Assembly: GCF_001677475.2 (NCBI RefSeq)
Contig: NZ_CP015229.1
DNA length: 64,000 bases
Reading direction: 5' to 3' (one strand)
Source of the DNA: Escherichia coli
Lineage (GTDB): Bacteria > Pseudomonadota > Gammaproteobacteria > Enterobacterales > Enterobacteriaceae
Part shown: piece by piece, positions 1 to 64,000 of the stretch
Layout of the letters: each line of letters opens with the position of its first letter
Numbering within the stretch: position 1 is the stretch's first letter
Notes under the pieces: model-generated
What the model saw: only the letters and a program-made list of their open reading frames with translations
Database searches by the model: none
Told to the model about the DNA's origin: nothing
Position numbers and translations under genes: made by a program

Positions 1-766
1 CAATGGTGCGCCCGCTGACTTTGGTCATTGCCGTACCAAATGGCTGGAAATCATTATTTTTGGTTTGGTCGACCAGAATGTTGCGATCGGCAAGGAACAG
101 AATGCGTTTTTTATTTTTTGATTTCCACAGGCGCCAGATGATCTGGAATGCGGTATAGGTTTTCCCTGTTCCGGTCGCCATTACCAGCAGAACACGGTTT
201 TGCCCGTTGGAGACGGCTTCTATGGTTTTGTTGATTGCCTGAAGCTGGTAATAACGTGGCGATTTACCGCTGCCATCGTCGTAATAGTCCTGAGTAATCA
301 CCGGAAGCTGAGCTTGTGTGTATCCTTTCCAGAGGCAGAATTTTTGCCAGAGTTCAGCGGGGGAGGGGAAGTCATCCAGCGTTATTTGCTTTTCAAGGCA
401 TTCACCTTCGGCTGCGGTAGCATCGCGGAAGATAAAGCCATCACCGTTGGTGGCAAAAACAAAAGGAACGTCCAGCAGGCGCGCGTATTCAATGCCCTGT
501 TGCATCCCTTTGCCAATTTCATGTTTGTTGGCTTTTGCTTCAATCACGGCTAAGGGAATGCCTGGTTTGTGATACAGCACGATGTCAGCAGATTTTACCG
601 TTCTGCGTGCCGCAACTTTACCACGTACGATGACTTTACCGTCCCGGAGTTTGACCTCCTGTCTGATTTGCGTTGTGTTGTCCCAGCCTGCATTGAGAAT
701 GGCTGGCATAACGCATTTGGTAATGATGTCTGCTTCCGTCAGGTTACTTAGGTTCAGTTCCGCCAT
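1..766 (-). CDS. hsdR: Type I restriction enzyme R subunit-like protein, N-terminal ~255 aa; gene continues beyond window start
   Basis: Own reverse-strand translation from ATG (complement 764-766) gives [18 protein letters not shown]... open to position 1; nuclease-like D..IEAK motif and helicase motif [15 protein letters not shown]; N-terminus differs from EcoKI HsdR as I recall it. Confidence 0.6.
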
Positions 767-906
767 GGGGTGTTCTCATCTAAATGCGATGCGCAAATTC
801 TACACAGAAAAATAGATGAATTCATCTGTTCAAAGAGTATTATCAGCGTTAAGTCACTGTTTTAAAGGTATTCTTGAGTTTCATCAATAGTAGGATAAGG
901 ATTCAT

Positions 907-1875
907 ATGGAGAATGTTCGGTTCTTGCAAGGAGTGAAACAATATTTTTGTACTAAGGCATTAGATGTCATTCTGCTAATTTATCTACTCCTTGGTTTTA
1001 TACTTCTCCCTTATAAATATCTGTGGAAAGATATTATTTTATCTCTGTGCTTTGTTGGTATTCTTCTTTATGCATTAGTGGAAGAAAATCGCATTACAGA
1101 ATATATGGGGTATTTTGTCAAGTTCAGTAATAAAAACAGTTTGAATAGTTGTGCTGCCTGGTGTTCACTTATTGCATGGTTTATATTTTTGTTTTTTGTG
1201 CTTTCAATTAATATTTTTCCAGTCAGTGTCTCTGTATACGTTTTTAGTGCTTTTTCAGTATTTGTTTTTCTGGGAGGTGTTTTTATTATATTAGAGTTGG
1301 AATTTAAAAATAATAAAAAATTAATGATTATTAGGTCTATGACTTTAGCTGTCATACCAATTATATATTTATTCTCAAGTAGTTTTTCTTCCAGTTTATT
1401 TTTAAGTTTGAGTAATCTAAATATCACACTATCACCATGGGTTGAGTATTTCTGGAAAGGGATGGCTTTTTTGTTTCTTTTCTTCATGTTAATGCAACTT
1501 ATTATCTATTTTACTTTTTTAACTCTGTGGGCTAAATTAAGTGTGTACAGGTTGTTTATACTTGCCGGAGCATTTATAGCATCTACTATTTTAGTGGTTT
1601 TTGCTTCAAAAAACGTAGAGAGTATTTCGTACTACGTTTTAAAAAGTACTATAGATTTTGAATGGCGCAGTCAGGTTAAATGTGGACAGTTGAATATTTC
1701 ACATCCGGATGAAAGGTATTTCGGGTTTAATACCGATAAATATACTGTATTTTATTCCAATAGAGAGGGTAAATGGGGGTTCAATGAGTTGAAATGTAAG
1801 AAAGGTTCTGACAGGAGAGATGCATATTCCATTGAGAATGTCTCAGAATATAACGTGCCAGGATGGCTGAAATAA
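907..1875 (+). CDS. Hypothetical polytopic membrane protein (about 7 predicted TM helices plus ~85 aa hydrophilic C-terminal domain); AT-rich orphan gene
   Basis: ORF track 874..1875 (TTG start); ATG at 907 with AAGGA-like RBS preferred; very low GC relative to flanks; occupies the slot where K-12 has mrr. Confidence 0.5.
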   Translation: MENVRFLQGVKQYFCTKALDVILLIYLLLGFILLPYKYLWKDIILSLCFVGILLYALVEENRITEYMGYFVKFSNKNSLNSCAAWCSLIAWFIFLFFVLSINIFPVSVSVYVFSAFSVFVFLGGVFIILELEFKNNKKLMIIRSMTLAVIPIIYLFSSSFSSSLFLSLSNLNITLSPWVEYFWKGMAFLFLFFMLMQLIIYFTFLTLWAKLSVYRLFILAGAFIASTILVVFASKNVESISYYVLKSTIDFEWRSQVKCGQLNISHPDERYFGFNTDKYTVFYSNREGKWGFNELKCKKGSDRRDAYSIENVSEYNVPGWLK

Positions 1876-1914
1876 GTTATCTTTATAATTAAATCGTAAA
1901 GGTTCTGGACATAA

Positions 1915-2106
1915 ATGAGCATGGTTAAACATAAACGGGGCACACTCTACACACTTGATGTGCAGCAAGAAGCTGAACTCAAGGCTTTGGTTAATAAATC
2001 CGACGATTATATTGATTACAGCGATATTCCTGCGTCTGGTAGCGATGCATGGGCTGACGCCAAACGCAGCAATTTTTTGCCAAATCCAGGTATTCACGCG
2101 CAATAA
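1915..2106 (+). CDS. Hypothetical small protein (63 aa)
   Basis: ORF track; ATG start; followed by hairpin at ~2115-2146 shared with convergent yjiA; no family recognised. Confidence 0.3.
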   Translation: MSMVKHKRGTLYTLDVQQEAELKALVNKSDDYIDYSDIPASGSDAWADAKRSNFLPNPGIHAQ

Positions 2107-2185
2107 AACTTAGCGGAGGGGAGCTCGTCGTTCTGCTTCCCCCTCACTGCTAAATGGGGCATTGAACTGCTTTACACTCAACCTT

Positions 2186-3148
2186 TCACGCAGACTTCCT
2201 CAACCCCGCAAACGCCGCCCGAATCTCATCCTCCGGCAGCTGAATCCCGATAAACACCATCGTGCTATGCGGTTTTTCATCGCCCCACGGGCGGTCCCAG
2301 TCGGCGCTGTAGAGGCGCTGGACGCCCTGGAACAGCAGGCGGTTAGGTTCGCCGTCAATCCATAGCATCCCTTTGTAACGCAGCAGTTTATCCGCCGACT
2401 CCAGCAGCAGGTTTTCCATCACCCGGGAAACTTCGCTGATATCTACCGGGTAATCCAGTTCCACCACAATCGACGAAATATCGTTTTGTTTATCCGCGAT
2501 AAAGTGAAAACGTGGCTTGGTGCTGACGACGTTCTCTTCCAGCATAAAACCGTTGGTGTTGAACAGCAGGCCCAGGTCGATGTCGCCGTGGGTGACGGTG
2601 TAGACCGGTGCGCGGGCGTTGATGCGCGCCAGGCGTTCACGCAGTTTCTCTGCTTCGCCTGCGACGTCGGTTTTAGTCAGCAGAATACGGTCGGCGTAGC
2701 CAACCTGGGACTGGGCGATGGTGAACTGGTTCATCTGCTCATCGGCATGTACCGCATCCACCAGCGCAATCACGCCGTCCAGCAGGTAGCGCTGGCATAA
2801 AATCTCATGGGAGAAAAAGGTCTGAATAATCGGGCCGGGATCGGCCATGCCGGTGCATTCAATGACCAGACGGTCGAACTGAATATTGCCCTTGTCGAGA
2901 TTATCCAGCAGGTCGAGTAGCGCGTCTTCCAGCTCGTTGGAGCGCGAACAGCAGATGCAGCCGTTGGTCAGCGTTTTGATCTGCGTGGCGCGGTCGCCAA
3001 TCAGTTGATCATCAACGGAGACTTCGCCGAATTCGTTTTCAATCACGGCAATCTTGTAGCCGTGTTGTTCGTTAAGAATATGGCGCAACAGGGTGGTTTT
3101 GCCCGCGCCTAAAAAACCGGTGAGTAGGGTAACTGCAATCGGGTTCAT
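2186..3148 (-). CDS. yjiA: GTP-binding protein YjiA (CobW/P-loop GTPase family)
   Basis: ORF track 2186..3232; start set at internal Met giving MNPIAVTLLTGFLGAGKTTLL (Walker A), 318 aa as recalled for YjiA. Confidence 0.9.
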   Translation of the reverse strand: MNPIAVTLLTGFLGAGKTTLLRHILNEQHGYKIAVIENEFGEVSVDDQLIGDRATQIKTLTNGCICCSRSNELEDALLDLLDNLDKGNIQFDRLVIECTGMADPGPIIQTFFSHEILCQRYLLDGVIALVDAVHADEQMNQFTIAQSQVGYADRILLTKTDVAGEAEKLRERLARINARAPVYTVTHGDIDLGLLFNTNGFMLEENVVSTKPRFHFIADKQNDISSIVVELDYPVDISEVSRVMENLLLESADKLLRYKGMLWIDGEPNRLLFQGVQRLYSADWDRPWGDEKPHSTMVFIGIQLPEDEIRAAFAGLRKSA

Positions 3149-3158
3149 GCTCTCTCCA

Positions 3159-3362
3159 TTAACAACAGCGCATACCGCCTTTACCATCGCCGCCGTAGCG
3201 CGCGTTCTGGCGTTCGCGGAAGAATTCTTCATAGCTCATGTACGGCTTGTCGGGATGGTTGGTCTTCATATGCTCGACGTAGTTGTCGTAGTCTGGAATG
3301 CCAATCAACATCTTCGCCGCCTGGCCGAGATATTTTTTTGCCTGTCCTAAGTTACCAAACAT
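3159..3362 (-). CDS. yjiX: Small DUF466 protein YjiX (67 aa)
   Basis: ORF track 3159..3488; internal Met [17 protein letters not shown] matches YjiX as recalled; upstream part of ORF overlaps REP repeats. Confidence 0.8.
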
Positions 3363-3404
3363 TTTGCCTTCCAGATATGCGTAAAGCCCGGAAGGTCCGG
3401 GCTG

Positions 3405-3490
3405 GGGATTTGCCGGATGCGGCGTACACGCCTTATCCGGCCTACGATAGACACTTTGTAGGCCGGATACGCGCAGCGCATCCGGCAACC
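3405..3490. repeat. REP (repetitive extragenic palindrome) elements
   Basis: gccggatgcggcgtacacgccttatccggcctac and inverted copy gtaggccggatacgcgcagcgcatccggca. Confidence 0.8.
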
Positions 3491-3492
3491 GG

Positions 3493-5643
3493 TTAGTGGT
3501 GCGAAGAGATCTTCACGCCGCCTTCCGGGATTGGAACGTACGGCGTTTCTTTGTCAGTACGTTTGTCGCTGTTACGCACCTTCAGCCAGGTTTTGAAACC
3601 GTAGAAGATGATGCTGTACACCACAATCAGGAACAGAATACTCAGGCCTGCGTTGGTGTAGTTGTTCACAACGATGTGGTTCATGTTGGCAATCTGCTGC
3701 GCCGTCAGGTCAGTACCGTTAGCAATCTTCTCTTTGTACTGGCTTGCCATGTAGAAGAAGCCTTCCATCTGCGGGTTGGTGCTGAACAGTTTCAGACCCA
3801 GCGCCCAGGTGGTGCAGATAAGCAGCCATACCGCCGGAACAACAGTTACCCAGATGTATTGGGTGCGCTTCATCTTAATCAGCACAACGGTGCCCAGAAC
3901 CAGCGCTACGGCTGCCAGCATCTGGTTGGAGATACCGAACAGCGGCCACAGGCTCTTAACGCCGCCCAGCGGATCGACCACGCCCTGATACAGCAGGTAG
4001 CCCCACAGACCCACACAGCCCGCTGTACCGATGATACCGGCAACCAGAGAGTCGGTTTTTTTCAGGAACGGGATGAAGTTACCCAGCAGGTCTTGCAGCA
4101 TAAAGCGGCCAGAACGGGTACCGGCATCCAGCGCGGTCAGGATGAACAGGGCTTCGAACAGGATACCGAAGTGATACCAGAAGCCCATGTCAGCCATCGG
4201 CAGCACTTTGTGGAATACATGAGCGATACCTACCGCCAGCGTCGGCGCACCACCTGCACGGTTCAGGACAGAAGGCTCACCAATGTCTTTCGCGGTTTGC
4301 AGGATCTGCTCTGGCGAAATCACGAAGCCCCAGGAGCTGACAGTCGCCGCCGCGTGTGCGGTAACGTCTTTCAGCTGCGCCATGATGATTGGCGCGTTCT
4401 CGCCACCCATTTCATGCAGGTTAGGCATGGTGATGCCGAGGCCAGCAGGCGGGGTGTTCATCGCGAAGTAAAGACCCGGTTCGATGATGGACGCAGCAAC
4501 CAGCGCCATAATCGCCACGAAGGACTCCATCAGCATTGCGCCGTAGCCGATGAAACGCGCATCGGTTTCGTTAGCCAGCAGTTTCGGCGTCGTACCGGAA
4601 GAGATCAGCGCGTGGAAGCCAGATACCGCACCACAGGCGATGGTGATGAACAGGAACGGGAACAGAGCGCCTTTCCACAGCGGGCCAGTACCATCAATGT
4701 ACTGAGTCATCGCAGGCATTTTCAGTTCCGGGTTCAGCACCACGATACCCAGCGCCAGGCCGACGATAACGCCGATTTTCAGGAAGGTTGCCAGATAGTC
4801 GCGCGGTGCGAGGATCAGCCACACCGGCAGCAGTGCGGAAACAAACGCATAGCCAATCAGCGCGAAGGTAATGGTGGTGTCTTTAAAGGTCAGTGCCGGA
4901 CCCCAGTACGGATCGTGAGCAATCACGCCACCGAAGTAGATAGAGGCAACCAGCAGCACGATACCAATGACAGAGACTTCACCTACACGCCCCGGACGAA
5001 TAAAGCGCATGTAGATACCCATAAACAGCGCAATCGGTACGGTTGAGCAAACGGTGAAGACACCCCACGGACTTTCGGCCAGGGCTTTAACCACAATCAG
5101 CGCCAGGACGGCAAGGATGATGATCATGATTAAGAAACAGCCAAACAGCGCGATAGTCCCCGGTACTGGTCCCATCTCTTCTTTGATCATCTCACCGAGA
5201 GATGCGCCGTTACGGCGAGAGGAGATAAACAGCACCATAAAGTCCTGTACCGCACCGGCCAGCACTACCCCCGCCAGCAGCCACAGCGTGCCAGGCAGGT
5301 AGCCCATCTGCGCGGCGAGCACCGGACCAACCAGCGGACCGGCACCGGCGATAGCGGCGAAGTGGTGACCAAACAACACGTAACGGTTGGTCGGAACGTA
5401 GTTCAGACCGTCGTTGTTAATAACCGCAGGCGTCGCGCGCGTGGGGTCGAGTTTCATCACCTTCTGGGCGATGTACAGACTGTAGTAGCGATACGCCACC
5501 AGATACACCGACACAGAGGCGACCACGATCCACAGGGCGCTGACGTGCTCCCCCCGACGTAATGCAACTACCGCGAGGCAGAATGCACCGATGATTCCGA
5601 GAATCACCCAGGGTATGTGCTTGAATAGTTTTTTCGTATCCAT
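3493..5643 (-). CDS. btsT: Pyruvate/proton symporter BtsT (CstA family; YjiY)
   Basis: ORF track 3493..5658, 721 aa polytopic protein; start likely at [16 protein letters not shown]. Confidence 0.9.
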
Positions 5644-6035
5644 AGTAAAACCTGGCATTTTACTCGTCGTCTTTTGGCTTACAGGTGCGACAGCTGCATT
5701 TGTTCACCTCTGTCACTTACTGTTGTAAGCTCCCGGGGATTCACTCACTTGCTGCCTTCCTGCAAACCAAAATCCATTGAGTAATTTGTTAATCATAGGC
5801 CGAAGCCGTTCTAGGTTTGCGTTGCGTTTGAGGAGGTAAATTGACCGCTATCCTGCAGTGATGTTGCCAGAGTTACGCGCGCGTAAAGTAAGGTAAATAA
5901 CTGAGTGGTTATTTTAGGGACGTAAGCGGTCAGGAATGGCGGTGAGCGGTTGGGCAAGAATTATTCATCGGGTGGATATGTGATTGAGATCACAATAAAA
6001 ATGCCCCTTCGACGAATACGTGAAGGGGCTGGAGC

Positions 6036-6548
6036 TTAAATCGCAGCTTCCATTTCCAGCATCACCGGATGGAAACGGCGTTTAAAGTAGATAAGTCCGT
6101 GACCTTCTGCACTGAGGATGATGTTTTTAATCTCCACCAGATACACCAGATGTGTGCCAATTGCCTGCACATCGCGGATCTCACCTTCAAGACTGGCCAG
6201 CGAACCTTTCAGCACCGGCTGCGCCAGCGGACCTTTTTGCCAGCATGAGAGGCTAAAACGCTCTTCCATCGCCATGCCTGTCATGCCCGCGAAGTGGCGT
6301 GCCATCAGTTCCTGCTCATGGTTGAGGACGTTGACGCACAACTTGCCGTTGCCCTGAAAAACCGGGTTCATCGCACTGTTGGCGTTAATGCACACCATCA
6401 GCGACGGTGGTGTATCCGTGACCGAGCAGACAGCCGTTGCCGTAATCCCGCATTGTCCGGCGTCGCCCTCGGTGGTGATAATATTTACCGCTGCCGACAG
6501 GCTGGCCATCGCGTCACGAAAGCGCAGGCGTTGTTCATCTAATTGCAT
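6036..6548 (-). CDS. hpaC: 4-hydroxyphenylacetate 3-monooxygenase reductase component HpaC (flavin reductase)
   Basis: ORF track 6036..6566; MQLDEQRLRFRDAMASLSAAVNIITT... matches HpaC as recalled; immediately downstream of hpaB. Confidence 0.85.
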   Translation of the reverse strand: MQLDEQRLRFRDAMASLSAAVNIITTEGDAGQCGITATAVCSVTDTPPSLMVCINANSAMNPVFQGNGKLCVNVLNHEQELMARHFAGMTGMAMEERFSLSCWQKGPLAQPVLKGSLASLEGEIRDVQAIGTHLVYLVEIKNIILSAEGHGLIYFKRRFHPVMLEMEAAI

Positions 6549-6565
6549 CTTAACCTCCTGCTGCA

Positions 6566-8128
6566 TTATTTCAGCAGCTTATCCAGCATGTTGATATCGT
6601 CGTTGTTGTGCAGGTGCGGCACAGTCCAGCCGTTCTGGTCGTATTCCGACAGGCAGCGATCAACCATCGCCATCATCTTGTCCATATTGCCGGAGCTTTG
6701 TGCCTGGCGCAGACATTGCAGGCGAATCTCATCCTGGCTACCGGAGTAGTTGATTTCATACAGTTCGTGACGACCACCAAATTCGCTGCCAATGGCATCC
6801 CACATCAGTTTGAGGATCTTGATGCGCTGGACGTGATCCATACCATTCGAACCGCGCACATACTTCGCCAGATACTGGTCGATCTGCGGATTGTTCAGGT
6901 CACGGGCACTGGAAGGGAGATAGATCAGGCCACTGGTAACGTTGCGTTCGATAATGTTTTTGATCTTCGCGTAGGCCATTGGTGCCAGTACGCGATAGGT
7001 TTGCAGTGCGGCATGATCCGGTAAATAAGCCCCGTTGACCCACGGCGTCGCTTCAGAACACATCGAGTCACTCAATGCCCAGAAGGTGTTGCGCCACGCC
7101 ACCACTTCACCGAGATCGGCCTGCACACCACGGAACTCCAGGGTGCCGGTACATTCGAGTGATTTTTTCAGCAGTGCCGTAATGAAGTCTAATTTCACTG
7201 CCAGGCGCACACAGGCTTGCAGCGGATACATACGGGCAAAACCACCTTCCATTGTCCAGCGACGGCAGCGATCGAAATCGCGGTAGATCAGTACGTTTTC
7301 CCATGGGATCAGCACGTTATCCATCACCAGAATCGCATCGTTCTCATCAAAGCGGCTGGAGAGCGGGTAGTCGTACGGCGAGCCGGTAGCACCCGCGACC
7401 ATCTCATAAGAGGCGCGGGAGATTAATTTCACGCCATCGGCATCCATTGGCGCAACGAACATCAGTGCGAAGTCCGGGTTTTCGCCCATCACTTGTGCCG
7501 AGCCGAAGCCAATCATGTTGTAGTGAGTCAGCGCCGAGTTGGTGGCAACCACTTTCGCACCGCTGACGATAATCCCGGCGTCAGTCTCTTTTTCCAGCTT
7601 GATGTAAACGTCTTTCACTTTATCGGTCGGCAAATGACGATCGATCGGTGGGTTAACAATCGCGTGGTTAAAGTAGAGGCCAGTTTCCTGAATACGGGTG
7701 TACCAGTTACGGGCGTTCTGCTCGAACTGACCGTAAAAGCCCGGATTCGCGCCCAGTGCGCAACCGAAAGCAGCTTTGTAGTCTGGGGTACGGCCCATCC
7801 AGCCATAGCTCAGGCGTGACCACTCAGCGATGGCGTCGCGTTGCTGGCGCAGGTCGTCGGCACTTTTCGCCACGCGGAAGAATTTATGGGTATAGCCGCC
7901 GCTGCCGGTGTCGGTGTTCCAACACAGAGAGTCCTGCATCTCCGGTTTGTGTAGCGCGTCGTACAGTTGGGCAACAGACGCTGCCGCATTACGAAATGCC
8001 GGATGAGTGGTGACGTCTTTCACTCGCTCGCCGTAGATATAGATCTCGCGACCATCCTGCAGGCTTTTCAGATACTCTTCCCCGGTGAACGGACGTTGGG
8101 TACTGGCGCGGAAATCTTCTGGTTTCAT
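6566..8128 (-). CDS. hpaB: 4-hydroxyphenylacetate 3-monooxygenase oxygenase component HpaB
   Basis: ORF track, 520 aa, MKPEDFRASTQRPFTGEEYLKSLQDGREIYIYGERV. Confidence 0.9.
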   Translation of the reverse strand: MKPEDFRASTQRPFTGEEYLKSLQDGREIYIYGERVKDVTTHPAFRNAAASVAQLYDALHKPEMQDSLCWNTDTGSGGYTHKFFRVAKSADDLRQQRDAIAEWSRLSYGWMGRTPDYKAAFGCALGANPGFYGQFEQNARNWYTRIQETGLYFNHAIVNPPIDRHLPTDKVKDVYIKLEKETDAGIIVSGAKVVATNSALTHYNMIGFGSAQVMGENPDFALMFVAPMDADGVKLISRASYEMVAGATGSPYDYPLSSRFDENDAILVMDNVLIPWENVLIYRDFDRCRRWTMEGGFARMYPLQACVRLAVKLDFITALLKKSLECTGTLEFRGVQADLGEVVAWRNTFWALSDSMCSEATPWVNGAYLPDHAALQTYRVLAPMAYAKIKNIIERNVTSGLIYLPSSARDLNNPQIDQYLAKYVRGSNGMDHVQRIKILKLMWDAIGSEFGGRHELYEINYSGSQDEIRLQCLRQAQSSGNMDKMMAMVDRCLSEYDQNGWTVPHLHNNDDINMLDKLLK

Positions 8129-8378
8129 GTCGACCTCTACAGTATTAATCGGAATACGATTGTTAATTTTGTGTGTTGTTTTTGTTATTCAATTGAAGCT
8201 TGCAGAGGCGATTACGGGAAGACACTTTTGGGACAATGGCTGGTACTTTTCAGGTCGGGTACGGTTTTGTGATCGAGGTCGCTTTTAGCAATTTTTGACG
8301 TTACTAAATCCCCTTGCTCCAGGCGGAGAAAGGGGAATAGCAGGTGGTGCCTGGTTTCCCGTTAAGGCTAAGGGATTT

Positions 8379-9269
8379 TCACGTCACAGGTACTTTTTTG
8401 GCACGATAAGCACTGGGCGAGCAACCGACTAAGCGATTAAAAAAGCGGGCAAAATAAGCCGGATCTTTAAAACCGAGTTGCCAGGCAATATTGTTCACGG
8501 CGTTATCAGAAAACAGCAGCAGCCGCTTGGCTTCTCGCAGCTGCCTGTCGAAAATCAACCGTTTTGGCGGACGGTTGGCAAAGCGGCGGCAGATGTCGGT
8601 GAGGCGTGATTCGGTGATATGCAGTTCGTTAGCGTAATCCGGTACTGTCCAGTGCTGATGAAAATGGCTTTCAATCAGCATATTAAAACGCTGGAACAGT
8701 TTTAATTCTCCGCGCATTCCGCTGGCGGCATGGTCGTCGAGTTTTGCGTTACGCAGCAGTAGGGTGAACACTGCCTGTGCCAGTAACGTCAGGGTGTGTT
8801 CCCGTCCAGGCAGTTGTTCCACCGATTCCCGCTCTATCAGTTGCCAATAGTGTTCCAGCGCCGCCAGTTCGTCGGGTTTATCTGCCAGTGACAGGCAAAT
8901 CCCCGGGAGGCCGAAGGTTTCCCGAGTGCCCGGATAAAGAACTTCCAGCAGGGGCCAGATCAGATCTTCCCGTACCGTCAATACATGACCGTCGGCGTCA
9001 GACTCCGTAATAAACGCATGAGGTACTGACGGCGGCGTCAGGACAAACAGGGGCGCTTCCACCGAGTAACGATGATCGTCAAGCTGTAGCTCAATCTGTC
9101 CGCTATTGAGGAAATGCATCTGAAAGTACTGTTCGTGGCGATGTGGCAGCATATGGCGGCCAAAAAATGCCGCCATGCGGGCGAACGACTGATAATGCAC
9201 ATCGTCCGTGCCCAGGCTTTCATCGTACTCTTTGCTGATATCAATATTGGCAATCTGAGGGTCACACAT
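8379..9269 (-). CDS. hpaA: AraC/XylS-family transcriptional activator HpaA
   Basis: ORF track 296 aa; C-terminal AraC-type HTH; position between hpaX and hpaBC. Confidence 0.8.
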   Translation of the reverse strand: MCDPQIANIDISKEYDESLGTDDVHYQSFARMAAFFGRHMLPHRHEQYFQMHFLNSGQIELQLDDHRYSVEAPLFVLTPPSVPHAFITESDADGHVLTVREDLIWPLLEVLYPGTRETFGLPGICLSLADKPDELAALEHYWQLIERESVEQLPGREHTLTLLAQAVFTLLLRNAKLDDHAASGMRGELKLFQRFNMLIESHFHQHWTVPDYANELHITESRLTDICRRFANRPPKRLIFDRQLREAKRLLLFSDNAVNNIAWQLGFKDPAYFARFFNRLVGCSPSAYRAKKVPVT

Positions 9270-9278
9270 CGTCGTTCC

Positions 9279-10655
9279 TTACGGGGTCGCTCGCGGACGG
9301 GAGGACTGCATTGGAATCGCCCAGATAATCCCCGCACCAATCACCAGCAGCGCGGCAACAAACCACAATCCACTGTTAAAGCTGCCGGTCAGATCTTTCA
9401 ACCAGCCGATCATAAACGGACTTAACGCTGAACCAATGTTGCCAGTGGCGTTGATCACCGCAATACCGATCGCTCGTGCCCGCAGGCTGATGGATTGATC
9501 CGGTGTTGTCCAGAAAATCGCCATTGCGCTGAATGATCCGGTCGAAGCCATAATGATCCCCAGCATCTGGATCATGTTGTGATCAGTTGCCGAAGCCAGT
9601 AACCAACCAGCGGCAGCGAACAAATAAGGAAGGGCGGTGTGATGCCTTCGTTCCTGGCGGCGATCTGAGTGACGGCTCCAGTAGATCATCCCGAGAATGG
9701 TACAAATCTGCGGTACGGCGGCCAGCAGGCCGATGGTGATATTACTGCTGCCCTGATTAAAACTTTGCAGGATCTGCGGTGTCCAGATGCTGATCGCACT
9801 AAGTGTGTTGGTCAGGCAGAAATACGCCAGGGTATACATCATCACCACCGGAGTGAAGATCTCCCGCCACATACTGCGTTGTTGCATGGCGTGGTGGCTG
9901 ATGGCTCCCTCTGGCTGAACCAGCTTCAGACGATCGTTATCCATCATCTCTTGCAGGCATTTTTTGTCTTCTTTCGTCAGCCACTTAGCTTTGTCCGGTG
10001 AGTCATCAAGCCAGAACCACACCATGACGCCGAGTAATACCGACGGGAAGCCTTCCAGCAAAAACAGCCACTGCCAGCCTTTTAATGCCATTACACCATC
10101 CAGCGACAAAATGTAGCCGGAAACGATCGAGCCCAACGCTGTCGTTACCGGCATTGCTACCATAAACAAGGCGTTGGCACGGGCGCGGAAGTAGGCCGGA
10201 AACCAGAAGGTTAAATAGAGCAGAATGCCAGGCAGAAAGCCGGCTTCGGTAATGCCAACCAGTATACGCAGTACGTATAAGCTGGTGGGGCCAGTGGCAA
10301 ACATGGTAGCAGTAGAGGCGATGCCCCAAAGCACCATGATGGTGGCGATCCAGCGCCGCGCACCGACAATACTCAGCATAATGTTGCTGGGAATGCCGAA
10401 GATGACATAAGCGGCATAGAACAGGGTGGTAGCTAGGCCAAACATGGTGGCGCTCAGACCGAGATCGCGTCCCATCGTTAGTCCGGCAAAGCCGATGTTG
10501 ATGCGATCAAGGAACGAGAAGATAAACAGCACGAACAGAAAGACGATCAGGCGGCGAAATAGCTTCTTAATAACCGCCTGTTGTCCGGCAGTCAGCGCTT
10601 TATGCTGATTCGCCGGATCGATACTCTCCGGTATGGCAGGTGAGGTGTCGCTCAT
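9279..10655 (-). CDS. hpaX: 4-hydroxyphenylacetate MFS transporter HpaX
   Basis: ORF track 9279..10715; start set at MSDTSPAIPES; 12-TM MFS-like composition. Confidence 0.8.
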   Translation of the reverse strand: MSDTSPAIPESIDPANQHKALTAGQQAVIKKLFRRLIVFLFVLFIFSFLDRINIGFAGLTMGRDLGLSATMFGLATTLFYAAYVIFGIPSNIMLSIVGARRWIATIMVLWGIASTATMFATGPTSLYVLRILVGITEAGFLPGILLYLTFWFPAYFRARANALFMVAMPVTTALGSIVSGYILSLDGVMALKGWQWLFLLEGFPSVLLGVMVWFWLDDSPDKAKWLTKEDKKCLQEMMDNDRLKLVQPEGAISHHAMQQRSMWREIFTPVVMMYTLAYFCLTNTLSAISIWTPQILQSFNQGSSNITIGLLAAVPQICTILGMIYWSRHSDRRQERRHHTALPYLFAAAGWLLASATDHNMIQMLGIIMASTGSFSAMAIFWTTPDQSISLRARAIGIAVINATGNIGSALSPFMIGWLKDLTGSFNSGLWFVAALLVIGAGIIWAIPMQSSRPRATP

Positions 10656-10699
10656 TTTTCTTCCTCTAATGGGATTTTTGTAGGGTACGACAAGGTTTA

Positions 10700-10829
<130 letters not shown>

Positions 10830-11618
10830 TTAATACACGCCGGGCTTCACGGCGGTGGCCTGCGCACCAAACCGTGCTGCCAGCGCTTCGGCGGCGCGGG
10901 CGAGCAGGGTGGTGTCAACGCCGACGGCGACAAACAGCGCGCCCAGTTCCAGATAGCGTTTTGCCAGTTGCTCATTGGCGATCAGGATCCCCGGTGCTTT
11001 GCCCGCTTCGCGGATCTGCACGATCGCCTGCTCAATAGCGGCCTGTACTTCCGGGTGCTGCGGATTACCGGCATAACCCATATCGGCGCTCAGATCCGCC
11101 GGGCCGATAAACACGCCGTCTACTCCTTCCACGTCCAGAATCTGCGGTAAGTTCTTCATTGCCTCACGCGTTTCGATCTGCACCAGCACGCACATTTGAT
11201 CGTTGGCTTTTTGTAGGTAATCAGGAATACGATTCCAGCGCGAGGCGCGGGCCAGCGCACTGCCCACACCGCGAATACCGGCGGGGGGATAACGGGTGGC
11301 GCGTACCGCTTCACGGGCTTCGTCGGCGTTTTGTACCATCGGCACCAGTAAGGTTTGTGTGCCGACGTCCAGCAGTTGTTTGATTTGCACCGGATCGTTC
11401 CACGACGGACGCACTACCGGCTGGCTGGGGTAGGGCGCAATCGCCTGTAGCTGGGTGAGCACGGTTTGCACGTTATTCGGCGCGTGCTCACCGTCGATCA
11501 ACAACCAGTCGAATCCTGCTCCGGCCAGTAACTCTGCGCTGTAGCTGCTACTCAGCCCCAGCCATAATCCGATCTGCGGGCGGCCTGCTTTCAGCGCCGC
11601 TTTAAAACTGTTTTCCAT
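10830..11618 (-). CDS. hpaI: 2,4-dihydroxyhept-2-ene-1,7-dioate aldolase HpaI
   Basis: ORF track 10830..11759; internal Met [19 protein letters not shown] gives 262 aa class II aldolase-like protein. Confidence 0.85.
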
Positions 11619-11628
11619 CGTTCTCTCC

Positions 11629-12432
11629 TTAAACAAAGCGGCAGCTAATGGAACCCATGTTGCCGTAATCGACGTGGAAGGTGTCCCCCTTACGCGCCGG
11701 AACCGGGCGGGTGAACGAACCGCCGAGAATGATTTGCCCGGCTTCCAGTTGCACGTCATACGGTGCGAGTTTGTTCGCCAGCCAGGCCACGCCGTTTGCC
11801 GGATGATTCAGCACACCAGCGGCGACGCCGGTTTCTTCAATCACGCCATTGCGATACATCAGGGCGGAGATCCAACGTAGATCCAACTCATCGGGCTTAA
11901 TGGGACGACCTCCGAGAATCACCCCGGCATTGGCGGCGTTATCGGAAATGGTGTCGAATACTTTGCGCGGGCGCTGGGTTTCCGGATCGATGTTGTGGCA
12001 GCGAGCGTCGATCAGCTCCAGCGCCGGGATCACGTAGTCCGTGGCGTTGTAAACGTCGAACAGCGTGCAGTTTGGCCCACGCAGCGGTTTTGCCAGCACA
12101 AAAGCCAGCTCCACTTCAATGCGCGGCACGATGAAGCGATCGGTCGGGATATCGCTGCCATCGTGGAAGAACATGTCATCCAGCAGGGCACCGTAATCCG
12201 GTTCGCTGATTTGTGAGCTGGCCTGCATCGCTTTCGAGGTCAGGCCGATTTTGTGGCCTTTCAGCGTGCGGCCTTCGGCAATTTTCAGGCGTACCCATTC
12301 GCGCTGTACGGCGTAGGCGTCTTCGATGGTGATCTCCGGGTAATCCAGCGAGATCGCGCGGATCTGTTCGCGCTGTTTTTCTGCCTGATCCAGACGCTGG
12401 GCGATCAGTGTGTAGGTGTGTTTGTCGAACAT
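11629..12432 (-). CDS. hpaH: 2-oxo-hept-3-ene-1,7-dioate hydratase HpaH
   Basis: ORF track 11629..12498; start set at [19 protein letters not shown], 267 aa. Confidence 0.85.
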
Positions 12433-12500
12433 AGCGATATCCTGTGGCATTGCCGGATGGCGGCTGCGCCTTATCATCCGGCCTGGAAGCTGGTGCAAAT

Positions 12501-12881
12501 TTATTTAAACAACGCGTGTACGTTGTTCTGTTTGAAATTCAACGTCGGGTGCAGCTCTGCAATCTCAAATGAAAGCGCCAGGTAACGGCTCTCCATCAGT
12601 GAGGCGAAGTGCGTTTTAATCAGATCAAACAGCATTTCGCCCACTTCCTGACGGCTTTCCAGACTGCGTCCGCTGCCGATTTTTAGTGTCATATGCACAA
12701 AGGCGTAATCGTGCTTGCCATCAGCCATTTGCCAGGTATCGATCCAGTGCGCCCGGCTACGTATTCCCCCAAGCGGAAAAATCCCCGTCGCCGCCAGTGC
12801 AGTGTTAACACTGGCAAACAGCTCAGGTAAGCGGGCTTCTTGACGAATATTTTCAGTACATTCCACGATAAAGTGCGGCAT
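12501..12881 (-). CDS. hpaF: 5-carboxymethyl-2-hydroxymuconate isomerase HpaF
   Basis: ORF track, 126 aa, [22 protein letters not shown]. Confidence 0.85.
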
Positions 12882-12890
12882 GGTGGTTCC

Positions 12891-13742
12891 TTACGCGGGC
12901 AGCGGGAAAACAGCGTTAACCTGACCGGTGCCAGAGCTTGGGAACAGCTCGGTGATAAACTCCACCTTGCCGTCGTATTTATCCCAGCCGAGCATCCCCA
13001 GCAGCATCACCGTGTCGTGCATATTGCCTTCGCCGTAGCAGTAGTCGGCGTACTCCGGCAGCATATTGCAGAACTCTTTGAACTGGCCTTCGCGCCACAG
13101 CTTCACCACGCGCTCGTCCATCTGGCGGTCGAACTCGCGGGTGTAGCTGTTCATCCCTTCTTCTGCACGCTGATCGTCAATAAAGCGGTGCGATAACGAA
13201 CCGCTGGCAAGGACCGCCACGGTACCGTCGTACTGTTCGATCGCTTTCAGAATCGCTTCGCCCAGCTTGCGGCTGTCGGCAAAATCGTGAACCGTGCAGA
13301 AAGCCGAAATGGAAACCACTTTGAAGTGCTTGTCTTCATTCATGTAGCGCATTGGCACCAGCGTGCCGTATTCCAGTTTCAGGCTGGGAATGTTGTGCGC
13401 TTTCGCCCGCACGCCGAGCTTTAAGGCTTCATCGGCAATTAGCTGCCCCAACTCCGGGTTGCCCTCGTAGTTGTAGGTCATGTCACGAATAAAATGCGGC
13501 AGCTCGTTACTGGTGTAGACGCCTTCAAAATGGTCTGCACAGTTGATGTGATAAGCACTGTTGACCAGCCAGTGGGTATCGAAAACGATAATGGTATCGA
13601 CGCCCATTTCCCGGCAACGCTTGCTGATCTCTTTATGCCCGTCGATCGCGCCCTGGCGGCAACCGTGGTTTTTCCCTGGCAGTTCAGAGAGATACATCGA
13701 CGGTACGTGCGTGATCTTGGCGGCTAACGCTAACTTACCCAT
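12891..13742 (-). CDS. hpaD: 3,4-dihydroxyphenylacetate 2,3-dioxygenase HpaD
   Basis: ORF track, 283 aa extradiol dioxygenase-like; position in hpa operon. Confidence 0.85.
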   Translation of the reverse strand: MGKLALAAKITHVPSMYLSELPGKNHGCRQGAIDGHKEISKRCREMGVDTIIVFDTHWLVNSAYHINCADHFEGVYTSNELPHFIRDMTYNYEGNPELGQLIADEALKLGVRAKAHNIPSLKLEYGTLVPMRYMNEDKHFKVVSISAFCTVHDFADSRKLGEAILKAIEQYDGTVAVLASGSLSHRFIDDQRAEEGMNSYTREFDRQMDERVVKLWREGQFKEFCNMLPEYADYCYGEGNMHDTVMLLGMLGWDKYDGKVEFITELFPSSGTGQVNAVFPLPA

Positions 13743-13743
13743 A

Positions 13744-15210
13744 TCAGACTCCCCATTTCGGAATTGGATGGTCGCCCATGGAAATGCAGACGTTCTTCAT
13801 TTCCGCGAACACTTCGAAGCTGTACTCACCGCCTTCACGCCCGGTGCCGGAGGCTTTTACGCCGCCAAACGGCTGGCGCAGGTCGCGCACGTTCTGGGTG
13901 TTGACGAACACCATGCCTGCTTCAATGCCACGCGCCAGGCGTAACACTTTGCTGACATCCTGTGTCCAGATGTACGACGCGAGGCCGTACTCCACGTCGT
14001 TTGCCAGGCGCAGACCTGCGGCTTCGTCTTTAAACGGCAGCAGGCAGGCGACCGGCCCGAAAATCTCTTCCTGGGCGACGCGCATACGGTTATCAACGTC
14101 TGCCAGCACCGTTGGGCGCAGGAAGTTACCGCCTTTCAGGTGCGCAGGCAGGTCGGACGGTTTATCCGGACCGCCCGCCAGCAGGGTTGCGCCTTCTTCA
14201 ATGCCGAGACGGATATAGCCGGAGACTTTTTCCCAGTGTTGCTGGCTGATAAGCGCCCCAACCTGGGTATTCGGATCGTTCGGATCGCCCACGCGCAGAC
14301 GGTTGGCGCGTTCGGCAAAGCGTTTAACGAATTCTGGATAGATGCTCTGTTGAATAAAGATGCGCGAACCGGCGGTGCAGCGTTCGCCGTTGATTGAGAA
14401 GATGGTGAACAGGGCGGCGTCCAGCGCGCGCTCAATATCGGCATCTTCAAAAATCAGCACCGGCGATTTTCCGCCCAGTTCCATGGAGTATTTTTTCAGC
14501 CCGGCGTTTTTCATGATGTTGCGCCCGGTGGCGGTACCGCCGGTGAACGACACGGCACGCACGTCATGATGACGGACCAGCGCATCGCCTGCGGTTGCGC
14601 CGTAGCCCTGTACCACGTTCAGCACGCCCGCCGGAATACCGGCTTCCAGCGCCAGCTCACCCAGGCGGTCAGCGGTCAGCGGGGAGAGTTCTGACATTTT
14701 CAGTACCGCGGTATTGCCCAGCGCCAGACACGGCGCGACTTTCCAGGTGGCGGTCATAAACGGCACGTTCCACGGCGACACCAGTGCACAAACGCCTACC
14801 GGCTGCACCAGCGTGTAGTTGAGCATCTTGTCGTCGACCGGATAAGTCTTGCCGTTCATCTGCTGGCAGACTTCCGCGAAAAATTCAAAGTTGTGGGAAG
14901 CGCGTGGGATCAACACATTTTTGGTCTGATGGATTGGCAGGCCCGTGTCAGCGGTTTCCATCGCGGCGATCTCAGGCACGTTCTGGTCGATCAGATCGCC
15001 CAGACGGCGCATCAGGCGCGCACGCTCTTTCATCGGCAGATTGGCCCATTTCGGGAACGCCTCTTTCGCTGCCGCTACCGCCTGATTGATCTCCGCTTCA
15101 CCGCCGGAGGCCACATCCGCCAGCACCTCACCGGTTGCTGGATTGGTGGTCTGGAAATAGTCGTTACCTGCAACATTTTTGCCGTTGATCCAATGATTTA
15201 CTTTTTTCAT
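13744..15210 (-). CDS. hpaE: 5-carboxymethyl-2-hydroxymuconate semialdehyde dehydrogenase HpaE
   Basis: ORF track, 488 aa aldehyde dehydrogenase family. Confidence 0.85.
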   Translation of the reverse strand: MKKVNHWINGKNVAGNDYFQTTNPATGEVLADVASGGEAEINQAVAAAKEAFPKWANLPMKERARLMRRLGDLIDQNVPEIAAMETADTGLPIHQTKNVLIPRASHNFEFFAEVCQQMNGKTYPVDDKMLNYTLVQPVGVCALVSPWNVPFMTATWKVAPCLALGNTAVLKMSELSPLTADRLGELALEAGIPAGVLNVVQGYGATAGDALVRHHDVRAVSFTGGTATGRNIMKNAGLKKYSMELGGKSPVLIFEDADIERALDAALFTIFSINGERCTAGSRIFIQQSIYPEFVKRFAERANRLRVGDPNDPNTQVGALISQQHWEKVSGYIRLGIEEGATLLAGGPDKPSDLPAHLKGGNFLRPTVLADVDNRMRVAQEEIFGPVACLLPFKDEAAGLRLANDVEYGLASYIWTQDVSKVLRLARGIEAGMVFVNTQNVRDLRQPFGGVKASGTGREGGEYSFEVFAEMKNVCISMGDHPIPKWGV

Positions 15211-16496
15211 TTCGCTGTATCCTCACTCACAATTCGGTTCACCAGGTGGCCCACGCCTTCTACTTCCACCACTACTTCATCGCCAGGCACCACGTCAGAT
15301 AAGCCTTTTGGTGTGCCGGTGGCGATCATGTCGCCCGGATTCAGGGTCATAAATTCGCTTAAGTAGGCGATCAGGAAGGGCACGCTGAAGATCAGATCGG
15401 CGGTGGTGCCTTGCTGGCGTAACTCGCCGTTGACGAAGGTGCGAAGGGTCAGATTATGCGGGTCCGGGATCGCCTCTTTCGGCACGATGGTTGAAAGCAT
15501 CGGCGTCAGTCCGTCGCGGCTTTTTACCCGCAGGTTAGGGCGGTAGTAGTTTTCCAGATAGTCGCGAATGGCGTAGTCGTTACACACGGTGTAGCCCGCG
15601 ACATAATCCATGGCATCGGCTTCACTGACGTTACGCGCCTGCTTGCCAATAACTACCACCAGCTCCGCTTCGTAGTGCATGTATTCAATCTTGTTCGGGC
15701 GCACGGAGGTCTGGTTATCGCCAGTGAGGGTATTCGACGCTTTCAGGAACACCAGCGGCTCTTCCGGTGGCTTAAATTCCAGTTCGCTGGCGTGGTCGGC
15801 GTAGTTCAGGCCGAGGGCAAACAGCGTACCGTGCGGGTGTGGCAGCGTTGGGAAGCTCTTGCGCGTGGTCACTTCACGTTCGTCCACTACCGGATTTTCC
15901 AGCGGCGGGAAACCTTCTGCGAGAACACGAACGCGATCGCCTGGCTGTATTTCCACGCGCGCCTGTGGCGTGCCGAGCAGAATGGCATCGCCTGGATTCA
16001 GCGTGGCAAATTCGCTCAGGGCGCTCAGCAGCTGTGCGGCGTTACGTTGTAAATCGGCGGTGTTCCAGTGATCGGCAGGACGCCCGTTGATCTCGGTATA
16101 GATGGTCAGATTATCGACATTGCTGAGAGCCACGGTTTCGCCAATGGGGCAGAATCCATCACGACATTTTGCTTTGATTGCCGGGCGGTAAAAGCTCTCT
16201 TCCGGCAGGCTGACGTCGTTAGCCAGCGCATATCCGGCGATGTACTCTGCCGCATCTTCTTCACGTACTTTCGTCGCCGTTTTCCCCACAATCAGCGCAA
16301 CAGTCGCACCGCTCAGTACCTTTTCACCCTGTGGAAAGGGAATCGGTTCACCGCAACCAATCACCGTATTGCGCGGTTTAATAAACCAGACCGCAGTTTT
16401 AGGCGGGGCTTTGTAGGGGGATTTCTGGAACGCTTCCTGCCATGCATCAAGTTGGCTGCGATGGTTCAACGCTACGGCGAAGATAGTGCCTTTCAT
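15207..16496 (-). CDS. hpaG: Bifunctional 4-hydroxyphenylacetate degradation isomerase/decarboxylase HpaG
   Basis: ORF track 15207..16502 (GTG); ATG two codons in gives MKGTIFAVALNHRSQLDAW, 429 aa, duplicated FAH-like halves. Confidence 0.85.
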   Translation of the reverse strand: MKGTIFAVALNHRSQLDAWQEAFQKSPYKAPPKTAVWFIKPRNTVIGCGEPIPFPQGEKVLSGATVALIVGKTATKVREEDAAEYIAGYALANDVSLPEESFYRPAIKAKCRDGFCPIGETVALSNVDNLTIYTEINGRPADHWNTADLQRNAAQLLSALSEFATLNPGDAILLGTPQARVEIQPGDRVRVLAEGFPPLENPVVDEREVTTRKSFPTLPHPHGTLFALGLNYADHASELEFKPPEEPLVFLKASNTLTGDNQTSVRPNKIEYMHYEAELVVVIGKQARNVSEADAMDYVAGYTVCNDYAIRDYLENYYRPNLRVKSRDGLTPMLSTIVPKEAIPDPHNLTLRTFVNGELRQQGTTADLIFSVPFLIAYLSEFMTLNPGDMIATGTPKGLSDVVPGDEVVVEVEGVGHLVNRIVSEDTAK

Positions 16497-16521
16497 TACC
16501 ACTCCTCGGATTCGATCATCT

Positions 16522-16545
16522 TAATCATTAATATATTAATGATTA
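16522..16545. promoter_or_regulatory. Perfect 24-bp palindrome in hpaG/hpaR divergent promoter region; candidate HpaR operator
   Basis: taatcattaatatattaatgatta is its own reverse complement; lies ~25 bp upstream of hpaG start. Confidence 0.5.
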
Positions 16546-16767
16546 CTTTTATTCCCGATTGCGTAGTTTGGCAAAAGTAAGTGATGTAAATGTGATCTAA
16601 TTAACAAACTATTTACATTTAAAGATAATAAAATATTAAATATCAGCAAGTTAACAAAACATGCTCAATTTTGATAAAATGAAGAATTGCAGGGGCAGCG
16701 CAGTCCCGGTAACGTGATGATTAACTGTTTCTATATTAATGATTTTGAATTTTTCAGGGGAAAGATA

Positions 16768-17214
16768 ATGCACGACTCTCTAACCATTGCGTTGCTCCAG
16801 GCGCGAGAAGCGGCGATGAGTTATTTTCGCCCAATCGTTAAACGGCATAATTTGACTGAGCAACAGTGGCGCATCGTGCGTATTCTGGCGGAAAGCCCAT
16901 CAATGGATTTTCACGATCTGGCGTATCGCGCCTGCATTTTGCGCCCAAGCCTGACCGGGATCCTCACGCGGATGGAACGCGACGGTTTAGTGTTGCGATT
17001 AAAGCCGATCAATGATCAGCGGAAGCTCTATATCTCGCTGACCAAAGAGGGGCAGGCGCTGTATAACCGCGCTCAGACACAGATTGAAGAAGCCTATCGG
17101 CAGATTGAAGCTCAGTTTACTGCTGAGAAAATGCAACAGTTAACCCATCTGTTAGAGGAATTTATTGCTCTGGGTAATTCCCGACAAGAAGACATCCCGG
17201 GCGATAATGAATAA
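16768..17214 (+). CDS. hpaR: MarR-family repressor of the hpa meta-cleavage operon HpaR
   Basis: ORF track 16687..17214; ATG at 16768 preceded by AGGGGAAAG RBS; MHDSLTIALLQAREAAMSYFRP, 148 aa winged-helix protein divergent from hpaG. Confidence 0.8.
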   Translation: MHDSLTIALLQAREAAMSYFRPIVKRHNLTEQQWRIVRILAESPSMDFHDLAYRACILRPSLTGILTRMERDGLVLRLKPINDQRKLYISLTKEGQALYNRAQTQIEEAYRQIEAQFTAEKMQQLTHLLEEFIALGNSRQEDIPGDNE

Positions 17215-17332
17215 CTTTTTAGTATCTGATAACCAGCGTCTGGTTTTTCCATGGATGGCGGGTTACACCTTTTCATAAAGTTTTTGCTTTCCAGGCCGAA
17301 AATCTTGCATCGGTCCACAGGAAAGAGAAACC

Positions 17333-18997
17333 ATGTTAAAACGTATCAAAATTGTGACCAGCTTACTGCTGGTTTTGGCCGTTTTTGGCCTTTTACAACT
17401 GACATCAGGCGGTCTGTTCTTTAATGCCTTAAAGAATGACAAAGAAAATTTCACTGTTTTACAAACCATTCGCCAGCAGCAATCCACGCTGAATGGCAGC
17501 TGGGTCGCGTTGTTGCAGACGCGTAACACCCTCAACCGCGCGGGTATCCGCTACATGATGGATCAGAATAATATTGGTAGCGGTTCAACCGTTGCTGAGC
17601 TGATGCAGAGTGCCAGTACTTCGCTGAAACAGGCGGAAAAAAACTGGGCGGATTACGAAGCGTTGCCGCGTGACCCGCGTCAGAGCACCGCCGCAGCGGC
17701 AGAGATCAAACGTAATTACGATATTTATCACAATGCGCTGGCGGAGCTGATCCAACTATTAGGTGCAGGCAAAATCAACGAGTTCTTTGATCAGCCGACT
17801 CAGGGATATCAGGACGGTTTCGAGAAGCAGTATGTGGCTTACATGGAGCAAAACGATCGGCTCTATGATATTGCCGTCAGCGATAACAATGCCTCCTACA
17901 GCCAGGCGATGTGGATTCTGGTGGGCGTGATGGTCGTCGTACTGGCGGTCATCTTCGCCGTCTGGTTCGGTATTAAAGCCTCGTTGGTAGCGCCAATGAA
18001 TCGCCTGATTGACAGCATTCGTCATATTGCAGGCGGCGATCTGGTGAAACCGATTGAGGTGGATGGCTCTAATGAGATGGGGCAACTGGCAGAGAGTTTG
18101 CGCCATATGCAGGGAGAGCTGATGCGTACCGTCGGTGATGTGCGCAACGGGGCCAATGCCATCTATAGCGGTGCCAGCGAAATAGCTACCGGCAATAACG
18201 ATCTCTCTTCGCGCACCGAGCAACAGGCCGCTTCGCTGGAAGAGACGGCAGCCAGCATGGAGCAACTGACCGCAACGGTGAAGCAGAACGCCGAAAATGC
18301 GCGCCAGGCCAGCCACCTGGCGTTAAGTGCTTCCGAAACGGCGCAACGCGGTGGCAAAGTGGTGGATAACGTGGTGCAGACTATGCGCGATATCTCCACC
18401 AGTTCGCAGAAAATCGCCGATATTATCAGCGTAATTGACGGCATTGCCTTCCAGACCAATATTCTGGCTTTGAACGCGGCGGTTGAGGCTGCGCGTGCTG
18501 GTGAGCAAGGACGCGGTTTTGCGGTGGTCGCGGGAGAAGTGCGTAATTTAGCCCAGCGTAGCGCTCAGGCGGCTCGTGAAATTAAAAGCCTGATTGAAGA
18601 CTCGGTGGGGAAAGTAGATGTTGGCTCTACGCTGGTCGAAAGCGCTGGGGAAACAATGGCGGAGATTGTCAGCGCCGTGACCCGCGTGACGGACATTATG
18701 GGCGAAATTGCTTCTGCTTCTGATGAGCAGAGCCGTGGTATCGATCAGGTTGGCTTAGCGGTTGCTGAGATGGACCGGGTAACTCAACAGAACGCCGCGC
18801 TGGTGGAAGAATCTGCCGCCGCCGCCGCCGCGCTGGAAGAGCAGGCCAGTCGCCTGACCGAAGCAGTGGCAGTGTTCCGGATTCAGCAACAGCAGCAACA
18901 GCATCGTGAAACATCGGCTGTGGTAAAAACCGTGACGCCAGCTACGCCGCGTAAAATGGCCGTGGCAGATAGCGAGGAGAACTGGGAAACATTTTAA
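17333..18997 (+). CDS. tsr: Methyl-accepting chemotaxis protein I (serine chemoreceptor) Tsr
   Basis: ORF track 554 aa; [40 protein letters not shown]..., HAMP and MCP signalling domain, C-terminal NWETF. Confidence 0.95.
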
Positions 18998-19010
18998 TCG
19001 TCATAAAAAT

Positions 19011-19036
19011 GCCCGATAAGCAAAATGTTATCGGGC
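19011..19036 (-). terminator. Hairpin terminator between convergent tsr and lgoT
   Basis: gcccgataa/ttatcgggc stem, A-run upstream and T-run on minus strand. Confidence 0.5.
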
Positions 19037-19045
19037 ATAGGGAGA

Positions 19046-20407
19046 TTAATCTTTCCGTGGGTCGTTGATCGGCTGACGAACCAGGAAGATGTACGCCAGT
19101 GCCCCCGCTGCGGTGACGCAACCGCAGATGATTAGTGCCAGACGGAATGAGTGGGTGGTATCAACAATAAAACCAGTAATGATCGGCGCGAAAGAGGCGC
19201 AGATGAAGCTGGCAAAGTTCTGGATACTGCCCACCGACGCAGTCATGCGAGAAGCAACTGCGACGTGGATCAATCCCCAGCAGGATGTTCCTGCAAAGTG
19301 AATACAGAACAGTGCCATACCAATCAGCAGAACCGCTGTCATAGATGTTGTCGCTTGCGGTACGACCAGCGTAAAGGCGGCAGAACAGAACATCCCGGCA
19401 ATAATGCAGATCTTACGGCTTTTAATCGGAGCCATTCCCCCTTTGACCAGCCAGTCAGTAACGTAACCGTTGACCAGCATCCCGGCAGCCCCAAACAGGA
19501 AAGGGATAGCCGCCATCAACCCTGTGCTTTTTAAATCCAGGTTATAGGCTGTTTGCAGGTAACCAGGAAGCCAGGCCAGGTACAGCCACGCAGTGTAGTT
19601 GATGCCACTGAATCCGAGCATCATTCCCCACATTGTGCGGTTACGGAACAGGCTGCGCCATTCGGCAAAACTGAGCGGATCTCGGCGGGCATTGACACTA
19701 CCAGCATTGAGGTAAGCTTGTTCAACGGCAGTCAGTTCTACGTGCTCGCGGTTGCGATAGAGCATATACCAGCCAATGGCGAGAAAAATCCCCAGCACAC
19801 CAATGGTAATAAACATCCCACGCCAGCCCATCACCAGCATCATCGCCGCCAGAATCGGTGGGCTTACGGCAACGCCAATGGTAGAAGCTGCGTTGAAGAA
19901 GCCCATCGGGCGTCCGCGCTCTTTGATGTTGAACCAGTCATTAATGACTTTTACACCACATGGGTTCATCGGCGCTTCACCAATTCCCATACCGATACGC
20001 ACCAACACGAACTGCGTAAAGCTGTGCACCATGCCAGACATTGCCTGGAACAGTGACCAGAAGAACATCCCAAGTCCCAGCATCAGGCGCGGGCCTTTAC
20101 GATCCAATAGTGGGCCGCAAGGAAGTTGCGCAATCCCGTAAGCGAGTGAAAACACGGAGAGCAAAGCGCCGATTTCGGTGGCACTTAATCCCAATTCTTC
20201 ACGAATCGTTAAATTTGCTACCGACAGCGAACTGCGGTCGAGATAATTGATTACCGCCGCAAAAAATAATAACAACATGGCGGTGGTTTGAATGCGTTTA
20301 ATTCGGGTACTGCGTTGAACTAATCCATCTGGTGGCACGGGAATATCTGCCGACGAAGATGGAGTAAATGAAGAACGCGGATCGAGGGTGATATTTTCTT
20401 TTTCCAC
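19046..20407 (-). CDS. lgoT: L-galactonate MFS transporter LgoT (YjjL)
   Basis: ORF track 453 aa MFS protein; synteny tsr-yjjL-yjjM-yjjN. Confidence 0.85.
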   Translation of the reverse strand: MEKENITLDPRSSFTPSSSADIPVPPDGLVQRSTRIKRIQTTAMLLLFFAAVINYLDRSSLSVANLTIREELGLSATEIGALLSVFSLAYGIAQLPCGPLLDRKGPRLMLGLGMFFWSLFQAMSGMVHSFTQFVLVRIGMGIGEAPMNPCGVKVINDWFNIKERGRPMGFFNAASTIGVAVSPPILAAMMLVMGWRGMFITIGVLGIFLAIGWYMLYRNREHVELTAVEQAYLNAGSVNARRDPLSFAEWRSLFRNRTMWGMMLGFSGINYTAWLYLAWLPGYLQTAYNLDLKSTGLMAAIPFLFGAAGMLVNGYVTDWLVKGGMAPIKSRKICIIAGMFCSAAFTLVVPQATTSMTAVLLIGMALFCIHFAGTSCWGLIHVAVASRMTASVGSIQNFASFICASFAPIITGFIVDTTHSFRLALIICGCVTAAGALAYIFLVRQPINDPRKD

Positions 20408-20621
20408 GCCGGACTCCTGTATTTATAATTTTAATTGTTTACGTAATTGTGCATTACGCAAGGTTGACATTAACGGCAGGTTAAAGTTTTAGGACTTTAC
20501 TACCGCTCACAAAAACATTTTTAGTCGACTGATTGTGAGCATAGGTAAGCGGGAATTTCCCGGTATTTATCTTTTGATAAAACCGTGCACCCGCTAATAG
20601 TTTGCTGTTTTTAATCCGTAC

Positions 20622-21536
20622 TTAATGAGCATAACGCGTGTTCTCATTAATGGATCGAATCATTGATTGTTTAGCTGAATTCAAATGGTTACGGAGCGCA
20701 AGGGTGGCATCAAGGTCACTGCGGCAAATCAGAGCGCTGAGAATGGTCATATGCTCATCGACGGCAATGATATTGCGCTGTTTAAGATCGCTTTCGTCCC
20801 ATTGATAGTGAAAATGAAAGATGACTGAGATGATCTCAAGCGATTGATCAAAAAAGATATTGTCGGCAGCTGAAAGCAGTAAGGAGTGAAAATCTCTGTC
20901 AAGTTGCGAGAACATGCGAAAGCTATTGCCGATGTTGTCACGCAGTAGCCGATGACGTTCGAGCATGGTTTTCGCCTGCAGCCAGCGGGGATCATGATCA
21001 GGCAGGTTGAGAAAGTGCTGAAGTGAATGTGTTTCGAGCATTTCGCGTAGCTCAAACAGCTGCTCGGCGTAGGATTGATCGAATTGTTTCATGCTCCACT
21101 GGCCGCGCTTTTCGCTTTGAATAAGATTATAACGGCCGAATTTTAAAAGATATTCTCTTACTACAACCGGGCTGACACCCGCGGCCCGAGCCAGTTGCAG
21201 TTCAGAAAAAGTTTCCCCAGGGCGTAACTGACGCTGGTTTATCATCGTGAAAAAAGCCTGCTCAAACACTTTGTTTTGTTCACTCATTGAAGCGGTAGTA
21301 CAGGCGAAACCGTCATCATGGTCAGGTTTACGCGCAATAACATAGTCGTTTCCAACCTGCGTTAAGACGCCGCATTCGCGTAAGTGGCTGAGAATATGAC
21401 GCACTGTAGTGCGGCTGATGTTGTACATTTCCGCCAGCGCACTTTGCGATGGAAGTGGGGAAGGGATATGACCCCGCGCCATATCATCAATGACCTGGTT
21501 AATCACATTGTGGCGTAAATTTTGTGAACGACTCAT
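20622..21536 (-). CDS. lgoR: GntR-family regulator LgoR (YjjM)
   Basis: ORF track 304 aa; N-terminal GntR HTH; synteny. Confidence 0.85.
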   Translation of the reverse strand: MSRSQNLRHNVINQVIDDMARGHIPSPLPSQSALAEMYNISRTTVRHILSHLRECGVLTQVGNDYVIARKPDHDDGFACTTASMSEQNKVFEQAFFTMINQRQLRPGETFSELQLARAAGVSPVVVREYLLKFGRYNLIQSEKRGQWSMKQFDQSYAEQLFELREMLETHSLQHFLNLPDHDPRWLQAKTMLERHRLLRDNIGNSFRMFSQLDRDFHSLLLSAADNIFFDQSLEIISVIFHFHYQWDESDLKQRNIIAVDEHMTILSALICRSDLDATLALRNHLNSAKQSMIRSINENTRYAH

Positions 21537-21674
21537 ATTTTCCTCCTTGTGAGTCCATTAAAACCCGATTTAAAACATTTTTATGCGTGTGTTTTCACAA
21601 AACAGATTTTCCGTTCCGCTGCCATTTTTCATTTTCATTGATATCTAAGGCAACAAAAAATGGAGAGCCGAATC

Positions 21675-22697
21675 ATGTCTACGATGAATGTTTTAATTTG
21701 CCAGCAGCCGAAAGAATTAGTCTGGAAACAACGCGAGATACCTATTCCGGGTGACAATGAAGCATTAATAAAAATTAAGTCTGTCGGGATTTGCGGTACC
21801 GATATTCATGCCTGGGGTGGAAATCAACCATTTTTTAGTTATCCACGGGTTTTAGGCCATGAAATATGTGGGGAGATTGTTGGGCTGGGTAAAAATATTG
21901 CTGATCTTAAAAATGGTCAGCAAGTTGCTGTGATCCCTTATGTTGCCTGTCAGCAATGCCCGGCGTGTAAAAGCGGTCGTACCAATTGCTGTGAAAAAAT
22001 TTCAGTCATTGGCGTGCATCAGGATGGCGGTTTTAGTGAGTATTTGAGCGTGCCGGTGGCGAACATTTTGCCCGCAGATGGTATTGACCCGCAGGCGGCA
22101 GCATTGATTGAACCTTTCGCTATTAGCGCTCATGCGGTGCGTCGCGCAGCCATTGCTCCCGGCGAGCAGGTGCTGGTGGTCGGGGCGGGGCCAATCGGTC
22201 TGGGCGCGGCGGCAATCGCTAAAGCCGATGGCGCACAGGTGGTGGTGGCGGATACCAGTCCGGCGCGCCGTGAACATGTGGCAACGCGTCTGGAATTACC
22301 TGTACTGGACCCGTCAGCCGAAGATTTTGACGCGCAGCTGCGGGCGCAGTTTGGTGGTTCTCTGGCGCAGAAAGTGATCGACGCGACAGGTAATCAACAT
22401 GCGATGAATAACACCGTGAATCTGATTCGTCACGGCGGCACGGTGGTATTTGTCGGCCTGTTTAAAGGTGAGTTGCAGTTCTCCGATCCGGAATTCCATA
22501 AAAAAGAAACGACGATGATGGGCAGCCGCAACGCCACGCCGGAAGATTTCGCTAAAGTCGGTCGACTGATGGCGGAAGGGAAAATCACTGCCGACATGAT
22601 GTTAACCCATCGCTATCCGTTCGCCACGCTGGCAGAAACCTACGAGCGCGATGTGATTAACAATCGTGAGTTGATTAAGGGTGTAATTACTTTCTGA
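21675..22697 (+). CDS. lgoD: L-galactonate-5-dehydrogenase LgoD (YjjN), zinc-dependent MDR family
   Basis: ORF track 21660..22697; start set at MSTMNVLICQQPKELVWKQ; GHEICGEIV zinc-ADH motif. Confidence 0.85.
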   Translation: MSTMNVLICQQPKELVWKQREIPIPGDNEALIKIKSVGICGTDIHAWGGNQPFFSYPRVLGHEICGEIVGLGKNIADLKNGQQVAVIPYVACQQCPACKSGRTNCCEKISVIGVHQDGGFSEYLSVPVANILPADGIDPQAAALIEPFAISAHAVRRAAIAPGEQVLVVGAGPIGLGAAAIAKADGAQVVVADTSPARREHVATRLELPVLDPSAEDFDAQLRAQFGGSLAQKVIDATGNQHAMNNTVNLIRHGGTVVFVGLFKGELQFSDPEFHKKETTMMGSRNATPEDFAKVGRLMAEGKITADMMLTHRYPFATLAETYERDVINNRELIKGVITF

Positions 22698-22778
22698 TAA
22701 GGCGAGATTATTAAAGTTGCCATGCAGCGTCCGGGGAAGTGTTGGGCGCTGTTTTTTTCTGTTTCTCAATGATGTTTT

Positions 22779-22826
22779 GTAGGCCGGAGAAGGTGTGTAG
22801 GTCGCACCTTATGCGACCTACACATC
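22779..22826. repeat. REP-like palindromic element
   Basis: gtaggccggagaaggtgtgtaggtcgcaccttatgcgacctacac. Confidence 0.6.
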
Positions 22827-22835
22827 AGTCAGGAA

Positions 22836-25127
22836 TTACCCTTCACGTTCTACCACTTTAATTTCCACCATGCCGATCCCGAGCTTACGCGGCGAGTGTC
22901 CGAGGATATTCCCTTCGTTGGTTGAGACAGGTTCCGGCGGCACAATTACCAGTGTGTCTGCATCGGTTGGGTTATCGAAATGCAGTGTGGTGGTGGTCAC
23001 TTCATTGCCCAGCACAAGGGTTTGTTCTTCATTGCCTACGCGTACCGGAATAGGACGGCTGGCGTTATTGCCGTATGCTTTGGCGGTAATTACCAGGTCA
23101 AATTTCTTCGGCAGCGGATGCTTGTACTCGATTTTTACTTCATCGCCCAGCTGAGCGTTGGACCAGCGGCCCCACGACTCCGGACGGGAAATTCCGCTAA
23201 ACTGTTTCACCTCTTCTGGCGCACCGGCGACGTTAAAGATGAAACTGTCGGCTTTGTAGCGAATATCGTTATCAACAATCTTCAGCGTATCGACATTGCC
23301 TTTGTAACGCGCCATGTCGATGACCGTATCTTTAAATGCCGTTTTGCCCTTCCATGTTGTTTTGTCAACATGCTGAACAATTTGCTGACCGCCAAGCTGC
23401 CCTTGCGAGACACACCAGTCGGTGGAAAGTGCCAGTTCCGGAGCCCAGAGTTGTGCCATCTTATAGCAACGGTCAACCCAGACGAAATTGTCGCGTGGAG
23501 CGAAATCGGCCAGCTGGAAACGCAGCGGTGCTGAGTATTCGCTTTCCGGCAGCGGTTCCACGCGTTTGTCTGAAACCCGCAACAGCAGCGGCAAACGGAA
23601 ATGGCTACCCGAGAAGGCAATCATGTTTTTCTGCTGGTCGATGGTGAACTCTTTCATCTCTTTAGGGAATTTCCACAGGCGGATGATATCCGGCTTCCAC
23701 GCCAATGTTTTCTCTTTGATATTGAGGAAGATTTCCGACATTGACTGCCCGGATAAACTGCTACGACCAAGTCCGAGATAGTTATCGCCACCGAGAATGT
23801 CCAGCACCGTCGCGCCGTTATCCATCGTGTTACGCTTCACCGCCAGCGTCTCTTGCTGCGGCTTGTCGCCACGGATGACAAAAAACAGGTTATTGCGATC
23901 CTGTTTATTAAGGTATTTCCACGCCGTGTTGTTCATCGCTAAATGGTCAGAAGAGACGACGATAACAGTATCTTTAAACCACGGTGACGCTTTGATTTTG
24001 TTGATAAACGTCGCGATATTCTCCTGACTGCAACTTACCGCGCTGAATGACTGATTCGGCTTACCGTCAAAATCATATTTTTTGCGGTGACAGGTACGCG
24101 AGATAAAACCATCCGGGTGATGGGTATCGACTGTCAGGGTAAACAGTGAGAATCGCTGACCTGAGCGGGAAAGCTCTTCAAACTTTTTCCACGCTTCATC
24201 GAGAACGGTATCGTCGTAGAATCCCCAGTCGTTGCGATAGTGCGGGTCGGCCACCACGCTTTTCAGCTCTTCTGAGCCGAATAAGTGGTCGAAGCCGTGC
24301 GATTTCAGGAACACATCTTTACCGGCAAAACGCAGATTCGCGCCCTGCACGAAATAGTTCTGATAACCCGAGTTTTTCAGGATATCGCCCAGACAGATGT
24401 TCTGCGGGAAGAAGCTGGAGACAGAGGCGGAGGCGTTGCCTTCAAAGGGGGCAAACAGCGGTATGCCGCACTGAGAAGCCACCATGCCCGCAATCGTGTA
24501 ATCCGTTCCTGGCAGCTGCTGCGTGTGGCTGAAATCCAGGCCTTCATTTTTCAACGCGCCCAGTTCAGGCGTGAGATCCGGGAAAGCTTCGTTATCAAAA
24601 TAGGTTCGCTCGAGACTTTCGCCGTAGATATAAACCAGGTTGAGTTTCGGGTCAGGTATAGTTTTCGACGGCTCTTTATAATAAGCCGCAAAGTCCGGGT
24701 CGCCGTCGCGTGACTGGGATTTCACCAGTTCCGTTATCTGACGAAATGCCGGGCTGGCATCCACTGAACCCAGCGCCAGTAAGAGTGCCAGCAGGCTGTA
24801 ACCAAAATGGTGCGGATGATGACGACGACGGCGCAGGATCCAGCCCAGAGCACCGAACACCGCCGTCAGCCCCAGCACAATGCCGATACCCGGAAGAATG
24901 TATTTGCTGACGCCAGCACCGGTCAGGCTGTTGGTTAAGGTATAGAGAACCGCGTCGTTAATACCATCACCAGTAAAATAGTCGCTGGCAAACAGGGTGA
25001 TATTTAAAACGACAAATAGCCCCAGCACCGTTAACGTGGCTGCAAACCACCAGGTGTTACGTCCCGCTTTCCATGCGTAAATCAGCACAGAGGCGAGAAA
25101 AAGGGCGAAAGAGAGTAGTTCTGACAA
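22836..25127 (-). CDS. opgB: Phosphoglycerol transferase I OpgB (MdoB)
   Basis: ORF track 763 aa, N-terminal TM segments plus sulfatase-like domain; synteny. Confidence 0.9.
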
Positions 25128-25380
25128 CGGGCGATCCTCACTAAACCGGGCCGTTTAGCCAACGTTTAAGCTTTTTGAGAAGCACAATGTAATGGCGTCG
25201 CCATATTGCTGCAATTCTAGTGTCAAAAAAATGCGATGTTGTTAGGAATTAGTTTATAAACAGACTTTTTTGATTACGGTCGCTTCCCGTGTAACAGGGG
25301 GAAAACCGTCCAGGAGCAGGGAAAAGCGCAGGAGAGAGCCGCGTCAGCCGGGTAACAGCTAAAACGCGGCGTTTCGCGGT

Positions 25381-25875
25381 TCAGGAAATGAAGTTCAGCC
25401 CCTGTTTTAACACCAGATCGCAGGCTTTGGTTTTCACCTTTTCTGCCAGCGGAGTCGTTCCGATATTATCCAGATTGAGTTGCTGACCATCTTTAGTTTT
25501 CAGCAAACCCTGAATGCCATCCAGATAGTTGGTGTCTTCTTTTTGCTCTTCACTGTTCAGGCCCAGTTTTTCCAGTACCTGATTCTTGATGTTTTCGGCA
25601 TCGGTTACCGAAGCCAGCTTTTGCTTCGCGCAGTATTGCAGAATGCCTGCGGCATTGTTCATGTTATCTGCGCTTAAGGCCTGGTTCCCGCTGCTAAGCA
25701 AGTTAGTTAATGACGCGAGCGACCAACCGCCTTCCTGTGTCGTGTTGTTTTGGTTGCCAAGTTCGCTGGCGGCGCTGGAGAGCGCATCTTTCCATGACGC
25801 AGCATGTGCCCCGGTGGAAATTAATGCGCTGGCGGCAATGGCACAGCACAGAAGATGTTTAATAGTTTTCATCAT
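25381..25875 (-). CDS. yjjA: DUF2501 periplasmic protein YjjA
   Basis: ORF track 25381..25878; signal peptide MMKTIKHLLCCAIAASALISTGAHA; synteny upstream of dnaC. Confidence 0.8.
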   Translation of the reverse strand: MMKTIKHLLCCAIAASALISTGAHAASWKDALSSAASELGNQNNTTQEGGWSLASLTNLLSSGNQALSADNMNNAAGILQYCAKQKLASVTDAENIKNQVLEKLGLNSEEQKEDTNYLDGIQGLLKTKDGQQLNLDNIGTTPLAEKVKTKACDLVLKQGLNFIS

Positions 25876-25923
25876 CATTACTCAAGGTTGAATTGTGTCA
25901 CAGTATACCGCCCGAAACGGGGA

Positions 25924-26661
25924 TTAATACTCTTTACCTGTTACACGGCTACGGTAGCTATCCCAGTTGAAGATCACCCACAAACTGTTACCCAGGCGCA
26001 TACGGTCCATCACGCGTTCGCCCAGCAACTTGGTCATCTCTTCCATATTACTGTTGGTCAGCATCCCGGTTGGGCGTTTGGAAGAAGAGCGGCGATCGAC
26101 GATCTGGTTGATGATCACTTTTTCGTATTTCGATTCGGTCTGCACGCCGATCTCATCGATCACCAGCAGATCAACGTTACTCAGATCGTTAAGCAGTTGT
26201 TCTTCGCTTGTACCGCTATTCCTGAAGGTATCTTTCATCGCCGACATAATATCGGCCACGGTGATAATCAATACGGATTTACCGCGTAGCAGCAGTTCGT
26301 TGCAGATTGCCGCCGCCAGATGGTTTTTGCCGGTTCCTGGCTTACCAGAAAAGATGAAGCTGGCGATGTTGCCGTCAAACTCTTCGACATACTGGCGCGC
26401 TTTGCTTAACGCATTCATTTGCCCTTCACACTCAACGCGATAGTTCTCAAAGGAGCAGTTCTGATGCAGTGGACGAATACCGGAGCGGTTAAAGGTGCGC
26501 TGCATTTTCATCGCCCGATTTTCACGTTCGAGAGCGGCGGAGCGGATCGCCCCTTGTTCTTTCTGCCAGGCCAGTAGTTCTTCACCCGTTTTGAAAGCAG
26601 GTTTGATATGGGCAGGCATCATTTTTTGCAGGCGTTGCATCAGGTCGCCAACGTTTTTCAT
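25924..26661 (-). CDS. dnaC: DNA replication helicase loader DnaC
   Basis: ORF track 245 aa; MKNVGDLMQRLQKMMPAHIKPAF...; Walker A GKPGTGKNHLAAA. Confidence 0.95.
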   Translation of the reverse strand: MKNVGDLMQRLQKMMPAHIKPAFKTGEELLAWQKEQGAIRSAALERENRAMKMQRTFNRSGIRPLHQNCSFENYRVECEGQMNALSKARQYVEEFDGNIASFIFSGKPGTGKNHLAAAICNELLLRGKSVLIITVADIMSAMKDTFRNSGTSEEQLLNDLSNVDLLVIDEIGVQTESKYEKVIINQIVDRRSSSKRPTGMLTNSNMEEMTKLLGERVMDRMRLGNSLWVIFNWDSYRSRVTGKEY

Positions 26662-26663
26662 CG

Positions 26664-27203
26664 TTACCCTCTGAATCCTGGTGGAATTTGGCTGTCAGGT
26701 TCACTGACCGTATTCACATCTCGTTTCGGCAGTCCGCCGTTGCTGGCACGGCCGATTTGCAGGCTGCGCGCCAGTTTTTGTTGCCACTGTACATGGTGAA
26801 AGACTTTACCTTCCGCCTGCCAGTAGGCAATGAATGAGGCCAGTTCTTCGGTGGTCACCGGCTCTCTTAGCGCCACGCCCCATAGCGCCGCCAGGCGGAT
26901 AAAGTCGGCATCGGGTTGCCAGTCCGGATACATGGCGAATTTCCCCATGGGTACAGCAACGGGAGCAGCTTGCGGTTCCTGATAGAGTTGATCGTCCAGA
27001 GCGACATCGCTTCCCGGACGCGCCAGCTTTTCTTCCAGCGCCAGCAGTTCAGCCAGGCGTGCAGGCGTGACGGCATAAAACGCCGGGGCATTGTTAGCAA
27101 ATACGGCAACCACACCGCCTTCAGCTTTTGCCAGAACGGTTTGGTGATCGTGTACCAGGGCGTCAATACCAACGACGTCCGGGGTCAAAACTCTGGAAGA
27201 CAT
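26664..27203 (-). CDS. dnaT: Primosomal protein 1 DnaT
   Basis: ORF track 26664..27215; start at [17 protein letters not shown], 179 aa; ends ...[10 protein letters not shown]. Confidence 0.95.
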
Positions 27204-27309
27204 ACTGTTTCTCAAATATGGAACGATGAACGAGAAGGGAGATAACTTTTATAGTAACACACGGAGGAGAGGAGGCTGTCTCTCATCCGTGTGCTTAAGC
27301 GAGGCAATT

Positions 27310-27783
27310 TTATACGCGAGGGCGCTTGCGGTACAACCATAATCCAGGAATGGAAAGACCGATGGATAATGCACCAACAATCGATGAAGCTGTAAGAAAG
27401 TTGGTTAACAGGGTAATCATCAATGACTCGCTGTAGCCTAACTGGCTGATTTTTACCGCCGAAATCATTGCGGTATAAGCCGATATGCCAGGGAACATAG
27501 GGATAACGGCCGCCACGGTAAACACTTTCGGATGCGCCAGATACCAGCGCGACCATTGAATACCAATGGTGCCGACCAGCATGGAGGCCATAAAGGTTGA
27601 CCACTCAATATTCAGCCCGCTGGTCATTAAGATCATTCGTGAACCATGACCAATCGCGCCAAGCAGCGCACACCAGCGTAACGCCCGAACGGGAACGTTG
27701 AACACCATCGCAAAGCCGACCGCTGGAATGGCGGCGAGGATCATATCCTGCGCCAACGCTAACAGAAATTCGATCACACCCAT
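27310..27783 (-). CDS. yjjB: ThrE-family exporter small subunit YjjB
   Basis: ORF track 27310..27798; start at [24 protein letters not shown], 157 aa. Confidence 0.85.
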
Positions 27784-28544
27784 CCGCGTAGCCCCCAAAT
27801 CGTCAGTGCCATCACCACGCCGACGCAGGTAGCCAGTGTCAGCAGACTGGCGATCGCCCAGCGTGCCAGTCCGGTATTGATGTGGCCTTTAAACATATCG
27901 GCGACGGCATTAATCAACGGAAAACCCGGCACCAGCAGCAGAACGCTGGCGGCCATCGCGATAGTGGGTGTATTGCTGAAAGTTGGAAGTTGCAAAAGCA
28001 AACCGGAAATGGTGGTGGCGGCGAAAGCGGTGAGGCAAAAGTTGATCTGTGGATGAAGATGACGTTGTGCCAGCAGCTGGCGGATATACATCGCGACCGT
28101 ACTGGCAAAGAAGGTGATGACGGCACCATCCCAGCCACCTTTATTGAGTTTACAGAAACAGGCGCAAGAAAGGCCGACCATTAAGGCTACCAGCCATCTC
28201 GGGTAACGTAATGGCTGAATTTGGCTAAATCGTTTCTCTACACCTTTGTAATCCAGCAGATGATGCTCCGCCAGAATTACAATGTGCTGGACTTCAGTCA
28301 CCACATGCATATTAATGCCGCGATCGTGATTTTTTCGTGTCGATGTCAGGCATTGCCCATCTTTAATGGTTGTCAGCACTATGGCGTTCGAAGAGATAGA
28401 ACTTTCGACGCTGTCCATTCCCAACGCCCGACCCAGTCGTGAGGAAAGCTCATCAACCAACGCGCTTTCCGCACCATGTTGCAAAAGAAATAATCCACAC
28501 TGGATACAAAGCCGTGTTACGGCTCGCTGTTGCTCAGTTTGCAT
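27774..28544 (-). CDS. yjjP: ThrE-family exporter large subunit YjjP
   Basis: ORF track 27774..28607; start at [21 protein letters not shown], 256 aa. Confidence 0.85.
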
Positions 28545-29162
28545 AACTCGCCCTTTGTCATAGACGTGCTGCGTATTGTTCAGATAATGAGAATCCATTT
28601 GTATCATGAAGCACGGTTGTTTTGCGGTAGGTTAAGATCAAAATTGCGCTGATTAATCCTGGTTATCGGGAGAAGCTCGGTGATAAAAAGCGAATTATCT
28701 CTCGTCGCAAACAAATTATCACATGAATATTATCACTATAATGAATTTATTGTTTAGCCTTTACGAATCAGGATAAAAGATAACTGGGCGCGTTTTTTAA
28801 TTTTTACAAGTTAAAACTATCAGATTTTATTGAATAAATATTGATTGTGTGATTTTTCATTCTGTGGGAAGGGATATCAGTTAATTATAAATTAAATGAA
28901 TGAGAATTCTGTTTTCTATTAAGTATTTCTAACAACTTAATGTAGATATTTTAAATGTCTCCAGGCTATTTCACCAGGTTATCATTTGATGCTAACCTTC
29001 TGACACATGCAGTGGAGTTGTTGTGCAGCAGGAGTATGCTGATATGAAAGTGAATGCTAAGGATAATTTATTCGCTTAATCTATTAATTTGCTGGAAACA
29101 TGTAAGGAATGAATATCCTGAATAAACCATCATGATTTTTAGACAGTGGATGTGGAGGAAAT

Positions 29163-29888
29163 ATGTTGCCAGGATGCTGCAAAAATGGAATTGTTATCAG
29201 TAAAATACCTGTTATGCAAGCAGGGTTAAAAGAGGTCATGAGGACTCACTTCCCTGAATATGAAATAATATCCAGCGCCTCTGCGGAGGACCTTACCTTA
29301 TTACAATTACGTCGTTCCGGATTAGTCATTGCTGATTTAGCCGGTGAAAGTGAAGATCCACGTTCTGTTTGTGAACATTATTATTCTTTAATCTCGCAAT
29401 ATCGGGAAATTCACTGGGTTTTCATGGTGTCACGCTCCTGGTATTCCCAGGCAGTAGAATTGCTCATGTGCCCTACGGCGACGTTATTGTCTGATGTTGA
29501 ACCCATTGAGAATCTGGTCAAGACCGTACGTTCCGGCAATACGCACGCAGAGCGTATCAGCGCCATGCTGACCTCTCCGGCAATGACTGAAACTCATGAT
29601 TTTAGCTATCGCTCCGTCATTCTCACTCTTTCAGAGCGCAAGGTACTGCGGCTATTAGGTAAAGGATGGGGCATCAACCAGATAGCTTCATTGCTTAAGA
29701 AAAGTAATAAAACTATCAGCGCCCAAAAAAACAGTGCGATGCGTCGACTGGCAATTCACAGCAACGCTGAAATGTATGCATGGATAAATAGCGCGCAGGG
29801 TGCAAGAGAACTTAACTTGCCTTCTGTTTATGGAGATGCCGCAGAATGGAACACAGCCGAATTAAGAAGAGAAATGTCGCACTCATAG
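29163..29888 (+). CDS. yjjQ: LuxR-family transcriptional regulator YjjQ
   Basis: ORF track 241 aa; C-terminal LuxR-type HTH; AT-rich upstream region. Confidence 0.85.
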
Positions 29889-30523
29889 AAAAATGCGTCA
29901 TGAGCAGTATCGGTATTGAGAGTTTATTCAGAAAGTTTGCGGGTAACCCTTATAAGCTCCATACCTATACCAGTCAGGAGCCATTTCAGGATGCCATGTC
30001 GCGGATCTCGTTTGCGGCGGTCATTTTTTCTTTTTCTGCCATGAGAAGTGAGCGCAGAGAGGGATTATCTTGCCTGACTGAACTGGCGATTAAGTTTCCG
30101 CGTACCCGGCGTTTAGTTATTGCGGATGATGATATTGAAGCTCGGCTGATTGGTTCATTGTCGCCATCACCGCTGGACGGTGTATTAAGTAAAGCATCAA
30201 CGCTGGAGATTTTTCATCAGGAACTCTTTTTGTCATTAAATGGTGTACGTCAGGCGACCGACCGACTGAACAATCAGTGGTACATTAACCAAAGTCGGAC
30301 GCTAAGCCCGACGGAGAGAGAAATATTGCGCTTTATGTCGCGTGGCTACTCAATGACACAAATTGCCGAGCAGCTTAAACGCAATATCAAAACGATCCGT
30401 GCACATAAATTTAATGTGATGTCGAAACTGGGCGTCAGTTCTGATGCAGGGTTGTTGGAGGCCGCAGATATTCTGTTATGTATGCGGCATTGCGAAGCAA
30501 GTAATGTGTTGCATCCCTATTAA
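29846..30523 (+). CDS. bglJ: LuxR-family transcriptional activator BglJ
   Basis: ORF track 225 aa; overlaps yjjQ 3' end as in yjjQ-bglJ operon. Confidence 0.85.
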
Positions 30524-30560
30524 TCCGCATGATGCCGGGTTTACTTCCCCGGCAGTGCTT

Positions 30561-31349
30561 TCATTTCAGCGTACAATCGCCACATTGCTGCACATCCGGT
30601 AAGCGATAACGCTGGCAGCAAGTGCGGCGCACCAGCAGGCCGTCGCGCAGTACCACGGTACGCCAGAGTGGATTATCATCACCGTTCGTGAGCGTTTTCT
30701 CAAAAAAGAGGGCATGGCGCAGCGATTCAACAGTAGCCTCGCCGAGCAGTTGCTTCATCTCAGTGAGATACCAGTTGATCAAATAACCGGTATTACTCCA
30801 GATAAGTTTGCCGTTGATCTCTCCGGTCGCTTCTAGTGCTTGCACAACCGGAACCAGCGCCTGGCTGATTAACGTTTCCATTCGATGCTGCGGCGAATGT
30901 GGTGTTGCGTTTTTATCTTCACACACATCGACCCAGAAACAGGCGACGCGTCCGGTTTCGTGAAACTCAGCATGGAAATGTTCCGGCGACACATCTAATG
31001 CTTTTTCCTGCGTCAGTAGCGCCAGCATTAATGGTGGCACCATCAGGCCGATATACCATTGTGCCCATAGTGAGATCAGCGGTTTGTTCTCGCGGATCAT
31101 CGTTGGTTGGTTGCGATAGATATGATCGGAATAGACCGCGAGTAGAGAACTTAGCGCATTCGGTGATGACCATTGCGCCAGCGTCATGGCGTTAAGCGGA
31201 GCGGGTTCATCCAGGCGGATAAACTCCAGCAAATGTTCACGATGTTCGGCGATCGTCGCCCGTACGGCTTGTGCAAGCCCAGCATCCTGCGGCTGGAGAT
31301 GCGTTCGCCAGATAACATCTTCATAGAGCGGTGCGGAACGATAGGCCAT
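30561..31349 (-). CDS. fhuF: Ferric-siderophore reductase FhuF (2Fe-2S)
   Basis: ORF track 262 aa; C-terminal cysteine cluster RRTCCQRYRLPDVQQCGDCTLK. Confidence 0.9.
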   Translation of the reverse strand: MAYRSAPLYEDVIWRTHLQPQDAGLAQAVRATIAEHREHLLEFIRLDEPAPLNAMTLAQWSSPNALSSLLAVYSDHIYRNQPTMIRENKPLISLWAQWYIGLMVPPLMLALLTQEKALDVSPEHFHAEFHETGRVACFWVDVCEDKNATPHSPQHRMETLISQALVPVVQALEATGEINGKLIWSNTGYLINWYLTEMKQLLGEATVESLRHALFFEKTLTNGDDNPLWRTVVLRDGLLVRRTCCQRYRLPDVQQCGDCTLK

Positions 31350-31365
31350 AATCGGGATAGTAATC

Positions 31366-31476
31366 TAAATGATAATGATTGCTAATCCTAGCGATAGGTT
31401 TACCCGATAGCAAGGGATTTCTCTGGCTTGCAAATGATAAAAATTATCATATGATATTAGTTATCATTATCAATGA
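31366..31476. promoter_or_regulatory. Fur-box-like iron-regulatory sites in fhuF/yjjZ divergent promoter region
   Basis: gataatgattgctaatcc and tgataaaaattatcatatgatattagttatcattatc resemble Fur consensus GATAATGATAATCATTATC. Confidence 0.6.
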
Positions 31477-31489
31477 AAGAGATGAAACC

Positions 31490-31726
31490 ATGTTGCAACG
31501 TACGCTGGGCAGTGGCTGGGGAGTGTTGCTGCCGGGATTGCTGATTGCAGGGCTGATGTATGCGGATTTATCGCCGGATCAATGGCGGATTATCATTCTG
31601 ATGGGATTAGTATTGACGCCGGTGATGCTGTATCACAAACAGTTGCGGCATTACGTTTTGCTGCCATCGTGCCTGGCGCTTATTGCTGGCGTCATGCTGA
31701 TGATGATGAATTTGAAGCAGGGATGA
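31490..31726 (+). CDS. yjjZ: Small inner-membrane protein YjjZ (78 aa)
   Basis: ORF track 31379..31726; ATG at 31490 gives MLQRTLGSGWGVLLPGLLIAGLMYADL... Confidence 0.75.
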   Translation: MLQRTLGSGWGVLLPGLLIAGLMYADLSPDQWRIIILMGLVLTPVMLYHKQLRHYVLLPSCLALIAGVMLMMMNLKQG

Positions 31727-31764
31727 TAAAACAGGGAAGCAACAAGAAAGGAAGTAAAGATAAT

Positions 31765-31851
31765 TGGTGCGAGGGGGGGGACTTGAACCCCCACGTCCGT
31801 AAGGACACTAACACCTGAAGCTAGCGCGTCTACCAATTCCGCCACCTTCGC
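31765..31851 (-). tRNA. leuV: tRNA-Leu (anticodon CAG)
   Basis: Reverse complement reads GCGAAGGTGGCGGAATTGGTAGACGCGCTAGCTTCAGGTGTTAGTGTCCTTACGGACGTGGGGGTTCAAGTCCCCCCCCTCGCACCA; encoded CCA. Confidence 0.95.
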
Positions 31852-31885
31852 ACAGTCATCTTACTTTTTTTGATATCGCCTCGTT

Positions 31886-31972
31886 TGGTGCGAGGGGGGG
31901 GACTTGAACCCCCACGTCCGTAAGAACACTAACACCTGAAGCTAGCGCGTCTACCAATTCCGCCACCTTCGC
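31886..31972 (-). tRNA. leuP: tRNA-Leu (anticodon CAG), one-base variant in variable arm
   Basis: Same 87-nt tRNA with aagaacac instead of aaggacac on plus strand. Confidence 0.95.
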
Positions 31973-32000
31973 CCAGTGCGAGCAATATCAACGTGGTTTT

Positions 32001-32087
32001 TGGTGCGAGGGGGGGGACTTGAACCCCCACGTCCGTAAGGACACTAACACCTGAAGCTAGCGCGTCTACCAATTCCGCCACCTTCGC
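32001..32087 (-). tRNA. leuQ: tRNA-Leu (anticodon CAG)
   Basis: Third tandem copy identical to the first. Confidence 0.95.
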
Positions 32088-32192
32088 ATACCGTCAATTC
32101 TTAAAAAGAATTGCTACCACGGAGGCGCATTCTAGTGGTTTTCAGCTTTTCGTCAATAGTTAATTATCGCCGGAGGTGTAATTGCTGGAAAA

Positions 32193-32387
<195 letters not shown>

Positions 32388-33419
32388 TTAACCTTTCTTC
32401 GCCTGGCGGGTCATAATGGCGCGATACACCTTGAAACGCCCGGTTTGCGCGATAACTTCGTGGAAGCCAAATGTCTCATCCAGCACGTCCGGATAAGGCA
32501 GGAAGGCGTTCGCTACAATTCGCAGCTCGCCGCCGCTATTAAGATGACGCACCGCGCCGCGAATCAGCGTTTGCGCGGCATCCAGGCTGGTTTGCATCCC
32601 ATCGTGGAACGGCGGGTTGGAGATGATCATATCAAAACGACCTTTCACCTCGGAAAAGACGTTACTGGCAAAGACTTCACCTTCAACACCGTTGGCCGCA
32701 AGTGTTGCGCGGCTGGCTTCTACCGCTGGCGCAGAGACATCGCACAGAGTGAGACGAATTTTCGGTGAATGGCGCGCAAAGGCAACCGAAAGCACGCCCG
32801 CGCCGCAGCCGACATCCAGCACTTTACCTTTCGTGTGCGGAGTTAACGTCGAGAGCAGCAACTGGCTACCGACATCCAGACCGTCGCGGCTAAACACGCC
32901 AGGCAGCGTTTTGACCGTCAGGCCATCGACGCTGTATTCGCCCCAGAATTTATCGGCATCAAACACCGGCTGTTTTTCCAGACGACCAAAATAGAGGCCA
33001 CAGCGACGGGCGCTGTCGACTTTATTCAACGGCGCATAATCTGCCAGCATCTGTTCGGCGCTGCGCACGCCGCTGCGGTTCTCGCCAACGACAAAAATAT
33101 CCGTGCCCACCGGCAGCAGAGAAAGTAAATTCATCAACTGGAACTGGGCTTCCGGTTTGTTCTTCGGCCAGTAGTAAATCAAAGTATCGCAATCTGCGAC
33201 GTCATCCGCCGTGGCGACCAGGCTAAAACGGGCGTTATCCCCCATCTGGCGGCTTAACACCTGCCAATGGTGGAATTGCTGGGTATGAGCACGGCTGGCC
33301 GCGGTATCTAAACGCGCGGGCAGGTCATCCTGTAAGTCTCCGGCAAAAAGAATACGGCTTTGTTCGAAATCATCACTGTGACGCAGCAAGACTTCACTTG
33401 CCGGGGTAAATGCAGACAT
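32388..33419 (-). CDS. rsmC: 16S rRNA (guanine1207-N2)-methyltransferase RsmC
   Basis: ORF track 343 aa; SAM-MTase motif [11 protein letters not shown] and NPPFH. Confidence 0.9.
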
Positions 33420-33521
33420 GGAATGCTCCTCAATTAATACTGGCGGCGATTATAGCCATATGTTGGCGCGGTATCGACGAATTTGCTATATTTGCGCCCC
33501 TGACAACAGGAGCGATTCGCT

Positions 33522-33935
33522 ATGACATCCCGACGAGACTGGCAGTTACAGCAACTGGGCATTACCCAGTGGTCGCTGCGTCGCCCTGGCGCGTTGCAGG
33601 GGGAGATTGCCATTGCGATCCCGGCACACGTCCGTCTGGTGATGGTGGCAAACGATCTTCCCGCCCTGACTGATCCTTTAGTGAGCGATGTTCTGCGCGC
33701 ATTAACCGTCAGCCCCGATCAAGTGCTGCAACTGACGCCAGAAAAAATCGCGATGCTGCCACAAGGCAGTCGCTGCAACAGCTGGCGGTTGGGTACTGAC
33801 GAACCGCTATCACTGGAAGGCGCTCAGGTGGCATCACCGGCGCTCACCGAATTACGGGCAAACCCAACGGCACGCGCCGCGTTATGGCAACAAATTTGCA
33901 CATATGAACACGATTTCTTCCCTCGAAACGACTGA
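33522..33935 (+). CDS. holD: DNA polymerase III psi subunit HolD
   Basis: ORF track 137 aa; synteny rsmC-holD-rimI. Confidence 0.9.
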   Translation: MTSRRDWQLQQLGITQWSLRRPGALQGEIAIAIPAHVRLVMVANDLPALTDPLVSDVLRALTVSPDQVLQLTPEKIAMLPQGSRCNSWRLGTDEPLSLEGAQVASPALTELRANPTARAALWQQICTYEHDFFPRND

Positions 33936-34350
33936 TTTACCAGCGGCTTACCACATTGAACAACGCGCCCACGCCTTTCCGTGGAGTGAAAAAACCTTTG
34001 CCAGCAACCAGGGCGAGCGTTATCTCAACTTTCAGTTAACGCAAAACGGCAAAATGGCGGCGTTTGCGATTACGCAAGTGGTGCTAGATGAAGCTACATT
34101 GTTCAATATTGCGGTCGATCCTGACTATCAGCGTCAGGGATTGGGAAGGGCGCTGCTGGAACATCTGATCGACGAACTGGAAAAACGCGGCGTGGCGACG
34201 CTATGGCTGGAAGTCCGTGCTTCAAACGCTGCCGCCATTGCCCTGTACGAAAGTTTAGGCTTTAACGAGGCGACAATTCGCCGCAATTACTACCCCACCA
34301 CGGACGGTCGCGAAGACGCCATCATCATGGCGTTGCCAATCAGTATGTAA
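33904..34350 (+). CDS. rimI: Ribosomal protein S18 alanine N-acetyltransferase RimI
   Basis: ORF track 148 aa GNAT; overlaps holD 3' end. Confidence 0.9.
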
Positions 34351-34364
34351 GACAAGGTGGAATA

Positions 34365-35042
34365 ATGAAGTGGGACTGGATTTTCTTTGATGCCGATGAA
34401 ACGCTGTTTACCTTTGACTCATTCACCGGCCTGCAGCGGATGTTTCTTGACTACAGCGTCACCTTTACCGCTGAAGATTTTCAGGACTATCAGGCCGTTA
34501 ACAAGCCACTGTGGGTGGATTATCAAAACGGCGCGATCACTTCATTACAGCTTCAGCACGGGCGGTTTGAGAGCTGGGCCGAACGGCTGAACGTCGAGCC
34601 GGGTAAACTCAACGAAGCCTTTATTAATGCGATGGCGGAAATCTGTACGCCGCTGCCGGGCGCGGTTTCTCTGCTTAACGCCATTCGTGGCAACGCCAAA
34701 ATCGGCATCATCACCAACGGCTTTAGTGCCTTGCAACAGGTGCGTCTGGAACGCACGGGCCTGCGTGATTACTTCGATTTGCTGGTGATTTCCGAAGAAG
34801 TTGGCGTTGCCAAACCGAATAAGAAAATTTTCGATTATGCGCTGGAACAGGCGGGCAATCCTGACCGTTCACGCGTGCTGATGGTTGGCGACACTGCCGA
34901 GTCCGATATTCTCGGTGGCATCAACGCCGGGCTTGCGACCTGCTGGCTGAATGCGCACAATCGCGAGCAACCAGAAGGCATCGCGCCCACCTGGACCGTT
35001 TCTTCGTTGCACGAACTGGAGCAGCTCCTGTGTAAACACTGA
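34365..35042 (+). CDS. yjjG: Pyrimidine 5'-nucleotidase YjjG (HAD family)
   Basis: ORF track 225 aa; HAD motif [10 protein letters not shown]. Confidence 0.9.
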
Positions 35043-35427
35043 TTGCCTCCCCCCCGTTGATGGGTAAAATAGCCGCAATTTTTCGTTTTCAACAAGCGCG
35101 GCGCGATGCCGCTTACTCAAGAAGAAAGAATTATGACGTTGTCTCCTTATTTGCAAGAGGTGGCGAAGCGCCGCACTTTTGCCATTATTTCTCACCCCAA
35201 TAATTAAGCCTAAATTAAAGCTCTTTTACTTTTTCAAAGTCCTTTCAGTTAATTGATGTTTGGTTTTATAAGTCATTTAAATACAGTTAGTTATGTGGCT
35301 TCTTTAATTGAAAATTCTTTCATGTAACTTTAAATCGATCAGGTTGCTTTCATCAAAAATCTGTACATATGCTTGTACATAATGTACAAAGCAGCAGAGG
35401 TGTTTTGCGATTTGTACAAGGTGAGTA

Positions 35428-36663
35428 ATGGCGCTGTCTGATGCGTGGTTGCGTTCAGTCGTTGGAAAGGAACGTGATAAGGTTTTGGTTAAATCCGATC
35501 GTGATGGTCTGTCTGTCAGAGTATCACCGAAAGGTCGCGTAGTGTTCCAATATCGTTATCAATGGGCAGGGAAAGGTGAGCGCCTTGATATCGGAACTTA
35601 CCCGGCAACTGGATTAAAAGAGGCCAGAGAAGAAGTTATCCGTCTCCGTGGTGAACTCGAGTCAAACCGCAATCCACGATTAGTCAAGCAGGCTGAAAAA
35701 CGAAAAGCTACTGAAGCCATGACGGTAGAGTCTGTGATCCGTGCCTGGTATGAAGCATATTGTGTAAAAAATAAAAAAGGTTCTGAACAGATACTCCGCT
35801 CGTTTGAGCTGCACCTGTTCTCTAAAATCGGGAATATCCCTCACGATGCAGCTACATTGCATGATTGGTTAGAAGTCCTGGAGCCTCTTAGCACCAAGAC
35901 TCCAGCAATAGTAGACCGATTGCTAATTAACGCAAAGCAGGCTCATGTCTGGGCGTATAAGAGAAAGCTCATTGAAACTCGCCCACTGTCGGATATCACG
36001 GGTAAAGATATGGATATCCGTAAAGGTCAGAAAAAACGGTTTCTGACACATGATGAAATTAACATCCTTTATGCTGCGATCGATGGTTCTCGAATGGTTC
36101 CTAAATACCGAGCCTTCATTAAACTATTGCTGCATTTTGGTTGCCGTAGTTCAGAGCTAATTACTGCTAGGGTGGATGATTTTGATTTCATAAATAAGGT
36201 ATGGACTGTACCACCAGAACGACATAAGACTGGGGACATAACAGGCGAACCGCTAAAGCGGCCCATTATTGAACCGGTTGAAGAGCTTATAAAATACGTT
36301 ATCTCTATGAACAACGGTTCCGATATGCTTTTTACTAAGGAAGGAAGCAGGGAGCCAGTTGGTCGGACATCATTGCAGTCGCTGCCTTACAATTTAATGC
36401 AGTTCGCATGGCGACGTTTGGGGTATCAATTTCCTCATTGGTCTCTTCATGATTTGAGACGAACAGCACGAACAAACTTTTCTGATCTTACTGCTCCTCA
36501 TATTGCTGAAATAATGCTTGGTCATAAACTGCCAGGTGTATGGCAAGTTTATGATAAGAGCGATTATCTAGAAGAACAGCGTAAAGCTTACTGGGCATGG
36601 TGGGAGAGGGTTGAATCGATCGTTACTTGTACTGACTTAATCTCCAACGGACAGTTTGCGTAG
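35428..36663 (+). CDS. int: Phage tyrosine integrase
   Basis: ORF track 411 aa; C-terminal catalytic region with HDLRRTARTN and LGH..VYD motifs; RBS AAGGTGAG. Confidence 0.85.
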   Translation: MALSDAWLRSVVGKERDKVLVKSDRDGLSVRVSPKGRVVFQYRYQWAGKGERLDIGTYPATGLKEAREEVIRLRGELESNRNPRLVKQAEKRKATEAMTVESVIRAWYEAYCVKNKKGSEQILRSFELHLFSKIGNIPHDAATLHDWLEVLEPLSTKTPAIVDRLLINAKQAHVWAYKRKLIETRPLSDITGKDMDIRKGQKKRFLTHDEINILYAAIDGSRMVPKYRAFIKLLLHFGCRSSELITARVDDFDFINKVWTVPPERHKTGDITGEPLKRPIIEPVEELIKYVISMNNGSDMLFTKEGSREPVGRTSLQSLPYNLMQFAWRRLGYQFPHWSLHDLRRTARTNFSDLTAPHIAEIMLGHKLPGVWQVYDKSDYLEEQRKAYWAWWERVESIVTCTDLISNGQFA

Positions 36664-36821
36664 CCAGAGCGTAATCATATCTGCCAGTCCGCTGCGGATA
36701 CCTTGTGTACTGGGTTTTTAGCCAGACTACGTTAACCGGTAGCTTCAGTATTTGGGGTGTCGGCAGGAGTTTGATGGTTTATTGGGTTACTGTGGGACTA
36801 AGGATGTAGGGATGCCAATCG

Positions 36822-37955
36822 ATGAATTATGAAAAATATCATAGCACAAACAGAAGCAAGGGTTTGCGAACCTTCTGCTACTTAATTTATTATGTGCAGG
36901 TGATTTTTAATGTGATGAAGTGTTTTATGACTCGCGGAAACTTTGATTTTATAAACTCTAACGTGGTTTTCTCAGAAGCCGATAAGTCATTGTGGATTGA
37001 TCTCATTAACACCGATTGTATTTGGTATGATATGATAATTAATCCTCCTGATGATATAAGAACAAATAAGATAATAAAGAACTATCTCAGAATTATGGAA
37101 AAATATACGAGGGAAAGCTGTGAAAAGAGATTTATTTATTTCTTAGGTTCAAGAAAAAAAGTGAGGTTTTCAACCAAGAAACAGCCTAGGTATAACCCAT
37201 TCACAAAAAATATAGTATTCACTCTGTTGATTGGCAAAGAAGAGCGAAAGCTTCGGATAAAATATTCCTTTTGCACGTTTACGCAGAATGGGGTAGTGAA
37301 GGTAACTCCAAATGTTAGAGTAACTGAGAAGTTTCTCTACATTGAATATGAAAATGGCAATTTATGTGTGATGTCAGTTCATGATTTCGTAAACGGACAT
37401 TATATTGATTTAGGAATTCATACAGAAGTGCATTACGTAGGATATACACGTCATCCGCATCGGCGCCCTGTTGATTTTATTCACCGTGGCTTATCAAAGA
37501 TGCTGTATAGCGTTTCAAATGACGATAATGATTTTTTTGTTTGTTTTAGTATATTTAATCCAAGGATTATATCTCTGAATAATAAATGTAATGTGGTCTT
37601 TAATATTTCAAATTCTCTACTGGATGAAATTGATGTTGATAATGAGGGGAGAATTATTGAAAACTGCTTAATACGTTACTTTGATCCTAAGCTTCAAGAT
37701 GATGACAAGGAAAGTAAAAGGTCAGATTTAAATAAAATGTTTATGGACCTGGTGGAAAATAAAAAAATTAAAAAAATATACGTTAATTTTCAATATGAAA
37801 GGAATAATGAGTATTTCTGCTTTTACTCTAAAGTTGTTCCGCCGAAATTTCATCATTTCTTTGTGTTGGATTTTTCTGATGGCAAGATAAATATTGATAG
37901 AGACCAGGATATGATGACTCAGATGGCATTGTGCATGGGGTATTATAATTATTAA
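36822..37955 (+). CDS. Hypothetical protein, AT-rich orphan gene adjacent to integrase (candidate moron)
   Basis: ORF track 377 aa; ATG start; GC far below prophage average; no recognisable domain. Confidence 0.45.
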   Translation: MNYEKYHSTNRSKGLRTFCYLIYYVQVIFNVMKCFMTRGNFDFINSNVVFSEADKSLWIDLINTDCIWYDMIINPPDDIRTNKIIKNYLRIMEKYTRESCEKRFIYFLGSRKKVRFSTKKQPRYNPFTKNIVFTLLIGKEERKLRIKYSFCTFTQNGVVKVTPNVRVTEKFLYIEYENGNLCVMSVHDFVNGHYIDLGIHTEVHYVGYTRHPHRRPVDFIHRGLSKMLYSVSNDDNDFFVCFSIFNPRIISLNNKCNVVFNISNSLLDEIDVDNEGRIIENCLIRYFDPKLQDDDKESKRSDLNKMFMDLVENKKIKKIYVNFQYERNNEYFCFYSKVVPPKFHHFFVLDFSDGKINIDRDQDMMTQMALCMGYYNY

Positions 37956-38164
37956 TATTTCGCCTGATGCCAACTCAAAATCTTTTTTGTCGCATCCATT
38001 GTGGATTAATATTCAGAGGTAAGGGGTATCTGCGGAATTTATATTTTGCAGGATGAGCATACAATACATGATATAACATCTGTTTTTGGCACAGAGCATA
38101 TAGTCAGATTATGTTTAGTTCTGTGCCATAGATGGATATTATCTCACCTCTTGGCTAACTCTCA

Positions 38165-38359
38165 TTACTCAATAACTCCAGCAAATCTGTATATTTTGCG
38201 TGATGCCCATTTATTTGGGCAGGATTTAATATCAGGATCTGGAAAATCTGGCCTGTATTTCTGGCCTGTCCTCCTGTTTACGCTGTTCCAGCGAAGCACC
38301 GTCGATATTGAAACGCCACAGAATTCGGCGACTTGTTTTGTTGTCATTAAGTTGCTCAT
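38165..38359 (-). CDS. xis: Excisionase / AlpA-family DNA-binding protein
   Basis: ORF track 64 aa; TTKQVAEFCGVSISTVLRW HTH typical of phage Xis/AlpA. Confidence 0.7.
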   Translation of the reverse strand: MSNLMTTKQVAEFCGVSISTVLRWNSVNRRTGQKYRPDFPDPDIKSCPNKWASRKIYRFAGVIE

Positions 38360-38393
38360 TGCTACCCCTCCAGCGGTTGTTCAGTTGAAAGAC

Positions 38394-38930
38394 TCATGCG
38401 CATGTGCGTAACTCCGATAACTCGTTAAAGCGTTCCATAAACATCCCGTAGGCATGGCCTGGCGACAGTGGAATAACTTTGAACATCTCTGTGGCAGAGA
38501 TGCCTTCCAGTACTGGCCAGAAAGAGCCATCATCAAGCCCGAGATCGCGGCGTTCGGTTGCCAGCATGATGAGATCGGCATATTTCACGGGTGTACTCAT
38601 AACCGGGGGTAACCCGTATTTCTCACGGATTACTGTGTCTATTTTTTCTTCCATCCGTTTATAGTCAGGAAGAAAGCGTTTCAGTGGTGCGGGGATGTCC
38701 TGGCAATACGCTTCTGTTGCATCATGCATTAACGCTTCAAAAGCAAATTCCTGCGGTACCAGCTGGCTGCAAAGCACCGCATGTTGGGCGACGCTGTAGA
38801 AGTGTGAAAGATGACCGGCAAAGCGACAGATATTTGAAAGGGAAACCGCGATATCGTTAATATCGATGTCGTCTTTATTTATCCTGTCATAATAAAAATG
38901 CTTCCCGGAAAAAGTTTTAATAAATGACAT
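38394..38930 (-). CDS. HD-domain phosphohydrolase (YfdR-like)
   Basis: ORF track 38394..38957; ATG at 38930 with GGAG RBS gives 178 aa; H..HD metal-binding motifs (AQHAVLC, LMHDATE). Confidence 0.6.
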   Translation of the reverse strand: MSFIKTFSGKHFYYDRINKDDIDINDIAVSLSNICRFAGHLSHFYSVAQHAVLCSQLVPQEFAFEALMHDATEAYCQDIPAPLKRFLPDYKRMEEKIDTVIREKYGLPPVMSTPVKYADLIMLATERRDLGLDDGSFWPVLEGISATEMFKVIPLSPGHAYGMFMERFNELSELRTCA

Positions 38931-39057
38931 TTTGTTCTCCACGTATATGCGTTGCACCGTGCTGAATTCTGGTAAAAGGAAGCCCTCACCATCTGGCGAT
39001 TATTGGGTAAATTATGTTGACATAAATGCCCCCGCAGGGGCATTTGCAGTAATGAAA

Positions 39058-39882
39058 TCAGGCGGTGAAAGTACCAATAAAGGTTTCTACTTTGCTGTCT
39101 TTGAATTTCTCAACAAGCAGATCACGAAATTCGTTAGCCATTTCTTCCTGCACCGCTTCCAGCTGAATAATGCGCAGAACCAGTACAGGACGATCGCCAG
39201 TGATAATGCTGAGGCGTAATTTAAACGGACGTTCTTTCAGACCTTCAAACGGAACGCATTTAAATTCAAATGCCACTGGCATAATGTCTTTGGTCTTCGC
39301 TTCGACAGACTCCATCAGGGAGCGTTTGCCGCTGAAGTCATTATCTTCAAAATCAGCGGTCTGGTTCGCTTCAATTGTGATTTTACGGATCGCCGCAGCC
39401 GCTTTGGTTGCCTGAATGGCGTCACCATTAGCATCAAAGCCCACAAGGTAGTCGGCCCAGTCTTCAATCCATTCTGCCAGTGACTTCTGGGAGTTACGCT
39501 CGCCGTTAACAGACAACAGGGCAGAGAACGGTGCTGTCTTTTTCAGTTTGAGAGTGGCGGTGTTATCTGCGTGACCTGGTTCATCAATAGTACCCAGGTT
39601 AAGCACACTGACTGCTCGCATATTATCGGCATCGATAAAGCAGCGGGTGCCTTCATCTGCAAGATCTTTAGAATAACGGGTAAAGTCATCGATGCTGGCA
39701 GTGGAAAGCGCACCACGGAAACGGAAGCGATTTAAATTAAATTTTTCCAGATCATGAATGCGGAAATTCTCAGGCAATGCCACAGCATCGGCACCAATCT
39801 TACTGATAATTTCATTAACACCCTGAGCAGAAATAAGGGCATGGATTTGATTAATTGCGGTTGCGTCTAAGTTCTGAGACAT
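39058..39882 (-). CDS. Hypothetical prophage protein (YfdQ-like, 274 aa)
   Basis: ORF track; good RBS GTGAGGA; length and position match yfdQ as recalled. Confidence 0.5.
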
Positions 39883-39947
39883 AATAAGTCCTCACTATAT
39901 AAAGATATTCAGTGATGAGATAAATAATCGGTTAATTAAGAACGATA

Positions 39948-40310
39948 TTAATGACCTGCTGCGCGGAGTTTTCCGTCAGGTTCACCGGCAAGAGTCAGTA
40001 ATTGTCCCTGGTCTTCCTGCAGAATAGTCAGGCGACCACCGCGATTGACATACATCGGCGTTTCGGTGGTGTCTTCTTCGGAAATTTTCCCGCGGTTAGT
40101 CGGGCGAACATATGAGAGTTTGTGTTTGATTTTCACACGGTTCTCATCAAATGGTTCGATTTCCAGGTTGAGTGAGACCTTACCTTTGGTTTTCGTGTTC
40201 ATCACACCTGAAGCGACTTCACTGAGAACTGCGCCGATTTTGGTTTCAAATACGCCGCCGTCCAGCTCCCCGATAAATGCCTGCACATCAGTACTGCGTT
40301 CGCTAGCCAT
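39948..40310 (-). CDS. Hypothetical prophage protein (YfdP-like, 120 aa)
   Basis: ORF track 39948..40496; internal ATG with GAGGAGCAGCAA RBS gives MASERSTDVQAFIGELDGGVFETK... Confidence 0.45.
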   Translation of the reverse strand: MASERSTDVQAFIGELDGGVFETKIGAVLSEVASGVMNTKTKGKVSLNLEIEPFDENRVKIKHKLSYVRPTNRGKISEEDTTETPMYVNRGGRLTILQEDQGQLLTLAGEPDGKLRAAGH

Positions 40311-40990
40311 TTTGCTGCTCCTCATCATATCGACCCTGCAAGGTCGGTTGGTTTCTCCACAAAACAGAGAAGAACACCTGCGGTGGCAGCCGCCCGGATG
40401 GATTGGGTTATGAGCCCGTCGTCCGGTGATGCTCTTCTCTGTTTTGTAAAAAGAGCGGTACCAGCCGGAAGCAAGTGTACAAACTGGTACCGCCAAAGCA
40501 GTGGCTGTTGTGGTGACCGGTGCTGATCTCCGGCTTGCGGTTATTTCAGACTCTCACGGGTGTTTAATTGCCCCGCCGAACAGCTCTTTTCCGCAATAGC
40601 TGCAATGTCTTTCGCGCATCAGCCTGCGCATTCACCACAACGCTGAGAGCACTTAGCCAGTTACGGCACCACACTTTGTCGCGGTTCCATAAATGCCCTC
40701 ATCGTTGCACCCTGGTCTCTTCCCAGGTGTCAAACCGAACCGCCACGCTGGTTAGGCGTCTTATCAGCATCATCATTGACTTGCACATTCCGGCTACCTG
40801 GTTTGTTTGCCCGAGCAAGGAGTGGATTGTCCCCTTTAACGTCCCCAGACCGCTAACGACGCATGTGCCATACGCCGTGTTACAACCAAATTTTGTTAGT
40901 ACCTTGTTTGTTGGTCTGGAAAGAAAGATAAAATGAAGTTGCGCATTATGCAAGTGTTTTTGTTGCGAGATATGCAATTTGATGGGTAAT

Positions 40991-41012
40991 GAAAAGCCAC
41001 CTTCGGGTGGCT
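40991..41012 (-). terminator. Putative intrinsic terminator downstream of cI
   Basis: agccacc-ttcg-ggtggct hairpin followed on minus strand by T-run. Confidence 0.5.
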
Positions 41013-41032
41013 AATTGATGAGGAGGTAAGGG

Positions 41033-41725
41033 TTAATTGTGTCGCTTAAGGGTTTGTGACTGGCTGATTAAGACCTTTCCAAAGACCATAAACCGGTGTT
41101 CATTTTCGCTGGTAATTCCCCATTCACGGTAAATCTGGTTATCAGAAATCACCAGTAGTTTGTCAGGTATCATTTGCAGTCGTTTGACATAAATTTTATC
41201 ATCAAAACCAAATACATAGATACCATCTCCATCAAACTGATTGATACTGACATCAACGAAGATGAGATCTCCTGGCTCAATGGTTGGACACATACTGTCC
41301 CCACGAACGTTGATTACTTTAATGTGATTTGCTGGCCGTCCGCCAAACATCGATACAGCATTATCAGTTCTGTATTCAATGGCATGAATCACATCAATGA
41401 CATCACCGCCCTGGATAAGGCCATTTCCCGCACTGGCACTGATATCCAGCATTTCAATACGGAATACATCCTTCACCTGCGCAACATCCTCACTAATACT
41501 GTTTTTACATACAGTATTACTTTTGAAGTCTGAGGTAAAGAGATCAGCAATATCAACACCTAAGCTCCTGGCAATATTACTCAGGGCTTGTTCAGTGAAT
41601 TGTTTCTGCTTACCTGTTTCCAGGCGCGAGATATTTGCCGCATCCACTCCTATTGCTTCAGCGAGATCGGCGATTTTCATGTTCTTCGCTTGGCGAAGTT
41701 GTCTGACTCGATTTCCTATGTTCAT
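41033..41725 (-). CDS. cI: CI-like phage repressor (XRE HTH + S24 LexA-like peptidase domain)
   Basis: ORF track 230 aa; N-terminal HTH VRQLRQAKNMKIADLAEAIGVDAANISRLETGK; C-terminal GDSMCPTIEPGD..KRL. Confidence 0.85.
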   Translation of the reverse strand: MNIGNRVRQLRQAKNMKIADLAEAIGVDAANISRLETGKQKQFTEQALSNIARSLGVDIADLFTSDFKSNTVCKNSISEDVAQVKDVFRIEMLDISASAGNGLIQGGDVIDVIHAIEYRTDNAVSMFGGRPANHIKVINVRGDSMCPTIEPGDLIFVDVSINQFDGDGIYVFGFDDKIYVKRLQMIPDKLLVISDNQIYREWGITSENEHRFMVFGKVLISQSQTLKRHN

Positions 41726-41822
41726 GCGTTTATTACATTTCTTTATTGCGCGTTAAGCAAATCAACTTGCGCAAAATATTTGCGTGAAATAATATGCTCA
41801 TCACGCAATATGTGGAGGTTAT
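41726..41822. promoter_or_regulatory. Immunity-region divergent promoters/operators between cI and cro
   Basis: Repeated TTGCGC/GCGCAA half-sites and inverted repeat ttgcgtga-N13-tcacgcaa. Confidence 0.55.
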
Positions 41823-42083
41823 ATGCAATCACCATTACGGAATGTGCGTAAAGCGCACGGATTTACTTTGCAGCATGTTGCTGCTGGCGTTCAGGTCAAT
41901 CCAGCGACGCTGAGTCGTATTGAAAGACTGGAACAAATTCCATCTATCGAGCTTGCAGAACGTCTGGCCAATTTTTTTAAGGGTGAAATCAGCGAAATGC
42001 AGATTCTTTATCCGGCACGTTTTCAATCTAGCCAAAACCAGAATGGGTTTAAACCACAGGAACAGGAGATAAGCCGTGGGTAA
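41823..42083 (+). CDS. cro: Cro-like HTH regulator
   Basis: ORF track 86 aa; HTH AHGFTLQHVAAGVQVNPATLSRIER; divergent from cI. Confidence 0.75.
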   Translation: MQSPLRNVRKAHGFTLQHVAAGVQVNPATLSRIERLEQIPSIELAERLANFFKGEISEMQILYPARFQSSQNQNGFKPQEQEISRG

Positions 42084-42627
42084 GCATCACTGGAAAGTGG
42101 AAAAACAGCCTGAGTGGTACGTGAAAGCTGTCAGAAAAACTATCGCGGCGTTGCCGGGGGGTTACGCTGAAGCTGCTGAGTGGCTGGATGTAACAGAGAA
42201 CGCTTTATTCAACCGCCTTCGTGCAGATGGCGATCAGATTTTCCCGCTGGGATGGGCAATGATTTTACAGCGCGCTGCTGGCACTCACTACATTGCGGAT
42301 GCTGTCGCACAGTCTGCTGGTGGGGTGTTTGTATCGCTTCCTGAAATTGAGGAAGTAGAGAACGCCGATATAAACCAGCGCCTGCTGGAAGTCATCGAAC
42401 AAATCGGGAGTTACTCAAAGCAGATTCGTTCGGCAATCGAAGATGGGGTAGTGGAGCCACACGAGCAGACAGCAATTAATGATGAGTTGTATCTGTCGAT
42501 TTCGAAGCTCCAGGAGCATGCGGCACTGGTCTACAAAATTTTCTGCGCTCCAGAAAAGAGTGACGCCCGCGAGTGTGCAGCTCCGGGCGTCGTGGCGTTT
42601 TGTGTCTGTGGAGAAACTAACGCATGA
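42076..42627 (+). CDS. Putative CII-like early regulatory protein
   Basis: ORF track 183 aa directly after cro; family assignment is a guess. Confidence 0.35.
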   Translation: MGKHHWKVEKQPEWYVKAVRKTIAALPGGYAEAAEWLDVTENALFNRLRADGDQIFPLGWAMILQRAAGTHYIADAVAQSAGGVFVSLPEIEEVENADINQRLLEVIEQIGSYSKQIRSAIEDGVVEPHEQTAINDELYLSISKLQEHAALVYKIFCAPEKSDARECAAPGVVAFCVCGETNA

Positions 42628-42952
42628 ACAGTTTAACGGCAAATAACCGTTTGTCGCAACAGCTGGTGGTCAGCGTCTCTGAACACCTGTTGTTACGGCA
42701 TGAATGCAGATTACCAAATCACCAGGCTGTAAGTAACCACAGAGAACTTTACCTGACTGTGGGGGGCGAGTTGTGCAGGAACTTAACCGCTGGTTTCGTG
42801 ACGGAAGAGGGCTTTATGTTCATGTTATTCGTTGGGAACCAGAAACACAGCGCGTTATCTATCTTCGCAAAGACTACCCGCATGAGTGCTTTAGTCCTTT
42901 GTGGAAATTCAGGCGTGATTTTGTTGAGTGTGACGGACCACCAACACATTGA
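42624..42952 (+). pseudogene. Putative frameshifted early gene (~109 aa if restored) interrupted at a G6 tract
   Basis: ATG at 42624 overlaps upstream stop (ATGA); at G-run 42761-42766 the protein-like reading moves to another frame (VQELNRWFRDGRGLYVHVIRWEPETQRVIYLRKDYPHE...) ending TGA 42950-42952. Confidence 0.35.
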
Positions 42953-43229
42953 TTCTGCCATTCCGGGACGTTACACTGTTCAGGCACCTTATAAAACGGG
43001 TGCCGGGCGTGGAAACCCGGAATTCACCAAAGCGCACAACCGCGCTCTTGCGGTTTTTTTGTGTCATGAGCAGCATTACGCCCAAATTATGGTGGGGCGT
43101 GCAGGGCCAACTTCGGTTGGGCCGGGTTCTTTGGTGACCGGTATTTCCACCCCTGTACGTCTCACCACCAATAAGGTCGTGGAAAGCCTTGGTGGTGAGT
43201 TATTAAAAATCACCAAAGAGGCTGCCATC

Positions 43230-43775
43230 ATGGCTACGATCCCAACCCTCACTCAACCTGAAATTGCCATCGTTGATGGTCAGGTTGTTACTTCATCCCT
43301 GGCTGTTGCCAACTTCTTCTCCAAACGTCATGACGATGTACTGAAAAAGATCCGCACGCTTGAATGCTCAGCATCATTCACTGCCCGCAATTTTTCGGTG
43401 AGTGATTACACTGATTGCACAGGTCGCAAACTTCATTGCTACCAAATCACACGCGACGGTTTTGCGTTTCTTGCTATGGGTTTCACGGGTAAACGTGCTG
43501 CCCAGTTCAAAGAGGCATATATCAATGCCTTTAACCAGATGGAGAAACAGCTTTCAAAGCCCGCTGTACCGAGCGACGTTGCACATAACGCCAGCGTTCT
43601 CTGTTCCTACATTTCATCAATTCATCAGGTCTGGCTGCAGCAGCTTTATCCTATGTTGGCAAAAGCCGAATCTCCGCTGGCTGTTAGCTTATATGATTAT
43701 ATTAATGATGCTTCGGCGCTGGCCTGCCTCATAAATTTGTCGCTGAACCCTTCAGAGGTAAGGGGGCGCAAATGA
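43230..43775 (+). CDS. rha: Rha-family phage regulatory protein
   Basis: In-frame ATG with AAGAGG RBS inside ORF-track 42624..43775; MATIPTLTQPEIAIVDGQVVTSSLAVANFFSKRHDDVLKKI matches Rha domain. Confidence 0.65.
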   Translation: MATIPTLTQPEIAIVDGQVVTSSLAVANFFSKRHDDVLKKIRTLECSASFTARNFSVSDYTDCTGRKLHCYQITRDGFAFLAMGFTGKRAAQFKEAYINAFNQMEKQLSKPAVPSDVAHNASVLCSYISSIHQVWLQQLYPMLAKAESPLAVSLYDYINDASALACLINLSLNPSEVRGRK

Positions 43776-43996
43776 TCCGGAATATTTTCAAACGTTTTAC
43801 CAATCAGACTTTCCGTTGTCCTCGTCCGGGTCAGTGGTACACCACGCCTGCAGGGCATGTTCTACGTGTTAGCCTGGTTGACCGTGAATGTCAGAAGGTG
43901 GTTTGTGAACCGCTGGGCCGTAATTACCGCGTCAGTATGCCGCTTATAGCCTTTTGCTCCGGAAAAAACATGAAGCATCTCGGAGGTGCAGCATGA
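43772..43996 (+). CDS. Hypothetical small phage protein (74 aa)
   Basis: ORF track; ATGA overlap with rha stop. Confidence 0.4.
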   Translation: MIRNIFKRFTNQTFRCPRPGQWYTTPAGHVLRVSLVDRECQKVVCEPLGRNYRVSMPLIAFCSGKNMKHLGGAA

Positions 43997-44811
43997 GTAT
44001 GGAGCTGATGGTTAAAGCGATGAAAATTCGAGTGGGTAATCCATTGCGAAAACTGGTTCTGATCAAGCTGGCTGATAATGCCAGCGATCAGGGTGAGTGC
44101 TGGCCCAGCTACCAGCATATTGCTGACCAGTGCGAGATTAGCAAACGTTCTGTGATGAATCATATTGCGGCCCTTTGTGATTCCGGGCTGGTAAAAAAAG
44201 TCACCCGGAAAGGTGAAAAAGGTAACTCAAGTAATATCTATCTCCTTCATCTTGATGGTGCAGGAGATTCACTAGGGGGTAGTGCAAATAATTCACTATC
44301 TGGTGCAGCAAATTCACCAGGTAGTGCAGGAGTTGCACCAGGGGGTGGTGCAGGAGATTCACCCAGAACCAGTCACTCTTTTGAACCAGTCAAAGAACCA
44401 GTCAATGAACCAATAGCTGTTGGTGCATCTGCTGATGAGTCTGTGCGAGTTCGTTCAAACCGACCGGAATACTCTCCGGAGTTTGAGCAGGCATGGCTGG
44501 CATACCCCAAACGTGCTGGTGGCAATTCAAAATCTGCAGCCTTCAAAGCCTGGAAAGCCCGTTTGAATGAGGGGGTAAAACCCGAAACCATGCTGGAAGG
44601 TGTGAAACGCTACGCGGGCTGGGTATCTGCGATGGGTAACAGCGGCACACAATTTGTGAAACAGGCTGTCACGTTCTTTGGTCCGGATCGTCATTTCGAA
44701 GAATCCTGGGAAGTTCCTGCGGTATCTGCAGCCAGACGCGAGGACCCGTACTTCAAAGCCAGTTACGACAACGTGGACTACAGCCAGATCCCGGCAGGAT
44801 TCAGGGGGTAA
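43993..44811 (+). CDS. Phage replisome organiser with DnaT-like C-terminal domain
   Basis: ORF track 43954..44811; N-terminal HTH (LIKLADNASDQGECWPSYQHIADQCEISKRSVMNHIAAL); Gly/Ser/Ala linker; C-terminus ...DYSQIPAGFRG close to host DnaT ...[10 protein letters not shown]. Confidence 0.65.
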   Translation: MSMELMVKAMKIRVGNPLRKLVLIKLADNASDQGECWPSYQHIADQCEISKRSVMNHIAALCDSGLVKKVTRKGEKGNSSNIYLLHLDGAGDSLGGSANNSLSGAANSPGSAGVAPGGGAGDSPRTSHSFEPVKEPVNEPIAVGASADESVRVRSNRPEYSPEFEQAWLAYPKRAGGNSKSAAFKAWKARLNEGVKPETMLEGVKRYAGWVSAMGNSGTQFVKQAVTFFGPDRHFEESWEVPAVSAARREDPYFKASYDNVDYSQIPAGFRG

Positions 44812-44813
44812 TC

Positions 44814-45302
44814 ATGAGTCTTTTGAATGAAGTTCAGAAATTCATTGAAGCCCATCCGGGGTGTACTTCCGGAGACATTGCAGATGCTTTTGCAGGTTAC
44901 TCACGGCAGCGCGTTCTGCAGTCAGCAAGCAAGTTACGTCAGAGTGGGCGTGTGGCTCACCGTTGTGAAGGAGATACACGCAGACATTTCCCGCGCCTGA
45001 CTGAGAGAGCGCAGGAGCCGGAACCACAACCAGTTCGTGAAACCAGACCTGTGCGCAATTTCTATGTCGGCACTAACGATCCCCGGGTAATTTTGTGCCT
45101 GACCCGCCAGGCTGAAGAACTGGAGTCCAGGGGCTTATACCGTCGTGCTGCAACCGTGTGGATGGCGGCATTCCGTGAAAGCCACTCCCAGTCAGAACGA
45201 AACAATTTTCTGGCGCGCCGTGAGCGGTGCTTACGGAAAAGCAGCAAGCGCGCTGTATCGGGTGATGAGTGGTATCTGTCAGGGAATTACGTGGGGGCTT
45301 AA
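44814..45302 (+). CDS. PerC-family-like transcriptional regulator
   Basis: ORF track 162 aa; LESRGLYRRAATVWMAAF...RRERC resembles PerC/Pch motif. Confidence 0.5.
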   Translation: MSLLNEVQKFIEAHPGCTSGDIADAFAGYSRQRVLQSASKLRQSGRVAHRCEGDTRRHFPRLTERAQEPEPQPVRETRPVRNFYVGTNDPRVILCLTRQAEELESRGLYRRAATVWMAAFRESHSQSERNNFLARRERCLRKSSKRAVSGDEWYLSGNYVGA

Positions 45303-45955
45303 TGAGTAATAAATATTGCCAGGCGCTGGTGGAACTGCGGAACAAACCAGCCCATGAACTGAAGGAAGTGGGCGATCAGTGGCGCACGCCGGACAACATT
45401 TTCTGGGGAATTAACACCCTGTTTGGCCCGTTTGTTCTGGATCTGTTCACCGACGGTGATAACGCCAAATGTGCCGCGTATTACACGGCGGAAGACAATG
45501 CGCTGGCGCATGACTGGTCAGAACGTCTTGCGGAGCTTAAAGGTGCTGCCTTTGGTAATCCCCCATACAGCCGCGCCAGTCAGCATGAGGGGCAATACAT
45601 CACCGGCATGCGTTACATCATGAAGCATGCCAGTGCCATGCGTGATAAGGGCGGACGCTATGTTTTCCTGATCAAAGCTGCCACCAGCGAAGTGTGGTGG
45701 CCGGAAGATGCAGATCATATTGCTTTTATTCGCGGGCGTATTGGTTTTGAAGTGCCTGCCTGGTTTATCCCGAAAGACGAGAAGCAGGTGCCGACAGGCG
45801 CTTTCTTCGCTGGTGCTATTGCTGTTTTCGATAAGACCTGGAAGGGACCGGCAATCAGCTACATCGGGCGCGATGAACTTGAGGCATGTGGTGAGGCGTT
45901 TCTGGCGCAGGTTCGCCAGCAGGCAGAACGGCTGGTCAGGGAGATAGTGGCATGA
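45302..45955 (+). CDS. Phage DNA N6-adenine methyltransferase (Dam-like)
   Basis: ORF track 45269..45955; start at MSNKYCQALVEL; catalytic NPPY motif (FGNPPYS). Confidence 0.7.
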   Translation: MSNKYCQALVELRNKPAHELKEVGDQWRTPDNIFWGINTLFGPFVLDLFTDGDNAKCAAYYTAEDNALAHDWSERLAELKGAAFGNPPYSRASQHEGQYITGMRYIMKHASAMRDKGGRYVFLIKAATSEVWWPEDADHIAFIRGRIGFEVPAWFIPKDEKQVPTGAFFAGAIAVFDKTWKGPAISYIGRDELEACGEAFLAQVRQQAERLVREIVA

Positions 45956-46341
45956 AGCTGATCCTGCCTTTTCCGCCCAGCGTGAACACGTACTGGCGAC
46001 ACCCCAACAAAGGGGCGTTTGCAGGTAAGAGCCTGATAAGCGCGGCGGGGCGCAAATTCCAGAGCGCGGCGTGTGCAGCAATAGTTGAGCAGTTACGTCG
46101 TCTGCCGAAACCAACGTCGGCACCTGCTTCAGTGGAGATCGTGTTGTTTCCTCCGGATAACCGGATCCGCGATCTGGACAACTATAACAAGGCGCTGTTT
46201 GACGCCCTGACCCACGCGGGTGTGTGGGAAGACGACAGTCAGGTGAAAAGAATGCTGGTGGAGTGGGGACCGGTTATCCCGGAAGGGAAGGTCGAGATCA
46301 CTATCAGTAAGTACGAGAAAACGGCGGGTGCAGCCGCCTGA
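45952..46341 (+). CDS. rusA: RusA-family Holliday junction resolvase
   Basis: ORF track 129 aa; MKLILPFPPSVNTYWRH...RDLDNYNKALFDALTHAGVWEDDSQV. Confidence 0.8.
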   Translation: MKLILPFPPSVNTYWRHPNKGAFAGKSLISAAGRKFQSAACAAIVEQLRRLPKPTSAPASVEIVLFPPDNRIRDLDNYNKALFDALTHAGVWEDDSQVKRMLVEWGPVIPEGKVEITISKYEKTAGAAA

Positions 46342-46360
46342 TCAAGAGGAGAAACGAAGT

Positions 46361-47203
46361 ATGAATAATCTGATGGTCATTGATGGTATTGAAGTTCGTC
46401 GTGATGCTTATGGGCGTTACAGCCTGAACGATCTGCATCGGGCTGCTGTTGCATCTGGTGCAAATGCCAGAACTAAGGAGCCGGGAAAGTTTCTTTCCAG
46501 CCAACAGATTACTGAGCTGGTTCAGGAATTGATCGATACCCAAAATTTGGGTGTCGGTTCATTCAATGAAACTACCCAAAATTTGGGTAGTAAACCAGTA
46601 AGTAAAATAGAAGGGCGGAATGGAGGAACGTATGTCTGCAAGGAACTGGTGTATGCCTATGCAATGTGGATCAGCCCGTCATTCCATCTGAAGGTGATCC
46701 GTACTTTCGATATGGTAACCAGCACACCGGAAAAATTATCCGGGCAGGCTGCTGACAAGATGCAGGCTGGCGTGATCCTGCTGGACTTTATGCGCCGGGA
46801 ATTAAACCTGTCTAACTCATCAGTGCTTGGAGCCTGTCAGAAGCTTCAGGAGGCTGTTGGCTTACCGAATCTGGCACCGCGCTATGCCATTGATGCTCCT
46901 GCTGACGCGCCTGATGGCTCAAGTCGCCCCACGCTGTCGCTGAGTGCACTGCTGAAACAGTATGGTATCCGCCTGACGGCTAATCAGGCATATCACCAGA
47001 TGGTGAAGCTGGGGATCGTTGAACAACGCGAACGATACAGCCGTACCGCGATTAACAACATCAAAAAATTCTGGTCGCTGACGGCGAAAGGCTGCATGTT
47101 CGGCAAGAACATCACCAGTCCTGCAAATCCGCGCGAGACGCAGCCGCATTTCTTCGAATCCCGATTCCCTGAGCTGTTAAAGCTGCTCGATACCGTTCAT
47201 TGA
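46361..47203 (+). CDS. KilA-N domain protein
   Basis: ORF track 46328..47203; start MNNLMVIDGIEVRRD with GAGGAG RBS; N-terminal KilA-N-like region. Confidence 0.55.
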   Translation: MNNLMVIDGIEVRRDAYGRYSLNDLHRAAVASGANARTKEPGKFLSSQQITELVQELIDTQNLGVGSFNETTQNLGSKPVSKIEGRNGGTYVCKELVYAYAMWISPSFHLKVIRTFDMVTSTPEKLSGQAADKMQAGVILLDFMRRELNLSNSSVLGACQKLQEAVGLPNLAPRYAIDAPADAPDGSSRPTLSLSALLKQYGIRLTANQAYHQMVKLGIVEQRERYSRTAINNIKKFWSLTAKGCMFGKNITSPANPRETQPHFFESRFPELLKLLDTVH

Positions 47204-47204
47204 G

Positions 47205-48200
47205 GTGACCGTGAGAGCACTACTGACCCCTGAAATTGCCCCGCGTATGGGGATCGTATTGTTCAGGCCAGGTTCAGAGCTGATGCCCCTGTTTATGCAG
47301 GGGCGTGTCCTGCTGGAGCCTGAGCCGGAACGTTATTCATCTTTCGCCAGTGGTGCCGTTCCGGCGGCATCACAACCGCTGGCGGATGATCCTGCCGTTC
47401 GGGCCGTGTTCCGCAATGAGGCAGTGATCCGTCGTGCTGGTGGCGTGGAATGTCTTGAAAGCTGGTTACTTCGTGAAAAGGGCTGTCAGTGGCCTCATTC
47501 CGACTGGCACAGCGAGAACATGACCACAATGCGACACGCGCCGGGCGCAATCCGTCTGTGTTGGCACTGCGATAACCAGTTGCGTGATCAGTTCACGGAA
47601 CGGCTGGAATCAATGGCAACGGATAACTGTGCCCGCTGGGTGTTATCTGTCGTGCGTCGGGATCTCGGTTTTGATGACAGTCACGTAGTGACAATGCCGG
47701 AACTGTGCTGGTGGCTGGTTCGTAATGACCTGGCGGATGCCTTACCGGAAAGTGCAGCCCGTAAGGCACTGAGATTACCGAAGCCTGTTGTGCCGTCTGT
47801 CACCCGGGAAAGTGACCTTGTGCCTTCGGTTCCTGCCACCAGCATCATCCAGGATAAAGCGAAAAAGGTGCTGGCGCTGAAAGTGGATCCGGAGTCGCCG
47901 GAGTCTTTTATGTTACGCCCAAAACGTCGCCGCTGGGTTAATGAAAAGTACACGCGCTGGGTTAAGACACAGCCGTGTGCATGTTGTGGAAAGCCCGCTG
48001 ATGATCCCCACCACCTGATAGGCCACGGTCAGGGTGGAATGGGTACAAAAGCGCATGACCTTTTTGTGTTGCCTTTGTGCAGAAAGCATCACGACGAGCT
48101 GCATGCGAATACCGTGGCATTTGAAGAGAATTATGGCTCCCAGCTGGAGCTGATATTTCGTTTTATCGATCGTGCGCTGGCAATAGGCGTACTGGCGTAA
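47205..48200 (+). CDS. DUF968-like prophage protein with C-terminal HNH-like zinc finger
   Basis: ORF track 331 aa; CACCGKPADDPHHLIGHGQGG...LCRKHHDELH; resembles YdfU-type proteins found next to Q. Confidence 0.55.
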   Translation: MTVRALLTPEIAPRMGIVLFRPGSELMPLFMQGRVLLEPEPERYSSFASGAVPAASQPLADDPAVRAVFRNEAVIRRAGGVECLESWLLREKGCQWPHSDWHSENMTTMRHAPGAIRLCWHCDNQLRDQFTERLESMATDNCARWVLSVVRRDLGFDDSHVVTMPELCWWLVRNDLADALPESAARKALRLPKPVVPSVTRESDLVPSVPATSIIQDKAKKVLALKVDPESPESFMLRPKRRRWVNEKYTRWVKTQPCACCGKPADDPHHLIGHGQGGMGTKAHDLFVLPLCRKHHDELHANTVAFEENYGSQLELIFRFIDRALAIGVLA

Positions 48201-48213
48201 GTGGAGAACGAGC

Positions 48214-48966
48214 ATGAACCTTGAAGCTTTACCAAAATATTACTCCCCAAAATCGCCAAAATTGAGTGATGACGCACCGGCGACAGGCTCGGGTGGTTTA
48301 ACAATAACAGATGTGATGGCTGCGCAGGGGATGGTGCAGTCGAAAGCTCCGCTTGGTTTTGCCTTATTCCTGGCAAAAGTTGGTGTTCAGGATCCTCAGT
48401 TTGCGATTGAAGGTCTGCTCAATTACGCGATGGCAATGGATAATCCGACATTGAACAAATTGAGTGAAGAAATCCGGTTACAGATCATCCCTTACCTTGT
48501 GAATTTTGCCTTTGCTGATTATTCCAGGTCTGCGGCAAGTAAGGCTCGCTGTGAGTATTGTGCTGGTACTGGATTTCATAATGTATTGCGCGAAGTGGTG
48601 AAACACTCCAGAAGCGGGGAATCTGTTATCAAGGAAGAGTGGGTGAAGGAACTATGTCAGCATTGCCATGGTAAGGGAGAAGTCAGCACAGCGTGCAGAG
48701 GGTGTAAGGGGAAAGGTATTGTCCTGGATGAAAAAAGAACCCGGCTTCATAGCACGCCTGTTTATAAGGTTTGTGGGCGTTGCAATGGAAACCGGTTTAG
48801 TCGTTTACCAACGACACTGGCGCGGTGTCATGTCCAGAAGCTGGTACCAGACCTGACGGATTATCAGTGGTACAAAGGATATGCAGATGTCATTGATAAA
48901 CTGGTTACAAAGTGCTGGCAGGAAGAAGCATATGCTGAGGTGCAATTAAGAAAAGTGACGAGATAA
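48214..48966 (+). CDS. Q: Late-gene antitermination protein Q (phage 82/Qin QuuQ type)
   Basis: ORF track 250 aa; zinc-finger repeats CEYCAGTG, CQHCHGKG, CRGCKGKG; immediately upstream of lysis module. Confidence 0.75.
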   Translation: MNLEALPKYYSPKSPKLSDDAPATGSGGLTITDVMAAQGMVQSKAPLGFALFLAKVGVQDPQFAIEGLLNYAMAMDNPTLNKLSEEIRLQIIPYLVNFAFADYSRSAASKARCEYCAGTGFHNVLREVVKHSRSGESVIKEEWVKELCQHCHGKGEVSTACRGCKGKGIVLDEKRTRLHSTPVYKVCGRCNGNRFSRLPTTLARCHVQKLVPDLTDYQWYKGYADVIDKLVTKCWQEEAYAEVQLRKVTR

Positions 48967-49111
48967 ATGATTTTCACCGAACGATGGCGACATAACGATT
49001 GTATTTTCTAAGGAAACGTGCAAAGAGTTTTCCAATGATGAGCCTTATATGCATACCGGTGGAAAATATCAATAAGCCGCGCAGAGTGGTTTTTTTGTGG
49101 ACATAAACTTT

Positions 49112-49155
49112 GTGCAGAACGGTAACCATTATGGTTGCCGTGAATGCAGTTTTTT
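49112..49155 (+). terminator. Putative tR'-like intrinsic terminator downstream of Q
   Basis: tgca-gaa-cggtaacca tta tggttgccg-tgaa-tgca hairpin followed by TTTTTTT. Confidence 0.5.
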
Positions 49156-49727
49156 TACATTGCTGGCTTTTTTAGATTTGTGTTAGTTATTGATATTAAC
49201 AAGAAGGGGAAAAGACATGCTAAAACGGCAGGATATGAAGGAAACGGTTATGCGTGAATGTTCCAGTGTGATTAACCATATCATCTGGAGAAGCCATCCT
49301 GATGCAGGGAAGAGGTAACAGTAACGCGCATCAATCAGGCTGCAAATAAATGGCTTACGCCGGAAATCTGGCTATCGATGTATTACCGGTTTGTTACCCA
49401 TGAAGAAAATTAAGGTGATAACGAAACTGATTTTATAGGTGTCTTGTCAGAGTGTTGCGATGAAACTTGTGTTGGCAGTGCAGGGAAAACAGTAGGATGA
49501 AAATTATAAATTGCTTTAAATTAGCTTGATTTTCCTCATGTTATGAGATATTTGTCTTATATTGCTGGTTAATTATGAAAATTTTTGTAAATCTACAGCA
49601 ATAAAATCCATATTAATTAAAGCACTAGATGCGTTTCTGATTTGTGCATGAAACATACATATCATAATGATTAATTGCATCTATAATTACAGATACAGCA
49701 TTGTGCTGTTAAAAAACTGGAGTCCCC

Positions 49728-49835
49728 ATGAATACATTATATGTAAGTGATTCAAATGAAAAATCTCATGACAGGAATAAAAACAATGAGGATAGTAAGG
49801 GTAAGGATAATAAAAAAGACAACCGGAAAGAGTAA
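49728..49835 (+). CDS. Candidate small hydrophilic protein (35 aa)
   Basis: Own reading: ATG with GGAG RBS, MNTLYVSDSNEKSHDRNKNNEDSKGKDNKKDNRKE; below ORF-track length cut-off. Confidence 0.3.
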   Translation: MNTLYVSDSNEKSHDRNKNNEDSKGKDNKKDNRKE

Positions 49836-49870
49836 ATAATCTTTCCTGCATAAAAATACTAGGGTGGAAT

Positions 49871-49990
49871 ATGTCAGAACATCCAGATTTTGATGACCGT
49901 AAGCCTGATGATGAGCCCGTTGAGCGTCCTGATGAGGGGCAACCATTGAACCCTTTTTCACCGGATGATAAAAGAGATCCTATTATTTAG
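49871..49990 (+). CDS. Candidate small acidic protein (39 aa)
   Basis: Own reading: ATG with GGGTGG RBS, MSEHPDFDDRKPDDEPVERPDEGQPLNPFSPDDKRDPII; followed by terminator. Confidence 0.3.
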   Translation: MSEHPDFDDRKPDDEPVERPDEGQPLNPFSPDDKRDPII

Positions 49991-50044
49991 ATATAGCAGA
50001 ATATAGCCGTTTAAAGTAGGTTGTGTTTTGTTGCTATCCTTAAA

Positions 50045-50069
50045 CCACCTCCACAGGAGGTGGTTTTTT
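50045..50069 (+). terminator. Intrinsic terminator
   Basis: ccacctcc-aca-ggaggtgg then TTTTTT. Confidence 0.7.
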
Positions 50070-50126
50070 ACTAATGGAACATTAATTGGCAGATGTGATT
50101 GTGTACAACTTATGGGAGGCTTAAGA

Positions 50127-50315
50127 TTATTTTCTGCCAATAATAAAACCAAGCGTTAACCCTATGCTTAGAGCAACCACCACGCTAGTCAGTGGATAAT
50201 TTCTAAATTTATCTTTAACGTTTTCTTTGCCTCCCTGCAAAGCATCGTCAGCACATGATGCATATTTTTTGACAGTATTAACTATTTCGTTTTCAGATTG
50301 ATTTGAAGTCATGTT
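50127..50315 (-). CDS. Small membrane-anchored protein with ElaB/DUF883-like C-terminal tail
   Basis: ORF track 50127..50411; internal ATG gives MTSNQSENEIVNTVKKYASCADDALQGGKENVKDKFRNYPLTSVVVALSIGLTLGFIIGRK. Confidence 0.4.
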   Translation of the reverse strand, partial: NMTSNQSENEIVNTVKKYASCADDALQGGKENVKDKFRNYPLTSVVVALSIGLTLGFIIGRK

Positions 50316-50765
50316 TGAAGTCCTGATGTTAAGTGGCTTTTTAATTATAGCAGATATGCTTTCAATGATAGGGCGGAGAGTTGTTATTGAGGTGATACTA
50401 TGACCACTCAATCAACATTACATAAAATGACGTTTACTCCTGTTTGGCACAGTAGCAGAATTTTGCTTCTGCTACTGAAGTCGCTTTAGCACTAGAATAT
50501 GCAGATGGATAAAGCAGTTCAGCGTATGTACTGCGTCATGCATATCGGTCTTGCAGATATGACGAGAAGGGGAGACAAGGTGTGTGTAATGTAGAAGTCT
50601 TTAAAGTGCTGTCTGGGATAACTCTATACTGAAGTGCAATTGATAAAAGTAACACGATAAAGGTTTTTCAATGAAGATGGTAACGTGATGCTTGCATTTT
50701 TCAAAAAATATGGATAAAATTTTTTCAACGATGGGCTTTGTATACCCGACGTTAAGAAAAAGTAG

Positions 50766-50788
50766 AAAACCCGCTGATGAGCGGGTTT
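50766..50788 (-). terminator. Hairpin terminator downstream of cspF-like gene
   Basis: aaacccgct-gatg-agcgggttt with T-rich flanks both sides. Confidence 0.5.
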
Positions 50789-51081
50789 TGTGCTTTAAAT
50801 GGGGCAATGGTAATGTTGAATCTCATCCCGGGACTCATGTCTGTTAACTTATTATTTAGCTGGTGACTTGGTTATTTGCCTGATGTTTAAAATGTTTTCT
50901 TCCAGTACAATGTCCCTAAACACAATGAGTCTGCTTATTATATTATTAGCAGAGCTATTACGGCCAAAGTACAGCATAAGCTTTTAAAGCCAGTCAACCA
51001 GTCATCAAGACAGACGGGGTTATTCATAAAAACTCTCCATGTGTGATCCGATGGGGCCTGAAATTAAAGCTTTAATATAGC

Positions 51082-51294
51082 TCATGAAAGGTAAACATTG
51101 GCAGCTGAAGGGCCACGCAGAGCATTTATCCGGCAAAATTCCACGCGTAATCCGGTGGTAATTTCTTCTGCATCGCGGAGATTGAGCGCTGAAACATGAA
51201 GCTGGACATCGATACGACCATCGGATGGGGTGATAAGACCCTTGCCGCTTTTGCCGTCAAAGGTTTTGACAATTCCTGTCATTTTACGGGACAA
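51082..51294 (-). CDS. cspF: Cold-shock-domain protein, CspF/CspH-like
   Basis: ORF track 70 aa; [37 protein letters not shown]... Confidence 0.8.
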
Positions 51295-51594
51295 AAAAAT
51301 TCCTTAATACTGATAACTTGGCGCACTATACACACGTTCCTGAAGAAAGCTATAGTTTTTTGATGGGGTTGAAGATGGCTGGATGTCTAAAATAAACATT
51401 GCTTCATATGTTCAACTATGCGTTAATGATTGCGTCGGTTTGAAGAACAGACGATATACGAAGTAGTTTACTAAAGCAGTTCTCATTTCAGGTGTTATTC
51501 ACTTATTCCTTCTTTGAGTCTCTCCAATTAAGTACGAAGTCGTTTCTGTTATACAAGCCATTTATGCCGAAAGGCTCAAGTTAAGGAATGTAGA

Positions 51595-51810
51595 ATGTCA
51601 AATAAAATGACTGGTTTAGTAAAATGGTTTAACGCTGATAAAGGTTTTGGCTTTATTTCTCCTGTTGATGGTAGTAAAGATGTGTTTGTGCATTTTTCTG
51701 CGATTCAGAATGATAATTTTCGAACCTTATTTGAAGGTCAAAAGGTTACCTTCTCTGTAGAGAGTGGTGCTAAAGGTCCTGCAGCAGCAAATGTCATAAT
51801 TACTGATTAA
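51595..51810 (+). CDS. cspB: Cold-shock protein, CspB-like
   Basis: ORF track 71 aa; [38 protein letters not shown]; divergent from cspF as in Qin. Confidence 0.85.
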
Positions 51811-52093
51811 AATTAATAGTTTGTCTGTATACGATAACGAAGAAGGCTGATGCCTGAGTGGAGATACAGACAGAGTGGTGAATATTGGATCTCTTTAATA
51901 AATAGTAAGGAGATCCAATACATGAAACAATGGCCAGCATATTTGGCAATAACTTAATCAGGAAAAGTATGCTAACCATTGTGGTGAAGTGCAGGTTTGC
52001 TGCATGAATAGTTTTACAGCAGAAGCTAACTGCTAGCATAGCAAAACAAAGTGCGTAAGTGGATGACTCCCACAAAAAGCACCACAATATTAA

Positions 52094-52116
52094 ACCCGCT
52101 CAGGCGGGTTTTTTAT
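52094..52116 (+). terminator. Intrinsic terminator after cspB
   Basis: acccgc-tcag-gcgggt followed by TTTTTT. Confidence 0.7.
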
Positions 52117-52173
52117 TATCTGCTTTAAATATGTTATTAAAATATAAAAAATACTTGTTACGAATAAAATCAA

Positions 52174-52344
52174 TCAAGCTACAGCTTTAAGATTTGTCTG
52201 GAATACTTTGTTGCAATGAGGGCAGATCAAAAGAGCACCTTTTTGTACTCTTGAAAAACTGTGTTCTGACTCTTGGGTGCAGTTTGGGCAGGAACATTTA
52301 ACGAGATAATTACGGCGTGATTTTGAGTCTTTACGTTCTGACAT
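52174..52344 (-). CDS. Hypothetical small zinc-ribbon protein
   Basis: ORF track 52174..52395; CSCPNC...CPHC cysteine pairs; start uncertain. Confidence 0.3.
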   Translation of the reverse strand: MSERKDSKSRRNYLVKCSCPNCTQESEHSFSRVQKGALLICPHCNKVFQTNLKAVA

Positions 52345-52562
52345 AGGCTTTTCCTGTATAAATGGCCGTATACAGTACACTAAATATGAAAACATATCTC
52401 GTATTATTATTTAATATATGATTTTCTTTTAAAATAATTACCCACATTTTTAATGTGTCTGTTTTTTAGCGCCGTTGAGAACAACGTTTGCTATAAAAAC
52501 TAACCCATAGACTCCGATCTTTTCAAACATATTGCACCATCTGTGTACATCGGGGTGAGGAT

Positions 52563-52778
52563 ATGAAATCAATGGATAAGTTAACAACAGGTATCGCCTA
52601 TGGCACATCGGCTGGTAATGCTGGTTTCTGGGCATTGCAGTTACTCGATAAAGTAACTCCGTCACAGTGGGCTGCAATCGGTGTGCTGGGTAGTCTGGTT
52701 TTTGGCCTGCTGACATATCTGACAAACCTTTATTTCAAGATTAAAGAAGACAGGCGTAAGGTTGCGAGAAGAGAGTAA
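52563..52778 (+). CDS. Phage holin (phage 21 S-type pinholin, EssQ/EssD-like) with dual-start motif
   Basis: ORF track 71 aa; [66 protein letters not shown]. Confidence 0.85.
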
Positions 52779-52782
52779 TCCA

Positions 52783-53334
52783 ATGACTCAAGACTATGAA
52801 CTGGTTGTGAAAGGAGTTCGCAATTTTGAGAATAAAGTGGCGGTAACTGTAGCCTTACGGGACAAAAAACACTTTGACGGTGAAATTTTTGACCTGGACA
52901 TCTCGCTGGACCGTGTTGAAGGTGCCGCGCTGGAGTTTTATGAGGCAGCAGCCAGAAGGAGCATCAGACAGGTCTTCCTGGATGTTGCTGCCGGGTTATG
53001 TGAAGGGGATGAGCAGTCGCCGGAAAAGCGCCCCATAATTTTAGAGGCGCAGAATGTGTGGATAACCTACAAAGGAAAGCTACCGGGAAGAATTACTGGT
53101 TCTCTGAAGACGCCACCGACGGCATTGCGGTCAGAAAAAGATGATATTGAATCGCCCATTGAAAAACTGGAGGGCAGCGTCGCTGATCTGAATAAAAAAT
53201 TGTCGGTGCTGATTCCTTCTGAAGATGAAAAAAAACGCCGCGATGAGCAGTTTGCGGCGTTTTACGATTATTGCATTGAAGTTACTCGCAGGAATTTTGT
53301 GAAGATTTTTGAGGAGGGTAAATCTCTTCAGTAA
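52783..53334 (+). CDS. Hypothetical protein inserted between holin and endolysin (183 aa)
   Basis: ORF track 52762..53334; ATG at 52783 just after holin stop; no recognised domain. Confidence 0.45.
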   Translation: MTQDYELVVKGVRNFENKVAVTVALRDKKHFDGEIFDLDISLDRVEGAALEFYEAAARRSIRQVFLDVAAGLCEGDEQSPEKRPIILEAQNVWITYKGKLPGRITGSLKTPPTALRSEKDDIESPIEKLEGSVADLNKKLSVLIPSEDEKKRRDEQFAAFYDYCIEVTRRNFVKIFEEGKSLQ

Positions 53335-53542
53335 GCTTATTGGCGGACGCTGCAATTAATTCAGGAAGGTCCGCAAGGTCATCTGTCAGTGGATATGATG
53401 AAAAATCGGCGGCAGTTCTGTTAAGAAGCGCTTTAACTAATTCCTTTTCCTTCTCCGGCAACAAGTTGATTAGAGCTACGACTGCTTGCCTGAGTGCGAT
53501 TAAATCAGCAAAAGTTTGTTTTGGTAGATTTGTGTAATCCAT
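53282..53542 (-). CDS. Hypothetical acidic protein (86 aa), convergent with and overlapping the preceding gene
   Basis: ORF track; ATG at top with GAGG RBS; 3' end overlaps 3' end of 52783..53334 by ~50 nt. Confidence 0.4.
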   Translation of the reverse strand: MDYTNLPKQTFADLIALRQAVVALINLLPEKEKELVKALLNRTAADFSSYPLTDDLADLPELIAASANKLTEEIYPPQKSSQNSCE

Positions 53543-53655
53543 AGTCGCCTCGGTGTTTATCAGATTGACATCCTCCTCCCGCCAGTGCCCATCACTGGTG
53601 AGGTAAGATTTAACATATCCGGGGATTTGAAGCCGATAAATCCTGATAAATATCC

Positions 53656-54683
<1,028 letters not shown>

Positions 54684-55045
54684 ATTAATATTAAATCGGA
54701 TTATTTTTAGCGCTGAATGTGAAATTTAAATAAAAAGGACTCTTCCATGAGTCAAAATCCTTGAAATCTTAAGGGTAAGATAAAAGGTCATTAGACAGAA
54801 TGACACGTTTTATTAATAAATAAAGCTATTGTTTCATTCGTGTGTTTTTCTTTACAAAAGTAATCCTTGCTATGGTTGGTTAATCATGCGTTAATGGTGT
54901 TCTGGTTTGTTACAAAATTATCTGAAGCAGTCATTGTTATAATTTTATTATTTGTACCTCTTGAGATTTCCTTGTTGGTTTTTCTCTCTGATATTTTTTT
55001 CGGACCATTCTGCCCAAGGGCTAACTTCTTCAAAAGGTAATAATG

Positions 55046-55258
55046 ATGTCTAACAAAATGACTGGTTTAGTGAAATGGTTTAACCCTGAAAAAGGTTTTG
55101 GTTTCATCACGCCGAAAGATGGTAGCAAAGATGTGTTTGTCCATTTCTCAGCTATTCAGAGCAACGATTTCAAAACGTTAACTGAGAATCAGGAAGTCGA
55201 ATTTGGTATTGAGAACGGACCTAAAGGCCCCGCGGCTGTTCATGTTGTGGCACTTTGA
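55046..55258 (+). CDS. cspI: Cold-shock protein, CspI-like
   Basis: ORF track 55043..55258; [45 protein letters not shown]. Confidence 0.85.
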
Positions 55259-55457
55259 GGTAGAAAATATTACAAACCATATTCACTTTAGATGCCCGTG
55301 TTGCCATGGTTCTCAGTATAGAACATCATCTTTTGATGTTTCTGACAGGAATCCTTTCGGGGCAAAATGTATCTTTTGTAAATCAATGATGATTACATTT
55401 GATAATATTTCACAATACTTAAATGTTAGCCGTCTGTCGTTAGATTTAAGAAAGTGA
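55242..55457 (+). CDS. Hypothetical small zinc-ribbon protein overlapping cspI 3' end
   Basis: ORF track 55203..55457; internal Met gives [26 protein letters not shown]...CIFCKS. Confidence 0.3.
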
Positions 55458-55463
55458 AAATGA

Positions 55464-55486
55464 AGGCTCCTTCGGGAGCTTTTTTG
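55464..55486 (+). terminator. Intrinsic terminator
   Basis: aggctcc-ttcg-ggagctt then TTTTT. Confidence 0.7.
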
Positions 55487-55529
55487 CTTAGTGTCTAGTC
55501 GATGGATACTCACATATTACGGTAACATT

Positions 55530-55760
55530 ATGAAAAAAATAATAGTTTTTTTTAACTCTGAACCAGCAATGGTAGTGCCAGTGATGACCGGAGTTAACAC
55601 CATCATGCGTGAATATCCAAATGGCGAAACAACACACCTCACTGTAATGGCTGCAGGGTTTCCATCTCTGACCGGAGATCATAAAGTCATTTATGTAGCA
55701 GCGGATCGACATGTAACTTCAGAAGAAATTCTGGAAGCAGCAATGAGACTCTTGAATTGA
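55530..55760 (+). CDS. Hypothetical small protein (76 aa)
   Basis: ORF track 55491..55760 (GTG); first ATG gives MKKIIVFFNSEPAMVVPVMTGVNT...; weak RBS. Confidence 0.3.
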   Translation: MKKIIVFFNSEPAMVVPVMTGVNTIMREYPNGETTHLTVMAAGFPSLTGDHKVIYVAADRHVTSEEILEAAMRLLN

Positions 55761-55932
55761 TTTGATTCTAATGCATTGATAATAAATGATAATCATCTTT
55801 ATCTGTTTGTGTGAAATTTAGACCGTCGTATGTTGATTATTGCGATGTTTCATCTTATCTTTTATACGTTTGCTCCATATAATTGACACTACTGTGTACC
55901 AGGAAAGTCATAACAGACTAAAAGAGGAAATG

Positions 55933-56106
55933 ATGAACATTGAAGAGTTAAAAACAAAAACAGAAGCAGATATTTCTGAATATATAACAAAAAAAATCAT
56001 TGAGCTTAAGAAAAAGACCGGGAAAGAAGTTACCAGTATCCAGTTTACTGCACGGGAAAAAATGACTGGTCTTGAAAGCTATGATATCAAGATTGATTTA
56101 ATCTAG
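55933..56106 (+). CDS. gnsB: GnsA/GnsB-family protein
   Basis: ORF track 55840..56106; ATG with AAAGAGG RBS gives MNIEELKTKTEADISEYITKKIIELKKKTGKEVTSIQFTAREKMTGLESYDIKIDLI. Confidence 0.75.
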   Translation: MNIEELKTKTEADISEYITKKIIELKKKTGKEVTSIQFTAREKMTGLESYDIKIDLI

Positions 56107-56401
56107 TCTGTTTATAGTATTAGCATCAATTTCTTGTCAGATGCTATTCAACAATACAATTTACCCATAAACCTCGTTTTTACGGGGTTTTGTTATATTT
56201 AAACATTACCGAATAGATATAAATCTCGATAGTCGGTGGTATTGGTTGTGTGACAATACCTAGTCTTTTCGGTATGCCTGGAGAGAATACAAACGACAGA
56301 TTATGTAAGGGAAACGCGCTGAAACTTTCACACTTTCATGCTGAGTGATTTGACGTTATATTTTTAGCCGCAAGTGAAGAGCAAACGCATGGAGCGACAA
56401 A

Positions 56402-56608
56402 ATGCATAAAGATCAATACACTGATGACTCATCCCTGGATCAGGTCCGTGTAAAAACTATGCTCACTAGCACCATTTCTATGAGTTATCCGGATGTTGTA
56501 ATTGCATGTATAGAACATCAAGTGTCTCTGGAAGCATTCAGGGCAATTGAGGCAGCGTTGGTGAAGCACGATAAGAATTCGAAGGATTATTCCCTGGTGG
56601 TTGACTGA
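56402..56608 (+). CDS. Hypothetical small protein (68 aa)
   Basis: ORF track; ATG with GGAG RBS. Confidence 0.35.
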
Positions 56609-56858
56609 TCACCATAACTGCTAACCATTCAAACTATTTCACCTGTGACAGAGTCAATATCGCATTCTGTCACTGTCAGGCTAATACAGAACTACAATTC
56701 AACTACTGCAATGCCTCGTAATTAGGTGAATTTACAATATCGTCCTGTTCGGATGCCAACTGCATTTCTGAGGATAAGGCGTTTATGACTCACATATTTG
56801 TCCCACACGCTCGCCAGTCCTGTGCGGGGTGGGAGGGGAGGTAAAGAAACCGGGATGT

Positions 56859-57053
56859 TCATCCATCATCACTTTGGATTGATGTATATGCTCTCTTTTC
56901 TGACGTTAGTCTCCGACGGCAGGCTTCAATGACCCAGGCTGAGAAATTCCCAGACCCTTTTTGCTCAAGAGCGATGTTAATTTGTTCAATCATTTGGTTA
57001 GGAAAGCGGATGTTGCGGGTTGTTGTTCTGCAGGTTCTGTTCTTCGTTGACAT
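56859..57053 (-). CDS. Small basic ribbon-helix-helix-like protein next to cos
   Basis: ORF track 64 aa, MSTKNRTCRTTTRNIRFPNQMIEQINIALEQKGSGNFSAWVIEACRRRL; matches my recollection of the small ORF adjacent to cos in lambda. Confidence 0.55.
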   Translation of the reverse strand: MSTKNRTCRTTTRNIRFPNQMIEQINIALEQKGSGNFSAWVIEACRRRLTSEKRAYTSIQSDDG

Positions 57054-57252
57054 GAGGTTGCCCCGTATTCAGTGTCGCTGATTTGTATTGTCTGAAGTTG
57101 TTTTTACGTTAAGTTGATGCAGATCAATTAATACGATACCTGCGTCATAATTGATTATTTGACGTGGTTTGATGGCGTAGATGCACGTTGTGACATGTAG
57201 ATGATAATTATTATCATTTTGCGGGTCCTTTCCGGCGATCCGACAGGTTACG

Positions 57253-57264
57253 GGGCGGCGACCT
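57253..57264 (+). other. cosN cohesive-end site, lambda type (GGGCGGCGACCT); cosB expected just downstream
   Basis: Exact 12-nt lambda cohesive-end sequence, flanked by ...caggttacg and cgcggtttttcgctatttatga as at lambda genome ends; ~220 bp upstream of the small terminase gene. Confidence 0.8.
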
Positions 57265-57480
57265 CGCGGTTTTTCGCTATTTATGAGATTTTTTGAGGGG
57301 GTGGTTGTTGTTTAATTGTTTGGTATATCTAATTGATAAGTAAGGTGAAAATAAAATAAATACAACAACCTTACGATGTGCTTTGATGTCATTAATGTGA
57401 AAAAATTAAATGATATCAAATGGTTTTGTAAAAACACATGGTTGTTGTATCGCTTTTTATCGATGACTTATGGAGAGGAG

Positions 57481-57987
57481 ATGGCCTTTTTATTGAATAA
57501 AAGTGATATGGCCTCCTCCATCGGTATCTCTGTTCAGGCATTTGATAAATGGGGCGTTCCTCCTGTCGAGCGTCGGGGGAGGGAAGTTTTTTATGACGTT
57601 AAAACTGTACTGGAGATAGATCGCGAGCGGCGACAACACAATCATAGAACACCTGATGACGGGGGCGATCTGGAGGAAAGGCTGCTTCGGGCCAGAGCTG
57701 AACTGACAGAAGAACAGGCCGTAGCTCAAAAACTTAAAAATCAGGTAACCGAAGGTAAGCTCATCGATTCAGACTTCTGCGTTTTCGCCCTCAGCAAGCT
57801 GGCGATGGCATTGTCCAGTACGCTTGATTCTATTCCGTTATCCATGCAGCGACAGTTCCCGGATTTAACGCCACGTCATCTTGACCATCTGAAAACCCTT
57901 ATTGCGAAGGGCGCAAATCAGTGTGCGCGGGCAGGGGATAAATTACCGGATTTGCTGGATGAATATATCAGAGCAACAACTGAATAA
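57481..57987 (+). CDS. nu1: Terminase small subunit (Nu1-like)
   Basis: ORF track 57376..57987; ATG with GGAGAGGAG RBS; VFYDVKTVLE...FCVFALSKLAMALSSTLDSIPLSMQRQFPDLTPRHLDHLK close to lambda Nu1. Confidence 0.85.
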   Translation: MAFLLNKSDMASSIGISVQAFDKWGVPPVERRGREVFYDVKTVLEIDRERRQHNHRTPDDGGDLEERLLRARAELTEEQAVAQKLKNQVTEGKLIDSDFCVFALSKLAMALSSTLDSIPLSMQRQFPDLTPRHLDHLKTLIAKGANQCARAGDKLPDLLDEYIRATTE

Positions 57988-59887
57988 TCTGATGGCTGCC
58001 GTTTCGGTTGCGCTGCAGCCTCTGGTCAGGGTTGTACCGATGACGGCAGTTGAATGGGCTGACCAGTATTATTATCTGCCGAAAGAATCCTCATACGGTG
58101 ACGGCGAATGGAAAACGCTGCCGTTCCAGATCGCCATCATGAACAGTATGGGGAATGATCAGATCCGCACTGTTAATCTGATTAAATCTGCCCGTGTTGG
58201 CTATACAAAGATGTTGCTGGGGGTGGTCGGGTATTTTATTGAGCATAAATCCCGAAACAGTCTGCTTTTTCAGCCCACGGATTCTGCCGCTGAAGATTTT
58301 ATGAAGTCTCACGTGGAGACGACGATTAGGGACGTGCCATGCCTGAAAGACCTTTCCCCATGGCTGGGTCGTAAACATCGTGATAATACCCTCACGCTGA
58401 AACGCTTTTCATCGGGCGTCGGTTTCTGGTGCCTGGGCGGCGCTGCCGCCAAAAACTACCGTGAAAAATCCGTGGATGTGGTCTGCTATGACGAACTTTC
58501 CTCGTTCGAACCGGATGTTGAAAAAGAGGGTTCGCCAACCCTGCTGGGGGATAAACGTATTGAGGGCTCTGTATGGCCAAAATCCATTCGCGGCTCGACG
58601 CCTAAAATCAAAGGCTCCTGCCAGATCGAAAAAGCCGCTAACGAGTCGGCACATTTCATGCGTTTTTATGTGCCCTGTCCGCACTGTGGGGGGGAGCAGT
58701 ATCTGAAATTTGGCGATGATGCCTCGCCTTTCGGTCTTAAGTGGGAGAAGAATAAGCCAGAAAGTGTTTTCTACCTTTGTGAGCATCATGGCTGTGTGAT
58801 CCATCAGTCTGAGCTTGACCAGAGTAACGGGCGGTGGATCTGTGAAAACACGGGCATGTGGACCCGTGACGGCCTGATGTTTTTCAGCGCCCGGGGTGAT
58901 GAAATTCCGCCGCCGCGCTCCATCACTTTCCATATCTGGACGGCGTACAGTCCGTTCACCACCTGGGTACAGATTGTCTATGACTGGCTGGATGCACTGA
59001 AAGATCCCAACGGCCTGAAAACCTTTGTGAACACCACGCTGGGCGAGACCTACGAAGAGGCCGTGGGCGAAAAACTCGATCACCAGGTACTGATGGATAA
59101 GGTTGTGCGTTACACGGCGGCGGTGCCTGCCCGGGTGGTTTATCTGACGGCCGGCATTGACTCGCAGCGAAACCGTTTTGAGATGTATGTCTGGGGATGG
59201 GCTCCGGGAGAGGAAGCCTTTCTGGTGGATAAAATCATCATTATGGGGCGTCCCGATGAGGAAGAGACGCTGTTACGTGTGGATGCGGCGATCAACAAAA
59301 AATACCGCCATGCAGACGGAACCGAAATGACCATTTCCCGTGTCTGCTGGGACATCGGGGGGATCGATGGCGAAATCGTTTATCAGAGGTCAAAAAAACA
59401 CGGTGTTTTCCGGGTGCTGCCGGTAAAAGGCGCATCTGTCTATGGCAAGCCGGTGATCACCATGCCAAAAACCCGCAATCAGCGGGGCGTGTATCTGTGT
59501 GAAGTGGGGACGGACACCGCAAAAGAAATTCTCTATGCCCGTATGAGAGCCGATCCCACGCCTGCGGATGAAGCCACGTCGTATGCCATCCGTTTTCCTG
59601 ATGATCCGGAGATTTTTTCGCAGACAGAGGCGCAGCAACTGGTGGCGGAAGAGCTTGTGGAGAAGTGGGAAAAAGGAAAGATGCGTCTGCTGTGGGATAA
59701 CAAAAAGCGGCGTAACGAAGCGCTGGACTGCCTGGTGTATGCCTACGCGGCATTACGTGTGTCCGTGCAACGTTGGCAGCTTGATCTGGCTGTACTGGCA
59801 AAATCCCGGGAAGAAGAGACGACCCGGCCAACCCTTAAAGAACTGGCAGCGAAGCTGTCCGGAGGAGTGAATGGTTACAGTCGCTGA
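57959..59887 (+). CDS. A: Terminase large subunit (gpA-like)
   Basis: ORF track 57902..59887; start MNISEQQLNNL; strong similarity to lambda gpA as recalled (AVEWADQYYYLPKESSYGDGEWKTLPFQ, SPFTTWVQIV). Confidence 0.9.
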   Translation: MNISEQQLNNLMAAVSVALQPLVRVVPMTAVEWADQYYYLPKESSYGDGEWKTLPFQIAIMNSMGNDQIRTVNLIKSARVGYTKMLLGVVGYFIEHKSRNSLLFQPTDSAAEDFMKSHVETTIRDVPCLKDLSPWLGRKHRDNTLTLKRFSSGVGFWCLGGAAAKNYREKSVDVVCYDELSSFEPDVEKEGSPTLLGDKRIEGSVWPKSIRGSTPKIKGSCQIEKAANESAHFMRFYVPCPHCGGEQYLKFGDDASPFGLKWEKNKPESVFYLCEHHGCVIHQSELDQSNGRWICENTGMWTRDGLMFFSARGDEIPPPRSITFHIWTAYSPFTTWVQIVYDWLDALKDPNGLKTFVNTTLGETYEEAVGEKLDHQVLMDKVVRYTAAVPARVVYLTAGIDSQRNRFEMYVWGWAPGEEAFLVDKIIIMGRPDEEETLLRVDAAINKKYRHADGTEMTISRVCWDIGGIDGEIVYQRSKKHGVFRVLPVKGASVYGKPVITMPKTRNQRGVYLCEVGTDTAKEILYARMRADPTPADEATSYAIRFPDDPEIFSQTEAQQLVAEELVEKWEKGKMRLLWDNKKRRNEALDCLVYAYAALRVSVQRWQLDLAVLAKSREEETTRPTLKELAAKLSGGVNGYSR

Positions 59888-60077
59888 ACTGCAGGCGCTG
59901 CGTCAGGCGCGCCTTGATTTATTAACCGGTAAACGGGTGGTGTCTGTCCAGAAAGATGGTCGCAGAATTGAATATACGGCGGCTTCTCTGGATGAGCTTA
60001 ACCGGGCGATCAATGATGCGGAGTCGGTACTGGGGACAACCCGACGTCGCCGTCGTCCGCTGGGAGTGAGGTTATGA
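59871..60077 (+). CDS. W: Head-tail joining protein (gpW-like)
   Basis: ORF track 68 aa; LTGKRVVSVQKDGRRIEYTAASLDELNRAINDAE. Confidence 0.8.
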   Translation: MVTVAELQALRQARLDLLTGKRVVSVQKDGRRIEYTAASLDELNRAINDAESVLGTTRRRRRPLGVRL

Positions 60078-61666
60078 AACGAACGCCTGTCCTGATTGAT
60101 GTGAACGGTGTTCCGCTTCGTGAGAGTCTCAGCTACAACGGGGGCGGCGCAGGATTTGGCGGGCAAATGGCGGAGTGGTTGCCACCGGCGCAGAGTGCCG
60201 ATGCGGCCCTGCTGCCCGCGTTGCGTCTGGGGAATGCCCGGGCAGATGATCTGGTGCGCAATAACGGAATAGCGGCTAATGCGGTTGCCCTGCATAAGGA
60301 TCACATTGTCGGGCATATGTTTCTGATCAGCTACCGTCCGAACTGGCGCTGGCTGGGGATGCGGGAGACCGCAGCAAAAAGCTTTGTCGATGAGGTGGAG
60401 GCGTCCTGGTCGGAATACGCCGAAGGGATGTTTGGCGAGATCGACGTGGAAGGAAAACGCACGTTCACGGAATTTATCCGTGAAGGTGTGGGCGTTCATG
60501 CGTTTAACGGCGAAATCTTTGTGCAGCCGGTCTGGGATACGGAAACCACGCAGTTATTCCGTACGCGTTTTAAAGCTGTGAGTCCGAAACGGGTGGACAC
60601 GCCTGGACACGGTATGGGGAACCGTTTTCTGCGGGCCGGTGTGGAGGTCGATCGATATGGCCGTGCCGTCGCGTACCATATCTGTGAGGATGATTTTCCG
60701 TTCTCTGGTAGTGGACGATGGGAACGGATCCCGCGTGAACTTCCCACCGGGCGTCCGGCCATGCTGCATATTTTCGAGCCGGTGGAGGACGGGCAGACCC
60801 GTGGGGCTAATCAGTTTTACAGCGTCATGGAACGGCTGAAGATGCTCGATTCCCTGCAGGCAACACAGCTTCAGTCGGCCATAGTGAAGGCGATGTATGC
60901 AGCGACGATTGAAAGTGAACTTGATACCGAAAAGGCCTTTGAATATATCGCCGGCGCGCCACAGGAGCAGAAGGATAATCCGCTTATTAATATTCTGGAG
61001 AAGTTCTCCAGCTGGTATGACACGAATAACGTGACACTGGGCGGAGTCAAAATTCCGCACCTTTTCCCTGGTGATGATCTGAAACTACAGACTGCGCAGG
61101 ATTCAGACAATGGATTTTCTGCACTTGAACAGGCGCTGCTGCGGTATATCGCCGCCGGTCTTGGCGTTTCCTACGAACAGTTGTCCCGTGATTACTCGAA
61201 GGTCAGTTACTCAAGTGCCCGCGCCTCCGCCAATGAGTCGTGGCGCTATTTTATGGGGCGGCGAAAATTTATTGCGGCCCGGCTGGCCACGCAGATGTTT
61301 TCCTGCTGGCTGGAAGAGGCACTTCTTCGGGGGATTATTCGTCCGCCACGGGCACGTTTTGATTTTTATCAGGCGCGATCAGCCTGGTCACGGGCAGAGT
61401 GGATTGGTGCCGGAAGAATGGCCATTGACGGGCTCAAGGAAGTCCAGGAATCAGTGATGCGCATTGAGGCCGGACTGAGCACGTATGAGAAAGAGCTGGC
61501 GCTAATGGGCGAGGATTATCAGGACATTTTCCGCCAGCAGGTCAGGGAATCTGCAGAGCGGCAAAAAGCCGGACTCTCACGTCCGGTGTGGATATCGCAG
61601 GCGTATCAGCAGCAGATAGCGGAGAGTCGCAGGCCGGAAGAGGAGACAACACCACGTGAGACGTAA
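60074..61666 (+). CDS. B: Portal protein (gpB-like)
   Basis: ORF track 530 aa; position after W and before protease; lambda-like. Confidence 0.85.
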   Translation: MKRTPVLIDVNGVPLRESLSYNGGGAGFGGQMAEWLPPAQSADAALLPALRLGNARADDLVRNNGIAANAVALHKDHIVGHMFLISYRPNWRWLGMRETAAKSFVDEVEASWSEYAEGMFGEIDVEGKRTFTEFIREGVGVHAFNGEIFVQPVWDTETTQLFRTRFKAVSPKRVDTPGHGMGNRFLRAGVEVDRYGRAVAYHICEDDFPFSGSGRWERIPRELPTGRPAMLHIFEPVEDGQTRGANQFYSVMERLKMLDSLQATQLQSAIVKAMYAATIESELDTEKAFEYIAGAPQEQKDNPLINILEKFSSWYDTNNVTLGGVKIPHLFPGDDLKLQTAQDSDNGFSALEQALLRYIAAGLGVSYEQLSRDYSKVSYSSARASANESWRYFMGRRKFIAARLATQMFSCWLEEALLRGIIRPPRARFDFYQARSAWSRAEWIGAGRMAIDGLKEVQESVMRIEAGLSTYEKELALMGEDYQDIFRQQVRESAERQKAGLSRPVWISQAYQQQIAESRRPEEETTPRET

Positions 61667-63161
61667 TCTTTCACACATTATTGCCGCAGCATTCAATGAA
61701 CCGCTGCTTCTGGAGCCCGCCTATGCGCGGGTTTTCTTTTGCGCGCTCGGGCGCGAGATGGGGGCAGCAAGTCTTTCGGTACCACAACAACAGGTACAGC
61801 TTGATGCTCCCGGAATGCTGGCTGAAACGGACGAGTATATGGCCGGAGGTAAACGACCGGCCCGTGTTTACCGGGTGGTGAACGGTATTGCTGTACTGCC
61901 GGTGACCGGCACGCTGGTGCACCGGCTGGGTGGTATGCGGCCATTTTCCGGAATGACAGGCTATGACGGCATTGTCGCCTGTCTTCAGCAGGCAATGGCG
62001 GATAGCCAGGTGCGGGGCGTACTGCTGGACATTGACAGTCCGGGCGGGCAGGCCGCCGGCGCGTTTGACTGCGCTGACATGATTTACCGCCTCCGTCAGC
62101 AGAAGCCGGTCTGGGCACTGTGCAATGACACGGCCTGTTCTGCAGCCATGCTGCTGGCGTCGGCCTGCTCCCGACGGCTGGTTACCCAGACATCCCGTAT
62201 CGGCTCCATTGGCGTGATGATGAGCCATGTCAGCTATGCCGGTCATCTGGCGCAGGCCGGTGTGGATATCACGCTGATTTACTCAGGGGCGCACAAGGTG
62301 GATGGCAATCAGTTTGAAGCGTTGCCGGCAGAGGTTCGCCAGGACATGCAGCAGCGGATTGATGCGGCGCGCCGGATGTTTGCCGAAAAAGTGGCGATGT
62401 ATACCGGTCTGTCTGTTGATGCCATCACGGGAACAGAGGCTGCCGTTTTTGAAGGTCAGTCCGGCATTGAGGCCGGGCTGGCGGATGAATTAATCAATGC
62501 GTCGGATGCCATCAGTGTGATGGCCACGGCGCTGAACAGTAATGTCAGAGGAGGCACTATGCCGCAATTAACTGCAACGGAAGCCGCCGCGCAGGAGAAC
62601 CAGCGAGTGATGGGGAGCCTGACATGCCAGGAAGCGAAAGGACGTGAACAGCTTGCCACGATGCTGGCAGGACAACAGGGCATGAGCGTTGAACAGGCCC
62701 GGGCGATTCTGGCCGCGGCGGCACCGCAGCAGCCGGTGGCATCCACGCAGAGTGAAGCCGATCGCATTATGGCGTGTGAAGAAGCGAACGGTCGTGAACA
62801 ACTGGCGGCAACGCTGGCGGCGATGCCGGAGATGACGGTGGAAAAAGCCCGCCCGATCCTGGCTGCTTCACCGCAGGCGGATGCCGGACCATCACTCCGT
62901 GATCAGATCATGGCACTGGATGAGGCAAAAGGGGCTGAGGCGCAGGCTGAACAGCTGGCTGCCTGCCCGGGAATGACAGTGGAGAGCGCCCGGGCTGTGC
63001 TGGCTGCGGGATCAGGTAAGGCAGAACCGGTCTCTGCATCCACAACCGCCATGTTTGAACATTTCATGGCGAACCATTCACCGGCAGCGGTACAGGGTGG
63101 CGTGGCACAGACGTCAGCAGACGGTGATGCGGACGTGAAAATGCTCATGGCCATGCCATGA
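61656..63161 (+). CDS. C: Head maturation protease / scaffold (gpC with Nu3-like C-terminal region; S49 family)
   Basis: ORF track 501 aa; S49 peptidase core; C-terminal third has three tandem ~40-aa repeats. Confidence 0.8.
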   Translation: MRRNLSHIIAAAFNEPLLLEPAYARVFFCALGREMGAASLSVPQQQVQLDAPGMLAETDEYMAGGKRPARVYRVVNGIAVLPVTGTLVHRLGGMRPFSGMTGYDGIVACLQQAMADSQVRGVLLDIDSPGGQAAGAFDCADMIYRLRQQKPVWALCNDTACSAAMLLASACSRRLVTQTSRIGSIGVMMSHVSYAGHLAQAGVDITLIYSGAHKVDGNQFEALPAEVRQDMQQRIDAARRMFAEKVAMYTGLSVDAITGTEAAVFEGQSGIEAGLADELINASDAISVMATALNSNVRGGTMPQLTATEAAAQENQRVMGSLTCQEAKGREQLATMLAGQQGMSVEQARAILAAAAPQQPVASTQSEADRIMACEEANGREQLAATLAAMPEMTVEKARPILAASPQADAGPSLRDQIMALDEAKGAEAQAEQLAACPGMTVESARAVLAAGSGKAEPVSASTTAMFEHFMANHSPAAVQGGVAQTSADGDADVKMLMAMP

Positions 63162-63197
63162 AGTCAGTGCTGACCATCAATAGGAGGTTTTTACAAT

Positions 63198-63545
63198 ATG
63201 GTGACGAAAACCATCACTGAACAGCGTGCGGAAGTACGTATTTTTGCCGGTAATGATCCGGCTCATACCGCCACAGGCAGCAGCGGGATTTCTCAGGCAA
63301 CACCGGCACTGACGCCCCTGATGCTGGATGAGTCTACCGGGAAACTGGTGGTCTGGGACGGACAGAAAGCCGGTAGTGCGGCTGGCATACTGGTACTGCC
63401 GCTTGAAGGCACAGAGACGGTGCTGACGTATTACAAGTCGGGAACCTTTGCGACGGAGGCAATCCACTGGCCTGAAAGTGTGGATGAACACAAAAAGGCC
63501 AACGCCTTTGCCGGCAGTGCCCTGAGTCACGCGGCGCTGCCGTAA
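63198..63545 (+). CDS. D: Head decoration protein (gpD-like)
   Basis: ORF track 115 aa; MVTKTITEQRAEVRIFAGNDPAHTATGSSG... Confidence 0.85.
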   Translation: MVTKTITEQRAEVRIFAGNDPAHTATGSSGISQATPALTPLMLDESTGKLVVWDGQKAGSAAGILVLPLEGTETVLTYYKSGTFATEAIHWPESVDEHKKANAFAGSALSHAALP

Positions 63546-63602
63546 CACGTTATCAGGCCACCGCGGTGGCCTGACTGATTTCTGAATGAAAGGAACTGAT
63601 TT

Positions 63603-64000
63603 ATGGGATTGTTTACGACCCGCCAGTTGCTCGGTTATACCGAACAAAAAGTGAAATATCGTGCGCTGTTTCTGGAGCTGTTTTTCCGCCGTACGGTGAA
63701 TTTCCATACCGAAGAGGTGATGCTGGACAAAATTACCGGAAAAACGCCGGTGGCGGCCTATGTCTCCCCGGTTGTTGAAGGAAAAGTGCTGCGTCATCGT
63801 GGTGGTGAAACCCGCGTGTTGCGTCCGGGCTACGTCAAGCCGAAACACGAATTTAATTACCAGCAGGCGGTTGAGCGCCTTCCTGGTGAAGATCCATCTC
63901 AACTGAACGATCCGGCTTACCGCCGTCTGCGTATCATTACCGATAACCTCAAACAGGAAGAGCACGCGATTGTCCAGGTGGAAGAAATGCAGGCGGTAAA
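63603..64000 (+). CDS. E: Major capsid protein (gpE-like), 5' part; continues beyond window
   Basis: Own translation from ATG ~63603: MGLFTTRQLLGYTEQKVKYRALFLELFFRRTVNFHTEEVMLDKITGKTPVAAYVSPVVEG...; RBS AAAGGAACTG. Confidence 0.8.
   Translation, partial: MGLFTTRQLLGYTEQKVKYRALFLELFFRRTVNFHTEEVMLDKITGKTPVAAYVSPVVEGKVLRHRGGETRVLRPGYVKPKHEFNYQQAVERLPGEDPSQLNDPAYRRLRIITDNLKQEEHAIVQVEEMQAV

Follow-up and report, generated by a model that had tools for sequence, protein, structure and literature searches.

Type IB systems have been known at the hsd locus of Escherichia coli since EcoAI; REBASE catalogues them, and PGAP assigns their names automatically. The Immigration Control Region (ICR), the interval from yjiA to yjiN, was the earliest defence island to be reported from E. 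coli, and type IB is one of the three type I families resident in it, being found in 11% of enterobacterial ICRs (PMC12707154). HsdR identity between type I families ranges from 17-26% to about 28%; within type IB it exceeds 90%, the known exception being EcoEI with 77% (PMC2481252). Subunits of different families have shown no mutual complementation in published genetics (PMC2481252, PMC3874165); complementation of EcoAI subunits and cross-reacting antibodies serve as laboratory criteria for type IB (PMC2481252). The HsdR proteins of O157:H7 and CFT073 are 99% identical to a verified type IB enzyme, which is itself 99% identical to EcoAI HsdR (PMC2481252), and EcoAI-type HsdRs have been described as having a QxxxY motif of the RecB family and a compact N-terminus (PMC2475608). 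An N-terminal fragment of HsdR from Vibrio vulnificus YJ016 has been solved (3H1T) and was assigned to subtype IB by its authors from its similarity to EcoAI; they name E26, D77, E92 and K94 as catalytic, the last three being consistent with EcoAI mutagenesis (PMC2777439).

Here we analyse a stretch of 64,000 nucleotides of E. coli DNA (contig NZ_CP015229.1; hereafter the window), which begins within such a locus. The minus strand of window positions 1-766 is almost certainly the start of hsdR, whose product is the restriction and motor subunit of a type I system of the EcoAI (type IB) family; the gene lies in the ICR beside yjiA. Because it is a textbook type IB hsdR, the object as such is already known.

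Identity and family of the hsdR fragment

The gene starts with an ATG at 766..764 and continues as an uninterrupted frame of 255 codons until it leaves the window at its start, so that about 31% of the gene lies inside (Table 1). Owing to this truncation the fragment is missing from the mechanical list of open reading frames; the 255-aa fragment and the coordinates given in a preliminary description of the window proved to be exact. In relatives PGAP places the start of hsdR at the very same base (in the locus designated L001 the coding sequence ends at locus position 9766, which corresponds to window position 766). An intact RefSeq HsdR of 810 aa, WP_000819015.1, matches the fragment at 255/255 amino acids and bears the PGAP name "EcoAI/FtnUII family type I restriction enzyme subunit R".

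Profile searches led to the same family. The NCBIfam model NF046051 (restrict_EcoAI) matched the fragment at 6.1e-108, with profile positions 1-242 of 768 aligned to fragment residues 9-254. The cutoff of this equivalog, 550 bits, is set for the whole protein and is out of reach for a fragment that makes up one third of it; the full-length relative with 255/255 identical residues scored 1193.1 bits in a match that spans residues 9-804. The PADLOC model for type I restriction enzymes (REase_I, PDLC03049) matched the fragment at 4.1e-155, and Pfam matches were obtained to ResIII (1.8e-25, beginning at fragment residue 169), HSDR_N (3.2e-13) and HSDR_N_2. When the fragment was used to search for homologous proteins, the clusters obtained were all short or partial and bore generic names. 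The match to NF046051, the identical full-length relative and the identity to the O157:H7 HsdR together identify the fragment as type IB.

The O157:H7 protein is identical to the fragment in amino acid sequence over all 255 residues, and the near-identical E. coli alleles of the EcoAI class comprise EcoAO83I, EcoO157ORF5947P and EcoCFTORF5424P. EcoAI HsdR itself (E. coli 15T-, the type IB prototype) has the family model NF046051 in common with the fragment; the link to it runs via the name of this model and the published percentages. With the EcoAI class the fragment shares a compact N-terminus, in which the nuclease motifs occupy residues 11-94, and the location in the ICR; the length of 810 aa is shared by the relatives. 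Compared with alleles of this class, only eight substitutions are detectable in the visible part. The same count (about 1% of nucleotides) is obtained against each of two alleles, from E. coli 19SZHZ869Rt and O157:H7 TR01, and the visible 255 codons contain neither a stop nor a nonsynonymous change. Since all eight differences are synonymous, the comparison points to purifying selection on this part of hsdR.

Table 1. Features of the hsdR region, in window coordinates (residue numbers refer to HsdR).
Feature	Position	Strand	Basis
hsdR 5' third (codons 1-255 of ~810), type IB / EcoAI family	1..766	-	translation, protein identity, family profiles
Helicase motif I / Walker A ATGTGKT, residues 197-203	158..178	-	MATGTGKT identical in EcoKI HsdR and 3H1T
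SF2 helicase Q motif PRYYQ, residues 170-174	245..259	-	aligned to 3H1T SPRYYQ and EcoKI HsdR RYYQ
N-terminal nuclease domain core	485..736	-	motif positions and alignment to 3H1T
RecB-type Q90xxxY94	485-499	-	
K78 of PD-(D/E)xK motif	533-535	-	
E76 of PD-(D/E)xK motif (E76-A-K78)	539-541	-	
D61 of PD-(D/E)xK motif	584-586	-	
Accessory glutamate E11	734-736	-	
Divergent intergenic region between hsdR and membrane-protein gene, 140 bp	767..906		sequence

The fragment carries the complete set of residues of a PD-(D/E)xK nuclease of the HsdR type, namely D61, E76 and K78 together with E11 and Q90xxxY94. All nuclease motifs fall between E11 and Y94, so that the N-terminus is compact and has no long extension, as in EcoAI-type enzymes. 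The motor is represented in the window by the Q motif and motif I; motifs Ia to VI fall beyond the window start, as would the C-terminal EcoEI_R_C domain, and motifs Ia to VI are present in the full-length relative that shares all 255 visible residues. The layout proposed in the preliminary description, a PD-(D/E)xK nuclease followed by helicase motif I, is thereby borne out, each motif having been located and aligned to 3H1T. Residues D61, E76 and K78 sit where the mutagenesis-verified triad of EcoAI aligns, and EcoAI's own numbering, which from the alignment we take to be the same, is presumably D61/E76/K78 as well.

Among solved structures 3H1T is the only one matched at E<=1e-5, with 6.2e-51 for the fragment and 2.4e-158 for the full-length relative. 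All of its catalytic and helicase-motif residues align with the fragment, and in a HMMER alignment E11, D61, E76 and K78 pair with chain positions 26, 77, 92 and 94, i.e. with E26, D77, E92 and K94. Compared to the E. coli alleles it is a more distant relative from another genus, with small indels in the alignment, and its activity is putative. Another relative is a type IB HsdR of Salmonella enterica (locus L005), of the family of StySKI and EcoEI, with 81% identity over the full length. Its divergence of about 19% is comparable to that of the EcoEI exception (77%) within type IB, and the protein carries the C-terminal EcoEI_R_C domain (PF08463). The gene order R-M-S, the neighbouring yjiA and an orphan membrane protein in the intervening slot are all as in E. 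coli.

Locus, partner genes and specificity

All six sampled E. coli relatives have the order hsdS-hsdM-hsdR-[variable slot]-yjiA-yjiX-btsT, as does one Salmonella. In the window hsdR lies 1.4 kb from yjiA-yjiX-btsT, and the part downstream of the slot consists of yjiA (2186-3232, minus strand), yjiX, btsT and the hpa cluster; the yjiA side of the ICR is thus visible and places the gene in this region. At the same site K-12 has symE-hsdS-hsdM-hsdR(EcoKI)-mrr-yjiA and the relatives have symE-hsdS-hsdM-hsdR(IB)-slot-yjiA. The hsdR segment occurs in 17.9% of the complete E. coli genomes (970 out of 5426), with a nucleotide identity of 95-99% in 968 of them. The best identity among these 5426 genomes was 99.0% over hsdR and 98.5% over 9.8 kb of core genes, so that the source appears to be a lineage at the level of E. 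coli outside this collection, possibly Shigella or a phylogroup that is seldom sampled. A 50-mer containing three window-specific SNPs (window 176-225) had no exact match in species-representative genomes and JGI metagenomes.

The divergent intergenic region (Table 1) presumably holds the hsdR promoter. A sigma-70-like match, TTTAAA-16-GATAAT, is found there on the minus strand (866..839). A promoter and terminator scan of positions 600-2300 returned four promoter sites, where 5.4 are expected by chance, and zero terminators; because this yield is below chance expectation, the match is not evidence of function.

In relatives hsdM and hsdS follow hsdR in the order of transcription, which puts them outside the window, on its left side. 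Both genes are present in all six sampled E. coli relatives and in Salmonella, and R, M and S are intact in five of the six. The partner genes of the fragment would accordingly be hsdM and hsdS of the IB family, with M and S subunits predicted to be non-interchangeable with those serving other R families. In the set of E. coli relatives compared, identity amounts to 99.6-100% for HsdR and 99.2-100% for HsdM, but to only 55-77% for HsdS. Since HsdS varies to this extent while HsdR and HsdM are near-identical, the recognition sequence cannot be read from HsdR; judged from these sequences, the R subunit tells the family of its M and S partners, not the DNA sequence recognised. The preliminary description had deduced a different specificity system from the unfamiliar R subunit. 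This holds for the family of the M/S partners, which does differ from that of EcoKI, and does not extend to the recognition sequence.

By analogy with EcoAI, two HsdR subunits would dock on an M2S1 methyltransferase made from hsdM and hsdS. HsdS would read a bipartite target, in type IB with 9 bp between the methylated adenines. If the target were unmethylated, the SF2 motor of HsdR would pull in DNA at the expense of ATP, and the N-terminal PD-(D/E)xK/RecB-like nuclease (E11, D61, E76, K78 and QxxxY) would cut at a distant site where translocation stalls. The M2S1 core with two HsdR subunits, the ATP-driven translocation, the distant cutting and the 9-bp interval of type IB are all described in reviews (PMC3874165, PMC12707154). 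ClpXP is needed for restriction alleviation and for safe establishment in a new host in type IA and type IB alike (PMC3874165, PMC12707154). For practical purposes, incoming DNA, whether transformed or conjugated, should be expected to meet a type I barrier from which EcoKI modification would offer no escape, and the target sequence has to be sought in hsdS or a methylome, hsdR being uninformative on this point. Beyond correct annotation the importance of the finding is small.

Alternative readings of the fragment and of the system

That the gene might be an EcoKI-like (type IA) hsdR whose N-terminus was simply misjudged in the preliminary description is a reading with negligible probability. 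The two genes do occupy the same chromosomal slot beside yjiA/mrr, and the proteins share a PD-(D/E)xK nuclease followed by an SF2 motor with conserved Q motif and Walker A. The fragment also gives a weak BLASTP alignment (3e-18) with EcoKI HsdR from MG1655. However, this alignment spans 227 columns, 29% of them gaps, at an identity of 28%, and it starts from EcoKI residue 297, which pairs with fragment residue 60 (the nuclease aspartate of EcoKI HsdR is residue 298). An identity of 28% falls inside the published range between families and so supports a separate family. EcoKI HsdR carries about 240 additional N-terminal residues that have no counterpart in the fragment, which explains why the N-terminus was not recognised, and it is 1170 aa long versus 810 aa for the EcoAI-type relative. 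The family models separate the two proteins in both directions: EcoKI HsdR scores 1739.5 on the type IA equivalog NF008521 (PRK11448; cutoff 729) and 274.4 on the EcoAI model NF046051 (cutoff 550), and the full-length EcoAI-type relative scores 215.9 and 1193.1, respectively. The fragment itself reached 92.7 on NF008521. A type IA identity is refuted by BLASTP and family-model scores alike. Only slightly better off, and still very improbable, is the idea of a non-restriction SF2 helicase-nuclease (RadD, UvrB, Cas3 or Hef), a type III Res subunit or a type ISP enzyme. It could draw on weak matches in the Walker A region (ResIII Pfam, a dnd restriction enzyme, UvrB, Cas3g and RadD; 1e-7 to 5e-4). 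These matches cover only residues ~170-245 and stay far under their cutoffs, whereas the EcoAI model spans residues 9-254 at 6e-108, and in relatives hsdM and hsdS adjoin the gene; the NF046051 and PADLOC scores together with this synteny refute all three variants. The preliminary description had named high identity to EcoKI and best matches to non-restriction helicases as observations that would speak against it. Neither was found, the top matches being restriction R subunits, and its two main points, an N-terminus unlike that of EcoKI HsdR and membership in a different restriction-modification family, stand, the family being type IB (EcoAI).

A more serious alternative, though still an unlikely one, accepts a genuine type IB hsdR and holds that the system is inactive in this strain, through a disruption of hsdR outside the window, a frameshifted hsdM or a broken hsdS, so that the visible part would be a relic. 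Such losses have precedents. In L001, the top relative over window positions 1-2200 (97.9%), the annotation shows a frameshift in hsdM and a split hsdS, which suggests that the hsd locus can decay, and in another relative (L004) an IS1 has removed hsdRMS entirely; moreover, the left flank in the source strain was not recovered. Against a relic stand the intact R, M and S in five of the six sampled relatives and the visible reading frame, in which there is no stop and every one of the eight substitutions is synonymous. By analogy with these relatives, hsdM, hsdS and the part of hsdR outside the window are probably intact in this strain, and the restriction system is probably active.

The variable slot and other parts of the window

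The slot between hsdR and yjiA differs in content between strains, with mrr in K-12 and a DUF262 protein in O157:H7 TR01. In the window it holds an ORF of 322 aa (907-1875, plus strand, divergent from hsdR) and an ORF of 63 aa (1915-2106, plus strand). The 322-aa gene has a GC content of 27-33%, compared with ~50% in the flanks, and occurs in 409 of the 5426 complete E. coli genomes. Its product had no match in Pfam, NCBIfam or PADLOC, and relatives are rare (28 clusters among 5.8 billion proteins; 41 representatives among 1.84 billion). An AlphaFold2 (AF2) model of confident quality (pLDDT 85.8) predicts about seven transmembrane helices and, at the C-terminus, a beta domain of six strands in which two cysteines are invariant; fold searches gave no meaningful match. 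A Salmonella homologue with 41% identity is likewise situated between a type IB hsdR (81% identical to that of E. coli) and yjiA. In Pectobacterium a homologue (30% identity) adjoins the integrase gene of a P4-like satellite located at lptG; this element carries, a few kb away, genes of the OLD family, of TIR-domain proteins and of toxin-antitoxin systems. A role in defence or immunity is suggested for the 322-aa protein only because of its genomic neighbours, and it is doubtful that the gene constitutes a new single-gene phage-defence or immunity module in the slot held by Mrr in K-12.

The 63-aa ORF, between the membrane-protein gene and yjiA, is annotated by PGAP as "antitoxin" in relatives (WP_000063145.1). 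It had no Pfam match even at E<=10 and none in NCBIfam or PADLOC, no toxin partner is visible, and the Salmonella locus is without it. The ORF may be the remnant of the antitoxin of a toxin-antitoxin system, at a guess BrnA-like; brnAT is among the toxin-antitoxin systems of the ICR (PMC12707154).

Further into the window, the hpa cluster for 4-hydroxyphenylacetate catabolism (6036-16500, minus strand) lies between btsT and tsr; it is absent from K-12 MG1655 and present at that site in many E. coli strains. Three tandem tRNA genes form a leuVPQ-like cluster at 31768-32087 (minus strand). Beyond it (~33000-64000) phage-type RNA elements were found, namely isrK (42984-43060), a C4 antisense RNA (43085-43172) and a pair of thermoregulator leaders of the cspA type (51434-51873 and 54889-55304). 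Since the tRNA cluster is followed by such elements, the right half of the window may contain a lambdoid prophage or what is left of one. From 49 to 57 kb the density of ORFs longer than 180 aa is reduced.

Follow-up and report, generated by a model that had tools for sequence, protein, structure and literature searches.

[quoted passage not shown]

Classical superinfection-exclusion genes are phage-borne, and P22 SieA, T4 Imm and HK97 gp15 are inner-membrane superinfection-exclusion proteins of phages. The bacterial chromosome has its own defence sites, among them the immigration control region, which is catalogued as defence hotspot #36, with yjiA as its conserved right-hand anchor and brnAT listed as one of its toxin-antitoxin systems (PMC12707154). 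The LptG-YjiA islands have been described as "multi-conflict", with defence mixed with antibacterial T6SS, colicin and CDI cargo (bioRxiv 10.1101/2024.01.28.577318). A further anti-phage hotspot has been placed in P4, between psu and int (Rousset et al. 2022, PMC9122126).

Within the immigration control region, Mrr or GmrSD can fill the slot between hsdR and yjiA; these type IV restriction enzymes lie divergent from hsdR and are mutually exclusive alternatives. We report that a third gene, hereafter X, is a positional allele of these enzymes: it has the same slot, orientation and exclusivity. It differs from them in kind, since Mrr and GmrSD are cytoplasmic nucleases unrelated to it, whereas X encodes a membrane protein with neither a nuclease nor a nucleotide-binding domain. 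An earlier note on this DNA had taken the hsdR-proximal region for a hotspot of anti-phage cargo, in agreement with the catalogue, and had described in the slot a protein of about 322 aa and about seven transmembrane helices with a hydrophilic C-terminal domain, which is what we find.

The hsdR-yjiA slot and its occupants

The window, a stretch of 64,000 nucleotides, opens within hsdR and contains the following features.

1-768, minus strand: 5' part of hsdR, restriction subunit of the EcoAI/type IB family; the gene extends beyond the window
769-906, no strand: divergent hsdR-X intergenic region, GC 0.333, with the Shine-Dalgarno sequence AAGGA at 897-901
907-1875, plus strand: X, a predicted 322-aa inner-membrane protein with seven transmembrane (TM) helices, N-in/C-out, of an uncharacterised Enterobacterales family
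1405-1455, plus strand: loop 5-6 of X (TM5-TM6), predicted periplasmic, residues 167-183 by alignment
1660-1872, plus strand: predicted C-terminal periplasmic beta domain of X, residues 252-322
1915-2106, plus strand: brnA', a truncated BrnA antitoxin gene remnant, about 55 N-terminal codons plus 8 unrelated codons
2186-3142 (3232), minus strand: yjiA (GTPase), an ORF with 99.4% amino-acid identity to RefSeq yjiA

The hsdR fragment has 98.7-99% nucleotide identity to RefSeq genes annotated as "EcoAI/FtnUII family type I restriction enzyme subunit R". The reading frame of X ends at 1875 and encodes 333 aa from a TTG at 874 or 322 aa from an ATG at 907; the ATG is preceded, 5 nt upstream, by the AAGGA Shine-Dalgarno, and RefSeq annotates the 322-aa form as "hypothetical protein". 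Between 600 and 2400 we find no Rfam RNA, no meaningful repeats or IS scars and, on the plus strand, no sigma-70 consensus or terminator, including upstream of X. A GC-rich hairpin at 2115-2143 is no better than shuffled sequences (z -0.9) and was dismissed.

X is strongly AT-rich (GC 0.315, GC3 0.29), as compared with 0.49 for hsdR and 0.556 for yjiA (GC3 0.70), a composition that suggests possible silencing by H-NS. The earlier note had assigned a GC far below that of the flanking genes to both X and the small 63-aa ORF that follows it; this is true of X, whereas the ORF, at 0.443, is only mildly low. Between E. coli alleles the dN/dS of X is 0.18-0.35, and that of its C-terminal domain is 0.09-0.22 in five of six allele pairs. 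Together with intact orthologues and confident AF2 models, these values show X to be a genuine gene kept by purifying selection; it was acquired horizontally. It is also dispensable, because copies that span less than 80% of the gene occur in E. coli (32 of 441, some of them through truncation), and additional ones are broken by IS1 or IS5.

A comparison of the interval across E. coli genomes, as the earlier note had suggested, shows that X is carried by 441 of 5426 complete genomes. An EcoAI-type hsdR is contiguous with X in at least 400 of the 409 genomes having a near-complete copy; roughly 640 EcoAI-type genomes are without X, and the two of these that were examined hold a GmrSD-type enzyme in the slot. 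The left breakpoint of the cassette lies at about 777, no more than about 10 nt from the hsdR start codon; homology to the GmrSD-allele genomes ends there, and that to the Salmonella X locus runs on to about 880. In Salmonella and Pseudocitrobacter the slot can hold Mrr-type genes plus BrnTA. X fills the hsdR-yjiA slot in both E. coli and Salmonella as an alternative to Mrr or GmrSD.

The 63-aa ORF has a different history. It had been thought to be without recognisable family, a claim that does not stand: over residues 1-55 it is 60-69% identical to 100-aa BrnA antitoxins (PF14384; E down to 1e-15), with 24 invariant positions in common. After residue 55 it diverges, and about 45 C-terminal residues are missing; these form the part of BrnA that gives the Pfam match, and the 63-aa product has no match in Pfam even at E<=10. 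At the DNA level, homology to intact brnA covers only 1915-2078 and begins exactly at the brnA ATG. In intact loci brnT overlaps brnA by 14 nt, whereas the gene upstream of the 63-aa ORF is X and brnT is absent. An intact brnT-brnA module lies directly beside yjiA in about 2100 E. coli genomes, as it does in Salmonella and Pseudocitrobacter. The ORF shares this position with the BrnT/BrnA type II toxin-antitoxin module (BrnA PF14384, BrnT PF04365), but it is a dead remnant of that module, devoid of the C-terminal part and of brnT, and it is unrelated to X. A two-gene system made of X and the ORF was considered and rejected, as a Salmonella X locus lacks the ORF and the BrnA fragment has its own, wider distribution. 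Recognition of the dead fragment thereby removes a false two-gene hypothesis, and brnA' documents cassette-by-cassette replacement in the immigration control region. Taken together, we regard the anatomical, evolutionary and BrnA-remnant parts of this account as very secure.

An Enterobacterales family in defence hotspots

Searches with single sequences and with profiles in 1.84 and 5.8 billion proteins recover only about 30 clusters of X homologues. The orthologues are intact proteins of 310-331 aa, every named member lies in the Enterobacterales, and a name or a Pfam domain is absent from all of these clusters. X itself has no Pfam or NCBIfam match, and among 22 family members compared with Pfam there is none at E<=0.001, only three chance-level matches (E>0.01). 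No PADLOC-DB v2.0 family matches X or the 63-aa ORF at E<=1, PHROGs contains no match to X, and tblastn with three divergent family queries finds no homologue in the 50,697 phage records of INPHARED. A Foldseek search of AFDB50 with the structural model of X returns uncharacterised proteins only. Profile and structure searches of the kind proposed in the earlier note thus bore out the absence of a known family for X; the homology to a housekeeping membrane protein that would have spoken for a non-defence gene was looked for in Pfam, NCBIfam, PDB profiles and AFDB50, and none appeared, whether to Abi/CAAX, acyltransferase-3, Wzy/WaaL, MFS or other membrane protein families. Two PDB-profile candidates for X were rejected, namely SecY (E about 1, not significant) and, over 25 residues, the MIR domain of protein O-mannosyltransferases (E 0.044). 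The RefSeq and UniProt accessions of X are mentioned in no paper found. X thus lacks an annotation, a family and a solved or recognisable fold, although about 8% of complete E. coli genomes carry it, O26-type EHEC lineages among them, as do many Salmonella.

Outside the immigration control region, in other genera, X is the first gene after tRNA-Leu(CAA) and an integrase of the P4 type; this arrangement is present in five loci and, as a degraded copy, in a further one (L023), with an integrase-X spacing of about 50 nt in the intact leuX loci. One P4-like satellite contig (IMG/VR) also carries an X homologue after its integrase, together with Psu, AlpA, a repressor and alpha primase. This arrangement recalls the P4-like satellite hotspot (PMC9122126), in that X homologues directly follow a P4-type integrase both at leuX and in the satellite contig. 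It departs from that hotspot in several respects: the systems reported from it do not include X, which has no PADLOC match, several int-X islands are without psu, sid or delta, and the int-X linkage is unlike freely swapped cargo. Indeed, this linkage persists across integrases that are only 64% identical, and X diverges faster than its linked integrase (71% against 96% identity). No tRNA-Leu 3' end repeat bounding a minimal int-X island is found close to X; the sole one detected, of 15 nt, lies about 10 kb downstream in one locus (L015).

The neighbours of X are rich in defence functions. The leuX-integrase islands that hold X also carry TIR, OLD-like and toxin-antitoxin genes; ZorD/DpdE-like genes lie near X in two loci (L017 and L032), Zorya zorBCD in another (L035) and a phosphorothioate-DNA restriction enzyme in a fourth (L018). 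Further neighbours are DndH-like, PDC-S02, PDC-S35 TIR, OLD-like and HigBA-like genes, and type IB or type I restriction-modification systems lie near X in E. coli, Salmonella and Proteus. X homologues therefore recur beside known defence genes in independent contexts, as judged by inspection of the neighbourhoods. The examined flanks of the Enterobacter asburiae and Pantoea agglomerans loci contain no recognised defence gene, and in Erwinia a distance of 1.7 kb, with symE in it, separates the X homologue from an Hcp-Tlde1 T6SS effector module. No partner gene of X is conserved across the contexts compared; X travels as single-gene cargo of enterobacterial defence hotspots.

These results strengthen the idea that X serves defence, through its positional allelism with Mrr and GmrSD, its presence in the leuX hotspot and its defence-gene neighbours. 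X is a candidate defence gene, whose defence or abortive-infection activity is putative.

Predicted topology and proposed function of X

X has seven hydrophobic helices followed by a hydrophilic C-terminal domain, and its AF2 model has a pLDDT of 85.5 and a pTM of 0.74. Across the family, the count of Lys plus Arg is 12.2 for the N-terminal segment together with loops 2-3, 4-5 and 6-7 but only 1.2 for loops 1-2, 3-4 and 5-6, which assigns the former to the cytoplasm and the latter to the periplasm. The predicted topology is N-in/C-out, with seven TM helices and no cytoplasmic domain. Conservation is highest in two parts that are both predicted to face the periplasm, the C-terminal domain and loop 5-6. 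The latter ranks second in conservation (majority fraction 0.59); it is almost devoid of Lys and Arg and carries the motif SNLxISxSPW with an invariant P177. The C-terminal domain, of about 70 aa, is predicted to form an aromatic-rich, six-stranded antiparallel sheet with invariant E252, W253, C259, Y271, F292 and C297. C259 (nt 1681-1683) and C297 (nt 1795-1797) are the sole conserved cysteines of X, present in 22 of 22 family members, and the domain is probably disulfide-bonded.

Based on the above data, we propose that X would act on its own, at the periplasmic face of the inner membrane. This is the most likely reading because a conserved partner and a cytoplasmic sensor or effector domain are both lacking, and the conserved parts are periplasmic. 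There it may hinder the passage of phage genomes, or of other macromolecules that invade the cell, across the membrane, as an entry block resembling superinfection exclusion rather than as an intracellular abortive-infection system. Our best guess, to which we assign a probability of about 0.3, is that X by itself blocks the entry of phage genomes from the periplasmic side. By description, and not by sequence, X resembles SieA, Imm and gp15: all are single-gene, membrane-embedded proteins on mobile elements, without cytoplasmic domains, and action at the envelope is what we propose for X. It differs from them in having no homology detectable by PHROGs or by tblastn in the phage genomes, in its larger size (seven TM helices plus a beta domain) and in being chromosomal or satellite-borne rather than phage-borne. 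We count several observations against such a block: classical exclusion genes are phage-borne while X has no phage homologue; no sequence or fold similarity links X to characterised exclusion, Abi or defence proteins; LptG-YjiA islands contain antibacterial cargo and the Erwinia homologue lies near Hcp-Tlde1; and there are two contexts without a recognised defence gene, disrupted copies and no sigma-70 consensus.

A role outside conflict is unlikely by our estimate. X would then be an accessory membrane protein, active in transport, stress or some other process, that hitch-hikes in recombination hotspots, where aldehyde dehydrogenase, transporters and other genes outside defence also occur (PMC12707154); the frequent disruption of X and the Enterobacter and Pantoea contexts are in keeping with this. 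However, X recurs independently in two hotspots and a satellite, always as the variable-slot gene, it is under purifying selection, it is the exact positional alternative to type IV restriction enzymes, and no transporter-like fold was found for it.

The same defence-hotspot evidence would also suit an abortive-infection-type membrane sensor or effector, which detects an envelope perturbation or a phage protein at the membrane and then, by itself or together with nearby nucleases, depolarises or permeabilises the cell. In the systems known so far, most transmembrane proteins serve as suicide effectors (PMC9122126), and X recurs beside SF2 helicase-nucleases (HsdR in E. coli, Salmonella and Proteus, and the ZorD/DpdE-like and Zorya loci above). 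Zorya ZorAB, Kiwa KwaA, RexB and the CBASS/Pycsar TM effectors share with X a membrane location within defence islands, and Zorya or ZorD-like genes neighbour X in three loci, but these proteins operate in systems of several genes, whereas for X no partner is conserved and no PADLOC model matches, those of known TM effectors included. Moreover, X has no cytoplasmic domain for sensing infection or receiving a signal, its copies in leuX islands are without an adjacent nuclease and its conserved surfaces are periplasmic, so that we consider this reading distinctly improbable.

Equally improbable is a role for X, as an orphan gene product of a "multi-conflict" island, in immunity to or protection from an antibacterial toxin (colicin, T6SS or CDI effector) that acts in the periplasm or on the membrane. 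Its conserved periplasmic domain could bind such a toxin, X diverges fast relative to its linked integrase, and both the mixed cargo of LptG-YjiA islands and the Erwinia locus point the same way. Against this, no toxin gene or remnant is adjacent to X in roughly 12 contexts, the Erwinia effector is separated from X and has its own candidate immunity ORF, and most neighbours of X are anti-phage genes. Lastly, O-antigen processing genes have very low GC, as X does, and X directly follows an integrase, like the serotype-converting gtr/oac genes beside prophage integrases of which it would be a positional analogue; but a polytopic envelope-modifying or glycan-handling protein that alters a phage-receptor surface structure is very improbable, for although the aromatic-rich beta domain could bind sugars and the sub-threshold MIR match hints at this, that match is not significant, neither Pfam nor fold searches link X to the acyltransferase-3, GtrC, Wzy, WaaL or GT-C families, and gtrA/gtrB-like partners are absent nearby.

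Returning to a block at genome entry, X might be the first of a class of anti-phage defence in which a single inner-membrane protein, with a fold not seen before, obstructs genome delivery from the periplasmic side, a possibility we rate as low. Such a class would fit X both as an alternative to Mrr and GmrSD and as integrase-proximal cargo of leuX islands and satellites. In a bolder variant, X would mark the site of DNA entry for neighbouring helicase-nucleases such as HsdR and ZorD-like proteins. X occupies the two most heavily used enterobacterial defence hotspots and changes places with classical restriction enzymes. Should it prove to serve defence, it would bring a single-gene mechanism at the level of the envelope to a locus otherwise viewed as purely DNA-directed.

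The hsdR-yjiA interval and its small ORF

X, the gene for the 322-aa membrane protein, lies between hsdR and yjiA in the following arrangement, as read from the ORFs.

Features of the locus (window coordinates)
Window start to start codon at 766-768, - strand: 5′ part of hsdR
TTG 874 or ATG 907 to 1875, + strand: X
1915-2106, + strand: small ORF of 63 codons
Downstream of the small ORF and convergent with it: yjiA, yjiX, btsT and hpa genes

An AT-rich 138-nt spacer separates the hsdR start from position 907, and ATG 907, with AAGGA 5 nt upstream, is a more plausible start for X than TTG 874. In near-identical E. coli loci RefSeq names the hsdR product 'EcoAI/FtnUII family type I restriction enzyme subunit R', the 322-aa product of X 'hypothetical protein' and the 63-aa product 'antitoxin'. 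The physical observation of the earlier note, an AT-rich gene of ~322 aa and a 63-aa ORF next to hsdR, therefore holds. The GC content of X (0.315; GC3 0.29) is indeed far below that of hsdR (0.49) and yjiA (0.556), whereas the small ORF, described in the same terms, reaches 0.443.

The proposal that neither protein has a recognisable family stands for X and fails for the small ORF. In a search of 5.8 billion proteins, residues 1-55 of the latter are 60-69% identical to 100-aa 'BrnA antitoxin family' proteins with PF14384, from Salmonella, Klebsiella, Citrobacter, Kosakonia and other hosts; a Pfam search with the fragment itself gives no match. Agreement runs to residue 55 and is followed by divergence and a stop, with ~45 C-terminal residues absent, and brnA homology of the window DNA is confined to 1915 (ATG) to ~2078. 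Intact brnT-brnA is found at the same spot in Salmonella and Pseudocitrobacter (order hsdR/mrr, brnT, brnA, yjiA) and, beside yjiA, in E. coli SF-166; this intact form occurs in ~2100 of 5426 complete E. coli genomes, at ~77% nucleotide identity. An EcoSal review counts brnAT as one of the toxin-antitoxin systems found in the immigration control region (PMC12707154). The window locus lacks brnT, and the Salmonella X locus has no counterpart of the small ORF; these two absences and the truncated homology therefore mark the small ORF as a decayed resident of the slot. It is a decayed form of something known, a fragment of BrnA, and no partner of X.

Farther along the window (31768-32309), three tandem tRNA genes on the - strand (31768-31851, 31889-31972 and 32004-32087) are followed by a naRNA4 (CssrE) match at 32227-32309. 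Adjoining isrK and C4 antisense RNA matches, then two cspA-type thermoregulator leaders (42984-43172, 51434-51873, 54889-55304), suggest a prophage or an element bearing cold-shock genes in the distal third.

X as cargo of defence hotspots

Comparison of the hsdR-yjiA interval across E. coli, proposed in the earlier note, places X in 441 of 5426 complete genomes (~8%; 409 at ≥80% coverage), contiguous with an EcoAI-type hsdR in at least 400; that hsdR type is present in 1079. In the ~640 genomes with EcoAI-type hsdR and no X, homology ends ~10 nt past the hsdR start codon, and in the two examined, O157:H7 and ECONIH2, a DUF262/HNH (GmrSD-type) type IV restriction gene fills the slot. This gene is a single 1653-nt ORF in ECONIH2 (locus L030, 6545-8197). 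In O157:H7 JEONG-1266 (L029, 6545-8196) it is split into a 285-nt DUF262 ORF and a 1359-nt HNH ORF, and this copy is probably inactivated. As anticipated, mrr holds the slot elsewhere: Salmonella locus L024 carries mrr with brnTA, Pseudocitrobacter a gene with an Mrr catalytic domain with brnTA, and K-12 is known to carry mrr. Since X, GmrSD-type genes and mrr alternate in one slot, X and the type IV restriction enzymes are positional alleles. Their slot belongs to the immigration control region (hotspot #36), which has yjiA as a border (PMC12707154), in keeping with the suggestion that the hsdR-proximal region is a defence hotspot. Salmonella also shows the order hsdR(IB)-X-yjiA, with homology to the window upstream of X up to position 880; hence X and the type IB hsd genes move together. 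In several E. coli strains (hits H11-H13, H38, H54-H56, H72, H73) X is interrupted by IS1 or IS5 or reduced to its 3′ part, and coverage is below 80% of the gene in 32 of the 441 copies.

X also recurs at tRNA-Leu(CAA), leuX hotspot #37 (PMC12707154). It is the first gene after this tRNA and a P4-type integrase, at a spacing of ~50 nt, in Pectobacterium, Lonsdalea, two Enterobacter-like genomes and metagenome strains; a degraded copy occurs in Providencia. Cargo of these islands includes HigBA-like, RelE/MqsA-like, PDC-S35 TIR, OLD-like, FRG and AlpA/Ash/primase genes, and X proteins can be just 71% identical while their linked integrases are 96% identical. In one lineage (L007) only a 48-aa ORF, the integrase and X are left between leuX and core genes. 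The identical module, followed by the same core genes, occupies L007 6433-8948 and L008 6555-8948; upstream, one strain has leuX and core genes and the other RloB/AAA_21, resolvase and HTH genes without a tRNA. No attachment repeat was found near X in this module, which resembles either an int-X island of minimal size or what survives of one end of a larger island.

A P4-like satellite contig in IMG/VR, with Psu, AlpA, repressor, alpha primase and integrase, carries X after the integrase, then PDC-S02 and a split ZorD/DpdE-like helicase-nuclease; the psu-int region of such satellites is a hotspot of anti-phage systems (Rousset et al., PMC9122126). A ZorD/DpdE-like gene neighbours X in Pantoea coffeiphila, and in a Zorya locus X follows zorB, zorC, zorD and a 5′-nucleotidase gene. 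At three loci such SNF2 helicase-nuclease genes lie one to three genes away from divergent homologues of X, which share 24-31% identity with the window protein.

ZorD/DpdE-like genes near X
L017, 1813-5055
L032, 11364-12455 and 12582-14609, gene in two ORFs
L035, 9826-14936, within a canonical zorB-zorC-zorD cluster

Chance within the islands or a functional link could explain this proximity. Near X are also a phosphorothioate-dependent restriction enzyme and a DndH/mad8-like protein in Atlantibacter, and a type I hsdR in Proteus penneri, where leuX is 7 kb off; the available flanks in Enterobacter asburiae and Pantoea agglomerans contain no recognised defence gene. In Erwinia, a copy of X has symE and an Hcp-Tlde1 T6SS effector module close by: in Erwinia aphidicola (L033, 8776-11048) the homologue is adjoined by a SymE toxin gene and an Hcp/174-aa ORF/Tlde1-domain cluster, a T6SS L,D-transpeptidase effector module which shows antibacterial cargo sharing an island with X. 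Across contexts no gene constantly adjoins X, save the integrase in the leuX subset, and X is essentially absent from plasmids.

Family and predicted architecture

X is a genuine gene whose family is very small and has no annotation. It matches nothing in Pfam, NCBIfam, PADLOC or PHROG, 22 family members give no Pfam match at E≤0.001, and we found no literature mention of its accessions. Exhaustive searching of 1.84 billion representatives with HMMER returns 29 clusters, and word-indexed searches 28 with the sequence and 33 with the family profile; full-length members have 310-331 aa, and every named one is from Enterobacterales. Scanning one genome per species finds X in 11 of 100,044 species, in Escherichia (labelled as a contaminated 'Bacillota' MAG), Enterobacter, Pantoea, Atlantibacter, Lonsdalea, Proteus and Providencia; protein searches add Salmonella, Pectobacterium and Erwinia, and the fold search Photorhabdus. 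The 'MAG: Bacillota bacterium' contig (L013, JAEWTL010000091.1) has the order hsdR(IB)-X-brnA'-yjiA (brnA' being the small ORF) at 97% identity to the window and is almost certainly a mis-binned E. coli contig. Pairwise dN/dS for four E. coli alleles is 0.18-0.35 over the whole gene and, for the C-terminal domain, 0.09-0.22 in all but one of the six pairs (the exception, 0.48, comes from three substitutions); alleles differ by up to ~6% of nucleotides, against ≤1.3% in the adjacent hsdR 5′ end.

The ~7 TM segments and C-terminal domain first read from the sequence reappear as seven segments by hydropathy and, in a confident AlphaFold2 model built with the family alignment (pLDDT 85.5, pTM 0.74), as a predicted helical membrane domain, a linker helix and a six-stranded beta domain, with no cytoplasmic domain. 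Mean K+R across the family is 12.2 in the N-terminus and loops 2-3, 4-5 and 6-7 and 1.2 in loops 1-2, 3-4 and 5-6, a strong positive-inside signal that predicts an N-in/C-out topology. The C-terminal domain is most conserved (E252, W253, C259, G260, Y271-F274, K278, Y279, W290-F292, E294, C297, W320), followed by periplasmic loop 5-6 (SNLxISxSPW); TM helices and cytoplasmic loops vary freely. C259 and C297, the only conserved cysteines, are both in the C-terminal domain, invariant in 22 of 22 sequences, and compatible with a periplasmic disulfide. Foldseek against AFDB50, part of the profile and structure search advised at the outset, retrieves only uncharacterised proteins, namely the X family and weaker (TM ~0.5) ~300-aa proteins of Pseudomonas and other genera. 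We could detect no described family, system or fold to which X belongs.

Possible roles of X

X is under selection and moves horizontally as a one-gene cargo of defence hotspots; its product is a polytopic protein of the inner membrane that exposes its conserved features to the periplasm. Having neither a cytoplasmic domain nor a conserved partner, X most plausibly works unaided on the periplasmic side of that membrane, where it would block genome delivery in the manner of superinfection exclusion. We put this tentative reading at about 0.3. Several points speak against it: none of 50,697 phage records contains an X homologue (three divergent queries), X resembles no known exclusion protein, it is truncated or IS-disrupted in some strains, and no promoter is obvious upstream. 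It is rather unlikely, though next in line, that X is a hitch-hiker with no role in conflict. Somewhat more doubtful still, and on a par with each other, are a membrane sensor or effector of the Abi type, which may cooperate with the neighbouring helicase-nucleases, and an orphan immunity protein directed at antibacterial toxins that act in the periplasm or membrane, a role which the 'multi-conflict' nature ascribed to LptG-YjiA islands would favour (bioRxiv 10.1101/2024.01.28.577318). It is improbable that X handles envelope glycans and so alters a phage receptor.

The earlier observation is partly confirmed and its interpretation partly supported: X and the hotspot stand, the small ORF as an orphan does not. 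The kind of place that X occupies and the general category of membrane-level defence are already known. X itself, from a family not described before, is a candidate for a defence or conflict protein that is encoded by one gene and acts at the level of the envelope. Among the many uncharacterised genes of defence islands, it is distinguished by its exact replacement of Mrr and GmrSD, its recurrence in both major enterobacterial hotspots and a satellite, its unusual periplasm-facing architecture, its presence in ~8% of E. coli genomes and the ease with which it can be tested.

Follow-up and report, generated by a model that had tools for sequence, protein, structure and literature searches.

Between btsT and tsr, neighbours in E. 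coli K-12 MG1655, the E. coli genome GCF_001677475.2 carries genes for 4-hydroxyphenylacetate (4-HPA) catabolism, and the question is whether they form an island inserted there, as a sequence-only reading had proposed, or an old part of this chromosome. In the window (the whole stretch of 64,000 nucleotides analysed, from contig NZ_CP015229.1), the interval holds 11 intact ORFs: hpaC, hpaB, hpaA, hpaX, hpaI, hpaH, hpaF, hpaD, hpaE and hpaG on the minus strand and hpaR on the plus strand. The gene identities, order and strands given by that reading were upheld, since all 11 proteins have full-length matches above the curated NCBIfam equivalog cut-offs, and no frameshifts or premature stops were found in any of the 11 genes. 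The left flanking core gene is btsT (yjiY; 3493-5643, minus strand), a pyruvate/H+ symporter gene annotated in the collinear region of E. coli AR_0019 and 98.4% identical to K-12; the best NCBIfam match of BtsT is the CstA-type pyruvate/proton symporter (1012 bits), under the cut-off of that paralogue. On the right lies tsr (17333-18997, plus strand), encoding the 554-aa serine chemoreceptor (NF011615, 1223.3 bits, cut-off 947). The same arrangement was assembled independently in a draft genome, with 99.995% identity across 21,290 bp.

The bounds first assigned to the island, 5644-17332, do abut the start codons of btsT and tsr, but the segment that differs from K-12 extends only from about 5996 to 17271, and the rest comprises the btsT upstream region, an ERIC-type repeat (5659-5788) and the tsr promoter. 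What is absent from K-12 is the segment at about 5996-17271 and, separately, the 130-bp ERIC-type repeat. Judged from its sequence, 5996-17271 is the already-known, ordinary E. coli hpa (homoprotocatechuate meta-cleavage) cluster for growth on 4-HPA.

The minus-strand genes hpaC (6036-6548; NF012030, 385.6 bits, cut-off 315) and hpaB (6566-8128; TIGR02310, 1109.6 bits, cut-off 885.2) encode the flavin reductase and oxygenase components of 4-HPA 3-monooxygenase. HpaB has Arg at residue 379, as in the 3HPA+4HPA type (PMC7201708). Further along the same strand are hpaX, for the MFS 4-HPA permease (9279-10655; TIGR02332, 892.4 bits, cut-off 615.4), hpaI, for 4-hydroxy-2-oxoheptanedioate aldolase (10830-11618; TIGR02311, 433.8 bits, cut-off 368.8), and hpaH, for 2-oxo-hept-4-ene-1,7-dioate hydratase (11629-12432; TIGR02312, 465.2 bits, cut-off 351.5). 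They are followed by a C/B-type allele of hpaF, for 5-carboxymethyl-2-hydroxymuconate isomerase (12501-12881; NF011605, 263.5 bits, cut-off 215), hpaD, for homoprotocatechuate 2,3-dioxygenase (12891-13742; TIGR02298, 549.9 bits, cut-off 315.95), hpaE, for 5-carboxymethyl-2-hydroxymuconate semialdehyde dehydrogenase (13744-15210; TIGR02299, 737.3 bits, cut-off 638.35), and hpaG, for the bifunctional isomerase/decarboxylase in its fused two-domain form (15207-16496; NF011750, 967.5 bits, cut-off 811).

Two regulatory genes complete the set, hpaA, for the AraC/XylS-type activator of hpaBC (8379-9269, minus strand; TIGR02297, 390.3 bits, cut-off 274.65), and hpaR, for the MarR-type repressor of the meta-cleavage operon (16768-17214, plus strand; TIGR02337, 201.1 bits, cut-off 121.2). 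The 250-bp non-coding gap between hpaA and hpaB (8129-8378, minus strand) is the putative HpaA-activated hpaBC promoter region, which is where this promoter is located in E. coli W (PMC7180172). The divergent hpaG/hpaR control region (16497-16767) contains the palindrome TTAATCATTAATATATTAATGATT (16521-16544) and a related copy at 16721-16744 (repeat family D9); TTAA-type inverted repeats are the reported type of HpaR site (PMC7180172), and the palindrome is a candidate HpaR-type site. Sigma-70-like hexamers at 16651-16680 (plus) and 16654-16625 (minus) are not above chance over this region as a whole. The variable segment opens with a predicted intrinsic terminator of hpaBC (5995-6029, minus strand), a hairpin at 6003-6029 with a U-tract, whose RNA fold of -19.1 kcal/mol (z = -5.2) is followed by UUUUUAUU. 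Following the work on E. coli W, HpaX would import 3- or 4-hydroxyphenylacetate, AraC-type HpaA would switch on hpaBC, and HpaBC, a two-component flavin monooxygenase, would produce 3,4-dihydroxyphenylacetate; this compound would lift the HpaR repression of hpaGEDFHI, whose enzymes would open the ring to give pyruvate and succinic semialdehyde.

On both sides the variable segment ends at conserved sequence. The btsT upstream regulatory region (5789-5995, minus strand), also present in K-12 and other genera, ends in the CRP-like palindrome TGTGATTGAGATCACA (5979-5994), in the same register in K-12; it is 93% identical to K-12 over 5789-5949 and 87% to O157:H7 through 5995. Positions 1-228 of the K-12 spacer are kept in Citrobacter and Klebsiella regardless of what comes next. 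At the other end, the tsr promoter and leader common to K-12 (17272-17332, plus strand) begin where homology restarts, at 17272 for K-12 and at 17275 for O157:H7. This promoter region, kept upstream of tsr across many genera, contains TAAAGTTT (17276-17283), a spacer of 11 nt and GCCGAAAA (17295-17302), which we take to be sigma-28-type elements.

The 377-bp spacer of K-12 MG1655 shares the btsT upstream region with the window as far as the CRP-like palindrome, and again the tsr promoter, starting 4 bp ahead of its -35 element. About 88 bp of AT-rich filler replaces the 11.3 kb, and the ERIC element is missing. Since this filler is unrelated, the K-12 and hpa states are neither a simple insertion nor a simple deletion of each other. 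Sought beside the cluster, the filler was found on neither side, which also argues against a simple insertion.

The view that a horizontally acquired accessory island was put between btsT and tsr of an ancestor arranged as K-12 draws on the patchy distribution of the cluster. It is indeed accessory in E. coli: of 5426 complete genomes, 2071 have hpaBC and 2751 the empty site of the K-12 type. Among APEC, phylogroups A, B1 and C are reported to carry the cluster and B2 and G to lack it (PMC12444784). E. albertii, Salmonella and many Citrobacter also have empty sites of the K-12 type, and btsT and tsr are directly adjacent in many genera. The E. albertii site has a homologue of the K-12 filler with 82% identity, so an empty site of this kind is old as well, and with such a site and the btsT-tsr adjacency in many genera the sample does not fix the ancestral state. 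The spot clearly takes foreign cassettes as well: O157:H7 carries a third one at the same junctions (776 bp, low GC; 363 genomes), Escherichia sp. MOD1-EC7003 has a TRAP transporter there and E1V33 other genes. The stretch that separates the btsT upstream region from the tsr promoter is a variable spot for alternative cassettes.

Several observations speak against an insertion. No integrase or other mobility gene was found in the segment, which is 92% coding, all of it hpa, and has no room for one; no tRNA lies within 14 kb, and there are no direct or inverted repeats of at least 9 nt at its boundaries. The GC content of hpa (54.4%) is close to that of btsT (56.3%), yjiA (55.6%) and tsr (53.9%), and the GC3 of the cluster is also similar to that of these adjacent core genes. 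In 17 species representatives of six other genera (Citrobacter, Raoultella, Klebsiella, Enterobacter, Pseudocitrobacter, Lelliottia), hpaE-D-F-H-I-X-A-B-C lies directly upstream of btsT. As in the window, hpaR and hpaG-E-D-F-H-I-X-A-B-C precede btsT in Enterobacter, Klebsiella, Raoultella, Citrobacter and Pseudocitrobacter, and in Enterobacter asburiae (opgB...tsr-hpaR-hpaG...hpaC-btsT) tsr also adjoins hpaR. Unlike the window, Klebsiella has hpaG split into two genes (210 and 254 aa) and lacks tsr, Pseudocitrobacter has extra genes between hpaR and tsr, and several taxa of other genera have a second hpaX allele class with about 70% amino-acid identity. Nucleotide identity to other genera is 71-89% for the hpa genes and 81-88% for btsT and yjiA, and apart from a partial Pseudocitrobacter match no closer donor was found. 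Between genera, the nucleotide divergence of hpa follows that of btsT and yjiA, and pairwise distances of the hpa genes correlate with those of btsT (r = 0.67-0.87; 0.85 for the yjiA control). In addition, the cryptic Escherichia lineage MOD1-EC7003 retains beside btsT 113 bp of the 3' end of hpaC, a remnant whose 95.3% identity is at the backbone level.

These observations leave the claim of an inserted island unsupported, and we consider acquisition by a K-12-arranged ancestor improbable. The reading that very probably holds, from sequence comparison, combines an intact and functional hpa copy, an old resident rather than a mobile island, and a patchy distribution produced by loss and allele replacement. 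The cluster would have long occupied the interval from the btsT upstream region to the sigma-28 promoter of tsr, a position also held in other genera; the E. coli pattern would most likely reflect loss and allele replacement by homologous recombination via the conserved btsT and tsr flanks, and site-specific insertion into a K-12-like chromosome seems unlikely. The K-12 state has been treated as a loss in published opinion (PMC7201708). On the species tree, the presence in A/B1/C and absence from B2/G could equally be an acquisition in the A/B1/C ancestor. Exchange between genera is seen inside the cluster (Pseudocitrobacter hpaE-I, the hpaX allele classes and the W-type hpaF), so transfer does occur at hpa.

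The kinship with the W, B and C clusters claimed earlier is borne out: gene order and strands match in the annotated clusters of E. coli W, BL21(DE3), C, AR_0019 and M114, and the window matches W with 98.2%/96.5% identity (98.2% across the hpaC-hpaH half) and BL21(DE3) and C with 98.4%/97.6%. The W cluster, hpaRGEDFHIXABC (GenBank Z37980; Prieto et al. 1996, as cited in PMC7180172 and PMC7201708), shares the 11 genes and the btsT/tsr flanks, and its HpaB, HpaC, HpaD and HpaR have the amino acids of the window; HpaC and HpaR are also the same in C. Its hpaF differs, with 80% nucleotide identity and 20 amino-acid changes, while the window allele is 99.7% identical to that of C and BL21. The two also differ beyond yjiA, with penicillin G acylase in W and a type I restriction system in the window. 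The hpc/hpa clusters of C and B (BL21(DE3), REL606) are organised as in the window, and HpaB of BL21(DE3) also has Arg379, but Tsr has 551 aa in C and B. W differs at 252 nt and 31 amino acids over 10,374 coding nucleotides, 20 of the 31 in the recombinant hpaF, and C differs at 205 nt and 19 amino acids; about 90% of the substitutions are synonymous, a pattern indicating strong purifying selection. That the cluster is decaying or silent, an annotation-level lookalike without catabolic function in this strain, could appeal to the 5 residues of HpaG that differ from W and the 9 that differ from C, and is very hard to credit against the unbroken genes, the equivalog matches, the synonymous substitutions and the conserved regulatory palindromes, terminator and spacers.

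REPs do lie inside the cluster, as had been noticed: three copies downstream of hpaI, in the hpaX-hpaI gap (10701-10828, direct-repeat family D3), read at 10701-10733 (plus), 10752-10785 (plus) and 10800-10828 (inverted), and a single REP-like element in the hpaH-hpaF gap (12452-12486), where W has a longer version with two. The 14-nt REP core pattern has 9 matches in the window against 0.48 expected. REP copy number varies: the hpaX-hpaI spacer measures 174 bp in the window, W and AR_0019 and is shorter in C and BL21 (123 bp, one REP unit fewer) and in M114 (117 bp). The largest repeat near the left edge, which lies in the btsT leader, is of the ERIC type and was rejected as a REP or a part of the cluster. 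This ERIC/IRU-type dispersed repeat (5659-5788), outside the hpa cluster, contains TTGTAAGCTCCCGGGGATTCAC, which agrees at 20 of 22 positions with the ERIC1R primer. It occurs at a median of 8 places per E. coli genome; K-12 and O157:H7 have no copy at the btsT leader, and E. albertii and Escherichia sp. E1V33 carry one at the same site.

Between btsT (3493-5643, minus strand) and tsr (17333-18997, plus strand), eleven uninterrupted ORFs were called in the window, with each start placed where collinear E. coli genomes annotate it. On the minus strand are hpaC (6036-6548), hpaB (6566-8128), hpaA (8379-9269), hpaX (9279-10655), hpaI (10830-11618), hpaH (11629-12432), hpaF (12501-12881), hpaD (12891-13742), hpaE (13744-15210) and hpaG (15207-16496), and hpaR (16768-17214) is on the plus strand, exactly the order and strands listed by the sequence-only reading. 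The gene identities it had proposed also hold, every Hpa protein matching its own NCBIfam equivalog model end to end and above the curated cut-off. The monooxygenase pair is present (HpaB, TIGR02310, 1109.6 bits with a cut-off of 885.2; HpaC, NF012030, 385.6 bits with a cut-off of 315), the meta-cleavage set is complete (HpaD, HpaE, HpaF, HpaG, HpaH and HpaI, 6 of 6 at full length), and the regulators HpaA (AraC/XylS, TIGR02297) and HpaR (MarR, TIGR02337) and the permease HpaX (TIGR02332) are all found. The layout, with hpaR divergent from hpaGEDFHI, then hpaXA and then hpaBC, is collinear with the cluster as annotated in E. coli W, BL21(DE3), C, AR_0019 and M114. It is not an assembly artefact, since the draft genome GCA_031341795.3, independently assembled, has the same arrangement with 1 base differing in 21,290. 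In gene content and layout, every defining feature of the E. coli hpa cluster is present, and the cluster is an already known system.

The window was compared with the corresponding annotated loci of E. coli W, BL21(DE3), C and K-12 MG1655. Over 5644-17332, identity to W is 98.2% from hpaC to hpaH and 96.5% from hpaF to hpaR, and against BL21(DE3) and C the values are 98.4% and 97.6%; the cluster is thus collinear with, and of the same kind as, that of W/B/C strains, as first supposed. Within 10,374 coding bases, 252 nucleotide differences from W result in only 31 amino-acid changes, 20 of them in HpaF, and HpaB, HpaC, HpaD and HpaR have the amino-acid sequences of W. Against C there are 205 nucleotide differences and 19 amino-acid changes. 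This excess of silent changes shows purifying selection on the hpa genes. The small differences from the reference strains include a Tsr of 554 aa, an ERIC element in the btsT leader and the hpaF gene, which is of the C/B type in the window whereas W has a divergent allele. The W hpaF (L094, the W locus, 25452-25942, against window 12433-12881) shows 80% nucleotide identity to the window, C and BL21 and 92-93% to Pseudocitrobacter, and is accompanied by a different spacer with two REPs; allele and spacer together mark a block of some 500 bp that has recombined within the cluster. In HB101 (NZ_CP178859.1), a K-12 x B hybrid, a match was found only to 544-2093 of the hpaC-hpaB query, corresponding to hpaB without hpaC, which may be the junction of the B-derived hsd region.

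For E. coli W, PMC7180172 and PMC7201708, summarising earlier work, describe HpaX as the substrate importer, HpaA as the activator of hpaBC, whose product hydroxylates 3- and 4-hydroxyphenylacetate (3-/4-HPA) to homoprotocatechuate, HpaD, E, F, G, H and I as the enzymes turning this product into pyruvate and succinic semialdehyde, and HpaR as a repressor of hpaGEDFHI and hpaR until a pathway intermediate appears. The window sequence is consistent with a W-type mechanism. Residue 379 of HpaB is Arg, which has been tied to the use of both 3-HPA and 4-HPA (PMC7201708). The divergent hpaG/hpaR control region, with 271 bp the largest gap in the segment, contains a near-perfect TTAA-rich palindrome (16521-16544), and a related copy is found in the hpaR leader (16721-16744). 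Both are candidate HpaR operators; for these, PMC7180172 gives only the TTAA-N4-TTAA type. The hpaA-hpaB spacer (250 bp) leaves room for a putative HpaA-dependent promoter, and a strong terminator is predicted after hpaC. Promoter and terminator scans of the region yielded counts not above those of shuffled sequence (9 sites resembling promoters, 8.7 expected; 12 resembling terminators, 13.8 expected), and the promoter-like sites in the hpaG/hpaR spacer are candidates only; no RNA family was found by an Rfam scan of 3000-19500 at the gathering threshold. From the cluster, the source strain is predicted to grow on 3- and 4-hydroxyphenylacetate, compounds formed in the gut when tyrosine and flavonoids are broken down. 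In this trait many A, B1 and C lineages stand apart from K-12, B2 and G, and the cluster supplies the HpaBC hydroxylase, widely used in biotechnology; growth, lineage and HpaBC are all points already known.

In K-12, btsT (b4354) adjoins tsr (b4355), as had been stated, with a 377-bp spacer. By alignment, homology of this spacer to the window comes in three pieces: from btsT through 5658, at 5789-5949, and from 17272. In the O157:H7 allele the left homology reaches 5995, and a CRP-like palindrome (5979-5994) is in the same register in K-12 and the window in a local alignment. Since these homologies and the palindrome define the edges, the segment that differs from K-12 is approximately 5996-17271 (11.3 kb), against an AT-rich filler of about 88 bp in K-12. 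At its left end is the hpaC terminator (hairpin at 6003-6029, -19.1 kcal/mol, z = -5.2, then a U-tract), and it ends 4 bp before the -35 element of the tsr promoter, which by its consensus is of the sigma-28 type (TAAAGTTT, 17276-17283; GCCGAAAA, 17295-17302). The interval first assigned to the cluster, 5644-17332, does contain it and also takes in the control regions of btsT and tsr. A 130-bp dispersed repeat of the ERIC/IRU type lies in the btsT leader (5659-5788), 15 bp upstream of the start codon; it is separate from the hpa segment, with a median copy number of 8 in E. coli genomes. It contains the ERIC core, with 20 of 22 matches to the ERIC1R primer. The repeat occupies the btsT site in E. 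coli C, W, AR_0019 and M114, in E. albertii and in Escherichia sp. E1V33, and it is not found at this site in K-12, O157:H7 or MOD1-EC7003.

Across the window there are 9 matches to the REP core pattern, where 0.48 would be expected. REPs inside the cluster, also reported before, were recovered as three copies in the hpaX-hpaI spacer (10701-10733, 10752-10785 and an inverted one at 10800-10828) and a single one in the hpaH-hpaF spacer (12452-12486). Their copy number is polymorphic among strains: the hpaX-hpaI spacer is 174 bp long in the window, W and AR_0019; in C and BL21 it measures 123 bp, in M114 117 bp. The window is W-like in its hpaX-hpaI REP count, whereas the hpaH-hpaF spacer has two REPs in W and one in the window. 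An inverted REP pair (3432-3471) was also observed between yjiX and btsT, outside the cluster.

An early gain of hpa within E. coli is a minority possibility for the origin of the cluster. It agrees with the reported absence of hpa from B2 and G and its presence in A, B1 and C (PMC12444784); the distribution in other genera points to an older residency. A BtsT scan of one genome per GTDB species, made with window-specific peptide words and not returning the E. coli K-12, E. fergusonii, E. marmotae and E. ruysiae representatives, gave 80 loci. In 17 of them hpaC-B-A-X-I-H-F-D-E stands directly upstream of btsT in the window order: Citrobacter sp. NCU1 and R56, four Raoultella, three Klebsiella, Enterobacter asburiae and related Enterobacter, two Pseudocitrobacter, and Lelliottia. 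The full order in E. asburiae is opgB...tsr-hpaR-hpaG...hpaC-btsT, tsr is 3 kb beyond hpaR in Pseudocitrobacter, and unrelated genes are found there instead of tsr in Klebsiella michiganensis. The hpa genes have nucleotide identities of 71-89% with these genera, compared with 81-88% for btsT and yjiA, and pairwise distances over 15 taxa correlate between hpa and btsT with r = 0.67-0.87 (0.85 for the yjiA control). Furthermore, Escherichia sp. MOD1-EC7003 (L003, its btsT locus, 6305-9982) retains beside btsT a 113-bp remnant of the hpaC 3' end with 95.3% identity, which is the backbone level. The shared position and order, the tracking divergence, this remnant and the absence of island hallmarks together indicate that the hpa cluster has probably been at the btsT locus since before these genera diverged. 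In PMC7201708, too, the opinion is that an ancestral hpa cluster was lost by K-12.

Some parts of the cluster have histories of their own. In Pseudocitrobacter (L046 and L086, the two loci of this genus), hpaE, hpaD, hpaH and hpaI are 92-96% identical to the window, btsT 86-87%, and hpaA, hpaX and hpaC 81-83%, a pattern suggesting that a portion of the meta-cleavage operon was exchanged between genera fairly recently. Across genera, hpaX falls into two allele classes, one about 90% and the other about 70% identical to the window in amino acids (loci L023, L024, L031, L039, L052, L066 and L088), and these classes are out of step with the flanking-gene distances. The hpaG gene of K. michiganensis (L084, 8611-10004) is split into products of 210 and 254 aa, and it is fused (429 aa) in Escherichia, Enterobacter and Pseudocitrobacter.

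The claim that could not be sustained is that of an island inserted between btsT and tsr. No mobility gene (integrase, transposase, conjugation) was found in the segment, which is 92% coding with every ORF belonging to hpa. Insertion at a tRNA or tmRNA gene is not seen, with no tRNA within 14 kb and the nearest ones at 31765-32087, and the two boundaries share no k-mer of at least 9 nt, direct or inverted. The composition shows no shift against the core neighbours (GC of 54.4% against 56.3% in btsT, 55.6% in yjiA and 53.9% in tsr; GC3 of 0.56-0.72 against 0.60-0.70 in adjacent core genes). Nor was a divergence discordant with the flanking core genes found overall, hpa distances tracking those of btsT, with local exceptions in hpaX, the Pseudocitrobacter hpaE-I segment and the W-type hpaF. 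Four of five acquired-island features are thus absent, and a sporadic distribution among E. coli is the only one present. What changes is the evolutionary reading: the locus should be read not as a mobile island but as a conserved variable site at which an ancient catabolic cluster is retained, lost or exchanged.

The cluster is accessory in E. coli, as had been said, with hpaBC in 2071 of 5426 complete genomes. A K-12-type empty site is found in 2751 of the 5426, a low-GC cassette of 776 bp with a 180-aa orphan gene in 363 (O157:H7 and relatives), and the remaining ~241 have an unclassified spacer state. In O157:H7 strain 3384 (L083, 14281-15056), this third allele carries the orphan gene WP_000934391.1 and shares its junctions with hpa. 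In MOD1-EC7003 the rest of hpa, together with tsr and lgoT, has given way to a TRAP-transporter operon, and Escherichia sp. E1V33 (L004, 5000-9650) has proline-racemase-like and FAD-oxidoreductase genes at the hpa spot. The btsT-tsr site is a hotspot for multiple cargoes.

A simple insertion or deletion between the K-12 and hpa states was rejected, because Smith-Waterman comparisons against shuffles detected no trace of the K-12 filler inside or beside the cluster other than the CRP-like palindrome. Both states are old, since in E. albertii the site is of the K-12 type and its filler is 82% conserved, and btsT directly adjoins tsr in Salmonella arizonae and diarizonae, in many Citrobacter and in Kosakonia. 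In ST131 and Nissle 1917 the empty allele of K-12 shows 99.8% identity, but only 96.7% in CFT073 and UTI89, a hint of recombinational exchange between phylogroups. Most economically, the spacer is read as a conserved variable spot that loses or exchanges its cassettes by way of the conserved flanks. Because the identities of the K-12 allele are uneven and at least 5 different cargoes occupy the same junctions, we also propose, tentatively and with a little less than even confidence, that the spacer between the btsT CRP site and the tsr sigma-28 promoter is a conserved cassette-exchange hotspot across Enterobacteriaceae, and that hpa/empty is a trans-species polymorphism predating the E. coli-E. 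albertii split and shuffled via homologous recombination in the flanks.

The tsr gene is intact in the window; in E. albertii NBRC 107761 (L005, 9156-9503) it has an apparent large internal deletion, with only the promoter/start and the last ~144 bp aligning to the window. No IS elements were found in the window backbone. Among the 5426 complete RefSeq E. coli genomes, the best match to backbone 1-35000 reaches only 98.2-98.8%, against 99.995% in the draft GCA_031341795.3, so the source lineage is missing from the complete-genome set. That low best match raised Shigella as a possible source, which was rejected in view of the backbone free of IS elements, the intact tsr and the match to the draft. 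A prophage at about 35200-64000 (with integrase, terminase and Rha regulator genes, among others) is inserted beside yjjG/prfC, and over 24.9 kb it has 100.0% identity to a prophage of E. coli M114, a strain from a mountain pygmy possum, although the two chromosomal backbones differ by about 1.8%.

What the first reader, a model, noticed from the sequence alone, without database searches (positions are those of the whole stretch)
16503..16767. Perfect 24-bp palindrome at the hpaG/hpaR divergent promoter
taatcattaatatattaatgatta is exactly self-complementary and lies just upstream of hpaG in the AT-rich region shared with hpaR. It is a strong candidate operator for the MarR-type repressor HpaR.
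Basis: seen in the sequence. Interest (0 to 1): 0.3.

Follow-up and report, generated by a model that had tools for sequence, protein, structure and literature searches.

The report
Known HpaR repressor operator, rare allele
The 24-base palindrome is real and is almost certainly the already-described main binding site (OPR1) of the HpaR repressor that switches off the E. coli 4-hydroxyphenylacetate degradation genes; the only unusual thing is that this strain carries a rare single-base variant that makes the palindrome perfect.

Summary
Observation confirmed. TAATCATTAATATATTAATGATTA lies at 16522-16545, 25 nt upstream of the hpaG ATG. It is the longest perfect palindrome in the window, and only 5 of 20,000 composition-matched simulations of the spacer reach 24 nt.

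Interpretation supported, but not new. The window is E. coli, with a complete hpa cluster and an HpaR identical to E. coli W HpaR, the characterised repressor. The site matches E. coli W at 23 of 24 positions. Its core, CATTAA-N4-TTAATG, fits the TTAA-N4-TTAA motif footprinted with Yersinia HpaR and described there as similar to E. coli W.

Across 77 loci from about 20 Enterobacterales genera the core is almost invariant at a fixed distance from hpaG. It abuts a conserved promoter-like block and lies near a CRP-like site.

A weaker second site sits 200 bp away at 16721-16744. That is about +47 of the predicted hpaR promoter, matching the cited second operator and repression-loop model. The spacing is kept at 193-208 bp across genera.

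The perfect palindrome is a rare allele: 13 of 2,072 E. coli genomes carrying the locus. About 98%, including strain W, have G at 16535, a position that varies freely between genera.

No binding was tested here, and the primary 2003 paper could not be read. Already known; low interest.

The parts
16522..16545 (.). OPR1-type HpaR operator: perfect 24-bp palindrome TAATCATTAA-TATA-TTAATGATTA. The conserved core CATTAA-N4-TTAATG is at 16526-16541, and the dyad axis falls between 16533 and 16534.
   Evidence: searches (I4) show it exists and is not chance. Searches show the core matches 12/12 in nearly all Enterobacterales loci. One search shows 23/24 identity to E. coli W. PMC7180172 gives the TTAA-N4-TTAA footprint motif.
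16535..16535 (.). Single-base polymorphism in the central spacer of the operator. The window has A, which makes the palindrome perfect. E. coli W and about 98% of E. coli genomes with the locus have G.
   Evidence: 13 genomes carry the window allele; 2,034 genomes carry the G allele. Alignments. Between genera the spacer reads YATR (TATG 41, TATA 30, CATA 6, CATG 1).
16721..16744 (.). OPR2-type second, weaker HpaR site: TTAACTGTTTCTATATTAATGATT. Its right half, TATATTAATGATT (16732-16744), is identical to the right half of OPR1. Its left half is degenerate. It lies exactly 200 bp from OPR1.
   Evidence: D1 spacing 200; I2 13-nt arm, 100%; a related site is found 193-208 bp from OPR1 in all genera, mean core score 9.4/12 against 7.0-8.3 at control offsets. 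TTAATGAT is conserved; cited binding at about +47 of the hpaR promoter.
16546..16574 (-). [quoted passage not shown] The start site is inferred near 16540, inside OPR1.
   Evidence: Both blocks are conserved across 47 distinct Enterobacteriaceae spacers. The hexamer assignment and the start site are my inference. The consensus scan did not call this promoter.
16588..16609 (.). CRP-like site AAATGTGATCTAATTAACAAAC (TGTGA-N6-TAACA, centre 16598.5), about 58-62 bp upstream of the inferred Pg start.
   Evidence: TGTGA (16591-16595) and TAAC (16602-16605) are 100% conserved in 47 spacers. The match to the CRP consensus is judged from established knowledge of that consensus. Binding was not tested.
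16651..16680 (+). Predicted Pr promoter of hpaR: -35 TTAACA (16651-16656), 18-nt spacer, extended -10 TGATAAAAT (16672-16680). The start site is inferred near 16686, which places the OPR2 centre (16733) at about +47.
   Evidence: Promoter scan, (10/12 match, TG present). Agrees with the '+47' statement in PMC6888825 citing Galan 2003.
16768..17214 (+). hpaR: MarR-family repressor, 148 aa, identical to E. coli W HpaR.
   Evidence: TIGR02337, 201 bits against a cut-off of 121. (0 differences from WP_000543916.1 of strain W). (PDB relatives NadR 5AIP and A. baumannii HpaR 7EL2/7EL3).
10830..16496 (-). The regulated hpa-meta operon hpaG-E-D-F-H-I. The hpaG ATG is at 16496. hpaX, hpaA and hpaBC follow further downstream at 6036-10715.
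   Evidence: equivalog-level NCBIfam hits for every gene. Same gene order as annotated in E. coli W.

Best explanation
The palindrome is the primary operator (OPR1 in the nomenclature of Galan et al. 2003, recalled from memory) of HpaR, the MarR-family repressor encoded 222 bp away on the other strand.

Proposed mechanism:
1. An HpaR homodimer places its two winged-helix domains on the two half-sites, TCATTAA and TTAATGA. Their centres are about 10 bp apart, on one face of the DNA.
2. The site begins immediately downstream of the -10 block of the hpaG (Pg) promoter and covers the inferred transcription start. Bound HpaR therefore blocks RNA polymerase and keeps the hpaGEDFHI meta-cleavage operon off.
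3. A second, weaker half-palindromic site (OPR2, 16721-16744) lies 200 bp away, at about +47 of the hpaR promoter. HpaR bound there, helped by cooperative contact with OPR1 through a DNA loop, represses hpaR itself.
4. 4-hydroxyphenylacetate, 3-hydroxyphenylacetate or 3,4-dihydroxyphenylacetate bind HpaR and release it.
5. A conserved CRP-like site upstream of Pg then allows activation when glucose is absent.

Shown here: the sequence, its statistical improbability, its conservation, the second site and its spacing, and the identity of the protein to the characterised one.

Taken from literature: repression of both promoters, binding at two sites, the loop proposal and the inducers.

Inferred: the exact promoter hexamers, the start sites and the role of CRP.

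The A at 16535 that makes the palindrome perfect lies in the central 4-bp spacer, which varies freely (YATR) between genera. It is most likely neutral or of small effect.
For: - The palindrome exists and is improbable by chance.
- The flanking genes are hpaG and hpaR at equivalog level, and the complete hpa cluster is present.
- HpaR is 100% identical to E. coli W HpaR. The spacer has the same length, and OPR1 differs only at 16535.
- HpaR footprints in Yersinia pseudotuberculosis cover two sites with TTAA-N4-TTAA, described as 'similar to E. coli W'. One overlaps the -10 element; the other is reported at -189 (PMC7180172).
- Comparative footprint. The core CATTAA-N4-TTAATG matches 12/12 in most Enterobacteriaceae and Serratia loci, and 10-11/12 in Hafnia, Photorhabdus and a few others, among 77 loci from about 20 genera. 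Its centre lies 34-54 bp from the hpaG ATG in all but one locus (L059, 179 bp).
- It is the most conserved block of the spacer, next to conserved -10-like, -35-like and CRP-like blocks.
- A second related site is kept 193-208 bp away even though its distance to the hpaR ATG ranges from 23 to 258 bp.
- The same 13-nt half-site occurs in both sites of the window.
- Inducer: 4-hydroxyphenylacetate binds HpaR and induces the catabolic genes (PMC2791445, citing Galan 2003). 4HPA and 3,4-dihydroxyphenylacetate are suggested HpaR ligands that de-repress hpaGEDFHI (PMC10364317).
Against: - No binding or expression experiment can be done with these tools.
- The primary paper (Galan et al. 2003, PMC275547) is not held. 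The names OPR1 and OPR2 and the statement that OPR1 overlaps the Pg +1 rest on my recollection plus secondary citations.
- Transcription starts are only predicted. The Pg -10 is a poor consensus match and was not called by the scan.
- The OPR1-OPR2 distance is conserved only to about +/-6 bp (196, 199-201, 205), not at a fixed helical phase. Strict phase-dependent looping is therefore not demonstrated.
- Purified Serratia plymuthica HpaR showed no binding of 4HPA or 3,4HPA by calorimetry (PMC10364317). The inducer step is less secure biochemically than the DNA-binding step.
Confidence: 0.93

Rival explanations
1. The palindrome acts at the RNA level. Transcribed as part of the hpaG 5' untranslated region, it would fold into a hairpin that affects mRNA stability or translation rather than binding HpaR.
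For: The site lies between the predicted promoter and the hpaG ribosome-binding site. The minus-strand RNA can form a 10-bp A/U-rich stem. In Photorhabdus the outer core pair changes on both sides (C..G to T..A), which keeps the symmetry.
Against: The hairpin is weak and no better than shuffled sequence (centroid -6.8 kcal/mol, z = -0.86, 38 of 200 shuffles fold as well). There is no Rfam match. The inferred start site lies inside the palindrome, so the full stem would not be transcribed. Conservation is of specific bases (invariant TTAA..TTAA) rather than of pairing. The same half-site recurs in a non-palindromic second site that cannot form a hairpin.
Confidence: 0.03
2. The site is bound mainly by another protein that prefers AT-rich DNA (H-NS, IHF, Fis or an unidentified regulator), and HpaR acts elsewhere in the spacer.
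For: The spacer is 70% A+T. The hpa cluster is accessory DNA, present in 2,072 of 5,426 complete E. coli genomes, which is the kind of DNA H-NS often coats (general knowledge). Other conserved blocks with no assigned role exist in the spacer (16608-16617).
Against: The exact dyad symmetry with half-sites one helical turn apart is what a MarR dimer needs. The motif equals the one footprinted with HpaR in Yersinia. It co-occurs with hpaR in every locus examined, at a fixed position. Within the 64-kb window the strict core occurs only here. Nucleoid proteins do not require such invariant bases.
Confidence: 0.03
3. The palindrome is a chance product of AT-rich sequence with no function.
For: AT-rich spacers do produce short palindromes: 8-14 nt palindromes are common in the simulations.
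Against: Only 5 of 20,000 simulations reach 24 nt. The core is conserved from Escherichia to Serratia and Photorhabdus while neighbouring columns drop to 40-50% identity.
Confidence: 0.01

Closest known systems
HpaR operators OPR1/OPR2 of the E. coli W hpaG-hpaR intergenic region (Galan, Kolb, Sanz, Garcia and Prieto 2003, Nucleic Acids Res 31:6598)
   Same: Same species, same genes and same 271-bp spacer length. The HpaR protein is identical. OPR1 is 23/24 identical and OPR2 is identical. The two sites are 200 bp apart, and the second is at about +47 of the predicted hpaR promoter, as cited.
   Different: One base differs: A instead of G at window 16535, in the central spacer. This makes the palindrome perfect. 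The allele is found in only 13 of 2,072 E. coli genomes carrying the locus. Nine other substitutions lie between the two operators. The primary paper could not be read here, so coordinates were matched through secondary citations.
[quoted passage not shown]
   Same: DNase I-footprinted HpaR sites containing TTAA-N4-TTAA. One site overlaps the -10 of the hpa-meta promoter and a second lies about 180-190 bp away. HpaR represses the operon.
   Different: Different genus. There hpaBC is part of the same operon and there is no HpaA. Yersinia HpaR also activates T6SS4 through a GC-richer imperfect site. The Yersinia sequence itself was not fetched here.
Acinetobacter baumannii HpaR-DNA complex (PDB 7EL3; Permsirivisarn et al. 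2022, FEBS J)
   Same: Homologous MarR-family HpaR (E = 1e-32 to the window protein). It was crystallised on a pseudo-palindromic operator with symmetric contacts from the two subunits (as described in PMC12541388).
   Different: Distant orthologue.
NadR of Neisseria meningitidis (PDB 5AIP), a 4-hydroxyphenylacetate-responsive MarR repressor
   Same: It is the closest solved relative of the window's HpaR (E = 6e-44). It is released by 4HPA and binds several operators flanking a promoter (PMC2791445).
   Different: It regulates an adhesin gene (nadA), not a catabolic operon. Its operator sequences were not compared.
Generic MarR-family operators (for example marO of E. coli)
   Same: A 16-24 bp (pseudo)palindrome in the spacer between the regulator gene and a divergent target, overlapping the -10/+1 region. 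Repression works by steric hindrance and is relieved by a phenolic ligand (general description in PMC8070244).
   Different: The sequence motif is specific to HpaR. The use of a distant second site with proposed looping is less common in the family.

Membership tests
HpaR operator OPR1 of the E. coli hpa-meta (Pg) promoter | Lies in the spacer between divergent hpaG (hpa-meta operon) and hpaR | tested here: met
   Palindrome at 16522-16545, between the hpaG ATG (16496, minus strand) and the hpaR ATG (16768, plus strand). Gene identities.
HpaR operator OPR1 of the E. coli hpa-meta (Pg) promoter | Sequence equals the homologous site of E. coli W, the strain in which the operators were mapped | tested here: met
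   23/24 identical, with the single difference at 16535 (A vs G). The spacer length is identical at 271 bp.
HpaR operator OPR1 of the E. coli hpa-meta (Pg) promoter | Cognate repressor present and intact | tested here: met
   HpaR is 148 aa, covers TIGR02337 over its full length (201 bits), and is 100% identical to strain W HpaR.
HpaR operator OPR1 of the E. coli hpa-meta (Pg) promoter | Contains the palindromic TTAA-N4-TTAA core seen in HpaR footprints | tested here: met
   TTAA-TATA-TTAA at 16528-16539. The motif is as reported in PMC7180172.
HpaR operator OPR1 of the E. coli hpa-meta (Pg) promoter | Overlaps the transcription start of Pg | tested here: inconclusive
   Conserved -35-like TTGCCA and an A/T-rich -10-like block end at 16546, directly abutting the site. 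This predicts a start near 16540, inside the site. No transcript data were available, and the promoter scan did not call it.
HpaR operator OPR1 of the E. coli hpa-meta (Pg) promoter | Partner operator (OPR2) about 200 bp away, downstream of the hpaR promoter start (about +47) | tested here: met
   A related site at 16721-16744 lies exactly 200 bp away. Its centre is at about +47 of the predicted Pr. It is conserved across genera at 193-208 bp.
HpaR operator OPR1 of the E. coli hpa-meta (Pg) promoter | Physically bound by HpaR and released by 4HPA, 3HPA or 3,4-dihydroxyphenylacetate | not testable with these tools
   Needs EMSA or footprinting. Supported only by literature.
MarR-family operator (general) | Dyad-symmetric site of about 16-24 bp with half-site centres about one helical turn apart | tested here: met
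   The half-sites CATTAA (16526-16531) and TTAATG (16536-16541) have centres 10 bp apart. The palindrome is a perfect 24 bp.
MarR-family operator (general) | Evolutionary conservation above the surrounding non-coding DNA | tested here: met
   Core columns are 80-100% conserved against 40-60% in flanking columns, over 47 distinct Enterobacteriaceae spacers. The consensus is TTCATTAA-YATR-TTAATGA over 57 distinct genus/sequence pairs.

The most novel reading that the evidence does not exclude
The A allele at 16535 is carried by about 0.6% of E. coli genomes that have the hpa cluster, and it turns the operator into a perfect 24-bp palindrome. It could be a natural regulatory variant that changes HpaR affinity or DNA bendability at the dyad, and so changes the basal level or induction threshold of the hpa-meta operon.

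Separately, the OPR1-OPR2 distance is held at 193-208 bp from Escherichia to Photorhabdus, while the OPR2-hpaR distance drifts from 23 to 258 bp. This could mean that a HpaR-mediated DNA loop is an obligatory, conserved part of the switch across Enterobacterales. That has not, to my knowledge, been shown comparatively.
Probability: 0.2. Interest if true: 0.25.

Novelty: already known. Interest (0 to 1): 0.1.

Why it matters
It matters little beyond annotation. The finding correctly rediscovers, from sequence alone, a repressor binding site that was mapped experimentally in E. coli W two decades ago.

Three by-products of this check have modest value:
- A cross-genus consensus for the HpaR operator (TTCATTAA-YATR-TTAATGA), which could be used to annotate hpa regulons or to design 4-hydroxyphenylacetate biosensors.
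- The observation that the two-operator geometry (about 200 bp) is conserved across Enterobacterales.
- The identification of a rare natural operator allele that could be compared with the common one to measure how the central spacer affects MarR-type binding.

Tried and rejected
- I tried to read the primary paper by DOI, PubMed id and PMC id and a 2004 review of aromatic-pathway regulators. None is held.
- Full-text searches for 'OPR1', 'OPR2' and the operator sequence strings found nothing useful. The link to the published operators therefore rests on secondary citations and on my memory of the abstract.
- Several papers found by name concern unrelated 'HpaR' or 'HpaR1' proteins of Xanthomonas, or HpARI of a nematode. 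I discarded them.
- RNA explanations were tested and rejected. The hairpin is no more stable than shuffles, and the region has no Rfam family; the only hit is a meaningless snoRNA match at E = 0.43.
- I searched the rest of the window for further HpaR-type cores. Apart from OPR1, only 2-mismatch matches were found, at a number close to chance expectation (7 found, 3.6 expected). There is no evidence of extra regulon members here.
- A strong-looking plus-strand promoter, TTAACA-17-GATAAT (16601-16629), was rejected as Pr. Its -10 is poorly conserved and is disrupted in E. coli W (T16629G). It would also put OPR2 at about +97 rather than the cited +47.
- I first assumed from locus L001 that the common E. 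coli allele was CATA. The count showed only 1 genome with that 36-mer. The true common allele is TATG.
- I tested whether the operator spacing keeps a fixed helical phase. It does not (196, 199-201 and 205 bp).

Full report
**The observation.** The 24-mer TAATCATTAATATATTAATGATTA occurs once in the window, at 16522-16545. It consists of two 12-nt arms that are 100% complementary with no gap between them (pair I4).

The site is the longest perfect palindrome in the 64 kb. No match with up to 3 mismatches appeared in 100 dinucleotide shuffles of the window. Only 5 of 20,000 first-order Markov simulations of the AT-rich spacer, and 1 of 200 simulations of the whole window, produced a perfect palindrome of 24 nt or more.

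**Context.** The spacer is flanked by two genes:
- On the minus strand, a 429-aa protein that matches the HpaG isomerase/decarboxylase model end to end (967 bits; its ATG is at 16496).
- On the plus strand, a 148-aa MarR-family protein that matches the HpaR equivalog model (201 bits against a cut-off of 121; its ATG is at 16768).

Downstream of hpaG lie hpaE, D, F, H, I, X, A, B and C, all at equivalog level. tsr follows hpaR. The 501 bases around the spacer are 95-99.6% identical to 2,072 of 5,426 complete E. coli genomes, where the genes are annotated hpaG and hpaR. The gene order is the same as in E. coli W. The window's HpaR is identical, residue for residue, to E. coli W HpaR.

**What is known.** I could not open the primary paper, Galan et al. 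2003, Nucleic Acids Res 31:6598. Papers that cite it state the following:
- HpaR binds the hpaR-hpaGEDFHI intergenic region and represses both the hpaG operon and hpaR.
[quoted passage not shown] - 4-hydroxyphenylacetate binds the repressor and induces the catabolic genes (PMC2791445; PMC10364317).

A footprinting study of the Yersinia pseudotuberculosis orthologue found two HpaR-protected sites in the hpaG1 promoter. Each contains TTAA-N4-TTAA, described as 'similar to E. coli W'. One is centred at -8 and overlaps the -10 element; the other is reported at -189 (PMC7180172). My own recollection of the 2003 abstract is that the two E. coli sites are named OPR1 (palindromic, overlapping the +1 of Pg) and OPR2 (about 200 bp away, bound cooperatively). 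That recollection is a lead, not a tool result.

**Matching the window to that description.** The centre of the palindrome reads TTAA-TATA-TTAA (16528-16539), which is the footprinted motif. A second copy of the right half-site, TATATTAATGATT, lies at 16732-16744, and the two 24-mers are exactly 200 bp apart (D1 and I2).

The promoter scan finds TTAACA, 18 nt, TAAAAT with an upstream TG at 16651-16680 on the hpaR strand. A start about 6-7 nt downstream (about 16686) puts the centre of the second site (16733) at +47, the figure cited from the 2003 paper.

On the hpaG strand, a conserved TTGCCA (16574 to 16569) is followed 16-17 nt later by a conserved A/T block (16552 to 16546) that directly abuts the palindrome. 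The inferred start (about 16540) therefore falls inside it. These hexamer and start-site assignments are inferences.

E. coli W has the same 271-bp spacer. Its OPR2 region is identical, and its OPR1 differs from the window at one base, G instead of A at 16535.

**Comparative test.** A scan of one genome per species with HpaR returned 80 loci. In 77 of them hpaG and hpaR are divergent neighbours.
- The 12 specified positions of CATTAA-N4-TTAATG match 12/12 in most Enterobacteriaceae and Serratia loci, and 10-11/12 in Hafnia, Photorhabdus and a few others.
- The site centre lies 34-54 bp from the hpaG ATG in all but one locus (L059, 179 bp).
- Over 57 distinct genus/sequence pairs the consensus is TTCATTAA-YATR-TTAATGA. 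The TTAA tetramers are 100% invariant.

In an alignment of 47 distinct Enterobacteriaceae spacers, the operator core is the most conserved block (80-100% per column). The other conserved blocks are:
- the -10-like and -35-like blocks of Pg;
- a CRP-like TGTGA-N6-TAACA (16591-16606), with half-sites 100% conserved;
- a block ACTATTTACA (16608-16617) of unknown role;
- the right half of the second operator.

Intervening columns fall to 30-60%.

A second related site is found 193-208 bp from the first in every genus: Enterobacter 199, Klebsiella and Raoultella 200-201, Kluyvera 197-198, Serratia 196, Hafnia 199-200, Photorhabdus 205. Its mean core score is 9.4/12, against 7.0-8.3 for equally wide control intervals elsewhere in the spacer. 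Its distance to the hpaR ATG ranges from 23 to 258 bp. The geometry of the two sites is therefore conserved while DNA downstream of the second site is free to grow. That fits cooperative binding, although the spacing is not held to a single helical phase.

**The perfect palindrome is a rare allele.** A 36-base query centred on the window's site needs a 28-base exact word to match. It matches only 13 of the 2,072 E. coli genomes that carry the locus. The same query with G at 16535 matches 2,034. A third variant (C at 16532) matches one.

Alignments confirm that the best overall matches differ from the window in the spacer only at this base. Between genera the central four bases read TATG (41 loci), TATA (30), CATA (6) or CATG (1). 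The two positions flanking the dyad therefore tolerate transitions.

**Rivals.**
- RNA hairpin in the hpaG leader. It is weak (centroid -6.8 kcal/mol) and no better than shuffles (z = -0.86). No RNA family matches. The inferred start lies inside the palindrome. The same half-site recurs in a non-palindromic second site.
- Binding by a general AT-rich DNA-binding protein. This does not explain invariant bases, dyad symmetry with one-turn spacing, or the strict association with hpaR.
- Chance. This is excluded by the simulations and by conservation.
- Additional regulon members. The strict core occurs nowhere else in the window, and looser matches are near chance expectation.

**Mechanism, with status of each step.**
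1. An HpaR dimer binds the two half-sites of 16522-16545. This is inferred from motif identity with footprinted sites and from the literature.
2. Occupancy overlaps the -10/+1 region of Pg and blocks transcription of hpaGEDFHI. Repression comes from the literature; the geometry is inferred here.
3. A second, weaker site at about +47 of Pr gives autorepression, probably through cooperative looping over 200 bp. The loop proposal comes from the literature; conservation of the spacing is shown here; looping itself is unproven.
4. Hydroxyphenylacetates release HpaR. This comes from the literature. A negative calorimetry result for the Serratia protein is a caveat.
5. CRP activates Pg from the conserved site centred at 16598.5. 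This is inferred from sequence and conservation only.

**Verdict.** The element is the already-described HpaR operator of the E. coli hpa-meta promoter, so it is not novel. The only new details are a rare single-base allele, a cross-genus operator consensus, and the conserved two-site spacing. Interest is low.

Noticed in passing
window 16608-16617: The block ACTATTTACA is 80-100% conserved across 47 Enterobacteriaceae hpaG-hpaR spacers but has no assigned role. TTTACA could be a -35 element of a second plus-strand promoter or part of another factor's site.
   Followed up: partly
window 16587-16608 and 16637-16658: A 22-nt direct repeat lies 50 bp apart (TAAATGTGATCTAATTAACAAA / TAAATATCAGCAAGTTAACAAA, D2). 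The first copy is a good CRP-like site with fully conserved half-sites. The second is a weak CRP-like TATCA-N6-TAACA that overlaps the predicted -35 of the hpaR promoter and is partly conserved.
   Followed up: partly
loci L050-L080 (Serratia, Hafnia, Photorhabdus), between the second operator and the hpaR ATG: The distance from the OPR2-like site to the hpaR start codon grows from 23-38 bp in Enterobacteriaceae to 56-115 bp in Serratia and up to 258 bp in Photorhabdus. The OPR1-OPR2 distance stays at 196-205 bp, so insertions accumulate only outside the two-operator interval.
   Followed up: partly
window 63553-63574: A perfect 22-nt G+C-rich palindrome, TCAGGCCACCGCGGTGGCCTGA, is the second-longest in the window. 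It sits in a 58-nt gap between the end of a 115-aa ORF (63198-63545) and an ATG at 63604. It looks like an intergenic stem-loop or terminator.
   Followed up: no
E. coli genome collection: The hpaG-hpaR region is present in 2,072 of 5,426 complete E. coli genomes. Two of those copies are on plasmids rather than chromosomes.
   Followed up: no
window 16601-16629: A near-consensus sigma-70 match, TTAACA-17-GATAAT (10/12), lies on the plus strand with its -35 overlapping the CRP-like site. Its -10 is poorly conserved and is GATAAG in E. coli W, so it is probably not a functional promoter.
   Followed up: partly
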